From contig CAZKBG010000001.1 in the NCBI GenBank assembly GCA_964551375.1, forward strand, positions 330,001 through 362,000: DNA of 32,000 nucleotides, read 5' to 3'. This document shows, piece by piece, positions 1 to 32,000 of the stretch. The stretch is from an uncultured archaeon (GTDB taxonomy: Archaea; Iainarchaeota; Iainarchaeia; Iainarchaeales; JAAZKV01). A program made the translations under genes and the position numbers. The notes below the pieces were generated by a model. The model saw only the letters and a program-made list of their open reading frames with translations. It had not been told where the DNA came from and ran no database searches. The number at the start of each line of letters is the position of its first letter. The stretch's first letter is position 1.

Positions 1-1
1 T

Positions 2-565
2 GAAGTCGCAGGCGGAGAGAAGATTATTACAAAAGAACTGACTTCAGAACAGATTGAAACACAACTTTGGGAAAAAGTCTATGGAAAATTCGTGTCAAGA
101 GTATGCACAAAAAACGGTGCAATGGGAAAAGAAGTTCTACAAACAATAATAAAACTTAAAATATTTTTAACAGTTCCAATGCAGGTGCATAAAGAAAGGG
201 CAAGGCACTGGAAATCAATAAGCAAAATAACAAAAAAACTAATTGAATCAGGAACCGACCCCTCAGCAAACCTTGAACATGAAGTAAAAAGAATACTTGC
301 CCGATTTAGAAGACCAAATCACCCTGATGAAAAATCAGGACTTCACTTTGCAGCGCTTGACACAATAGTAGCTGCATCAATTTATGCTGATTTATTATCC
401 GAGCAGTCAAAAAAACAGCTAAAATCAAAAGAGGAAAAAGAGCACTTTTGGGACTATGCTTACAGCGAAGCAATGCAAAAAATATATCCTTTTATAAGAA
501 GCGACCCATCGCTTGTAAAATCAATACTGGAATTTGGCAAATACGGGCACGAATCCCAAAAATAA
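2..565 (+). CDS. 3' portion of a CDS entering from the left window edge; helical protein of unknown function
   Basis: Frame 2 is open from nt 2 (EVAGGEKIITKELTSEQ...) into the tracked 92..565 ORF and ends at TAA 563-565. The GTG at 92 is therefore probably internal. I cannot assign any catalytic motif. Confidence 0.55.
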   Translation, partial: EVAGGEKIITKELTSEQIETQLWEKVYGKFVSRVCTKNGAMGKEVLQTIIKLKIFLTVPMQVHKERARHWKSISKITKKLIESGTDPSANLEHEVKRILARFRRPNHPDEKSGLHFAALDTIVAASIYADLLSEQSKKQLKSKEEKEHFWDYAYSEAMQKIYPFIRSDPSLVKSILEFGKYGHESQK

Positions 566-642
566 CATCCTTCCTTAAAAACGCCCCAAACCTAATTCAG
601 ACGCTTTTTAAAGACTTTTTGCTTAAAAATAACTAGAAAACG

Positions 643-2079
643 GTGGTTTTGATGAGCGTTATTGAAAAGGGTAAAAAGGATAAAGAAAAAGATGAAAAGA
701 GCAAGCTTGAAAAAGAGCTTTTCAGCGATAAAAAAAGCGCATGGGAAATGCTTGGCGAAGAGAAGAAACTTGCATTCAGATTCTGCGATGATTATAAAGA
801 ATTCATGGACACTTACAAAACTGAAAGAGAAATTTCAGGATGGGCAGAGAGACTTGCAAAGAAAAACGGATATGTAGAAATTAGCGATGCAACAAGCGGA
901 ACAAAAAAAATATACGCGGTCAACCACAGCAAAAATATTGTTCTACTCGATATTGGAACCGGAAAACTTTCAGACGGATTAAGGATTATTGGAGCGCACA
1001 TTGATTCATTAAGGCTTGATTTGAAACCAAATCCAGTATACGAAGCCGACCCGTTTTTGATGATTAACCTTCACTACTACGGAGGAATAAAGAAATTCCA
1101 CTGGCTTAATGTTCCATTAGCGCTTCACGGAGTAGTATTTAACAAAAAAGGCGAAAAAATTAATGTTGAAATCGGAGAAAAAGAAGACGAGCCAGTTTTT
1201 GTAATCTCCGACCTATTGCCGCACCTTGAAGGAGCGGAAGGAAAAGAAAAAGCAGCAAAAGATATTATAAAAGGAGAAGACCTTGACGCAATCGGGGCAT
1301 CAATTCCAATTGATGACAAGAAAATCAAGGAAAAATTAAAAGCGACTTTCTTAAAAGCGTTAAATGACAAGTACAAAATCACAGAAGAAGATTTTGTTTC
1401 AGCAGAAGTTTCGCTGTACCCGCTTGTAAAAGCAAGGGATGTAGGAATTGACGCAGGAATTGTTGGAGCTCCGGCTCATGACGACAGAGTATGCTCATAC
1501 ACTGCGATAATGGCTGCGCTTGAATCCAAATCAACAAATCCAAAATTAGTTCTTCTTGTTGATAAAGAAGAAGTTGGAAGCGTAGGAAACACTTCAATGG
1601 ATTCATTCTTCCTTGAAAATCTGCTTGACAGAATCGCAAAACTAAGAAAAGAGAATATTGGGGCAAAAGAAATACTTGCAAAATCAAAAGCATTGTCAGG
1701 AGACGTAACAGCAGGGCTTGACCCAAAATTCGCGGACAAAATGGACCCGACAAACATGAACAAGCTCGGACATGGAATTGCAATTGAAAAATACGGCGGA
1801 AGCGGAGGAAAATACTACTCAAGCGACGCAAATGCGGAGTTTATGTCGTGGATGAGAAGAATGCTTGACGATAACAAACTCCCTTGGCAGCACGGAGAAA
1901 TAGGAAAAGTAGACCAGGGCGGAGGAGGAACAATCGCATACATCCTCGCAAAGTACAACATGGATATTGTTGACGCAGGCCCTCCAGTTCTTGCAATGCA
2001 CTCGCCATTTGAACTCGCAAGCAAAATAGACATATACGCAACTTTCAAAGCGTACAAAGCATTCTTCGAATACAAATAA
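643..2079 (+). CDS. M18-family (aspartyl-type) aminopeptidase
   Basis: M18-type metal and catalytic blocks appear in the expected order: GAHIDSLRLDLKP, PAHDDRVCSY, DKEEVGS, GDVTAGLDP, PPVLAMHSPFE. ATG 652 lies about 25 nt downstream of the TATA-like TTAAAAATA (622-630), so it may be the real start rather than GTG 643. Confidence 0.85.
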   Translation: MVLMSVIEKGKKDKEKDEKSKLEKELFSDKKSAWEMLGEEKKLAFRFCDDYKEFMDTYKTEREISGWAERLAKKNGYVEISDATSGTKKIYAVNHSKNIVLLDIGTGKLSDGLRIIGAHIDSLRLDLKPNPVYEADPFLMINLHYYGGIKKFHWLNVPLALHGVVFNKKGEKINVEIGEKEDEPVFVISDLLPHLEGAEGKEKAAKDIIKGEDLDAIGASIPIDDKKIKEKLKATFLKALNDKYKITEEDFVSAEVSLYPLVKARDVGIDAGIVGAPAHDDRVCSYTAIMAALESKSTNPKLVLLVDKEEVGSVGNTSMDSFFLENLLDRIAKLRKENIGAKEILAKSKALSGDVTAGLDPKFADKMDPTNMNKLGHGIAIEKYGGSGGKYYSSDANAEFMSWMRRMLDDNKLPWQHGEIGKVDQGGGGTIAYILAKYNMDIVDAGPPVLAMHSPFELASKIDIYATFKAYKAFFEYK

Positions 2080-2100
2080 CATCTCAAATTCAAAGTTAAA

Positions 2101-2130
2101 GGGGGTTTAACGCCCCCAACTCTTATTTTT
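2101..2130 (+). terminator. GC hairpin plus T5 tract after the aminopeptidase gene
   Basis: GGGGG (2101-2105) pairs with CCCCC (2113-2117) across a 7-nt loop, followed by TTTTT at 2126-2130. The same T-rich stretch could also be the TATA box for the gene starting at 2156. Confidence 0.45.
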
Positions 2131-2155
2131 AAGCCTAACTAAAAGAAATTCTTTC

Positions 2156-3190
2156 ATGAAACTATGGGAGAAGGTTGATTCAGTAGTACTACGAAACTTC
2201 CATGACTATTGGGAAGATCCACTGATTAATAAATTCCTTGGCGATGAAGCAAGCAAGCGTTTTGAAGGAATACTAATACTAAGAAAAAATAACAAACCAG
2301 TTTGGCTTTCACACCCGTTTAATTACGAGCAGGCAAAAAAACATTTCAAACAAATAGCAAGCGTTGAAACATACCAATCAATGGAAGATATCCATAAAAT
2401 ACTAAACAAATACTGCAAGAAGTATGTCGGATATAATCCAAAGCATCAGACTGTCACAAGCTTCAAAAATCTAAGCAAATTCCTTAAGGGAAGAATGTTA
2501 ATTGATGTGGAAGAAGAGCTGTGCGAACTGCGCGAAGTAAAAACCCCTGAAGAAATAAAAAATATAACTCTTGCGGCAAAAGAAACAAGAAAAGTTTTGA
2601 CTCTTGTAAAAGGATGGCTAAAAAAAGGCTTGACAGAAAAAGAACTGGAAGAGAAAATAAAAGTTCAGCTTGATAAAGACGGATATGACTGCGCGTTCTG
2701 CATAGTAGCATTTAACCATAACACCGCGCACATTCACCATTCAGCTGATGACACAAAGCTTTCTTACGGACCGATAATGATTGACATGGGCGCAAAATAC
2801 AAAGGCTACTGCGCGGACCTTACTGAAATGTATTACTTTGGAGAAGAGAGAAAAGAAGTGCGGGAAAGCAAAGAATATTTTGATTACGCATGCGCAAAAA
2901 TCAAAGTAAATGAATGCATTAAAACAATAGAAAAACTTCTGAAGCCAAAAACTAAATCAGGCGAATTATTCAAAGCAACAAAAACGCTTGGAACCCTTCC
3001 TCATGCGCTCGGACACGGACTCGGGCTTGAAGTTCACGATGTGCCTGCAGGGATAGGCTCAAAAAGCAATTTTGTTCTAAAAGAAGGAATGGTACTTGCA
3101 ATAGAACCAGCAACTTACAACAAAAATTTTGGAGTAAGAATTGAACACAATTATTTAATTACTAAAAAAGGATTTAGAAGGCTTGACTGA
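2156..3190 (+). CDS. M24-family metallopeptidase (Xaa-Pro aminopeptidase/dipeptidase-like)
   Basis: Pita-bread metal-ligand pattern: IDMGAKYKGYCADLT (Asp, Asp), HALGHGLGLEVHD (His), LAIEPA (Glu), RIEHNYLIT (Glu). Confidence 0.85.
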   Translation: MKLWEKVDSVVLRNFHDYWEDPLINKFLGDEASKRFEGILILRKNNKPVWLSHPFNYEQAKKHFKQIASVETYQSMEDIHKILNKYCKKYVGYNPKHQTVTSFKNLSKFLKGRMLIDVEEELCELREVKTPEEIKNITLAAKETRKVLTLVKGWLKKGLTEKELEEKIKVQLDKDGYDCAFCIVAFNHNTAHIHHSADDTKLSYGPIMIDMGAKYKGYCADLTEMYYFGEERKEVRESKEYFDYACAKIKVNECIKTIEKLLKPKTKSGELFKATKTLGTLPHALGHGLGLEVHDVPAGIGSKSNFVLKEGMVLAIEPATYNKNFGVRIEHNYLITKKGFRRLD

Positions 3191-3215
3191 ATTATAGCCC
3201 AACTGGCAAGAAGGA

Positions 3216-3983
3216 ATGAAAATGCATTTTCATGACGCACAGCACGAAATACTCACTTCAATAAAAAACAAACACATGTGCCTAATTATCGGCGAATGCG
3301 AAGTTAGCTACATAGGCAGAGCAAGCTCCACCCTTCCAAAAGGAAAAAGACTTGTTATGATAAAAGCTGACCTTTCAGTTTCAATTCACGAAAACAGACT
3401 CATACGCCCGACTAATTATATGATGGATGCAAAAATCTCGTGCGAATTAGCTGATAAAAACGGCGAAGCGGTTCTTGTCCTCACTGCAAAAAAATTAAAG
3501 CCAAAAGAAACAATCACAGTAGTTTTTAGCGAGGTGACAGCAATTAATGCTTATGATTTGCCAGAGAGCAACGACCTGCGGCTCAGCGGATCTGAAAGAG
3601 AATTAAACACTGCTTTAATGGATGACTTATCCTTCCTTGAAGCAGGATTAAAGCCAATAAACCAGCAGCAATATTTTAGAAAAGGAATCTGCGATATAAT
3701 TGCCGAAGACGCTAAAGGCAGAATGGTTGTAATTGAACTCAAAAGAAGACAAGCTGATTATGCGGCTGTAACACAACTAAAAAGATACGCTGATGAAGTT
3801 AAGAAAATGAAAGGAGTGGAAACAAGAGGAATACTTCTTGCTCCAAGCATAAGAAAAACCGCGCTTGATTTACTAAAAGGATACGGACTTGAATTCTTCT
3901 CATACGATTTTGAAATCGGAGAGAGAAGCAAAATCAAAGGAATTGGAAAAACGCAGATGAAATTAAGCGATGCGTTTAAGTGA
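3216..3983 (+). CDS. nucS: NucS/EndoMS mismatch-specific endonuclease
   Basis: 255 aa. The C-terminal RecB-like nuclease core is DIIAEDAKGRMVVIELKRRQADYAAVTQLKRY (D...E-x-K, then Q-x3-Y). Size and two-domain layout are typical of archaeal NucS. Confidence 0.8.
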   Translation: MKMHFHDAQHEILTSIKNKHMCLIIGECEVSYIGRASSTLPKGKRLVMIKADLSVSIHENRLIRPTNYMMDAKISCELADKNGEAVLVLTAKKLKPKETITVVFSEVTAINAYDLPESNDLRLSGSERELNTALMDDLSFLEAGLKPINQQQYFRKGICDIIAEDAKGRMVVIELKRRQADYAAVTQLKRYADEVKKMKGVETRGILLAPSIRKTALDLLKGYGLEFFSYDFEIGERSKIKGIGKTQMKLSDAFK

Positions 3984-3994
3984 GATAAAGCTTT

Positions 3995-4510
3995 TTACTT
4001 TTTTATAAAATCTTGCAAGTCAAAAAACTGCACTTCATCTCTTGTGGCTTTCAAATCCTTAATTGTGAATTCATGAGTCTTCTTGTCAAACGCCTTGCAG
4101 CAATCCTTAATCACAACAACTTCATACCCTCTGTCATAAGCATCAGAAATTGTGCTTCGAACGCATAAATTTGTCAAAATTCCAGAAACTATTACGCGTT
4201 TAATTCCATTCAGTTCATTTTCAAGAGAAGTATTGTAAAAAGGGCTTATTTTATATTTTTTTATTAAAATATCAGAATCAATCTTATTTATCTTTGGCAT
4301 AATCTCAACATTTTTTGAATTTTCCTTAAACGCAGAATCAGAATCCTTCTCAATGTGCGTGATGAAAATTATTTTGAACCCATTTTTCCTTGAAAAATCA
4401 ATAAGCTTATTTGTATTCTTAATCAAACCTGACAAATTGCCCACATAGTAATCAGATTTTTCAACAGCCCACTCATTTTCCAAATCAACTAAAATTAATG
4501 CTGTGTCCAT
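3995..4510 (-). CDS. isochorismatase-family cysteine hydrolase (nicotinamidase-like)
   Basis: 171 aa. N-terminal ALILVDLENEW supplies the catalytic Asp, and GILTNLCVRSTISDAYDRGYEVVVIKDC supplies the nucleophile Cys. Confidence 0.8.
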   Translation of the reverse strand: MDTALILVDLENEWAVEKSDYYVGNLSGLIKNTNKLIDFSRKNGFKIIFITHIEKDSDSAFKENSKNVEIMPKINKIDSDILIKKYKISPFYNTSLENELNGIKRVIVSGILTNLCVRSTISDAYDRGYEVVVIKDCCKAFDKKTHEFTIKDLKATRDEVQFFDLQDFIKK

Positions 4511-4548
4511 TTAATCTCACTAATAACCAAACTGAAAGTTAATTTAAA

Positions 4549-5694
4549 TCAATCACAAATCTCTGCCACATCAAGCAGCGCGCATGAACAAGGCACGCCC
4601 AGAATTGATGAAATGCTCGGGTTTGTTTTCCCATTATCCCCTGAAATAAACTCTTTAACATAAGTGCCGTGGGAAGTTCTTAAAGTCAAAACAAATTCTT
4701 TATCATTAATTGAATCAATTTTTTCCACTACTACTTCCTTTTCTCTATTTAAATCAGCCCTTCTTTTCTCCACCCTTGTAGGAGTACCCTGCAAAACATT
4801 AAGCTTATCGCCAATTTTTATTTTTGATAAATCAACAGGGCCTGAAGAAGTAACATATGCAGAATATACCTTTTCATGAGGCGTATCTTTTACCGCTGAA
4901 ACATCCTCTGACTTTGCAAACTTGAGCGAATTTACCGACACCTTCCCCACAAGAGAAGAATTAATTTCTTTTTCAAGCGCGGTTAAATCAAAACTTCTTT
5001 TTGTAGGAAGCAACAGCTCCACAACAAAGGGCCTCCCATTTCCAAGCATCAAAACATCCATGTCTTCCCTCCCCGCTCCGTGCATTATCAGAAGTTTGGC
5101 TCCAAATTTTGGGATAATTATTTTCCCAAGAAGCTGTTCAACGCTCTCATCGCAAAAATGCCCTGTGTTTTTGCAGTACCAGCACCCTCCGCCCCTGCAT
5201 TTGTTGCAAAAATACTCCGTCTGCGCAATTTCCCTTGAGTGCTTGCAATATTTTCCCTGAATGAAAACAGGATAAACTCTTATTAGCACAAACTTGTTTC
5301 TAAAATCCAGCAAAAATTCAACTTCAGGATAAGACGCTGAAATTGTTTTCTTTAATTCTGATTCAATTTTTTTAATTAAAGGAGTCTGAACTGAAAGCCT
5401 CAAATGCATCCGCTCCGCATCGCCCAAATTCTCCGGCCAGCTGGCTCCAATTTTAAACGAAGAAAATTCAATTTCTTTGGAAAGAAAAACCATTTTGTCA
5501 AACAGGGCAGAAACTACTTTATCGTCAAAAAATCCGTCAAATTCAAAAGGAACCGCATAATGATAAACAGAAGACTTTATTTTATCGCGAAACTGCATCT
5601 CATGAAGCAGGGACTCATAGCGCGAAAGCGACTCCACCATTTTAACCTGTTCGTTTTCCTGCGAGGCAGGGCTGTCTTTAGAGGCATTTTTCAT
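4549..5694 (-). CDS. pus10: tRNA pseudouridine synthase Pus10
   Basis: 381 aa. Zn-ribbon CNKCRGGGCWYCKNTGH is followed by the catalytic-Asp block HGAGREDMDVLMLGNGRPFVVEL and the C-terminal GTYVKEFISGD. Confidence 0.85.
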   Translation of the reverse strand: MKNASKDSPASQENEQVKMVESLSRYESLLHEMQFRDKIKSSVYHYAVPFEFDGFFDDKVVSALFDKMVFLSKEIEFSSFKIGASWPENLGDAERMHLRLSVQTPLIKKIESELKKTISASYPEVEFLLDFRNKFVLIRVYPVFIQGKYCKHSREIAQTEYFCNKCRGGGCWYCKNTGHFCDESVEQLLGKIIIPKFGAKLLIMHGAGREDMDVLMLGNGRPFVVELLLPTKRSFDLTALEKEINSSLVGKVSVNSLKFAKSEDVSAVKDTPHEKVYSAYVTSSGPVDLSKIKIGDKLNVLQGTPTRVEKRRADLNREKEVVVEKIDSINDKEFVLTLRTSHGTYVKEFISGDNGKTNPSISSILGVPCSCALLDVAEICD

Positions 5695-5833
5695 AAATAA
5701 GTACGAGTAAAAAGGGAATAAAAAGGCACTAGGAAAGTAATTAAATCAGATTTGATTAGGAGTATATTATGCCTGCAAAAAAGCCTGTTTTAACTGCCCT
5801 GCAAAAAGTCAGAAAAACACCACAGATAAATAA

Positions 5834-6778
5834 TTAACGAAGTGTGTTTTCCGCCGCAGAATCACGGCGAGTAATTCTAAAAGCGTCTTCAATAAAAACC
5901 ATTTCTTTTTCAGTCAAAGAATCCTTTGAATCATACGCAACATTTTGAATCAGGCGCTGGAGACTTAAAACATATTTAATCGAAGCCACTCTTTTATTCT
6001 GCGGAATCATTTTATTTATCGCGCTCACCTTTGCTTCATGCCTCGCCATTGTTCTATAATCAATTGAATCGTAATTCTCAATCAGATTGGCATAATATGA
6101 AGGAAAAATTAATGCTGAAAGGCAGGATACGCCAGAGAATCCCTTTCTTAGCGCATCAAAGACAAGCTCTTCATTTTCCTCAAACAGTTTAATCAACTGG
6201 GAATACTTCGCCAAGTTATCAAGACTGCTTGGATCTCTTGAAGAATCAATTACCCCAATAAAACGCTCCCAGTTCACAAGCGAATCAATAATCCTTTCAG
6301 GAATTGCCTGCCCGCCGTAGCCCTGCGAATTGTACAATAAAATATTTGCATTAGTCTCTTTCATAAGAGAGTCAAAAAAATCAGTAAAATCAAGCTCGCT
6401 TTCAATTAATCTCTGTGGCAGATTAATTACGCAAAAGTCAACGTAAATTTCAGCCTCTTTTATTTCAGAAATTATGTCTTCAGCAGTGGGCCCAAAACAA
6501 CCTGCGATTAAAAGCCCTCTTCCGCCGATTTCTTCAGAAACAGTTTCAAGTATCTTCTGCTTGTCAACATGAATTAATTTATTATAATCAGAAAAACGGC
6601 TCATTACAAAAAAGTTTCTCACGCCGCGGTTCATCAGCCTTGCAGTCAAAGCCTTAAGAGCAATAAAATCAACTGTTAAATCCCCTTTAATAGGCGTGAT
6701 GAGGGGAGCAATTAAACCTGAAAGCTTTTGCGGAATATGGGCGGATGATTTTTTAGAAAAAAACCCAAGCCGTCTCAT
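5834..6778 (-). CDS. DapA/N-acetylneuraminate-lyase-fold protein with degenerate active site
   Basis: The sequence aligns by eye along the whole DHDPS scaffold: GLIAPLITPI.., GRGLLIAGCFGPTAEDII, ILLYNSQ, FSGVSCLSALIFP. The GTTGE block reads SRFSD, and the Schiff-base Lys position (IGIKEA in E. coli DapA) reads IGVIDS. Confidence 0.55.
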   Translation of the reverse strand: MRRLGFFSKKSSAHIPQKLSGLIAPLITPIKGDLTVDFIALKALTARLMNRGVRNFFVMSRFSDYNKLIHVDKQKILETVSEEIGGRGLLIAGCFGPTAEDIISEIKEAEIYVDFCVINLPQRLIESELDFTDFFDSLMKETNANILLYNSQGYGGQAIPERIIDSLVNWERFIGVIDSSRDPSSLDNLAKYSQLIKLFEENEELVFDALRKGFSGVSCLSALIFPSYYANLIENYDSIDYRTMARHEAKVSAINKMIPQNKRVASIKYVLSLQRLIQNVAYDSKDSLTEKEMVFIEDAFRITRRDSAAENTLR

Positions 6779-6786
6779 GCATTCAC

Positions 6787-7464
6787 CTAATTATTCATCT
6801 GTTTCTTCATCAGCTCATTTTTGACTGCTTTGACAAAAGCGTCCCCTACTAATACTTTTTTCATTTCTTCAAAAACATACACATCAAGCGCTGAAGTGTC
6901 AACAGAAGGGAATGCTTCAATAAGTTTTTTCACAGAAGCAAAGTCAAGATTGAAATAAGCAAGCCCCTGCATTTTTGAAATTTTCTTTCCTCTGTCCACT
7001 ACATTATCCTCAAAAATCGCAAAATCAATCTTTGAAAACCGCATTGTGTAATAGCCATCAACCCACACATCATCTGAAAGCAAAAGCGCGTCCTTAGGCT
7101 GAATTTTCTTTTCAGCAAGTATTTTTTGAATCATAACCTGCTTAAAGTAAGTGTCAACAAACTCAGGATTTTTTGATAACGCATCCCTATGAAGCTTTTC
7201 ATCCATCTCGGCTTTTTCTTTTATATAATTTTCATCAACGCAGAGAAATCTGTCCGCTCCGAGGCATTTTGAAACTTTAAGGCACGCGTGTTTATTTTTT
7301 GCAACTGATTCAATGTGGCCTGAAATCATGAAAAGCTCAATCTTATTTTTTTTAGCAAACGAACAGATTTTTGTAAGAAAGGACTTTACTTTTTTCTCAT
7401 CAGGAACATAATCCCCAATAGGAGTCAAAACACCCTCCATTTCAATGAAACAAATTTTCTTCAT
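6787..7464 (-). CDS. HAD-like protein with E-x-E in place of the D-x-D nucleophile motif
   Basis: The N-terminus ICFIEMEGVLTPIGDYVPDE parallels IAFLDIDGVLTPTPDYFPGE of the ORF at 9721. A possible motif IV is LLLSDDVWVDG. It is co-directional with the DapA-like gene, with an 8-nt gap to it. Confidence 0.5.
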   Translation of the reverse strand: MKKICFIEMEGVLTPIGDYVPDEKKVKSFLTKICSFAKKNKIELFMISGHIESVAKNKHACLKVSKCLGADRFLCVDENYIKEKAEMDEKLHRDALSKNPEFVDTYFKQVMIQKILAEKKIQPKDALLLSDDVWVDGYYTMRFSKIDFAIFEDNVVDRGKKISKMQGLAYFNLDFASVKKLIEAFPSVDTSALDVYVFEEMKKVLVGDAFVKAVKNELMKKQMNN

Positions 7465-7538
7465 GAGAAAAGTCTACTAAGAAACATTAAAAAGCGCTAC
7501 TTTTGATGAAAAACCGCTTGGAAAAAACAAAATAAAGG

Positions 7539-7547
7539 TTTTTATAT
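7539..7547 (+). promoter_or_regulatory. TATA-like box for the small ORF at 7568
   Basis: TTTTTATAT is centred about 24 nt upstream of ATG 7568, which is leaderless geometry. Confidence 0.4.
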
Positions 7548-7567
7548 CTGAATGGAGAAGTTAGAGT

Positions 7568-7729
7568 ATGGCTAAGATACAAACAGGACTTTTTTTAATC
7601 GGAATAGGAATAGGAATGATTGCGAATAATATTATTCCAATACCAAACGAGCTTGGATTCATCAAGCAGATGGTATGGCTTATATTCATAATACTAGGGA
7701 CTGTGTTCATAATCAACAGCTCGGGCTGA
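7568..7729 (+). CDS. small membrane protein (53 aa, two predicted TM helices), below the ORF-track length cutoff
   Basis: My own translation: MAKIQTGLFLIGIGIGMIANNIIPIPNELGFIKQMVWLIFIILGTVFIINSSG*. It has a TATA-like box at -24 and a hairpin plus T5 directly after the stop. Confidence 0.5.
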   Translation: MAKIQTGLFLIGIGIGMIANNIIPIPNELGFIKQMVWLIFIILGTVFIINSSG

Positions 7730-7770
7730 TCGGCTAAAACCAGCCCAAATTATTGCAAAAGACTCTTTTT
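7723..7770 (+). terminator. hairpin plus T5 tract after the small ORF
   Basis: GGGCTG (7723-7728) pairs with CAGCCC (7741-7746) across a 12-nt loop. TTTTT lies at 7766-7770. Confidence 0.4.
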
Positions 7771-7826
7771 GCGGGCGATTTAGGAGCAAAACTTAACCAT
7801 TAAAAACTCATCAGACTTTTTAATAA

Positions 7827-8984
7827 GTGATGATTAAACGCCTCAAATATCAAGACAAGGAAATTATACTTGTCGGAACTGCCCACATTTCAAAGGAATC
7901 AATAAAACTTGTTGAAGAAACAATTTCAAAGGAAGAGCCAGATGTAATTGGCGTAGAGCTCGACAAAGACAGATTGTACCAGTTGATGTCTGGAAAAAAA
8001 TGGCAGGAAACAAATATTATTGAAATAATCCAGACCGGAAAAACAGAACTATTTTTACTAAACATACTTCTTTCAAATATGCAAAGACAGCTTGGAGAGC
8101 ATGTTGGGGTAGCTCCTGGAGCGGAAATGCTTGCCGCGTTAAAAATTGCGCAGGAAAAACAACTCCCAGTGCAGCTGCTTGACAGAGATGTCCGAGTTAC
8201 GCTAAAAAGAGCATTCAAAACAATGGGGATAATTGAAAAATTAAAACTCGGCGCAGCACTAATCGGCGGATTTTTTGGAATCGGAGAAAAAGTTACGGTT
8301 GAAAAAATTGAAGAGCTGAAAAAAGAGGACCTTTTGAATAACTTAATGAAAGAGCTTGGAAAACAGTTCCCTTCAATAAAAAAAGTTCTTGTAGATGAAA
8401 GGGATTTATTTATTTCAGAAATGATAAGAAAAAGCCCTGGAAAGAAAATTGTCGCAGTAGTAGGAGCGGGGCATATTGAAGGAATAATTGAGCACATAAA
8501 AAAAGACAAGAAAGTAAATCTTGCGGAAATAAGCGTTGTGCCAAAAAAACTTGGAATTTTAAAAATAGTTGGAATAGTACTCCCAATAATATTTGCGGTT
8601 CTTATCGGATATGGGTTTTATGTTAAAGGGCTTGAAACAACGCTCAATTTGCTTGGATACTGGATATTAATAACAGGCGGTCTTTCAGCGCTTGGAGCCC
8701 TTATTGCAAGAGCGCATCCTCTTTCAATAATAGCCGCGTTTATTTCAGCGCCAATAACAACACTTCACCCGGCTCTTGCGGCGGGATGGATAAGCGGGCT
8801 TGTTGAAGCAAAATTTAATCCCCCGAAAGTAATTGATTTTGAAAAACTCCCCGAGGTATCAACAATAGGCGGATTTTACAGAAACAGAGTAACGCACGTT
8901 TTGATAGTTGCAGCGCTCACAAATATCGGCGCAACAATAGGGGTAATCATAGCTTTCCCAACTCTTCTTGCTCTGCTTGCGTGA
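7827..8984 (+). CDS. TraB/PrgY-family protein with C-terminal membrane domain
   Basis: Motifs present: ILVGTAHISKESIKLVEE, PDVIGVELDKDR, PGAEMLAA, LLDRDVRVTLKR, DERDLFISEMI, VVGAGHIEGI. About 4 hydrophobic helices follow. GTG 7827 is immediately followed by ATG 7830. Confidence 0.8.
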   Translation: MMIKRLKYQDKEIILVGTAHISKESIKLVEETISKEEPDVIGVELDKDRLYQLMSGKKWQETNIIEIIQTGKTELFLLNILLSNMQRQLGEHVGVAPGAEMLAALKIAQEKQLPVQLLDRDVRVTLKRAFKTMGIIEKLKLGAALIGGFFGIGEKVTVEKIEELKKEDLLNNLMKELGKQFPSIKKVLVDERDLFISEMIRKSPGKKIVAVVGAGHIEGIIEHIKKDKKVNLAEISVVPKKLGILKIVGIVLPIIFAVLIGYGFYVKGLETTLNLLGYWILITGGLSALGALIARAHPLSIIAAFISAPITTLHPALAAGWISGLVEAKFNPPKVIDFEKLPEVSTIGGFYRNRVTHVLIVAALTNIGATIGVIIAFPTLLALLA

Positions 8985-9049
8985 AAATATTTCCTAAATC
9001 GGTTAGCAAGCACATAAGATTTAAAAGGAAAAGAATCCTAATTAGTGCG

Positions 9050-9619
9050 ATGGCAAGAGAAGAAAAATTTATACAAATGTGCCCCATATGCGGAGGCAAA
9101 AAGTTTGGTTTCTTTAAAGACGACAGGGCAACGGAGCCCGCAGGGCAGGAAATGTATGAATGCTACAGATGCGGAAATATATTTAGTTTCCCGCTTGAAG
9201 TTCCAAGAGGCGAAGCTCACAAATTAAAAGAAGTCCCGCTTACTCCAAAAATTTTAAGAGACACTCCAGCGAGCGCATTTACTCCGGTGGGAAATGTTGA
9301 AATCGGAGTTTATTGGAAAATACTTGGCGTAGTAATGGTAGTTTTTGGAATAGCCTACTTGATCATGGCATTTTTGCCTGTTATTTGCTTTGCACAAGGG
9401 AATGGAACACAATGCGAAGTAAATGCAACTCCTCAAGGATATACTTTCATGGGCTTGTCAGTAATGGCGGCAGGGTTTTACATGCTTATTGAATCTTACG
9501 AGTTATCAAGAAAAAAATTCAAACAGCCGTGGATTATGAAAATGGGGCTTGTGCTTGCGCTTTTAATAATAACAATTTACTTTGGCGCAGGAAGCATCGG
9601 CGCATTTATGCTGCCATGA
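9050..9619 (+). CDS. zinc-ribbon membrane protein, function unknown
   Basis: CPICGG...(x23)...CYRCGN is followed by about 4 hydrophobic helices. ATG 9050 lies 27 nt downstream of ATTTAAAA (9019-9026). The tracked ORF starts earlier, at GTG 8981, which overlaps the TraB stop (GTGA). Either start is possible. Confidence 0.6.
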   Translation: MAREEKFIQMCPICGGKKFGFFKDDRATEPAGQEMYECYRCGNIFSFPLEVPRGEAHKLKEVPLTPKILRDTPASAFTPVGNVEIGVYWKILGVVMVVFGIAYLIMAFLPVICFAQGNGTQCEVNATPQGYTFMGLSVMAAGFYMLIESYELSRKKFKQPWIMKMGLVLALLIITIYFGAGSIGAFMLP

Positions 9620-9720
9620 ATTCAGCAACTATAACAAGCACAAAGTAACCATAAATCCAAAAACTCGCTCAAAATTAGTTGACAAATCCGGTTAAATAAG
9701 CTACCTCGCATTATACAAGT

Positions 9721-10596
9721 ATGGCTCAAAACACTAATTCAGGAAACAAAATAAGAATTGCATTTCTTGATATTGACGGAGTGCTTACTCCCACTCCTGA
9801 TTATTTTCCGGGAGAAGTGCCAAATATTACTCCGGGCTCTATAAGTTCGCTCAAAAAACTCACTCAAAAAGGATTCAAAATTGTTTTCATAACCGCAAGA
9901 GGGGTGAGCGAATTAAGAGGCAAAGGAGGGCTTGAAGAACTATTAAAGAAACACAAAATGTTTGATAATTCCATGATTTTCTGCTCGGAAGGGCTTGATC
10001 AGGCGACCTATGATTACGATTTTAAGCTCAAAAATAACCGCCCTGTTTTTAAAAATGGAAATGTGGTTCTTGAAAAAAAACCTATTATCAAAAGAGAAAC
10101 TTTCGGCAATATTGACAAATTTCTTTTGTACAAAATGCTGCTTGGAAAAGAAATAAAACAGGAATTAAAGTACAGGGGGTTTAAGATTCGCTCCGCAATG
10201 AATGAAAAACTGACCACTGACGCAAGAATATTCTTCCAGCTTGAGAACAACACCACTCATGAAAGAGCAAGGTTTGTTGAAGCTGCTAAAGAAGTTGTGG
10301 CTAAGATGGAGGAAACATTTAAATTAACAGGAAAGTTTGGAAGCCCTGTGGAGCTTGATGTGATTGATATTGTAGCAGGCATTTCAATAAAGCCAAAAAC
10401 GCTTGGAAAACACTTCGCAGTACTGCGAGTTTTGAATTTATTAAAAATAAAAAGCACAGACAGGTTTTTGGGCTATGCATTCGGGGATTCAAATGCTGAT
10501 TCCATGATGAAAATTAGAAAAGACATTGAATTTATTAAAGTAAAAAATAACAAGGACTTCATAAAGCAAATTGAAGAAATAACTTCAAAACTTTAA
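9721..10596 (+). CDS. HAD-superfamily hydrolase, Cof/type-IIB-like
   Basis: Motif I is FLDIDGVLTP, motif II is FITARG and motif IV is GDSNADSMM, with a large cap insertion between II and III. TATA-like TTAAATAA lies about 25 nt upstream of the ATG. Confidence 0.7.
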   Translation: MAQNTNSGNKIRIAFLDIDGVLTPTPDYFPGEVPNITPGSISSLKKLTQKGFKIVFITARGVSELRGKGGLEELLKKHKMFDNSMIFCSEGLDQATYDYDFKLKNNRPVFKNGNVVLEKKPIIKRETFGNIDKFLLYKMLLGKEIKQELKYRGFKIRSAMNEKLTTDARIFFQLENNTTHERARFVEAAKEVVAKMEETFKLTGKFGSPVELDVIDIVAGISIKPKTLGKHFAVLRVLNLLKIKSTDRFLGYAFGDSNADSMMKIRKDIEFIKVKNNKDFIKQIEEITSKL

Positions 10597-10648
10597 TTTC
10601 AAAAACCTTGCCTAAAACTTGTCTAAAAATTAGTCCTAAAAACAGGAG

Positions 10649-11281
10649 CTATCTTTCTTTTCTCTTTTTAATATAAGGAAGCAAATTGCCTTTCTTTTCT
10701 GAAACAGCAATGAGTTTTTTTGCGTATGCAATTCTCTGTAGAGCACCCACAAGCCCTATCGCAGCAATGAAATATAATAAAATCCCGATTATATTCATCC
10801 CAAGAGAGGCCAGCAGCAGAGCCACAAGAACAATAATCAATTTATCAGCATGCTCTCCAATTGCAGGCCAGTCGTGATTGTCAGTTATTATTATCAAAGC
10901 AACTCTTGGCTTTGCATAACTTGAAATCATTGAAAACCCAAGCGCTAATACTGCAGGAAGCGCTAAAGAAGGAATAAAAACAAACGAGCCAATCATCGCA
11001 AAATCCACAAACTTGTCAATCATTGTCTCAAAATAATTTCCCCAATTTGAGCGTTTATTTAGCGCTCTCGCAACTTCCCCGTCAATTAAATCCATTGTTG
11101 GGGAGAGAATGAAAAATATCAGCGCCCAAACCCAGTTCTGTTGGGTTACAAAAAAAGCCCCAACCAGTGCAAGAAATAATCCAAATAATGAAATTGAATT
11201 AGGATCCACTTTGAAATAAACAAAAGGATACGAAAGAACTTTTGCAAGAGGCTTAACTTTTGACCTTAGAACTGATAACAT
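10649..11281 (-). CDS. CDP-alcohol phosphatidyltransferase (archaeal lipid head-group synthase family)
   Basis: DLIDGEVARALNKRSNWGNYFETMIDKFVD matches D-x2-DG-x2-AR-x8-G-x3-(D/E)-x3-D. The protein is a multi-pass membrane protein. Confidence 0.85.
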   Translation of the reverse strand: MLSVLRSKVKPLAKVLSYPFVYFKVDPNSISLFGLFLALVGAFFVTQQNWVWALIFFILSPTMDLIDGEVARALNKRSNWGNYFETMIDKFVDFAMIGSFVFIPSLALPAVLALGFSMISSYAKPRVALIIITDNHDWPAIGEHADKLIIVLVALLLASLGMNIIGILLYFIAAIGLVGALQRIAYAKKLIAVSEKKGNLLPYIKKRKER

Positions 11282-11344
11282 AAAACCATCAACTTAATTT
11301 CAATCTAAAAAACTAAAATAATTACAAATTTAAACTACTTAAAA

Positions 11345-12064
11345 TTACCTTTCTCTCATAAAGTTTCTTTTCGCCATCTGTGTCTGGAAATGATGCCAAA
11401 AATTCGCCTTAAACCTTGCAACAACCCTTGTTCTTCTCTTCTTTATTTCCTTTCTAAATTCAGTTTCGTTAACCGCGTCAATTTCAGTCAAGCCGTTTCC
11501 TATCTCTTCAGGAGTGTGGGCATCGCTTACGCCAAGCCCCGCAAGCGAATTCATCACATCAGGATTTGAATAAAACTTCTGCGACTTTTTATTAAGCCCC
11601 GCATAATATGCTCTTGCGTTATACAATTCCATCGCGTCAAATTCTTTCCAAACCTTTGGAAAACGCTTAAAATTTTTTCTCGGCCAGTCAAACGGATGAG
11701 GACAGGACAATAAAGCATCCTGCTTTCTTATATTATCCAAAATATTTTCAAAAGTATCTGGAACTATTGGTTTATCCAAAAAATATGCCACTACTTCTCC
11801 AACAGTTTTTCTTTTTCCGCCCTTTTCAACATCCGAAAGAACCTTAATCTCTTCAGAAGGAATGCAAAAAACACCTTCTTTTTTTGCTAATTTTGCAATG
11901 CTATTTGCCCCATTATAGGCGCCCATGTTATTATGGTCCGTAAGAGCAAAACCCCAGTTATTCTTTTTGCAAATCTTAACAATAGTATTGGGGCTTGAAA
12001 GAGCATCAATGCTGAACCTTGAATGGAGGTGCAAATCAAAAAGCATGATATCACATTTACTCAT
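11345..12064 (-). CDS. PHP-domain metal-dependent phosphoesterase
   Basis: PHP His/Asp blocks: FDLHLHSRFSIDA, ALTDHNNM, CPHPFDW, GVSDAHTPEE. Confidence 0.8.
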   Translation of the reverse strand: MSKCDIMLFDLHLHSRFSIDALSSPNTIVKICKKNNWGFALTDHNNMGAYNGANSIAKLAKKEGVFCIPSEEIKVLSDVEKGGKRKTVGEVVAYFLDKPIVPDTFENILDNIRKQDALLSCPHPFDWPRKNFKRFPKVWKEFDAMELYNARAYYAGLNKKSQKFYSNPDVMNSLAGLGVSDAHTPEEIGNGLTEIDAVNETEFRKEIKKRRTRVVARFKANFWHHFQTQMAKRNFMRER

Positions 12065-12159
12065 TAATTGATACTATCCGGCAAGCTATGAGCAAGCCAA
12101 TTGTTAACTAAAGAATAACACGCCAAGCTTTTAAAAGAACTTTTGCTTTAATTTCAATC

Positions 12160-13380
12160 ATGAATGTTGAGCAAATAAGACAGGATTTTCCAGTTCTCGC
12201 GAGAAAACACAAAGGCGAAGGAATAGTTTACCTTGATAATGCCGCAACTTCACTAAAGCCAAAACAGGTAATTGAAGCAGAAAGGTTTTATTATGAAAAT
12301 GTGGGCGCAAATGTCCACCGCGGACTTCACATACTAAGCGAAGAAGCATCAAGAGTGCATGAAGCCGCTCACGAAACCGTGGCAAAATTTGTAGGCGCAA
12401 AGAAAAAAGAGACTGTTTTTGTAAGAAACGCAACTGAAGGAATGAATCTTGTAATGTACTCGCTCCTTAATTCAGGATTTTTCAAAAAAGGAGACAAAAT
12501 AGTTGTTTCAAAAATGGAGCACCATTCAAATATTGTCCCATGGCAGTACCTTGAGAAAAAAATCGGAGTAAAACTTGAATTTGTCGGGCTTGACTCAAAT
12601 TATGAGCTTGACATGAATGATTTTGAATCAAAAGTAAAAGAAGCAAAGCTTGTTTCAATAACCGGAGCAAGCAACACTGTTGCAACTGCGCCTAATTTAA
12701 GAGAAATTGAAAAAAAATCCCACAAAGAAGGCGCATTAATTTGCGTTGATGGGGCTCAGCTTGTGCCCCACCAGGAAGTTGATTTTGGGAGAATGAATAT
12801 TGACTTTTTGGCTTTTTCAGGACACAAAATGCTTGCGCCCACAGGAACTGGAGCTCTCATTGGAAAAGAAAAACTTCTTGAAAAGTTTGAGCCGTTCATG
12901 TTCGGAGGGGACATGATACATTCAGTTGAACTACATTCTTCAACATGGAATGTTCTCCCGCATAAATTTGAAGCAGGAACTCCCCACATCGCAGGCTCTT
13001 ACGGAATCAAAGCTGCTGTTGAATACCTAAATAAAGTTGGAATGGGAAATATAAAAAAGCACGAAGAAAAATTAACCAAATTAGCGCTTGAAGAAATGCA
13101 GAAAATTAATTCAATAAAACTTTACTGCCCGAAAAATGAGAAAAAACAGGGCGGGATTGTGATGTTTGAATCAGCTAAACTTTCTGCTCATGAACTTGCA
13201 ATGGCATTAAGCGAGACTGAAAATATATGCATCAGAAGCGGAATGCACTGCGCAGAACCACTTGTATCCTCATTAAACAAAGACGGGCTGGCAAGGGCGA
13301 GCTTCTACCTATACAACACGGAAGAAGAAGTGCTGTTTTTCACCCGCTCGCTAAAAGAAGTGCTTGATACCCTAGGATAA
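12160..13380 (+). CDS. sufS: cysteine desulfurase, SufS/class-V aminotransferase
   Basis: 406 aa. PLP-Lys block FLAFSGHKMLAPTGTGAL and active-site Cys loop IRSGMHCAEP are present. CTTTTAAAAG lies about 25 nt upstream of the ATG. Confidence 0.9.
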   Translation: MNVEQIRQDFPVLARKHKGEGIVYLDNAATSLKPKQVIEAERFYYENVGANVHRGLHILSEEASRVHEAAHETVAKFVGAKKKETVFVRNATEGMNLVMYSLLNSGFFKKGDKIVVSKMEHHSNIVPWQYLEKKIGVKLEFVGLDSNYELDMNDFESKVKEAKLVSITGASNTVATAPNLREIEKKSHKEGALICVDGAQLVPHQEVDFGRMNIDFLAFSGHKMLAPTGTGALIGKEKLLEKFEPFMFGGDMIHSVELHSSTWNVLPHKFEAGTPHIAGSYGIKAAVEYLNKVGMGNIKKHEEKLTKLALEEMQKINSIKLYCPKNEKKQGGIVMFESAKLSAHELAMALSETENICIRSGMHCAEPLVSSLNKDGLARASFYLYNTEEEVLFFTRSLKEVLDTLG

Positions 13381-13412
13381 TTGAAAAATTTCTCTAAACT
13401 GTGCAAAAATAA

Positions 13413-13484
13413 GCGCATTTCTTTAATATTTCACAGCGCCAAATGCGCATTAGATAAGATAAAACAAGGAATTTTGCGTTTTTT
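13413..13484. terminator. convergent-gene terminator zone (inverted repeat plus T6)
   Basis: GCGCATTT (13413-13420) pairs with AAATGCGC (13441-13448) across a 20-nt loop. TTTTTT lies at 13479-13484, between the convergent sufS and YbaK-like genes. Confidence 0.3.
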
Positions 13485-13494
13485 AGACAATTGG

Positions 13495-13932
13495 CTAAAT
13501 TAAGGGCTCGCTTAATTCAACCGACTTTATTATAGACTCTCTTGAAATAACAATATATTCGCGCGGATTAAGACAGAAGAGAAACACTTTTTGCTTTTCA
13601 AGATTCAAATGAAATCCAACTTTAACGCCATAAACCCCAATTGGAGGAAAGTACTTTTTATCAAAGCCGGTAAGTTTTAGGACATCATCATCCACCATTT
13701 TCTCAAGCCCGTTAATGTCAAAAGCATCCATTGCATCATCTTCAGTGGCTTCTTCTCCGACAGGAGATATCAGCACATGGACCCCAAGCTTTTTGCTAAA
13801 AAAAGGAATCGCTTTCACCGCAGCAAAATCAGAAACATGCGCCTGCTTTATTGCAGTATCAAAAGAAGTGATGCTTGCAAAAGACATTACCCTTGCATCA
13901 AGAGAATTTGCTTTAATAAAATCATTAATCAT
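13495..13932 (-). CDS. YbaK/ProX-like aminoacyl-tRNA editing-domain protein (tentative)
   Basis: 145 aa. The pattern AVKAIPFFSKKLGVHVLISPVGEE ... LTGFDKKYFPPIGVYG resembles the YbaK K...G-x-x-x-G-x-x-P-x-G layout. This is by-eye similarity only. Confidence 0.4.
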   Translation of the reverse strand: MINDFIKANSLDARVMSFASITSFDTAIKQAHVSDFAAVKAIPFFSKKLGVHVLISPVGEEATEDDAMDAFDINGLEKMVDDDVLKLTGFDKKYFPPIGVYGVKVGFHLNLEKQKVFLFCLNPREYIVISRESIIKSVELSEPLI

Positions 13933-13970
13933 AAAATCACAAGCATTACATTATTACACTAAACTATTAT

Positions 13971-14028
13971 ACTAAAACACTAACACTAAAACACTAACAC
14001 TAAAACACTAACACTAAAACACTAACAC
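13971..14028. repeat. perfect 14-bp tandem repeat (ACTAAAACACTAAC) x4 plus a partial unit
   Basis: Identical units lie at 13971-13984, 13985-13998, 13999-14012 and 14013-14026, and a degenerate copy at 13957-13970. The repeat is intergenic: upstream of the YbaK-like gene and downstream of the 848-aa surface-protein gene. Confidence 0.95.
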
Positions 14029-14129
14029 AAATTATCAAATCAAATTATTACAATAACTGTGATTAGAAAAGAATATATTGCCACGCAATAAGGGGAATTG
14101 AATTTGCATACCACAGTTTGATTAAAAAA

Positions 14130-16676
14130 TCAGCTTGCTTTTGCAGGCAACTCTGTTTTAACAGAAACCTTTTCAGTTTCTTTAGACTCTATTTTTTCTT
14201 TTTGAGAAGTTTTTTTTTGATTTGGAGAATTCTTTTTCAAATAAGAAGAAGTTTTAGGTTCCGAATCTGAATTTTTCAAATCAACAGCAGGGCCTGCCGC
14301 ATTCCCTTCACTTCCTTTGCCTTTTCTCTTTGACAATCTTGATCTTATTGCAAGAAGAACTAAAACTAATAGCACTACTAACAACACCTCAACAAAGGGT
14401 ATTGAATATGCAGAGAAAAACCCAGTCAAAGTAAGCCCTTTTCCAGCAGGCATTAGCGAAAATGACTTTGATTTGCTGAAATTCCCAGCCGAAGTAACAA
14501 TTACAAACACTGCATTTGCATCATGAACTGATGAATTATAATCATGCGGGATGAAAAGCTTCCCTGCGAGCGAAACTCCCGGAGCAAGGTAAGTATTTTT
14601 ATTCAAATCAAGAACTGCATTCAAATCCTTAACCAAAATATTGTTCAAATTAAATCCGCTATTTGAATCATTCTTTACAACTATCTCAATTTCAGCCAGA
14701 CCTGCGGCGTAATTAATGTCAATTGCGTTTAACGACAGCAAAATTTTATTTGAATCAACAAACTGCTTCGCTGGACTTGCATTTATTTTTAACAAGAGTT
14801 CTTTTGAAACATTTTTGTCATTGACAACAACAATTTTTGCGTTTAAAACTCCTTCTGTGTTTGCATCAGGAGAAGCATAAACAAATACTCTCTTTGATTC
14901 TTTTGGAGTTAATGAAAAGCTGTCTTCGCTTAATGAAACCCATGAAGGAAATGCTTTCTTTAAAGTATAAACTGAATTGAAAAACCCGGTGTTTGATACA
15001 TCCAAATCAACTAATTTTCCGCTGCAGCAATTTGCGTCAATTTCATACTTTGAAAGAGAAGCAATAAAATCATTGCACTTTTCCACGCCTAAATCAGAAA
15101 TGCTTATTGATTGTTCTACTTCCTGTTGAGCTGATTTTGCGGTGATTTTGTAAGTTTTTGAAAAATTACTTGGCACAAATCCTTTTACTGACACAGCCTT
15201 TTTTGAATTAGCGTCAATTACAAAAGGACCGGGGCTTATATTCAGCCAAGGGGCGTCAATTGAGAGTGAAACTACCTGCGTTCTTGTTCCTTTATTTTCA
15301 ACATCAAAAACATAATCAATGCTTAAATTTGAGCAAGTCCCAAGGTTTGAAACATCAGCAGTTAAATCATAGCAGTTCTCAAAATTGAATTTATAATTCA
15401 AATCTTTTGAGAAGCTCTGAGAAGAAATCCTTGCCAAAATATCAGAACTGCCCGCAGAGTTTGGAGAAACTATAAAAGAAACGCTTCTTGACTCGCCTTT
15501 TAACAAAACCAAGGATTTTGACTCAACTAACTTTCCATCAATGAAAAGAGATACATCAACTGTTGACTGATTTGTTCCCGTGTTTTTTACAATAAACTCT
15601 TCGCTTCTTTTCCCAAAGCACTGGCTTATTTCGGTTGATTTGCGTTCAATAGTCGCATCAAAGCAGTTTTCAAATTTGAACTCAAAAGGAATGTCAAAAT
15701 TTCTATCAAACTCTTTTGAATAAGCTCTAATAAATCCTGTTTTTATTCCATTGCTCTTTTTGATGCTTAAAGTTATATTTTCGCTTTTATTTTTATCAAT
15801 TAAAACAATGTTTTTATCAAGCGCTGCCAACTGCTGTGAAAGTTGCGACTTATTCGCGTCAAGAAGAGACAAACTTATTGTGTCAGGCCTCATTGAAACG
15901 CTCTTTACCTCAAACAATTCTTCCGAATCGCTTTCTTCGCACAAAGTTTTAGTATATTTAGAAGATTCGCCTAAAAGCTTTCCAATTGTAAACGGAGCTC
16001 CGCCTAAAACGGATAATGAAATGTTTTTTGAAATTCCAAAATTAGTCATTGTGTTTGCGGCAATAAGCTGGAAGGGATAATTTTTCGGCTCAGCGTTGCA
16101 AAAAGGATTCAATTCAAGAGTTCCTTCAAATGAAGAAAAAGGCGCAAGAACTATTTTTTCCTGAGGATAAACTGCCCAGTTTTCCATAAGTCCTTTTTGC
16201 AGCAAAACAAACTCATCAGTGAAAGCGCCTTTATTTTTTAAAACAAATTTGGTTTTTGCGCTCTCGCAAGGATTTATAGAAAAGCTTGGAGAAATTATAT
16301 TCAAATCAGCTGTGTGGCACTGTCTTACTACAAGATTGTATTCCTTCACTAAATTTTCAGGCCCTCTGAAATTTAATGGAATTTTATAATCTCCAGAAAA
16401 TGCGTAGCAGTCAGGAGTAATGAAAAGATAAATATCCGCGCAGGAATTTTTTGTCAAATCAATTACGTTTGGAGCAAATGAAAACCATTTTCCTTCTACT
16501 GAATCTGCTGAAACTGAGTACATGCCCGGAACAACAGAACAAACGCTCATTTTTTGCTTTACCTGCTCGCACTGGCAGAGATTTGCATAATTTGAGCCCG
16601 AAACTGTTAAAGCTGACGCAAAAGAAGCGCTTAATATGATTGTAATTAGAATTACTAATATTGCGCTATATTTCAT
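14130..16676 (-). CDS. large secreted surface protein with Cys-bracketed Ig-like (CARDB/NEW3-like) repeats, a C-terminal TM anchor and a Lys/Ser-rich cytoplasmic tail
   Basis: Signal peptide MKYSAILVILITIILSASFASA. Modules of the type ..C(F/Y/N)D..x10-13..C...V.N.G...W recur, e.g. NCFDATIERKSTEISQC..VKNTG and NCYDLTADVSNLGTC..VENKG. N-x-S/T sequons are frequent. The TM helix VEVLLVVLLVLVLLAI is followed by a tail of about 70 aa. ATG 16676 is preceded by GGGTTGGGG; the track uses TTG 16685. Confidence 0.75.
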   Translation of the reverse strand: MKYSAILVILITIILSASFASALTVSGSNYANLCQCEQVKQKMSVCSVVPGMYSVSADSVEGKWFSFAPNVIDLTKNSCADIYLFITPDCYAFSGDYKIPLNFRGPENLVKEYNLVVRQCHTADLNIISPSFSINPCESAKTKFVLKNKGAFTDEFVLLQKGLMENWAVYPQEKIVLAPFSSFEGTLELNPFCNAEPKNYPFQLIAANTMTNFGISKNISLSVLGGAPFTIGKLLGESSKYTKTLCEESDSEELFEVKSVSMRPDTISLSLLDANKSQLSQQLAALDKNIVLIDKNKSENITLSIKKSNGIKTGFIRAYSKEFDRNFDIPFEFKFENCFDATIERKSTEISQCFGKRSEEFIVKNTGTNQSTVDVSLFIDGKLVESKSLVLLKGESRSVSFIVSPNSAGSSDILARISSQSFSKDLNYKFNFENCYDLTADVSNLGTCSNLSIDYVFDVENKGTRTQVVSLSIDAPWLNISPGPFVIDANSKKAVSVKGFVPSNFSKTYKITAKSAQQEVEQSISISDLGVEKCNDFIASLSKYEIDANCCSGKLVDLDVSNTGFFNSVYTLKKAFPSWVSLSEDSFSLTPKESKRVFVYASPDANTEGVLNAKIVVVNDKNVSKELLLKINASPAKQFVDSNKILLSLNAIDINYAAGLAEIEIVVKNDSNSGFNLNNILVKDLNAVLDLNKNTYLAPGVSLAGKLFIPHDYNSSVHDANAVFVIVTSAGNFSKSKSFSLMPAGKGLTLTGFFSAYSIPFVEVLLVVLLVLVLLAIRSRLSKRKGKGSEGNAAGPAVDLKNSDSEPKTSSYLKKNSPNQKKTSQKEKIESKETEKVSVKTELPAKAS

Positions 16677-16691
16677 TATCCCCAACCCGCA

Positions 16692-16753
16692 AAACTAACT
16701 TAATCCAATTAAACTAACTTAATTTGTTTAAACTAACATACTTAAAACTAATT
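16692..16753 (-). repeat. imperfect ~19-bp direct repeats carrying AAACTAAC (GTTAGTTT on the coding strand) in the promoter region of the 848-aa gene
   Basis: AAACTAACTTAAT occurs at 16692-16704 and 16711-16723, AAACTAACATACTT at 16730-16743 and AAAACTAATT at 16744-16753. On the minus strand this gives GTTAGTTTAA twice (16718-16709 and 16737-16728), which is TATA-like. Confidence 0.6.
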
Positions 16754-16778
16754 ATCAGCTGAAATTAAATTCACTATG

Positions 16779-16828
16779 AAAAATTAAAACAAATAATTAA
16801 ATTGGATGCAATAAAATTAATGCATCCA
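16779..16828 (-). terminator. hairpin spanning the stop codon of the 828-aa gene, followed by T-tracts
   Basis: TGGATGCA (16803-16810) pairs with TGCATCCA (16821-16828) across a 10-nt loop that contains the TAA stop. On the minus strand, T4 and T5 runs follow (plus-strand A-runs at 16786-16789 and 16779-16783). Confidence 0.45.
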
Positions 16829-19303
16829 GACTTCTTTTGCTTCGCCCGCAGAAGCTTTAGCCACTACAGCAATGAATCCCACAAATAATATCAAAATAAT
16901 CGCTGCGACTATTCCGATGAATATTGCTTCAAGGGTTAAATCCGCAAGCCCAAACAATCCTGCGAAGAATCCTGTTCCTGACTTGTCAGGATTATATTCT
17001 ATTTCAAGATCAAAGCTTTTCTTGTTGATTAAATCCGCGCTTGATATTACAAACACTGGCTCAAACACGCCGTTAGTGTCACCTGCTTTGATTTTTCCTG
17101 AAATATTTGCTGACTTTCCTGACGCAAGAGTTGCGATTGTCACTGAATCAATGTTAACGTCCTTTGGAACGTTATCAAATGAAACAACAACATTCTTCAT
17201 ATCTTTTTCAGTATTGTTTCTAATCACAATTGAGTAAGTCGCGCTTGAGTTTCCCTTCATTTTAACTTTATTTGTTGAGCTTAGTATCTCAAGCCCGTCA
17301 AAGAAACTCTTTCCTAAAACGTTAAAGTAAATAGAAGCGCTTACTTCAACAGGACCTTTTAATTTTAGAGTAACTTTCTTGTCGCTTCCCACTCTTGCAG
17401 CGAGCCCAACTGATACTGCGGCGTAAATTTTCTTTGATTCGCCTTTCTTTATCACAAAGCTGTTTTCTGAAAGCGAAACATTTACGCTCCCAGGAGTATC
17501 AATTACTGAAATTACATAATTTGAATCAAGGTCCCCTGTATTAACCGCCTCGACTTCAAATACCTCAGTTTCTCCCTGAGTTATGTCCTTTGACTGAGTG
17601 TTAACAAATAACCCTGCTTTTGATTCAGGCGCAACGTTAACGCAAATTGTTTTTGATTCTTTATATGCATCCCATTCAGGACCGTCAACTGCAGACAGAG
17701 TCAAATAATTTTTTCCAGCAGATATTTCTTTTGGAACTTTAATTGTGTAATTAACCGCCCTTCCTTCACCGGCATTTAGAGTCACTGAAGAATATGCCAG
17801 TTCAGAAGGCATCCCAGTTAATTTGAAATTGAATGTTTTTGGATTAAAATAGCAGTCATCATTTCCGATTATTGGTCTTGAAATATTAAACTGCCCTTCA
17901 AGAGTCTGCCCTCTTCTAACATCGTAACATATGCTTGGAACTGAAAGCGAGAAAGTTCTTGATACAACGCTTGAACAATCCACTACTTCAACATCCATTC
18001 TTTTCTGAATGTGGAAGTCATCAGCATCGCCTAAAAGCGTGATTGACTGGTGCCCCAAATCAAGATACTGCGCGTTTATTACTAATTTCATTTCTTTCTG
18101 TTCTCCAGAAGCAAGAGTAACGCTGTCTCTTGTGAAATACGGAAGAACCATTGAGTTATCCGCAAGAAGCCTTATTTTCTTCTGAACTGAAGAAGTGTTT
18201 CTTACCATCACAGTAAATTCCTTTGACTGTCCTTTGCATACTTTTCCATCCGTTTCAAGAATTCTAAATCCGTCAAAGTTATTGCAAGTGCCTACTTCAG
18301 CGCTTATTCTTGTTTTGAGGTTTGTATCAAGCGCAAATACTTCAATATCATATTTTCTTTCTTCAGCCCCGCAGGTGTTTGTGTTTAGTGTAAAATACGC
18401 TGTTGAATTTGCTGCTGCGCAAACTTCCCCCGGAGTTACTGAAACATTAAGCAAATTATAAGGAGTTGATTCTGCGTCAAAATCAAAGCATCTTCTTGAA
18501 CTTGTGTTATTCACTAGTTTCATTTGAGTGCCGAATGAATTGCATCTCTCAAGGCAGATTCCGTAATTTGCCGCTTCAAGATAAAATCCTCTTTCAGCGC
18601 CATTGCTTGGATTTGCACCACTATCAAAGCAGTTTGAGCTTACTGAATATAGTAAATTTGCGTCCTTTCCTCTTGAATCAACCGCTCTTATTTTCATTGA
18701 AGAAGTAAGGTGCCTGTTTGAGCTTACATCGCAAGACAAATAATTTCCGTCTTCAAGGTAACAATTCAGCCCTGTTGGATTAACTTGTTCTATTAAACTA
18801 AATGTCACGTTTTTGCCGTCTTCGCGGTCGTTAATATAATCTTTCAAATTAACAAATCTTGAATTTGAGTCAGAAATACAAATCTGCGGAAGCGGGTTCC
18901 AAACAGGATTAAAATTCCTTACTGAAAGTGTAAAAAAGTCTTGTGAATAGTGTCCGAAGCTATCATCTACTCTTACAACAACTTCACTTTCTGAATCTCT
19001 GCATGAATTTATTCTGCATGAAATATAAGTATTGTTATCTATTACACAATTTGCAAGGCTTGTATCAGACTGTGAAACAATCGAGTATCTTAATGCAAGA
19101 ACGTTTGAGTCGCTTGAGTAATCAGGAAGATAGAACATTTTGTTTAAATCTTCAGTACAGCTCACAGTTCTTGAGGGAACATTTAATGAAGGAGAATTTG
19201 ATGCTGATGCGTCTGCAAATCCTGCAAAAGCAATTACTAACAGCATTACGCCTAAAATAATGCACAAATTGCTTAGACTAAAAAAACCTTTCTTATTCCC
19301 CAT
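16817..19303 (-). CDS. large secreted surface protein, paralogue-like of the 848-aa protein (Ig-like/CARDB-like repeats, C-terminal TM anchor)
   Basis: Signal/anchor segment FFSLSNLCIILGVMLLVIAFAGFADA. Cys-bracketed modules include GTCNNFDGFRILETDGKVC..VRNTS and VDCSSVVSRTFSLSVPSIC. CARDB-like strands include VEAVNTGD and IVIRNNTEKD. C-terminal TM helix is AIFIGIVAAIILILFVGFIAVV. A strong SD (GGAGGG, plus-strand ccctcc at 19311-19316) lies 7 nt before the ATG. Confidence 0.75.
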   Translation of the reverse strand: MGNKKGFFSLSNLCIILGVMLLVIAFAGFADASASNSPSLNVPSRTVSCTEDLNKMFYLPDYSSDSNVLALRYSIVSQSDTSLANCVIDNNTYISCRINSCRDSESEVVVRVDDSFGHYSQDFFTLSVRNFNPVWNPLPQICISDSNSRFVNLKDYINDREDGKNVTFSLIEQVNPTGLNCYLEDGNYLSCDVSSNRHLTSSMKIRAVDSRGKDANLLYSVSSNCFDSGANPSNGAERGFYLEAANYGICLERCNSFGTQMKLVNNTSSRRCFDFDAESTPYNLLNVSVTPGEVCAAANSTAYFTLNTNTCGAEERKYDIEVFALDTNLKTRISAEVGTCNNFDGFRILETDGKVCKGQSKEFTVMVRNTSSVQKKIRLLADNSMVLPYFTRDSVTLASGEQKEMKLVINAQYLDLGHQSITLLGDADDFHIQKRMDVEVVDCSSVVSRTFSLSVPSICYDVRRGQTLEGQFNISRPIIGNDDCYFNPKTFNFKLTGMPSELAYSSVTLNAGEGRAVNYTIKVPKEISAGKNYLTLSAVDGPEWDAYKESKTICVNVAPESKAGLFVNTQSKDITQGETEVFEVEAVNTGDLDSNYVISVIDTPGSVNVSLSENSFVIKKGESKKIYAAVSVGLAARVGSDKKVTLKLKGPVEVSASIYFNVLGKSFFDGLEILSSTNKVKMKGNSSATYSIVIRNNTEKDMKNVVVSFDNVPKDVNIDSVTIATLASGKSANISGKIKAGDTNGVFEPVFVISSADLINKKSFDLEIEYNPDKSGTGFFAGLFGLADLTLEAIFIGIVAAIILILFVGFIAVVAKASAGEAKEVWMH

Positions 19304-19305
19304 AA

Positions 19306-19983
19306 CTAAACCCTCCTATTTACTCTTGCGATAAATGCAATCAATAAAACGGCTGCAATAAGAACCATTATCCAAAACAACACCCATTCAAACGGAGAAA
19401 GTTTTTCAAGATCTTCATTTAAAGCCCCTATGCTGAAAAATGCTCCAATCGCATTTTCAGTGTTTGATGCACTTTTTTTCTGGAAAGATAAAATTATTGA
19501 GTTTCTGTCGGCTTTCTGCCCCACCATTGCCTCAATTGTCGCATCAACATCCCCGCTGATGTTTGAGTTATTATAAACCACAATTTTTGCTTCTGAAGTT
19601 GAATTTGGAAGAATTGTTTTAGGAGCAAATACTTCTGAACGAACGGGAGAATAAAAATTAACTACCACATTAGCAGTGCTTGTTGAGTCATTTGTTAATT
19701 TAACATAAAATGTTGCTTTATCATTCACCACAACGCTTTCTGGAGCTGAAATATTTAATGCGTGCCCGTATGAGCCTATTAGTAGAATGAAAAATAAAAG
19801 AGCAACAAGCAGATATTCCTTATCCATTTTGAACATGCCCCCCATCCCTTTTGAATCAGGAAGGTCAAAGCCCAAAAGCATTTTTGAAAGAGACTTTTTT
19901 GCAGGAGTTTTTGGCTTTGCTTCAGCTGGAGTTTTTGATGCAACATCTTTTGGCTTTGCGCCCTCGGCCACGTGTTCACTCAT
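19306..19983 (-). CDS. bitopic membrane protein with one Ig-like ectodomain and a Lys/Pro/Ala-rich N-terminal tail
   Basis: The first ~55 aa are low-complexity (KPKDVASKTPAEAKPKTPAKK). They are followed by LLVALLFFILLIGSYGHA, an Ig-like segment (FYVKLTNDSTSTANVVVNF) and the C-terminal TM helix WVLFWIMVLIAAVLLIAFIARVNRRV. The stop lies 2 nt from the next start. GGGGTTGGG lies 5 nt upstream of ATG 19983. An internal start at MFKMDKEY is an alternative. Confidence 0.65.
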   Translation of the reverse strand: MSEHVAEGAKPKDVASKTPAEAKPKTPAKKSLSKMLLGFDLPDSKGMGGMFKMDKEYLLVALLFFILLIGSYGHALNISAPESVVVNDKATFYVKLTNDSTSTANVVVNFYSPVRSEVFAPKTILPNSTSEAKIVVYNNSNISGDVDATIEAMVGQKADRNSIILSFQKKSASNTENAIGAFFSIGALNEDLEKLSPFEWVLFWIMVLIAAVLLIAFIARVNRRV

Positions 19984-20009
19984 TAATGCCCAACCCCAAT
20001 AAAACTATT

Positions 20010-20052
20010 AACTTTGCCTGCAAAGTTGTTAACTTTGTTAAATTACAAAGTT
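20010..20052. promoter_or_regulatory. two adjacent inverted repeats with identical arms (AACTTTG-N4-CAAAGTT and AACTTTG-N8-CAAAGTT)
   Basis: First repeat: 20010-20016 pairs with 20021-20027. Second repeat: 20031-20037 pairs with 20046-20052. The left arms are 21 bp apart. The pair lies between the TATA box at 20082-20089 and ATG 19983. Confidence 0.5.
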
Positions 20053-20081
20053 ATTCAATAAGTAATTTGCTGCAGAAGGAG

Positions 20082-20089
20082 TATATAAA
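20082..20089 (-). promoter_or_regulatory. TATA box (TTTATATA on the minus strand) for the 225/828/848-aa gene unit
   Basis: Plus-strand tatataaa reads TTTATATA on the minus strand. A T5 termination-like run for the upstream 84-aa gene lies at 20108-20112 (plus-strand AAAAA). The predicted TSS is near 20059. Confidence 0.45.
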
Positions 20090-20156
20090 GATAACGCCTT
20101 AAATCCAAAAACAGACAAACTGATTATTATACACAAAAGAGCAAAATAACCCAAAA

Positions 20157-20411
20157 TTAAGCAGTATTAGCAGGGGTTTGAGGAGGACTAACCACCGCAA
20201 CATTAGCCCCGCTTGAAGTGCTTGTTGAAACAGAGCCTGTTAAAAGAGATGCATTAAATTCCTTCAAATACTGGGCAACTGATTGCCCCGCAGCCGAAGA
20301 TGCGCCGCCAAAATCAGGAACCGATGGAGGAACAACAGTAGTAACCGCAGCAAAAACAACCGCAAGCAATAGCAGCACTACCACTCCAATCGCAATAATT
20401 CTTTTCATCAT
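20157..20411 (-). CDS. small secreted or anchored Ser/Thr/Ala/Pro-rich protein (84 aa)
   Basis: The N-terminal hydrophobic segment MMKRIIAIGVVVLLLLAVVFAAV is followed by a low-complexity S/T/A/P tail. The gene is co-directional with the cluster and has AGGGAT 5 nt upstream of the ATG. An antisense 73-aa ORF exists and is less convincing. Confidence 0.5.
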   Translation of the reverse strand: MMKRIIAIGVVVLLLLAVVFAAVTTVVPPSVPDFGGASSAAGQSVAQYLKEFNASLLTGSVSTSTSSGANVAVVSPPQTPANTA

Positions 20412-20458
20412 AAAAATCCCTTTAATTCTACTTCAATAACATACTAACCTAAACACCA

Positions 20459-20471
20459 ATATTAAACTAAC
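20459..20471 (-). promoter_or_regulatory. GTTAGTTTAATAT promoter-like element upstream of the 84-aa gene
   Basis: Plus-strand ATTAAACTAAC at 20461-20471 is identical to 16708-16718. On the minus strand it reads GTTAGTTTAATAT, about 50 nt upstream of ATG 20411. Confidence 0.4.
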
Positions 20472-20481
20472 ACCCGAACCA

Positions 20482-23400
20482 TTATTTATTTACTATCTTA
20501 AGCCACTTTATGCCATTAAATCCAAATCTTTCCCCGCTTGCCATTAATACTGCAACTCTTTTGTAAGTTGTGTCAGTTGGAGTCTCAGCAACTAACGCAG
20601 CATACTGCTTATTTTCAATTACAATCCAAGCAGGATTGAAAACCATATTTTCAGTGCCTTTCAATAATTTTGGCTGAGTGAAACTAAAGTTAGTTCCAAG
20701 CGACTTCATCTGCTCGCTGATTGACTGCGAATTTGTCTGGAAAGAATAATTAGGAGTCTTTGGCTCAACACCGTAATTGAAAACAGTAGGCTCAACAATC
20801 AAAAACTTTCCTGCAATATCCTTCATGAAAACATACCTCTGGTAAACAACATTTTTATCATCAGACCAAACCATCTGAACTCCGCTCAAAGTATCAACTG
20901 AAGACGGAGCAAGATTGTTCACCGCGTCATATACAAACTGCTGCATTGCAGCATCAACCGCAGTCGGAGCCGTATCAACAGGAGTTGGAGTTGCCCTCAA
21001 TCCAGGCAGTTCAATCACATCATGAAGAGTAATATCAGTCGCAGGATCGCAAGTAGGGTCATATGCGCTTTTTGGAACACAGCCAAGCCCCAAATTATTC
21101 AAAACATTTCTTGTCCAGTCCTGCTGGTCTAAAAGCTTGAAATCATTAATAGTCCCCTGCCCTATGTAATTTGCAGTAGCAGTGTCAAGCTGAGTTCCTT
21201 TATCGCTTGAAGTTGCGCTTGAATCCTTACTTTTTAACTGAGCCTTCAAATCATCAACTGCTTTATACGCAGCATCTCTTTCAGCAGCAATCGATTTAGT
21301 TGAAGTTCTTGCAGCATCCCTTTGAGCTTCAGCCGCCGCTTTATTTTTCTTTTCATCAGCAAGCTGTTTCTTCAAAGAATCAATCTGGGCAGAGTCAGCG
21401 CCAGTCTGTCCTTCAAGATCTTTAATTCTTGCTTCAAGGCCTGCAATTGAATCAGCATAACCGGCAATTCCCGCTTCGAGCTCTGCCTGGGCATATTCAG
21501 CAGTAATTGCTCTCTGTGTAGCATCTCTTGCTTCATCAGTTTTGGCTTTTAATTGAGTAGCAAGATTAGCCGCCGCCGCATCCAAATCTTCATAATTGCT
21601 TAAAGAAATCCACAAGCTTGTTTCAAGAGATTTATTTTTTGCTTCTAAATCCTTAATTGTCTGTTCTGCTTTGACAAGAGCTGCCCTTGCTGTTGCAAGT
21701 TCATTTGTAGGAGCGCATGAAGCAGCAGGAATAGACGCGCCTGTTGAAACTCCCGCACTGCAGGTTGTAGGCGCAGTTCCGCCCTTGATTTGCAAAGTCA
21801 CTGAAGTCTTTTTGCAAGTCCAGTTGTCAATATTTTTATCAAACACAATTGATCCATCCTTGGCGCAAACACCCTGCTGGATATCCTTATCGCCAGCTGT
21901 AATAGTAAAACCGCCCTTAGCCTGCTTATTGTTCATAGTCAAATAGTCCGCAATCCACTCAACTTTAACTTCCTTTGAAGTATGATAAGGCAAATTATTC
22001 ACAACAACAACCCACTTCTTGCTGTCAACAGGGTGCTTAATGAAAGCGCTGAACTCATCAGCAGCGTTAGAAGAATTGGAAGAAACAATCTTGCCGTCAA
22101 TCATAAATGAATGCTTCACAATAGAAGGATCAATATACTTCTCAATGCTCCAAGAAGAAGTAGCGCTGAACTTCTTTGTTGAAAGAGAGGATTCAAAACC
22201 ATCCTCAAATTCTCCGATGAAATAACCTTGAGTATAATTTCCAAGAGTTGCTGCCCCGCCCCCAGTGTAAGTAAATGCCTGAATTATTGGATACCCTTCA
22301 GTTGCAACTCCAACTGCAAGCTTCTGATTCATGAAAGTATCAAACTCTCCGACAACTCTGCTTCTTGCCCTCTGGGAAGAATAACTTGAAATCCCCATCT
22401 GAACAGGAACTAACGGAGCTGAAACAACGCCAAGCAAAGTCTTGCCAACTGCGCTAACTCTTGACATCCAAACGCCTTTTCCAAATCCAATGCTTGCCCA
22501 TGCTTTTGCATCGCTTTCATTTCCAGTAAAAATATCTTTTGTGCTCCCCCAAAGCCCTTTGAAGTAATTTCCAAATCCTTTCCAAAGACCGTCCCACCAG
22601 CCGTCATTATCAATAACGCTTTTCTTAAAATCAGCAGCAACATCCGTAATGTCTTTCTTTAACGCACCGCTGTTATCAGTAAATAATGGAGTATAAACAG
22701 CATCACAATAATTCATGTTTGTGAATTTATCAGGTCTTCTGATGAAAGCGCACTTTGAAGTGCTTAATTTTGTCTGAACATCATTATGCGCAATTGTGGC
22801 AATTGCCGGATTAAATCTTACAAACACTGCTATTGCATAATCTTTTCCATTTGTAAGAGTTGTTTTTAATCCTGAAAGATTACATTCAAATACTTTATCA
22901 TTTCCGCTTCCCTTGTTTGGGTTCCAGGCAATATTTTTAATAACGGTTTCAATTGTAACATTATCCTGCGGAACTGCTCCTTTTGGCCAGCAATACTGCT
23001 GATAAACTGCTTTCTTTGTTGAAAGGTCATAAACTTGATAATCAATGTAATAAACAACAGGCGGGTCTTTTTCAGCAATATCCGATTCAACCTGCCCAGT
23101 CATTGTTAAACTTGAAGTTAAAAGAGATGCAATCCCATCCCAACCAGGCGCAGTGTCCATCTTATTCAATAAATCTTTTTCAAAATTCATATTGTTTGCA
23201 GTATTTGGCTGAACAACAATAACTTCAGGCCAGTACTCGGAAGGAATAATGCTTCCATCTTCATTTCCAATCATTTTAATATTAAAAGTATCATATTGAG
23301 TTGAAGTAAAAGGAATTGCCCACACTTGATTATTTTTATTCGCAAATGCTTTGAAGAACTCAATCTTTGGACCTGCAAGAGAAGCTTCTCTTTGTGAAAA

Positions 23401-24297
23401 CAAAAGACCCATTTTTGCAACATTAATAACTTCAAGACCAACTTGAACAATCAACAAAGCGCCGAATCCCTTTGCCATAAAAGTTTTGAATCCAGGAGTT
23501 CCAACAGTCCAAGGCTTAACAACCTTTGGAGGAGTAGGCTCAGGAACAACAGGAGTTGGAGTAGGAGTAACAGGCTCAGGAGTAGGAACAACAGGAGGCA
23601 CTGGCTCAGGAACAACAGGCTTAGGAGTAGGAGTAACAGGCTCAGGAGTAGGAACAACAGGCTCAGGTGTAACAGGAGTCACTGGTTTAGGAGTAGGAAC
23701 AACCGGCTCAGGGTTAGGGTTAGGCGCAGGAACAGGAGTTTGTCCGCCGTTTCCAGGACCGCCGGCGCCGCTTCCGCCATTAACTGTAATCTTAATTTCA
23801 TTTATATTTACTAATTTTCCTTTCGCAGCAGCCTCAGCAGATGCTTCAGCAGCAGTGCCGGCCCCAACTTTTTCAGGAGTATTAGGCGCAGGAGTTACTG
23901 GTTCAGGAACAGGGAATTTAGTAATATCAATTTTCCAAGCCTTTCCAACCTGTTGAACTTTATCAATAGTAGTATTGAATTTGTAAGAAGTTACTTTTTC
24001 AGTAGGAGTAGTGTAAAAAGAAGTCCCCTCAGTTATATTATAAACAGAATTAAGTTTCACTCTCAAATCAGCAGCATTGGCAGGCTTTACTGCGCTAATA
24101 GCGGTTTTTGGCATCCCTAATTTTTCAAAAGCAGCTCTTACAAAGCCCACATCATCAGTTGGGACAGCAGTAATTTCAAAACCAAGATTGCTTCCCGCCT
24201 TGTTTATCAAAGTCGTGTCAACAGCAGTTGCTGAAAAAACAACCATTGAAAATAGAATCAAAAAAAGCACTAAAACTGCCCGCTTGTTAACATTCAT
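20482..24297 (-). CDS. giant secreted protein (~1271 aa): signal peptide, Pro/Thr stalk, hydrophobic segments, Ala-rich coiled coil, C-terminal beta-rich domain; function unknown
   Basis: ATG 24297 overlaps the upstream stop as ATGA and is preceded by GGTGG 6 nt upstream. Signal peptide: MNVNKRAVLVLFLILFSMVVFSATA. PT-rich stalk at nt 23515-23742. Hydrophobic segment GFGALLIVQVGLEVINVAKMGLLF at nt 23401-23469. A 160-aa heptad-like Ala/Lys/Glu region at nt 21226-21705. The track start at 24315 (MRRWFC) is less likely. Confidence 0.75.
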   Translation of the reverse strand: MNVNKRAVLVLFLILFSMVVFSATAVDTTLINKAGSNLGFEITAVPTDDVGFVRAAFEKLGMPKTAISAVKPANAADLRVKLNSVYNITEGTSFYTTPTEKVTSYKFNTTIDKVQQVGKAWKIDITKFPVPEPVTPAPNTPEKVGAGTAAEASAEAAAKGKLVNINEIKITVNGGSGAGGPGNGGQTPVPAPNPNPEPVVPTPKPVTPVTPEPVVPTPEPVTPTPKPVVPEPVPPVVPTPEPVTPTPTPVVPEPTPPKVVKPWTVGTPGFKTFMAKGFGALLIVQVGLEVINVAKMGLLFSQREASLAGPKIEFFKAFANKNNQVWAIPFTSTQYDTFNIKMIGNEDGSIIPSEYWPEVIVVQPNTANNMNFEKDLLNKMDTAPGWDGIASLLTSSLTMTGQVESDIAEKDPPVVYYIDYQVYDLSTKKAVYQQYCWPKGAVPQDNVTIETVIKNIAWNPNKGSGNDKVFECNLSGLKTTLTNGKDYAIAVFVRFNPAIATIAHNDVQTKLSTSKCAFIRRPDKFTNMNYCDAVYTPLFTDNSGALKKDITDVAADFKKSVIDNDGWWDGLWKGFGNYFKGLWGSTKDIFTGNESDAKAWASIGFGKGVWMSRVSAVGKTLLGVVSAPLVPVQMGISSYSSQRARSRVVGEFDTFMNQKLAVGVATEGYPIIQAFTYTGGGAATLGNYTQGYFIGEFEDGFESSLSTKKFSATSSWSIEKYIDPSIVKHSFMIDGKIVSSNSSNAADEFSAFIKHPVDSKKWVVVVNNLPYHTSKEVKVEWIADYLTMNNKQAKGGFTITAGDKDIQQGVCAKDGSIVFDKNIDNWTCKKTSVTLQIKGGTAPTTCSAGVSTGASIPAASCAPTNELATARAALVKAEQTIKDLEAKNKSLETSLWISLSNYEDLDAAAANLATQLKAKTDEARDATQRAITAEYAQAELEAGIAGYADSIAGLEARIKDLEGQTGADSAQIDSLKKQLADEKKNKAAAEAQRDAARTSTKSIAAERDAAYKAVDDLKAQLKSKDSSATSSDKGTQLDTATANYIGQGTINDFKLLDQQDWTRNVLNNLGLGCVPKSAYDPTCDPATDITLHDVIELPGLRATPTPVDTAPTAVDAAMQQFVYDAVNNLAPSSVDTLSGVQMVWSDDKNVVYQRYVFMKDIAGKFLIVEPTVFNYGVEPKTPNYSFQTNSQSISEQMKSLGTNFSFTQPKLLKGTENMVFNPAWIVIENKQYAALVAETPTDTTYKRVAVLMASGERFGFNGIKWLKIVNK
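23537..23661 (-). repeat. 66-nt (22-aa) tandem duplication inside the Pro/Thr stalk
   Basis: The 59-nt blocks at 23537-23595 and 23603-23661 differ at 3 positions. They encode PVVPTPEPVTPTP(K/T)PVVPEP(V/T)P. Confidence 0.9.
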
Positions 24298-24950
24298 GCA
24301 GAACCACCTGCGCAATACACAGCGGTTTCATCAACCATTGTTTTTGTAAAATCAACAAACTGCTTTTCAGCATCCAAATCAATCAATAAAGGCATTGAAT
24401 ATAAATCATAAGTTAAAATAAAATCAGAATTTTTATTTGACAATGCTTCAACATCATTATACATTGACTGCGCTTTTGAAGGAAGCGAGTTAACAAAAGT
24501 CAAATCATTACAGCTGAATTCCTTATTCGCGCCTTTTGCCAAATCATTCAAATAAATTTCATTTTTCATTCCAAAATCGATTGCAGAAGCGTACAAATCC
24601 GCTGCTGCTGACAATTCGTCAGAAACTTCTTTTGACTCCGCCCTTGAAGCAATACTGTCTGAAAAATTAGCCAATTGAACTTTCACTTTTGCAAGATTTT
24701 CCTTTTTCTCAACCCAAACAACTTTATTTGCGCTGGATAAATTAACCATGTTCAACTGCTGAACGTTGTTTATATTCACATCATTAATCTCAAAAATATT
24801 CAAAATCTCGCCGTAACCTGCTTCTAGAGATACTTTTTGGAAAGGCAAAAAAGAAATTGCGCCTTTATTTGTATAAAGATAATACCCAGCGGCGATTAGT
24901 ATCACTATTACAAGCAGAATTATCATGTTTCGCCAGCGCTTGTCCATCAA
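24294..24950 (-). CDS. N-terminally anchored membrane protein (218 aa), first gene of the surface cluster
   Basis: TM anchor: MMDKRWRNMIILLVIVILIAAGYYLY. The ectodomain looks helical and shows no motif I recognise. Its stop TGA overlaps the ATG of the giant gene (ATGA at 24294-24297). Confidence 0.65.
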   Translation of the reverse strand: MMDKRWRNMIILLVIVILIAAGYYLYTNKGAISFLPFQKVSLEAGYGEILNIFEINDVNINNVQQLNMVNLSSANKVVWVEKKENLAKVKVQLANFSDSIASRAESKEVSDELSAAADLYASAIDFGMKNEIYLNDLAKGANKEFSCNDLTFVNSLPSKAQSMYNDVEALSNKNSDFILTYDLYSMPLLIDLDAEKQFVDFTKTMVDETAVYCAGGSA

Positions 24951-24987
24951 ATCACTATATTATTTGTATGAATTAACCTTTATCGAA

Positions 24988-24997
24988 GTATATATAC
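24988..24997 (-). promoter_or_regulatory. palindromic TATA element GTATATATAC in the divergent intergenic region
   Basis: It is centred about 43 nt upstream of ATG 24950. It is the only strong TATA-like element in the 167-bp divergent region on that side. Confidence 0.4.
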
Positions 24998-25117
24998 CTT
25001 TTCTTCAGGAGAAATGAGTTGGGGAAATTAGCAAAAAAATTGTTTTTAAATAAAAATTGCCGTAAGCTAATGCGGGATTTAAATATTTATGTAAACAGAG
25101 TATTATAGTGCGAAAAA

Positions 25118-25882
25118 ATGGCTAAAGTGAACGGCAAAAACATTATGCTTACAAGCGAAGAGGCTTCAATGCTTGAAGAAGGACACGAATTTGAACTCAT
25201 TCCAAACCAAAAAGGAATGTTCCTCTTAATCGACAAGGAAAAGATTAATGAAAAAGAAGCCCCAAAGCCAAAGCATGAGGAAAAAAACGCTGAAGAGAAA
25301 GAACAAGTAATCGGGCTTATAAAAAAAGCAAGGCTCTCAGACCTTGTGGAAGGAAAATTTGAAACCACGCTTGATGAAAAGCAAAAAAAAGCGCTTTTAT
25401 CCCTTGTTGTGGAAGGAAAAGTATTTGTATTCAAATTAAATGAAACCTACAAAAAAGGAGTTTATAGAGTAAAGGATGAAATTATTGAAGAAGCGAAAAG
25501 AGAAAAAAAAGAGTCAGAAGATTTTAACGCGCCTGAAAAAGAATCAAACGCATACAACCTTGGAGCAGACGGATTTATGATTATCAAAGGAAAGGACGGG
25601 GCAAGCAGAGCAAGCCACGAATTTGAAAGAGATATTAAAGAAGGACTCTTAAGAGGAATTCGAAGCTTTGACGGAAACTATTATTTAATCCAAACTGATT
25701 TACTCATACCTTATCTAAACAAATCAGTAATGTCATTCGCTCAAAAAGAAAACCAGACAATTGAAGAGCTGGCGCAGAATTTGAAAGTTTCCAAAGTTCT
25801 GACAAGAATCGTCTGCGAATTTTTAAAAGACGAAGGCGAGCTGATGGAAAAGAAAAAAGGAATTTATCACTACATCAAGTAG
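25118..25882 (+). CDS. Lys/Glu-rich protein with two winged-helix-like segments (putative DNA-binding protein)
   Basis: The C-terminus IEELAQNLKVSKVLTRIVCEFLKDEGELMEKKKGIYHYI and the internal KKALLSLVVEGKVFVFKLNETYKKGVYRV both look like a helix-turn-helix plus beta-wing. TTTAAATA (25078-25085) lies upstream. The gene is divergent from the surface cluster. Confidence 0.5.
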   Translation: MAKVNGKNIMLTSEEASMLEEGHEFELIPNQKGMFLLIDKEKINEKEAPKPKHEEKNAEEKEQVIGLIKKARLSDLVEGKFETTLDEKQKKALLSLVVEGKVFVFKLNETYKKGVYRVKDEIIEEAKREKKESEDFNAPEKESNAYNLGADGFMIIKGKDGASRASHEFERDIKEGLLRGIRSFDGNYYLIQTDLLIPYLNKSVMSFAQKENQTIEELAQNLKVSKVLTRIVCEFLKDEGELMEKKKGIYHYIK

Positions 25883-25920
25883 ACAATAAAAATAACTTCT
25901 TGTAAAAAATTAAATCCCAA

Positions 25921-25972
25921 GCTAACGTGCGAGTTCTAGACGAGCTCGCCACGAAGCGGCGAAACGCTTCAA
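25921..25972 (-). other. GC-rich structured trailer of tRNA-Trp
   Basis: The minus strand reads GAAGCG-TTTCGC-CGCTTC (6-bp hairpin), then GTG(G)CGAG-N11-CTCGCAC (7-bp stem with one bulge), and a T6 run follows at plus 25904-25909. GC content is far above the local background. Confidence 0.4.
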
Positions 25973-26043
25973 TGGGGTCACGGGGAATCGAACCCCGTTC
26001 CGACGGTCTGGAGCCGTCTGTACTACCGGTATACTATAACCCC
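25973..26043 (-). tRNA. tRNA-Trp (anticodon CCA), no intron, CCA tail not encoded
   Basis: Folded by hand. Acceptor GGGGTTA/TGACCCC with one G-U pair. D arm GTAT-ACCGGTA-GTAC. Anticodon arm GACGG-CTCCAGA-CCGTC, with the anticodon at plus 26009-26011. Variable loop GGAA. T arm CGGGG-TTCGATT-CCCCG. Discriminator A at 25973. Confidence 0.9.
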
Positions 26044-26118
26044 TTAAGCCGTCACGCCGGCTTGCGGGCGAGTGTGTCGCGCTCTGCGCTCCACTGGCTT
26101 CGCATTGTTCTTTGCATT
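26044..26118 (-). other. GC-rich ~75-nt leader of tRNA-Trp (possible co-transcribed structured RNA)
   Basis: A TATA-like TTTAAATT (plus 26141-26148) predicts a TSS near 26118. The leader GCGAAGCCAGTGGAGCGCAGAGCGCGACACACTCGCCCGCAAGCCGGCGTGACGGCTTAA is strongly GC-rich and has several possible short stems (AAGCC/GGCTT, GCGC/GCGC, GCCG/CGGC). Confidence 0.35.
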
Positions 26119-26198
26119 AAGTAAAGTTGGAGGAGAAAGTAATTTAAACTTCCTCAAAAGGCAAAGAAAAGAGAATTTTTAAAAAAACAAAAACTTAA

Positions 26199-26480
26199 TC
26201 AGTACCTTATGCAAAATCCGCTGAATGTTTCGCTGTTCTCAACTTCACGAAAACTTACATTATCCACCCGAACCATTCCAGAATGGGATTTTAAAAATGC
26301 CAAAAACTCATCAAGAACTTTTTTCTCGCCCTGAATGCATGCCTCAACCAAATCTTCCCGCATAGCATTTCTCACCCATCCGCTAATCCCCCTTGCCTGG
26401 GCTTCGTTTAAAACAAGCATTCGCATTCCAACGCCCTGAACTCTGCCGTGAAAACTAACAATGTAAGTTGTAAAAGCCAT
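26199..26480 (-). CDS. acyP: acylphosphatase
   Basis: MAFTTYIVSFHGRVQGVGMR ... GISGWVRN match the acylphosphatase signatures V-x-G-x-VQGVGFR and GWVRN. ATG 26480 gives the canonical ~92-aa length; the track start at 26513 adds an atypical 11-aa extension. Confidence 0.8.
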   Translation of the reverse strand: MAFTTYIVSFHGRVQGVGMRMLVLNEAQARGISGWVRNAMREDLVEACIQGEKKVLDEFLAFLKSHSGMVRVDNVSFREVENSETFSGFCIRY

Positions 26481-26680
26481 GCCTAAAAATAACACGAAAG
26501 AGTGTAAAAACATTACTTTTCAAAAGAAAACCCCCCTAAAAACCAAAATGAATTCAAAAAGCAGAGTGTATTATTTGTTACACCAAATACCAAAGATTAA
26601 TTATTAACAAAACAGGATGCATTGATTTAGAAAAGGTGTTAAGTATCGTTCAAAATTGTCCATGAAAGCCACCCTTATAG

Positions 26681-26708
26681 AACTCCTGCTTTAAGTGAGG
26701 CAGGAGTT
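26681..26708. other. perfect 9-bp stem hairpin in a ~310-nt intergenic region
   Basis: AACTCCTGC (26681-26689) pairs with GCAGGAGTT (26700-26708) across a 10-nt loop. It lies between the divergent acyP and valS genes. Confidence 0.5.
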
Positions 26709-26824
26709 TCTCCTTTGCCCTGCTTTTGCCACAGCCGCTATTTTTACCCAATAATTAACTTTAAATTGGTTAGGTTGTCTCTATACCTATTATTATTGAT
26801 AAACAATATTTTTGGTGAGCAAAA

Positions 26825-29221
26825 GTGATAAGCGAAAAGCGATTTACAAAAGAAATGGAGCTTGCAATACTTGAGCAGTGGAAAAAAGACAGAGAATTTG
26901 CTTTTCACGAAAACAGCGGAAAAACTGTTTATTCAATTGACACCCCTCCGCCGTACATTAACAGCCCTGTTCACATAGGACACGCAAGCACTTATGTAAT
27001 CATGGATTTTATCGCAAGATTTAGAAGAATGATGGGAAATGAAGTATTATTCCCCCTTGGACTTGACCAAAACGGACTTCCAATTGAAATCGGAGCGGAG
27101 AAAAAATACAAACTTGATTTTACAAAAATGAAAAGAGAAGATGTTCTCAACGCATGCAGAAAACTATTAAACGAAACAACAAGCGAGAGCGTTGATTCAT
27201 TTTTCAAATGCGGAATTGGATTTGCATCATGGGAAGAGGGAGAAAAATTAGGAGATATTTACCAGACTGATTCGCCATCATACCGAACAATCACCCAATC
27301 CACATTTATTGACCTTTACAACAAGGGATTAATTTACGAAGCAAACAAAGTTGTTAACTGGGACCCAAAACTGCAGACAACCGTTGCTGATTCTGAAATA
27401 ATTTACGAAGACAGGCCAGGATTTTTCCATGAAATTGCTTTCAAAGTAAAAGGAACTGGCGAAGAAGTGATAATTGCAACAACAAGACCTGAACTTGTAT
27501 GCACATGCGGAATGGTTATTTTTAATCCTGAAGACAAGAGATACCAGAACTTGAAAGGAAAAACACTAATCACACCCTACTTCAATAAAGAAGTCCCATG
27601 CATCGCGCACCCGGCAGCTGAAATTGACAAAGGCACAGGAATTATGATGATGTGCTCATACGGAGACTTAACTGATATTAGATTTTTTATTGAACAGGGA
27701 ATACAAGCTAAAGTTGCTATTAGTAAAGACGGCAAGTTAAACGAACACGCAGGAGATTTGAAAGGATTAACAATTTTGGAAGGAAGAAAAAAGATTGTTG
27801 AAGCAATGCAAATAAGCGGGGAATTAAAGAAAATGACTCCAACCGCAGCGCACAGAACTCCTGTAAGCGAAAGAAGCGGAGCGGCAATTGAATTTATTGA
27901 AATGCCTGAATACTATCTCAAGCAGGTTGAATTTAAAGATGACATGAGAAGAATTGCGCAGGAAGTAAATATTTACTCCCCAAAATCAAGACAAATACTC
28001 CTTGACTGGATTGATTCAGTATCAATTGACTGGCCAATAACAAGAAGAAGATTTTACGCTACTGAAGTACCGGCATGGTACTGCAAAAAGTGCGGAGAAA
28101 TTGCTCTTCCAGAAAAAGGAAAATACGTTCAGCCTTGGAAAGAAGAATACAAAGGAACATGCGCTAAATGCAAAGGAAAAGAATTTCGCGGAGACGAAAG
28201 AGTATTTGACACATGGTTTGATTCAAGCATATCCCCGCTTTACATTTTAGGATATGAAAGATACCCTGAGTTTTTTAAGAAAAATACTCCTTGCAGCCTG
28301 CGCCCCCAGGGAAAGGAAATTGTTAGAACTTGGCTTTACTACACCCTTTTGAAAGATTATTTACTCACAGGCAAAACTATTTTCAAAGATGCTTGGGTTC
28401 ACTTCCACATAGTTGACGAAGCAGGATACAAAATGAGCAAAAGCAAGGGAAACTCAATTGATCCGCACAAAGTTTTAGAAAAATTCGGCGCAAATCCTTT
28501 CAGAGTATGGTGCGCAATAGAAGGAAACCTTGACCGAACAGATTTTAGATGCTCATTTGAAAGAATTGAAAACGCGGGAAAAAATATGGAAAAACTTTGG
28601 AACGTATCAAAATTTGTTTCAATGTTTGAACTTTCAAAAGAGGATGAAAAAAATATTGAGCTGATGGAAATAGACAAATGGGCGCTTATGGAAGTTGACA
28701 AGCTTGTTGAAGAAGCAAAAGCAGGATACAATAGTTATGATTTCCACAACCCAGTTGTTCGAATTGTTAATTTCATCAGAGACGAGTTTGCATCCCACTA
28801 TGTTGAAACTGTAAAAAGAAGAGCTTACAATAACGATGCTTTGATTAAATTCACTCCCGCACAAAGAAACGGAGCTGTAAAAACACTACGCGATACTTTA
28901 CGCACACTTCTTGAATTAATGTACCCAATAACTCCCGCAATGAGCTACTTTATTTACAATCAATTGTTTAACGAAAGAATAATGGATAAAAAATTCCCAA
29001 TTCAAACCGGAATAAACAGCACAATTAACACAAAAGACATGATTGATTTTAATTCAGCTGTTTGGAAAGCAAAAAAAGACGCGGTTTTGAGCCTAAAAGA
29101 CCCAGTGAAAAAAGCAATTGCTCCAAAATCGCTTGAAAGCTTTGCAACAGAACTAAAAGCAATGCATAACATCCTTGAACTTGATTTTAAGGCAAATGAA
29201 AGCACTATTATTGCCAAATAA
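26825..29221 (+). CDS. valS: valyl-tRNA synthetase (archaeal type)
   Basis: Class-I HIGH block IDTPPPYINSPVHIGHA and KMSKS block YKMSKSKGN. The 798-aa length and the N-terminal pattern fit ValRS rather than LeuRS or IleRS. A Cys4 knuckle CKKCGE...CAKCKG is present. GTG 26825 is preceded by the SD-like GGTGAG 6 nt upstream. Confidence 0.8.
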   Translation: MISEKRFTKEMELAILEQWKKDREFAFHENSGKTVYSIDTPPPYINSPVHIGHASTYVIMDFIARFRRMMGNEVLFPLGLDQNGLPIEIGAEKKYKLDFTKMKREDVLNACRKLLNETTSESVDSFFKCGIGFASWEEGEKLGDIYQTDSPSYRTITQSTFIDLYNKGLIYEANKVVNWDPKLQTTVADSEIIYEDRPGFFHEIAFKVKGTGEEVIIATTRPELVCTCGMVIFNPEDKRYQNLKGKTLITPYFNKEVPCIAHPAAEIDKGTGIMMMCSYGDLTDIRFFIEQGIQAKVAISKDGKLNEHAGDLKGLTILEGRKKIVEAMQISGELKKMTPTAAHRTPVSERSGAAIEFIEMPEYYLKQVEFKDDMRRIAQEVNIYSPKSRQILLDWIDSVSIDWPITRRRFYATEVPAWYCKKCGEIALPEKGKYVQPWKEEYKGTCAKCKGKEFRGDERVFDTWFDSSISPLYILGYERYPEFFKKNTPCSLRPQGKEIVRTWLYYTLLKDYLLTGKTIFKDAWVHFHIVDEAGYKMSKSKGNSIDPHKVLEKFGANPFRVWCAIEGNLDRTDFRCSFERIENAGKNMEKLWNVSKFVSMFELSKEDEKNIELMEIDKWALMEVDKLVEEAKAGYNSYDFHNPVVRIVNFIRDEFASHYVETVKRRAYNNDALIKFTPAQRNGAVKTLRDTLRTLLELMYPITPAMSYFIYNQLFNERIMDKKFPIQTGINSTINTKDMIDFNSAVWKAKKDAVLSLKDPVKKAIAPKSLESFATELKAMHNILELDFKANESTIIAK

Positions 29222-29289
29222 ACCCCCTTCATTTTAGCCAAAACTCCAAAAGGGGAAACCTTTAATATCAATTAATCCTTCACTAATAC

Positions 29290-30606
29290 ATGAAAGGGCA
29301 CAATAAACTTGCATTACTGTTTGTAATGCTTATTTTCTCATGCGTAGCGGCTCTTGCGCTTTCGGCAGATGAGGCAATTGCAATTGCAACTGTTCAAAAC
29401 AACTTTCTTTCAAGCGGAGAAACAGCATCAGTTGCGAAAGAAATGATTTCTTATAACGGCGACAAATTTATCATAGTTGCGGCGCAAAGCAACTCAAAAG
29501 CAAATTGTTACATACCAATAAAGAACCAGACAGGCGAGATTTACTCAAATGATTTGGGAATAAGAGAGCTCATCAAAACAACAATAGTTTATACGCAGAC
29601 TGATTCTCTCAAAAACAGCACAAGAGCGGCAAGCTGGCCGTTTTCATACTCCACTCAAAACTCTCTTGGCGACTGGGCAAATGATTTTACCACCCTAATG
29701 ACGCAGATAATCACAGTTGAAACTGAACTAAATAAAATTAATATGACTGAAGCAAAAGCTCTTGCGGTAAAAGCAAATGAAGCGCAGGCGCTGGCGGAAA
29801 TTACTTCAGATTTATGCGCTGATATTTCAAGAGATGTTGAAAGAGCAAAACAACTGGAGCAGAGCTTTTTAGACAGCCCTGATTCAAATGAAGTTTCAAA
29901 ATATGAAACGGCCTATAAAAATTATTTTGAAAAAATCAGCGAGCTGAAAAACAATTACACAGAGCTTGACAACAGGCTTAATGTTCTAAGCCAAGGAATT
30001 GGAAGCCTTGAAACAAACCAGCTAACAATTGACCAGAAAAGAGGACTGTTAAATTTACTTTCAATGCCTGTTAATGCTTCAAGACTCCCTTCATTTTTCA
30101 ACGAAAGCGTTCAATTAAGAACCACAATTGAAGGAATTTTCAGCGATGCAAAAAACAGCGACAGCTATGCTTCAACACTTGCTTCAAGAAAAAACAGAAA
30201 CGAAGCATGGAAAGCATTATACGGATACAACGAAAGCCTTGTAAAACTTGACAAGAGCTTCACTACACTTGAAAACGCAAGCAACGCAATACTGCTTGAA
30301 GAAAATGTGAATTTATGGGTTAATCAGGACGGAGTTGAGGCATTGAAAATAAACTGGAGCTCCGCAAAAAACAGATACAGCACTGCAGAATATGAAAAAG
30401 CAAGGGATTTTGCGTCAAGAGCAAAAAAGAATGTTGAACAAATAATGGCTGAAGGAGTGGTTCCAGCAGTGGACAATTCGCAGGACTTAATAGTAAAAGT
30501 AATAGGCGGGCTGATTGCAGCAGTGGTGATTATATTTGTTATTGAAAAACTATTCCTTAAGAAAAAGAAAAAACCGGAGGAATACGATGAAGCAGAATAT
30601 AACTAA
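29290..30606 (+). CDS. secreted helical/coiled-coil protein with C-terminal TM anchor (438 aa)
   Basis: Signal peptide MKGHNKLALLFVMLIFSCVAALALSA, a long helical region rich in N-x-S/T sequons, and TM helix VIGGLIAAVVIIFVI followed by KKKKKPEE. TTTAATAT lies about 25 nt upstream of the ATG. Confidence 0.65.
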   Translation: MKGHNKLALLFVMLIFSCVAALALSADEAIAIATVQNNFLSSGETASVAKEMISYNGDKFIIVAAQSNSKANCYIPIKNQTGEIYSNDLGIRELIKTTIVYTQTDSLKNSTRAASWPFSYSTQNSLGDWANDFTTLMTQIITVETELNKINMTEAKALAVKANEAQALAEITSDLCADISRDVERAKQLEQSFLDSPDSNEVSKYETAYKNYFEKISELKNNYTELDNRLNVLSQGIGSLETNQLTIDQKRGLLNLLSMPVNASRLPSFFNESVQLRTTIEGIFSDAKNSDSYASTLASRKNRNEAWKALYGYNESLVKLDKSFTTLENASNAILLEENVNLWVNQDGVEALKINWSSAKNRYSTAEYEKARDFASRAKKNVEQIMAEGVVPAVDNSQDLIVKVIGGLIAAVVIIFVIEKLFLKKKKKPEEYDEAEYN

Positions 30607-31438
30607 ACTAATATCAACTGCGCTGATGTTTTCGCTTGTCCTATTCATTGCATTAAATGTTAATTCCCAAATACTTGCAAGCGCATCAACTGACAAAAAG
30701 ACTTTTGGAGAAAATGAAGTGGGGCTTTTGACTGTAAAATTAATGAACGACTCCGAAATTGAGCTTAAAGGAGTGGCGCTAAGAATACAGGGCGATGAAG
30801 GAATAGTGTTTTATGAAGGAATGCAGGAAGTTCCGCTTTACCTAAAGACAATTGATTCATTAAAACAAAACGAAGTAAAGCAGATTGTCATAAAATTCAA
30901 ATCTACTCTGGCAAAAAAGGCAACTTCAAACATTTACGCTTATTATGGAAAAGTATCAGAACTTACAACCGCATCAGTAACAATGATTGAAACAAAACCA
31001 AGCCCTGTTTTTATTGAAACAAGCACAAAAAGAAGCACTGTTAACTCAAACGAGCAGATAGAAATTGATTACACTCTTACAAACGGAAACAACACGCCAA
31101 TTTATGGAGTAAGCGCTGAAATGATTGCCCCAATCGGGTTTGAAATTATAACCCCTCAGGTAAAGGAAGAAGTTGTTTCTCCAAAAGGAGAAATGCACCA
31201 GAAATTCAAAGTAATCGCGCCCGAAAAATCGGCAGGAGAACAGCAAATAATAATTGCATACGGATACTTTGACGCAAACACTCCCCACTACTTTGAAAAA
31301 ACATTCAAATTCAATATTGAAAGACCAAATTACCAATTGATAATCCTTATCGGAGTAGTTGTGCTCATTGTCGCAGGATATTTATTTTTTAGAAAAGGAA
31401 AAGGCTCAGGCGTTGTAGGCACAGACGGCAAAAAATAG
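30587..31438 (+). CDS. secreted protein with two CARDB-like Ig domains and a C-terminal TM anchor
   Basis: ATG 30587 is preceded by GGAGG (30576-30580) and overlaps the upstream gene by 20 nt. Signal segment LISTALMFSLVLFIALNVNSQILASA. Ig-like strands LLTVKLMNDSE and IDYTLTNGNNTPI. TM helix LIILIGVVVLIVAGYLFF followed by RKGKG. The track start at 30536 is probably too early. Confidence 0.65.
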   Translation: MKQNITKLISTALMFSLVLFIALNVNSQILASASTDKKTFGENEVGLLTVKLMNDSEIELKGVALRIQGDEGIVFYEGMQEVPLYLKTIDSLKQNEVKQIVIKFKSTLAKKATSNIYAYYGKVSELTTASVTMIETKPSPVFIETSTKRSTVNSNEQIEIDYTLTNGNNTPIYGVSAEMIAPIGFEIITPQVKEEVVSPKGEMHQKFKVIAPEKSAGEQQIIIAYGYFDANTPHYFEKTFKFNIERPNYQLIILIGVVVLIVAGYLFFRKGKGSGVVGTDGKK

Positions 31439-31463
31439 TTCTCTAGAAAATAAACTGCTAAAA

Positions 31464-32000
31464 TTAAACTGCTATCTCAACAATATCCTTGTTTTTCAAA
31501 ACGTATTCAGGACCCACCCTCTGCCCTTCAAATTTAGCTGAGCCCCAAACTTTTGCAAATTTTAAATTCTTCGCAAAATCCTTGTGAAGAACCTGCGCAA
31601 CATCAAGAACTGTGGAGCCTTTTGGAAGAGCGAGCGGCTCATTCATATCAGCGTCATGCCCGGGGCGTTTTGTATAAACCAAAATCTTATCAAGCATCAA
31701 AAAGATTGCGTCCTTTAAATTTACAAGAAGATGGTCGGTGATATCATAAGGATTTACAAATAACGCTTTCTTATAGCAGATTTTTTCATTCATCGCTTCA
31801 GAAACCTCATTAAGCGAATTTATTTTTCCAGAAACAAGAACCTGCGCATTGTTAAATCCGGAATTTTTTAAGTACTGCTCAAGCTGCTCCGCGGGAAAGG
31901 CCAAGTGCTCTTTTCCGGACATTTGAATCCCGGGAAATGAAGAAACTTTAACTGAAATCGGAGGGCGGGTTTTATTTACATAAATATAGGACTTTGCAAG
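31464..32000 (-). CDS. DRG/Rbg-type GTPase, C-terminal part with TGS domain; 5' end lies outside the window
   Basis: TGS-domain sequence: VYTKRPGHDADMNEPLALPKGSTVLDVAQVLHKDFAKNLKFAKVWGSAKFEGQRVGPEYVLKNKDIVEI. The frame stays open from 31922 to nt 32000 (..LAKSYIYVNKTRPPISVKVSSFPGIQMSGKE..). Confidence 0.75.
   Translation of the reverse strand, partial: LAKSYIYVNKTRPPISVKVSSFPGIQMSGKEHLAFPAEQLEQYLKNSGFNNAQVLVSGKINSLNEVSEAMNEKICYKKALFVNPYDITDHLLVNLKDAIFLMLDKILVYTKRPGHDADMNEPLALPKGSTVLDVAQVLHKDFAKNLKFAKVWGSAKFEGQRVGPEYVLKNKDIVEIAV

Follow-up and report, generated by a model that had tools for sequence, protein, structure and literature searches.

The analyzed window, a stretch of 32,000 nucleotides, stems from an uncultivated archaeon and contains six neighboring genes on the minus strand (14130-24950), here named g1 to g6 in the order of transcription, which form a cell-surface module. 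All six open reading frames described in the first-pass annotation of this DNA were present at the positions stated. A Kyte-Doolittle scan confirmed the hydrophobic N-terminal segment claimed for the products in 6/6 cases and located a membrane helix at the C-terminus of g4, g5 and g6. Searches against Pfam, NCBIfam and PHROGs agreed with the claim that enzyme motifs are missing, as no enzymatic, ATPase, pilin or glycosyltransferase domain was detected. The sole matches were Ig-like domains in g5 and g6, coiled-coil-type matches in g2 and a weak PHROG match in g1. None of the proteins matched an S-layer family in Pfam or NCBIfam, models of PGF-CTERM and other sorting signals gave no match even at E = 10, and no meaningful match to phage families was obtained with PHROGs. 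The flanking genes are ordinary housekeeping genes, as had been noted. The assignment to a small-genome archaeon also held, with Pus10 and NucS encoded in the window and a source contig of 946 kb; related contigs measure 788 kb and 625 kb. Its placement among the DPANN archaea is putative.

The first gene, g1 (24294..24950), codes for a small N-anchored membrane protein of 217-218 aa with a likely ATG at 24947. From a cytoplasmic stub with the sequence (M)DKRWRN, a single membrane helix leads to an ectodomain that measures about 180 aa. In an alignment from nine relatives the stub, as [DN]K.W.N, and two invariant cysteines are conserved. Pfam and NCBIfam contain no match to g1, and the weak PHROG match (2.4e-4) belongs to a family of unknown function.

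The giant protein g2 (20482..24315) comprises 1271 aa when translated from the ATG at 24297, which is the form held by NCBI (P0001). It is predicted to be secreted and has no C-terminal anchor. A signal peptide and a small N-domain are followed by a Pro-rich linker, a conserved core, a variable region, a coiled-coil-like stretch and a C-terminal domain. The translated linker is rich in Pro, Thr and Val (aa 135-268, 23512..23913) and is partly encoded by tandem DNA repeats of 21, 45 and 66 nt at 23537-23712; the giants of three relatives (L008, L017 and L032) have analogous linkers of the PTPV type. The core (aa 262-720, 22156..23532) was delimited by alignments with homologs, including a jackhmmer alignment, and is best conserved at 22516-22908 with the pattern FxC[DN]L[ST]GL ... 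Y ... NP ... C ... C. It opens with a long Gly/Ala-rich hydrophobic helix, GFGALLIVQVGLEVINVAKMGLLF, so that the topology of g2 is partly ambiguous. An AlphaFold model of the core failed (pLDDT 33). The coiled-coil-like stretch (aa 872-1037, 21205..21702) matched SMC_prok_B (1.5e-6) and the Crescentin rod (1e-3), neither of which comes close to the family cut-off, and beyond these matches no known domain was found in Pfam or NCBIfam. This stretch is shorter in the ortholog P0002 and replaced in the ortholog P0003 by three LysM repeats (E 4.6e-24), which suggests that the distal giant is extracellular and binds glycans in that lineage. An exhaustive HMM search of 1.84 billion proteins retrieved only two strong and two remote representatives of g2, and one of the remote homologs (P0028) occupies the same syntenic slot. 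A chain of homology links the second-position giants across the relatives; judged from these alignments they are one very divergent, clade-restricted family.

The third gene, g3 (20157..20411), encodes only 84 aa with a signal peptide or anchor, a conserved motif and a Ser/Thr-rich tail. The motif, GQSVAQYLKEFNASLLTG (nt 20235-20288), includes SVAQYLKEFN, probably an amphipathic helix to judge from its residue pattern, and g3 is its minimal carrier. The regular expression S[VILM]..[YW][VLIW][KR].[LMFI]N was run on 149,778 aa of six-frame open reading frames and gave 17 matches, 12 of them after the signal peptide of a third-position protein and the other five at the C-terminal end of a giant. 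This fission and fusion between the third gene and the giant ties the variable part, g1-g2-g3, together. Genomes without g1 and the giant still encode a motif-bearing protein directly upstream of g4.

The remaining three genes encode Ig-domain proteins. The shortest, g4 (19306..19983), has one Ig-like ectodomain and the motif GAFFSIG, and at its C-terminus a membrane helix precedes the tail ARVNRRV. The type-I membrane protein g5 (16817..19303, 828 aa) has a signal peptide, 7-8 Ig-like domains, the sequence GLFGL, a membrane helix at aa 791-818 and a KEVWMH tail; its beta-sandwich domains are of the ASH/CARDB/FixG_C type with conserved Cys pairs. The third protein, g6 (14130..16685, 848-851 aa; the ATG at 16676 yields the 848-aa form, P0031), combines a signal peptide with tandem Cys-pair/Ig-like domains, a TGFFSAY motif and a membrane helix. 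That g5 and g6 are built of Ig repeats was confirmed by matches to FixG_C (4e-10) in g5 and CARDB (6.3e-5, above cut-off) in g6; in relatives, NPCBM_assoc (8e-10) and FixG_C (4e-11) are matched. For g5, which has 14 homologs with 40-77% identity, AlphaFold predicted a string of 7-8 beta-sandwich domains between an N-terminal and a C-terminal helix (pLDDT 79). A Foldseek search with this model returned generic tandem-Ig matches only, and no S-layer protein was named among the top 50.

Profile comparison with hhalign aligned g5 with g6 over 416 columns (probability 99.1%, E 1e-18), g4 with g5 (95.9%, E 6.3e-9) and g4 with g6 (76%, E 2.2e-5). All three end alike, with an Ig-like domain, the motif G-[LF]-F-[SG], a membrane helix and a basic tail. 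By these profiles g4, g5 and g6 are paralogs, and g4 corresponds to the module at the C-terminal end of g5 and g6. The first-pass annotation had regarded g4 as bitopic. Hydrophobic segments are indeed present at both ends, but the N-terminal one resembles an ordinary signal peptide in most relatives, and g4 may therefore not be bitopic. Lys/Ser/Pro-rich tails reported for g4 and g6 are likewise present, as an N-terminal Lys/Pro-rich extension of about 50 aa in g4 and a cytoplasmic tail of about 70 aa in g6 (14133-14345). They are confined to the sublineage of the window (window, L001 and L009), which argues against their proposed role as a link to the cytoplasm.

The first-pass annotation had suggested about three transcription units for the cluster. 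Gene spacing compared across the relatives favors two co-directional operons instead, operon A with g1-g2-g3 and operon B with g4-g5-g6. The gap before g4 (119-261 nt) exceeds all other gaps of the cluster in each relative for which gene calls were available. The corresponding 173 nt of the window (19984..20156) contain the described T-run (gtttttgg) and TATA-like box (ctttatatac), and probably comprise the terminator of operon A and a putative promoter of operon B. The ATGA overlap of the g1 stop and g2 start codons at 24294-24297 was verified and recurs in L001, L015, the P0038 contig and L033; the giant gene called in L004 begins 35 nt past g1, and the overlap is present there only with an upstream start that was located in the sequence. 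Between g4 and g5 the stop codon TAG is followed by tt and the ATG of g5, with GGAGGG upstream, so that the reported 2-nt gap was found as described. By this arrangement g4 and g5 are translationally coupled, as g1 and g2 are by their overlap. The hairpin over the g5 stop codon (TGGATGCA ... TGCATCCA, 16803..16828) folds with -12.1 kcal/mol (z = -3.3) and is followed by an A/T-rich tract. It is not a conserved feature, because g5 and g6 are separated by at most 36 nt or overlap in most relatives.

Comparison with related genomes demonstrated that the gene order is conserved. About 20 distinct contigs of relatives show this layout as well, which is more than a chance juxtaposition. In every relative covering the region g4, g5 and g6 are found in this order, and g1 and the giant are present at 11/14 loci covering the upstream part. 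The cluster proteins change far faster than those of the flanks: identities of g6 range from 28 to 64%, compared with 70-89% for cysteine desulfurase and 77-89% for ValRS in the same relatives. Operon A in particular is, by its sequence divergence, a hypervariable and extremely fast-evolving unit. The abundance of N-glycosylation sequons noted earlier could be reproduced (1.29 compared with 0.46 per 100 aa in the 15 cytoplasmic proteins of the window, a 2.8-fold difference), but this density is the one predicted from the N/S/T-rich composition, except in g4. Taken together, the first-pass reading of a conserved, uncharacterized surface or membrane cluster was upheld, whereas the tail link, the three units and the significance of the sequons were not. 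The paralogy of g4, g5 and g6, the hypervariability of g1-g3 and the changing position of the g3 motif had not been noticed in the first pass.

We favor, with modest confidence, the interpretation that both operons form one lineage-specific cell-envelope module, in which an Ig-domain scaffold displays a diversifying, adhesin-like giant. Operon B would provide three paralogous membrane proteins whose ectodomains consist of Ig-like domains braced by disulfides, a single one in g4 and about 7-8 in g5 and g6. These proteins may assemble via their common membrane-proximal unit into a conserved scaffold on the cytoplasmic membrane, which could be a stalk or a coat resembling an S-layer. Operon A would supply the exposed, fast-diversifying part. 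Produced in step with g2 by means of the overlapping stop and start codons, g1 could hold or mature the giant at the membrane, and the SVAQYLKEFN motif, located on g3 or at the C-terminus of the giant, may provide the contact through which this variable part docks onto a conserved partner. The giant itself would be a ligand-binding or adhesive element for attachment to a host or substrate, with outer domains that appear to be swapped between lineages (a coiled coil in the window, three LysM glycan-binding domains in one ortholog). A host-contact role is plausible, the only hint being the LysM domains of this ortholog. The identity of the module as an S-layer is putative; classical S-layer proteins are described as having almost no sulfur-containing residues, unlike g5 and g6 with their 16-20 cysteines.

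The two operons could also be unrelated neighbors, with g4-g5-g6 encoding the ordinary S-layer-type envelope proteins of the clade and g1-g2-g3 a separate adhesin or surface operon. We consider this unlikely, but several observations point in its direction. Synteny is as strong in the housekeeping flanks as in the cluster, so that adjacency of the operons could reflect clade-wide collinearity and not one apparatus, and the gap with promoter-like sequence separates the two units. Moreover, L005, L006 and L019 lack g1 and the giant and retain only a g3-like protein beside g4-g6, which indicates that operon B is able to exist without the giant. Against unrelated neighbors argues that even in these cases the motif-bearing protein is situated directly upstream of g4. 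Secreted proteins of the operon A families always occupy the slot that lies between the 254-aa gene and g4, with an additional Gly-rich protein in L005 and L014 as the sole exception, and strand and order are unchanged even where g6 is only about 30% identical.

The Ig-domain proteins might, in contrast to the proposed scaffold, be parts of an arCOG01314-type secretion or membrane-remodelling complex, which seems very improbable to us. The predicted complex of this neighborhood includes the Ig-like, S-layer-like arCOG02487 and the Ig protein arCOG02884 with two transmembrane segments (Makarova et al. 2015, PMC5898192), and the DPANN-specific small secreted family cls.004306/NEQ255 is often found beside such Ig-like genes (Makarova et al. 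2019, PMC6393860). Compared by description only, these proteins, which are membrane-bound or secreted and have Ig-like domains outside the cell, resemble the cluster: g4 fits with one Ig domain and two transmembrane segments, g5 and g6 fit the S-layer-like type, a small secreted protein is adjacent, and a BatD-like Ig protein is encoded nearby at 30536-31438. However, the window contains no MoxR ATPase, vWA or DUF4350 (arCOG01314) protein, and the g4 family gave no match to PF07760 even at E = 1.

A filament or fiber other than a type IV pilus, for example one assembled by donor-strand exchange with g3 or g4 as repeating subunit and g2 as tip, is still less probable. The small secreted proteins g3 and g4 do adjoin large proteins, and the short conserved motif could serve as donated strand. 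The missing ATPase would also be compatible, since the chaperone-free archaeal threads are not known to involve an ATPase. On the other hand, a separate C-terminal membrane helix and basic tail are present in 11/11 members of the g4 family, and g3 of the window with about 60 mature residues is too short for an Ig subunit. A class III signal pattern is not conserved (1/23 g5, 0/21 g4, 0/20 g6 and 0/10 g1 proteins), and the i, i+3/4, i+7 hydrophobic spacing of the motif suggests a helix and not a strand. The hypervariable, orphan-like and large proteins and the weak PHROG match of g1 might point to cargo of a mobile element or an integrated virus. This reading is close to refuted by the fixed chromosomal site between the same housekeeping genes in about 20 relatives, the lack of integrase, capsid and terminase genes and of meaningful PHROG matches, a GC content like that of the flanks except in the Pro/Ala-rich part of g2, and a search for the template and variable repeats of a diversity-generating retroelement, in which no such pair was found.

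The favored two-operon module is a conserved archaeal surface module without counterpart among characterized systems, in agreement with the earlier statement that its composition could not be equated with a named system. The S-layer glycoprotein of Haloferax volcanii (csg) consists of an array of Ig-like domains and a PGF-CTERM anchor. Like the proteins of operon B, it ends in a short motif, a membrane helix and basic residues behind its tandem Ig-like domains. In contrast to csg, the motif is G-[LF]-F-[SG]-x-[GY] and not PGF, with no match to the PGF-CTERM model at E = 10, and the proteins are Cys-rich. The SlaA/SlaB pair of the Sulfolobales is similar in that an anchored beta-sandwich protein (SlaB, comparable to g5 and g6) is encoded next to a large outer protein without an anchor (SlaA, comparable to g2). 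The cluster proteins differ in showing no sequence match to this pair and no fold match among the top 50 of Foldseek, g5 and g6 lack the coiled-coil stalk of SlaB, the outer protein g2 is hypervariable, in contrast to a lattice former under packing constraints, and g1, g3 and g4 are additional. A further set for comparison comes from cultivated DPANN archaea. The S-layer anchors proposed for Nanobdella (MJ1_0299, MJ1_0309 and MJ1_0707 of Nanobdella aerobiophila) are Ig-fold proteins that begin with a signal peptide and have a membrane helix at the C-terminus, and MJ1_0160, NEQ300 and Micr_00292 are proposed lattice proteins. The module described here departs from this set in that its three paralogs are encoded in one operon and have a common membrane-proximal unit and G-[LF]-F motif, and in that g5 and g6 are rich in Cys. 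In addition, the operon B proteins are linked here to a hypervariable giant, its partner protein and a motif of changing position, which the publications on that set do not report. Compared by description, both sets have proteins that start with a signal peptide, contain several Ig-like folds and numerous sequons and carry a membrane helix at the C-terminus; both also lack a match to classical S-layer families and are confined to small-genome archaea.

The first-pass annotation described six minus-strand genes at 14130-24950, here called g1 to g6 in transcription order with g2 as the giant, and all six open reading frames were found in the window. The window has a GC content of 34-43% and is archaeal, since it encodes Pus10 and NucS. 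The most likely start of g1 is the ATG at 24947. The ATG at 24297 is the start of g2 and yields 1271 aa, as in the NCBI protein P0001 from a contig of 946,135 bp, and g6 starts with the ATG at 16676 and has 848 aa (P0031). A hydropathy scan detected the expected hydrophobic segment at the start of every product (6/6). It also showed that g4, g5 and g6 have a strong membrane helix at the C-terminus and that g2 has a second, weaker hydrophobic stretch (aa 279-305) after a Pro-rich linker. This stretch is unlikely to be a true membrane span, because it contains Q, E, N and K, invariant Cys are present in the core downstream and LysM domains follow in an ortholog. Searches of Pfam, NCBIfam and PHROGs revealed no enzyme, ATPase, pilin or glycosyltransferase domain in the six proteins, as had been stated; the sole domain matches in Pfam and NCBIfam were Ig-like (CARDB in g6, FixG_C in g5) and, at aa 872-1037 of g2, of a coiled-coil type. 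The reported signals are also present. The g1 stop overlaps the g2 start in an ATGA, the TAG stop of g4 is followed by tt and the ATG of g5 with GGAGGG upstream, a T-run and a TATA-like box are located ahead of g4, and a hairpin spans the g5 stop (-12.1 kcal/mol, z = -3.3).

The flanks are housekeeping genes, in agreement with the earlier description: ValRS, acylphosphatase, tRNA-Trp, a tRNA-editing-domain protein, cysteine desulfurase, a PHP-domain protein and CDP-alcohol phosphatidyltransferase. The intergenic region that separates g6 (stop at 14130) from the 145-aa tRNA-editing-domain gene (start at 13932) contains a 14-nt tandem repeat without mismatches at 13971-14028 (4.1 copies, 100% match, GTGTTAGTGTTTTA on the minus strand), 40-95 nt upstream of the latter gene. 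On the other side of the cluster, a soluble Lys/Glu-rich protein of 254 aa without a Pfam or NCBIfam match is encoded at 25118-25882 (+), divergent from g1. It is kept at that position in every relative covering it, with 54-76% identity, and is a candidate regulator that could share the divergent promoter region. About 4 kb from the cluster, the overlapping genes at 29290-30606 (+) and 30536-31438 (+) encode another pair of surface proteins. The first product (438 aa) has a signal peptide and a C-terminal membrane helix as well as a helical ectodomain and a Lys-rich tail, and the second (300 aa) also has a C-terminal membrane helix, with Ig domains that resemble BatD/NPCBM_assoc. The pair adjoins ValRS in the related loci L001, L005, L006 and L019 and was also found in L024. 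Further away, at 8981-9619 (+), a gene whose GTG start overlaps the end of a TraB/PrgY-family gene (7827-8984) encodes a protein of 212 aa with a zinc-ribbon-like N-terminus (CxxC...CxxC), two membrane helices and no Pfam match.

Searches with g2, g5 and g6 were combined with a single genome scan and a single metagenome scan and yielded about 20 distinct related contigs, which were annotated with family HMMs and BLAST. All of them come from uncultivated archaea and several are 0.6-0.95 Mb long. Sample names suggest landfill leachate or anaerobic digesters as the probable source environments. Genome size is the basis for regarding the source archaeon as a putative episymbiotic DPANN member. A comparison of gene order in relatives had been proposed as a check, and the layout of the cluster indeed recurs in these contigs at a fixed chromosomal location. 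The closest relative, L001, has the same six genes within the same flanks and a g2 with 59% identity. The genes g4, g5 and g6 are arranged in this order and on one strand in every locus covering the region, and almost always the tRNA-editing-domain gene follows. A g1-like gene and then a giant are located upstream of this trio in 11 of the 14 loci covering that part. In L005, L006 and L019, g1 and the giant are missing, but the gene next upstream of g4 still encodes a secreted protein (225-406 aa). Within the cluster, no gap is ever as wide as the one ahead of g4 (119-261 nt); the g4-g5 gap does not exceed 16 nt, g5 and g6 usually overlap or are separated by at most 36 nt, and in most loci the stop of g1 and the start of the giant overlap. 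Because of this spacing pattern across relatives we assign the genes to two operons, g1-g2-g3 (operon A) and g4-g5-g6 (operon B), instead of the three or so transcription units suggested before. According to the main rival explanation, the two operons would be merely neighbours in a collinear clade, and g4 to g6 would be its ordinary envelope proteins. The arrangement of a g1-like gene and a giant was also found in very distant loci (L014, L015, L033 and the contig of the protein P0038, whose gene products have 217, 1407, 308, 182, 1077 and 784 aa).

The cluster diverges much faster than its flanks. For the same genome pairs, the identity to the window is 77-89% for ValRS and 70-89% for cysteine desulfurase, compared with 35-76% for g5, 29-64% for g4 and 28-64% for g6, and g1, g2 and g3 are often below BLAST detection in relatives. 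This fast divergence fits exposed surface proteins. The abundance of N-x-S/T sequons noted earlier was reproduced, with 1.29 per 100 aa compared to 0.46 in the 15 cytoplasmic proteins of the window (2.8 times), but shuffling showed that this density is expected from the N/S/T-rich composition, so that a positional enrichment was dropped; only g4 exceeds expectation (5 observed, 1.8 expected). The Lys/Ser/Pro-rich tails at the N-terminus of g4 and the C-terminus of g6, which had been proposed as a link to the cytoplasm, are present only in the window, L001 and L009 and cannot belong to the core of the module. In all other orthologs the N-terminus of g4 is short and resembles a signal peptide, and g6 ends in a short basic tail.

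The three proteins of operon B are related to each other. BLASTP aligned g5 and g6 as paralogs over the C-terminal 200 aa (E 8e-6), and hhalign extended this match to 416 columns with a probability of 99.1% and an E-value of 1e-18. With the same program g4 matched g5 (95.9%, E 6.3e-9) and g6 (76%, E 2.2e-5). By these alignments, g4 is a miniature of the C-terminal end of g5 and g6. The common unit consists of the last Ig-like domain, a G-[LF]-F-[SG]-x-[GY] motif (in the versions GAFFSIG, GLFGL and TGFFSAY), the membrane helix and a basic tail. The match of g6 to CARDB (23.6 bits, cut-off 22.7) and that of g5 to FixG_C (40.3 bits, cut-off 25.6) are above the cut-offs, and relatives match NPCBM_assoc with 8e-10 and FixG_C with 4e-11. 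The proteins belong to the CARDB/FixG_C/NPCBM_assoc Ig-like superfamily (E-set type beta-sandwich), an assignment to a fold class and not to a function. An AlphaFold model of g5 based on a 14-sequence alignment (mean pLDDT 79) shows 7-8 beta-sandwich domains between an N-terminal helix and a C-terminal one (aa 791-818). Foldseek with this model against the PDB gave only generic tandem-Ig matches with TM-scores of about 0.15, namely HYDIN/ASH-type proteins of the ciliary central apparatus, MG domains of complement C5 and alpha-2-macroglobulin, and titin; no S-layer protein name was among the best 50 matches. Both g5 and g6 contain many conserved Cys pairs, and many Cys are invariant in the families. 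Most g5 orthologs (alignment A2; L005, L006, L014, L015 and others) have 1025-1100 aa, including an additional, Cys-rich region at the N-terminus (about 240 aa) that is absent from the 828-aa g5 of the window; the ortholog in L004 is shorter still (643 aa).

A secretion complex of the arCOG01314 type would also combine such membrane proteins, and g4 has the architecture described for the PF07760-type protein of that neighbourhood, with one Ig-like ectodomain and two TMs. We consider it less likely, since neither DUF4350 (arCOG01314) nor a MoxR-type AAA+ ATPase nor a vWA-Ig protein is present among the ORFs of the window or in the related loci. PF07760 did not match any of 11 g4-family members at E <= 1.

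In operon A, g1 has a cytoplasmic stub that is conserved ([DN]K.W.N) and a single membrane helix; its ectodomain, of about 180 aa, contains two invariant Cys. In the giant g2, the signal peptide is followed by a small N-domain and then a linker rich in Pro and Thr. The DNA of the Pro-rich linker at 23537-23712 contains tandem repeats of 21/45/66 nt with up to 94% matches, so that the length of the linker could vary by slippage or recombination. The core that follows opens with a Gly/Ala-rich hydrophobic helix. An exhaustive search with a g2-core HMM against 1.84 billion representative proteins gave strong matches only to P0002 and P0003 and two remote but genuine homologs, P0028 and P0029, of which P0028 occupies exactly the slot of g2 in a related contig. 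Iterated searches linked most of the giants at the second position into one very divergent family. Its common sub-core spans about 130 aa and contains 2-3 conserved Cys and nothing that looks like a catalytic motif. An AlphaFold model of the g2 core, built from 3 sequences, gave no reliable fold (pLDDT 33), and phmmer with g2 against PDB sequences returned only coiled-coil or low-complexity noise. The distal domains of the giants are lineage-specific. In the window g2 they consist of a coiled-coil-like stretch of about 165 aa and a C-terminal domain of 240 aa, and Pfam detected no LysM repeats; the giant ortholog P0003 (L004/L013, 5057-9946) carries in their place three LysM domains (E 4.6e-24, 84.5 bits, cut-off 20.9), and no Pfam domain was found in the other giants. 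LysM is unusual in archaea. Its occurrence in this one ortholog is the only direct functional hint. It indicates that in that lineage the distal part is extracellular and binds a glycan, and it suggests a GlcNAc-containing polymer as the ligand.

The small protein g3 carries the short motif GQSVAQYLKEFNASLLTG and, in the window, little beyond this and its signal peptide; in relatives a variable sequence of 150-350 aa comes after the motif. The six-frame ORFs of all loci (149,778 residues) contain 17 matches to the regular expression S[VILM]..[YW][VLIW][KR].[LMFI]N. Twelve of them are located just after the signal peptide of the third-position protein. The remaining five come from loci without a third gene (L008, L022, L026, L030 and L032), where they lie at the C-terminal end of the giant, and no match was found elsewhere in these ORFs. 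This pattern of fission and fusion indicates that g2 and g3 are functionally linked and that the motif is the conserved functional element. From its hydrophobic spacing we infer that it may form an amphipathic helix. Some relatives encode an extra protein of 182-214 aa inside or beside the cluster (L014, 5353-5979 (+); L005, 7415-7963 (-)). This protein is basic and contains hydrophobic stretches rich in Gly and Ala; the window lacks a counterpart.

A check for classical archaeal S-layer families, also proposed earlier, was run with the profiles S_layer_N PF05123, S_layer_C PF05124, PF07752/DUF1608, TIGR01564 and TIGR01567. None of the six proteins matched such a family in Pfam at E <= 1 or in NCBIfam at E <= 0.1, and neither did 11 g6-family members. 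Classical S-layer proteins are acidic and have almost no sulfur-containing residues; g5 has a pI of 5.1 and 20 Cys, g6 a pI of 8.0 and 16 Cys. The C-termini of g4 to g6 show a tripartite shape of G-[LF]-F motif, helix and basic tail. PGF-CTERM and related NCBIfam sorting models did not match the six isolated C-termini at E <= 10, and no archaeosortase gene was found within the 32-kb window. A diversity-generating retroelement was discarded as well, as the window contains neither a template/variable repeat pair nor a reverse transcriptase.

A filament other than type IV is another, less likely explanation. A FlaFind-type regular expression detected a class III signal in 1 of 23 g5 proteins, in none of 21 g4, 20 g6 and 10 g1 proteins and, for g2, in the window protein only; this pilin-type signal is not conserved in orthologs, g4 is membrane-anchored and g3 is too small. 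Neither an assembly ATPase nor a TadC/FlaJ platform protein of a pilus or archaellum was found in the window or in the gene tables of the related loci. Least of all do we favor a mobile element: PHROGs gave two weak matches, both of an unknown or compositional kind, integrase, structural genes and viral families are absent from the window, and the location of the cluster is fixed.

Overall, the cluster observed in the first-pass annotation was confirmed, and its interpretation as an uncharacterised cell-surface or host-contact apparatus, with an S-layer plus attachment machinery as the candidate, is in part supported. The results support a lineage-specific envelope module. Operon B would provide a conserved, membrane-anchored Ig-domain scaffold, and operon A would add an exposed protein that diversifies rapidly, together with its membrane partner, which is co-translated, and a small motif as connector. 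The proteins g4, g5 and g6 may assemble through their common membrane-proximal unit, the motif may dock the variable part onto a conserved partner, g1 could anchor or mature the giant, and the giant could bind a host or substrate. A much more specific and, in our opinion, rather improbable version of this module is a dock-and-display host-attachment apparatus specific to a clade of small-genome archaea. A conserved three-paralog Ig stalk (g4, g5, g6) would carry interchangeable giant adhesins, plugged in by the 10-residue helix in cis or in trans (g3). The core of the giant, with its Gly-rich hydrophobic helix, would engage the host cell envelope or membrane, and the outer domains (LysM, coiled coil, others) would set the host range.

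The means by which symbiotic archaea with small genomes recognise their hosts and stay attached to them have yet to be established, and no DPANN envelope protein has been firmly assigned. The locus is a compact and testable candidate, fixed at one chromosomal site throughout the clade. It joins a conserved base to a hypervariable outer protein, and domain swaps such as LysM in one lineage could track host or substrate. The g2 core defines a clade-restricted protein family without a known domain, and the short motif with its clear history of fission and fusion can be tested directly for binding. If the module is only the ordinary envelope of the clade, its proteins would still be S-layer candidates for an uncultivated lineage.

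Literature searches yielded no description of this cluster. The S-layer anchors proposed for Nanobdella aerobiophila, a cultivated DPANN archaeon, are Ig-fold proteins that combine a signal peptide with a C-terminal membrane helix, and according to the same paper no DPANN S-layer protein has yet been determined. The proteins of operon B resemble these proposed anchors in Ig fold, signal peptide and C-terminal membrane helix. The candidate SLP of Micrarchaeum differs in having a PF05123-type domain, which is absent from the cluster proteins. Clusters of Ig-like membrane proteins and 'S-layer-like' proteins were described as a putative secretion complex (Makarova et al. 2015, PMC5898192), and a DPANN-specific secreted family was found beside such Ig-like genes (cls.004306, NEQ255; Makarova et al. 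2019, PMC6393860). Compared by description only, the architectures in these clusters resemble g4, g5 and g6. The g2 core family and the movable motif had no match in Pfam, NCBIfam, PHROGs, PDB sequences or the papers found and are without a curated counterpart, whereas the scaffold half of the cluster, g4 to g6, already resembles a known kind.

Follow-up and report, generated by a model that had tools for sequence, protein, structure and literature searches.

The BIG gene and its neighbourhood

The window, a 32-kb stretch of DNA from an uncultured archaeon, carries on its minus strand a large gene, here called BIG, whose neighbours all encode envelope proteins and whose chromosomal synteny is stable. 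The main features are as follows.

14130..19983, minus strand: envelope genes g225, g828 and g851, downstream of BIG (domain and TM prediction)
20157..20411, minus strand: g84, encoding a small protein, either secreted or N-anchored; the gene lies 70 nt downstream of BIG
20482..24297, minus strand: the whole BIG ORF, 1271 aa plus stop codon, read from ATG
24294..24947, minus strand: g218, type-II membrane-anchored protein of 218 aa, with an N-terminal TM helix and ~190 aa outside
24988..25000, minus strand: TATA-box-like AAGGTATATATAC, ~45 nt upstream of the g218 ATG (read from sequence)

An alternative TTG start at 24315 would extend BIG by six residues. An NCBI protein encoded on a 946-kb contig has exactly the same sequence as the BIG product. 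The stop codon of g218 overlaps the BIG start codon (ATGA). BIG has orthologues in syntenic position at six related archaeal loci (L001, L004, L005, L007, L008 and L012), and both the overlap and the gene order are kept in all six. The element AAGGTATATATAC is a candidate archaeal promoter for g218 and BIG, possibly together with g84. The g84 product is homologous to the N-terminus of proteins of 218-249 aa encoded 3′ of BIG in distant relatives. The products of g225, g828 and g851 each have a signal peptide, Ig-like (CARDB/FixG_C/DUF11-like) domains and a C-terminal TM helix, and the three genes are syntenic in all relatives; they probably encode S-layer or anchor proteins.

BIG is a genuine, constrained gene under purifying selection, with a dN/dS of 0.13 over the whole protein, measured against the 83% identical relative in L005, and of 0.07-0.09 in its core (aa 263-680). 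It had previously been described as GC-rich for reasons partly explained by its Ala, Pro and Gly content. The excess is real (40.8% GC compared with 35-40%), and the amino-acid composition accounts for all of it rather than part, since the surplus is confined to codon positions 1 and 2 while GC3, at 0.299, is the same as in the adjoining envelope genes, to which a low GC3 is common.

Segments of the BIG protein and their conservation

Every segment listed in the preliminary description was located in the 1271-aa translation, with some changes of extent and character noted below. All segments are on the minus strand.

24220..24297, minus strand: Sec-type signal peptide, aa 1-26 (...FSATA/VD), from hydrophobicity
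23914..24219, minus strand: N-terminal head domain, aa 27-128, 73% identical to P0002
23743..23913, minus strand: Ala/Gly-rich linker with the GGSGAGGPGNGG hinge, aa 129-185, from sequence
23512..23742, minus strand: Pro/Thr/Val stalk, aa 186-262, from composition and tandem repeat
22258..23511, minus strand: conserved family core, aa 263-680, common to all five homologues
23398..23490, minus strand: hydrophobic helix H1, aa 270-300 (GFGALLIVQVGLEVINVAKMGLLF), with invariant N292, from KD19 and Hessa dG
22528..22605, minus strand: Trp-rich amphipathic helix, aa 565-590 (GWWDGLWKGFGNYFKGLWG), from aromatic spacing and hydrophobic moment
22378..22467, minus strand: hydrophobic segment H2, aa 611-640, from KD19 and Hessa dG
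21712..22257, minus strand: beta-rich region and four-Cys module, aa 681-862, from AF2 beta strands of low confidence
21232..21705, minus strand: continuous coiled coil, aa 865-1022, 158 residues, in a single heptad register
20485..21195, minus strand: C-terminal alpha/beta head, aa 1035-1271, with the C1073-C1083 pair, 48% identical to P0002

The signal peptide (KD19 2.75, summed Hessa dG -3.0) resembles genuine anchors and is present in all five homologues. The N-terminal domain that follows had been put at ~150 aa; a domain is indeed there, and the part conserved with its closest relative, P0002, stops at about aa 128. In P0011, P0008 and P0009 the N-terminal regions show no relationship to this head. 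The Gly-rich hinge GGSGAGGPGNGG lies in the subsequent linker, which is expanded in P0002. The 76-aa stalk (aa 186-261) is real, with 42% Pro, 24% Val and 16% Thr, and is coded by an imperfect 66-bp tandem repeat present in 1.9-2.6 copies. Comparison across relatives showed that stalk length varies between strains: the L005 stalk differs from that of BIG in length and repeat pattern, and L012 and P0009 differ from each other in an analogous TTTPKP stalk.

The core is the only region common to all five homologues. It consists of an invariant W263, helix H1, an alpha/beta domain with four invariant cysteines (C436, C472, C516 and C531), a helical region and a K659...GYPI motif. The AF2 model of the core reached a pTM of 0.60 and a pLDDT of 53. 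The central region had been called rich in Trp, Gly and Tyr; this holds for Trp (2.7%, compared with 0.8% in neighbouring proteins) and mildly for Gly (8.0 vs 5.9%), and fails for Tyr (3.6 vs 3.3%). The WWDGLWKGFGNYFKGLWG motif is present at aa 567-584, within the Trp-rich helix, whose aromatic residues fall at i, i+4, i+7, i+11 and i+15 and whose hydrophobic moment is 0.36.

On the C-terminal side of the core, the Cys-containing module was found with C811, C828, C846 and C861; the region aa 681-862 is shared with P0002, and in part with P0008 via a GGFT...GV motif. The segment earlier described as heptad-like is a coiled coil. One unbroken heptad register runs through all 158 residues, with L, I, V, M, F, Y or W at 24 of the 45 a/d positions and at 7 of the 113 others (Fisher p = 2e-10), and the Fourier power at a period of 3.5 is 51.5 compared with 9.3 +/- 9.6 in shuffles. 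AF2 placed long helices over this region at a pLDDT of 65-87, the sole well-scored part of the model. If fully helical, the coiled coil would be ~23 nm long; that of P0002 is 39 residues shorter, and both stalk and coiled-coil lengths are polymorphic among the relatives. The C-terminal head extends to aa 1271 and, as had been proposed, lacks a TM helix at its C-terminus; it is absent from lineages other than that of P0002.

By sequence comparison BIG is a member of an orphan family, for which only five clusters at 50% identity were found among 1.84 billion representatives. No Pfam, NCBIfam or PHROGs family matched above its gathering threshold, the only hits being those of generic coiled-coil models to the coiled coil (SMC at 1.5e-6 and 26 bits against a cut-off of 567; crescentin at 1e-3 and 18.7 bits against a cut-off of 100). 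None of the five family core sequences matched Pfam, and the BIG core had no Pfam, PDB or Foldseek match. PDB sequence searches, including one with the C-terminal head, gave no match, and Foldseek of the low-confidence BIG models against the PDB gave nothing better than E = 0.2. The secondary structure in these AF2 models combines mixed alpha/beta parts with long helices. The preliminary description had left room for a known enzyme or S-layer fold in the central region; these sequence and Foldseek searches found neither. No relatives were found among the viruses and plasmids of IMG/VR, INPHARED and PLSDB. BIG is a fast-evolving secreted protein of an uncultured archaeon, without known relatives.

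The two arms behave differently from the core. They are unrelated between lineages and are swapped lineage by lineage, with LysM (PF01476, E = 5e-24), an extracellular module, in the C-terminal part of homologues P0003 and P0011 only; a domain search of the window protein found no LysM in BIG itself, nor any other recognisable binding domain. BIG is also the fastest-diverging gene of its neighbourhood, at 21-25% identity where ValRS is 70-75% identical. The number of cysteines per mature protein is even throughout the family (10, 10, 8, 6 and 8), with pairs on the N-terminal side of H1, within the core and on the C-terminal side of H2. N-glycosylation sequons in BIG are not enriched (11 observed, 10.5 expected), a slight departure from what is typical of abundant surface proteins in archaea.

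Topology and alternative readings

The two hydrophobic stretches noted previously do exist (aa 276-299 and aa 613-635), and are only moderately hydrophobic. Their suggested role as TM segments was not borne out, as neither is predicted to be TM (KD19 1.6-1.75; dG about +5.7 and > +6, where dG is the sum of values on the scale of Hessa et al. 2005). H1 has a KD19 of 1.75 and a summed dG of +5.7 kcal/mol; its counterparts in P0008 and P0009 are amphipathic and carry charges. H2 has a KD19 of 1.58 and a dG > +6 in BIG, with +4.6 to +5.9 in P0008 and P0009, and a central Pro, kept as a kink in all homologues, splits it into two arms of ~12 residues. The internal stretches have KD values of 1.3-1.8 compared with 2.3-3.3 for real anchors nearby, and across the homologues the internal segments sum to +3.5 to +6 kcal/mol, compared with -0.7 to -5.5 for genuine anchors. 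Because paired cysteines flank the hydrophobic segments and these are weakly hydrophobic, the whole mature protein is probably extracellular.

These values bear most directly on a polytopic reading, in which H1 and H2 would be membrane-spanning and the core with its cysteines cytoplasmic. Both ~20-residue stretches do reach the classical KD threshold of ~1.6, but the segments are too weakly hydrophobic for translocon-mediated insertion (about +5.7 kcal/mol or higher for both), H1 is charged in two homologues, the conserved Pro cuts H2 into short arms, and four invariant cysteines sit in the core with paired cysteines on both of its sides. We disfavour this reading and consider it very improbable. 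Conserved segments that are hydrophobic yet not TM-competent inside a fully secreted protein count in favour of a membrane-active module in which H1, the Trp-rich helix and the H2 hairpin are soluble at rest and insert into a foreign membrane, putatively that of a host or partner, on contact. A Gly/Ala/Phe-rich, fusion-peptide-like H1, a Trp-rich helix directly preceding the hydrophobic hairpin in the manner of an MPER-like element, a long oligomerising coiled coil and the location of the hydrophobic elements in the conserved part of the family rather than its variable arms all favour it, and the route of DPANN-type archaea through host membranes is an open question (PMC11420986). Against it, no fold or sequence similarity to a pore-former or fusogen was found, there is neither a C-terminal anchor nor the HR1/HR2 arrangement of class I fusion proteins, and H1 is charged in distant homologues, so that it may be a plain buried or amphipathic core helix. 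We regard such a module, which would have a metastable H1, oligomerise through the coiled coil and resemble alpha-pore-forming toxins or viral fusion proteins, as improbable; 'insertable' segments, as they were termed in the preliminary description, are speculation. Slightly more doubtful still is that the core is a new kind of membrane-active device, secreted and disulfide-locked, which holds the three elements soluble until it meets the membrane of another cell and inserts them there, with swappable heads (LysM and others) that pick the target and a coiled coil that oligomerises. If true, BIG would be part of a so-far-unidentified machinery with which small symbiotic archaea break through the membranes of their partners or fuse with them.

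The remaining alternative is that BIG is an outer S-layer canopy subunit, analogous to SlaA and held by g828/g851 and/or g218 as a SlaB-like anchor. The signal peptide, the >1200 extracellular residues and the lack of an anchor are consistent with this, as are the position of BIG directly upstream of two Ig-like proteins with C-terminal TM helices, a layout that matches the pair proposed in Nanobdella aerobiophila (MJ1_0160 / MJ1_0707; bioRxiv 10.1101/2023.10.27.564410), and the low GC3 shared with the envelope genes. S-layer proteins likewise evolve fast and lack cross-lineage homology. However, a PPII stalk and the 158-aa coiled coil together give ~20% of the chain over to flexible stalk or rod, more in keeping with a fibre than with a lattice. 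In BIG itself no Ig-like or beta-sandwich array was detected, the sequons are not enriched, and g828 and g851 are better S-layer candidates. The terminal domains are also swapped wholesale between lineages, including for LysM repeats, which is hard to square with conserved lattice contacts. We judge a canopy role unlikely.

Two further candidates were rejected. A class I viral fusion protein does not fit the missing C-terminal TM helix and the single coiled coil ~570 aa after H1. A phage tape-measure protein does not fit the single motif-level match, the lack of a TMP domain and of relatives in IMG/VR, INPHARED and PLSDB, and the stable chromosomal synteny.

A candidate surface fibre and its comparison with known systems

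With a Pro-rich stalk on one side of its conserved centre and a long coiled coil on the other, BIG most likely is a fibre or adhesin of the cell surface. The strongly supported coiled coil puts BIG in the structural class of coiled-coil fibrous surface proteins, which is not a homology family. More specifically, we propose, with a probability of about one half, that BIG is an exported, oligomeric, envelope-attached fibre or adhesin-like protein of a lineage-specific archaeal envelope gene cluster. The preliminary description had favoured a fibrous adhesin over an S-layer subunit; the stalk, the coiled coil, the swapped termini with LysM and the fast divergence speak for the first half of that claim, the exchanged modules and divergence in particular fitting an adhesin-like surface fibre, while the preference itself is less sharp, as the signal peptide, the absent anchor and the anchored neighbours are compatible with an S-layer role.

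As a surface fibre, BIG would be transcribed together with g218, the observed overlap suggesting translational coupling, then exported via Sec and freed of its signal peptide. To judge from the Cys pattern and weak internal hydrophobicity, the mature chain would lie wholly outside the cell. The core (aa 263-680), in which a hydrophobic helix, a Trp-rich interfacial helix and a hydrophobic hairpin with a Pro kink would border a putative disulfide-stabilised alpha/beta domain, may keep BIG on the envelope. It could bind g218 or other proteins of the envelope, or else dip monotopically into the outer leaflet of the membrane. The N-terminal arm would extend from this hub as a polyproline-type stalk of up to ~20 nm bearing the 100-aa head, and the C-terminal arm as the beta-rich/Cys module, the ~23 nm oligomerising coiled coil and the 235-aa head. 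This hub-and-two-arms geometry is read from the sequence because the AF2 models of BIG are poor (pLDDT 42.6 and 53.1). The heads may be exchangeable ligand-binding modules, replaced in one lineage by glycan-binding LysM repeats, in which case BIG would act as an adhesin or spacer touching other cells or surfaces.

Several known systems resemble parts of this arrangement. The Nanobdella aerobiophila proteins MJ1_0160 and MJ1_0707 have been proposed as a SlaA/SlaB-like S-layer pair (bioRxiv 10.1101/2023.10.27.564410). Like these candidates and the SlaA/SlaB of Sulfolobales, BIG is a large, Sec-exported, unanchored protein beside anchored envelope proteins, and is lineage-restricted and fast-diverging. 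In contrast to SlaA/SlaB, with which no sequence or fold similarity was found, BIG is not built of stacked beta-sandwich domains but contains a polyproline stalk and a coiled coil of 158 aa, and its coiled coil is in the unanchored protein, whereas that of SlaA/SlaB is in the anchor, SlaB. DPANN type-IV-pilus-like loci likewise encode secreted coiled-coil proteins (CCPs) of small archaea, which are said to resemble reovirus sigma-1 and are proposed to act in cell-cell attachment (Hamm et al., bioRxiv 10.1101/2023.02.24.529834). Their architecture and neighbours are unlike those of BIG, and no CpaF, TadC or pilin genes were found in the 32-kb window or the related loci. The Trp-rich helix, over 34 aa, aligns with one unit of the phage tape-measure Trp/Phe repeats (Pfam TMP, PF05017) in P0010, a TMP_3-family protein by Pfam assignment (hhalign probability 53%); BIG has a single unit and no TMP domain, so the resemblance is at the level of a motif, with homology not demonstrated.

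Tetrabrachion of Staphylothermus marinus is an archaeal surface glycoprotein with a long parallel coiled-coil stalk of ~70 nm, globular or beta-rich arms and a C-terminal TM anchor. BIG shares with it the combination of an archaeal surface protein, a coiled-coil stalk and globular or beta-rich arms, but the two are not homologous, BIG is unanchored, and its conserved part is a central hydrophobic disulfide-bonded module. Bacterial adhesins include fibrillar ones, whose stalks are Pro-rich or Pro/Thr-rich, and coiled-coil ones of the M-protein and trimeric autotransporter types. The likeness here lies in the signal peptide, the low-complexity stalk of variable length, the coiled-coil rod and the variable distal heads under diversifying turnover. 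BIG differs from these in lacking an LPXTG, beta-barrel or other known anchor, in its archaeal host, and in having its conserved part at the centre of the chain rather than at an end.

Modules of the BIG gene product

The BIG gene (minus strand, 20482..24297) opens with an ATG and encodes a predicted secreted protein of 1271 aa; translation is unlikely to begin at the in-frame TTG 18 nt before it. An NCBI protein on a 946-kb contig has the identical sequence, and with Pus10, NucS, ValRS and other housekeeping genes encoded in the window, BIG is a real gene of an archaeal chromosome. The organism is plausibly of DPANN type. The elements that the preliminary description had read from the sequence were all recovered in the translation.

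Elements of the BIG protein
aa 1-26: signal peptide
after the N-terminal domain: hinge, GGSGAGGPGNGG
stalk: 76 aa; 42% Pro, 24% Val, 16% Thr
two internal sites: hydrophobic stretches
central motif listed previously, present: WWDGLWKGFGNYFKGLWG
aa 811, 828, 846 and 861: four Cys
aa 865-1022: Ala/Lys/Glu/Asp segment
C-terminal domain: lacks an anchor

Some of the attached detail required revision. The part of the N-terminal domain that is conserved with the closest relative stops near aa 128, and the central region described as rich in Trp, Gly and Tyr is enriched 3.4-fold in Trp, only slightly in Gly and not in Tyr. The raised GC content (40.8%) had been attributed partly to composition. The excess lies wholly in codon positions 1 and 2, while GC3 (0.299) is the same as in the adjacent envelope genes (0.29-0.30) and lower than in the housekeeping neighbours, so that amino-acid composition accounts for all of it. 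The equal GC3 also rules out horizontal transfer as the source of the excess, and nothing suggests a foreign origin of BIG.

We examined the proposed coiled coil and found that one heptad register fits the whole of aa 865-1022. Residues L/I/V/M/F/Y/W occupy 24 of 45 a/d positions and 7 of 113 others (Fisher p = 2e-10), and the spectral peak at period 3.5 has a power of 51.5 compared with 9.3 +/- 9.6 in shuffles, 8 of 2000 of which match it. AF2 predicted long helices here with pLDDT 65-87, and no other part of the model is decently confident. At 0.15 nm per residue the coiled coil would form a rod of ~23 nm; that of the homologue P0002 is 39 residues shorter. The stalk is coded by an imperfect 66-bp tandem repeat, and comparison across related genomes revealed that its length and pattern differ in the partial orthologue at locus L005, as does an analogous TTTPKP stalk between locus L012 and the homologue P0009.

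AF2 models of aa 258-1271 (pLDDT 42.6) and of the core, aa 263-680 (pLDDT 53.1, pTM 0.60), were built on alignments of just 4-5 sequences, and their confidence is too low to assign a fold. In the core AF2 predicts a mixed alpha/beta domain, whose better-scored strands fall at aa ~415-435 and 486-495; the order is a long helix (H1, aa 270-300), the alpha/beta domain, a helical region at aa ~548-667 and a last strand at the GYPIIQ motif. Foldseek searches of PDB and BFVD with these weak models returned nothing below E = 0.2; the recurring Fn3/Ig-like matches of 85-90 residues, at probability <=0.5, are not interpretable.

Export and the internal hydrophobic segments

A signal peptide begins all BIG homologues. 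The internal hydrophobic stretches of BIG and its homologues reach KD19 values of 1.3-1.8, compared with 2.3-3.3 for the true anchors of neighbouring proteins. Position-independent Hessa-scale sums were +3.5 to +6 kcal/mol for these stretches across the homologues and -0.7 to -5.5 for true anchors. In distant members H1 contains Arg, Lys, Glu or Asp, and the second segment (H2, aa 611-640) has a conserved Pro that divides it into two ~12-residue arms. Each of the five mature proteins has an even number of Cys (10, 10, 8, 6 and 8), and pairs of Cys lie on the N-terminal side of H1, in the stretch from H1 to H2 and on the C-terminal side of H2. Together, the Cys pattern, the weak hydrophobic stretches and the C-terminal LysM domains of the homologue P0011 strongly indicate that the whole mature BIG chain is extracellular. 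The strict prediction that the hydrophobic stretches are TM segments thus fails, and a two-TM topology is rejected on the Cys distribution and the Hessa-scale energies.

The secreted protein still has conserved helices of moderate hydrophobicity, and a Trp-rich amphipathic helix whose aromatics fall at i, i+4, i+7, i+11 and i+15 and whose hydrophobic moment is 0.36. This last helix (22528-22605, minus strand; aa 565-598) aligns with one Trp/Phe repeat unit of P0010, a phage tape-measure protein of the TMP_3 family, at an hhalign probability of 53%. The likeness is at the level of the motif only and is probably convergent.

Conserved centre, family and gene neighbourhood

A word-indexed search of 5.8 billion proteins with the whole BIG protein gave only three true matches: BIG itself, P0002, which is 59% identical over the full length, and P0003, which is 46% identical across 35% of the query. 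The same search with a 5-sequence core alignment gave 0 matches and also missed the known relatives, which we treat as a limitation of the tool; with the distant member P0008 it returned P0008 alone. We searched 1.84 billion representatives of 50% clusters exhaustively with a HMMER profile, which yielded five family clusters. The only new members were the distant P0008 (795 aa) and P0009 (1665 aa); the search also returned the motif match to P0010 and a repeat protein, P0007, judged spurious. Scans of GTDB genomes (2 loci) and JGI metagenomes (3 loci, two already known) recovered the same lineages again, plus strain variants. The distribution in public data is very narrow. No relatives were found in IMG/VR, nor by tblastn against INPHARED phages and PLSDB plasmids; with the stable chromosomal synteny, this rules out a viral or mobile-element origin. 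The only matches of BIG in Pfam, NCBIfam, PHROG or PDB sequences were generic coiled-coil models, which fall on aa 866-1031, and profiles of the C-terminal domain and the beta region gave nothing significant against PDB sequences. Judged by sequence, the family is novel and fits no known family.

Alignment identified aa ~263-680 as the sole region common to all members. Its invariant residues include W263, N292, W356-P357, N496-P497, four Cys (C436, C472, C516 and C531) and the motif K659…G668-x-P670-I671. The flanks are unrelated from lineage to lineage: P0003/P0011 ends in three or more LysM domains, P0009 has an unrelated tail of 770 aa, and P0008 is short. The LysM orthologue (loci L004/L006/L011) belongs to the 'archaeon SO_2016_GW1_66' lineage; LysM repeats are unusual in an archaeal surface protein, and they hint at binding of GlcNAc-containing glycans, e.g. 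peptidoglycan, chitin or N-glycans. Against the 83%-identical L005 orthologue, dN/dS was 0.13 overall, 0.07-0.09 in the central part and ~0.2 in the N-terminal domain and stalk, values that are approximate because dS is close to saturation.

Genes and elements around BIG
14130-16685, minus: g851, envelope gene
16817-19303, minus: g828, envelope gene
19306-19983, minus: g225, envelope gene
20157-20411, minus: g84, envelope gene
24294-24297, minus: ATGA overlap of the g218 stop with the BIG start
24988-25000, minus: TATA-box-like AAGGTATATATAC, ~45 nt upstream of g218
25118-25882, plus: g254, 254-aa cytoplasmic protein
29290-30606, plus: 438-aa protein with signal peptide, long helical region and C-terminal TM helix
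30536-31438, plus: 300-aa protein with signal peptide, Ig-like domain and C-terminal TM helix

The order g254 (divergent), g218, BIG, g84, g225, g828, g851 and a tRNA-edit-like gene is kept in every lineage, flanked by housekeeping genes for ValRS, acylphosphatase, cysteine desulfurase, a PHP-domain protein and a CDP-alcohol transferase. The g218 product carries an N-terminal TM anchor. In all six lineages the stop codon of g218 overlaps the start codon of BIG, an arrangement that favours coupled translation and a physical partnership of the two. Where ValRS is 70-75% identical, BIG retains 21-25% identity, g218 31-36%, and g828 and g851 31-38%; having the lowest identity at fixed ValRS divergence, BIG is the fastest-evolving gene of its neighbourhood. 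Each of the g225, g828 and g851 products combines a signal peptide and Ig-like domains (CARDB, FixG_C, DUF11-like) with a C-terminal TM helix, and these three are more conventional S-layer or anchor candidates than BIG.

Several further features of the locus were noted. In some lineages the g84 slot holds a 218-249-aa form, and g84 is a shortened version of this secreted protein, which distant relatives encode 3' of BIG (the first ~87 aa are 31% identical; L007 12438-13094, L012 9543-10292). T-rich tracts and a second TATA-like element lie past g84 and suggest two transcription units, g218-BIG-g84 and g225-g828-g851. The g254 protein has no Pfam or NCBIfam match, keeps its position in all relatives at 45-75% identity and has a C-terminus resembling a winged-helix domain; it may regulate the cluster. 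The g851, g828 and g225 proteins have in common a small-Gly-aromatic motif, [ST]G[AFLW]F (SGTGFFAGLF, LTLTGFFSAY, AIGAFFSIG), 5-25 residues ahead of the C-terminal TM helix and loosely conserved in the orthologues at L001, L004, L007 and L012. This motif recalls PGF-CTERM and may direct sorting or processing. GC3 of 0.29-0.30 across the envelope genes at 14130-24950, compared with 0.31-0.37 in housekeeping neighbours, may reflect the codon usage of highly expressed genes. The two genes at 29290-31438 are syntenic in relatives, and surface-protein genes are densely packed in this chromosomal region.

Readings of BIG function

The best-supported reading, to which we assign a probability of about 0.5, is that BIG is an exported, oligomeric, envelope-attached fibre with adhesin-like logic. 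The preliminary description had favoured a fibrous adhesin or membrane-interacting protein over a lattice-forming S-layer subunit; the stalk and coiled coil back the fibre, and the membrane-spanning component falls away. We infer the attachment mode, oligomeric state and ligand binding: the conserved central module would be a hub keeping BIG on the cell via g218, other envelope proteins or monotopic insertion, and the polyproline stalk and coiled coil would carry two variable heads at a distance of tens of nanometres.

An SlaA-like S-layer canopy subunit would likewise have a signal peptide and lack an anchor while its neighbours are anchored, and would parallel the Nanobdella proposal, but it fits poorly with rods and wholesale swapping of heads, and we consider it unlikely. 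More doubtful is a membrane-active core, able to insert into a foreign membrane. The idea is attractive in that the hydrophobic and Trp-rich elements belong to the conserved part of BIG, and such a module could be among the machinery with which small symbiotic archaea breach membranes; neither fold nor homology lends it support. A polytopic membrane protein is disfavoured and very improbable.

Very few of the proteins with which small, probably host-associated archaea grip and open other cells are known. The BIG locus is a concrete candidate: its orphan family has a conserved hub and exchangeable, presumably ligand-binding arms, and a putatively translationally coupled membrane partner lies with it in a conserved envelope operon. 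As a candidate in the biology of archaeal cell-cell interactions it is good and testable, with a reach limited by its narrow distribution of five clusters. A membrane-active core, if real, would point to a mechanism of inter-cellular membrane breaching. As a kind, the modular secreted archaeal surface protein with stalk and coiled coil is known in outline; if BIG is indeed an adhesin-like fibre, its central anchor with two projecting arms would be a new architecture in archaeal surface biology.
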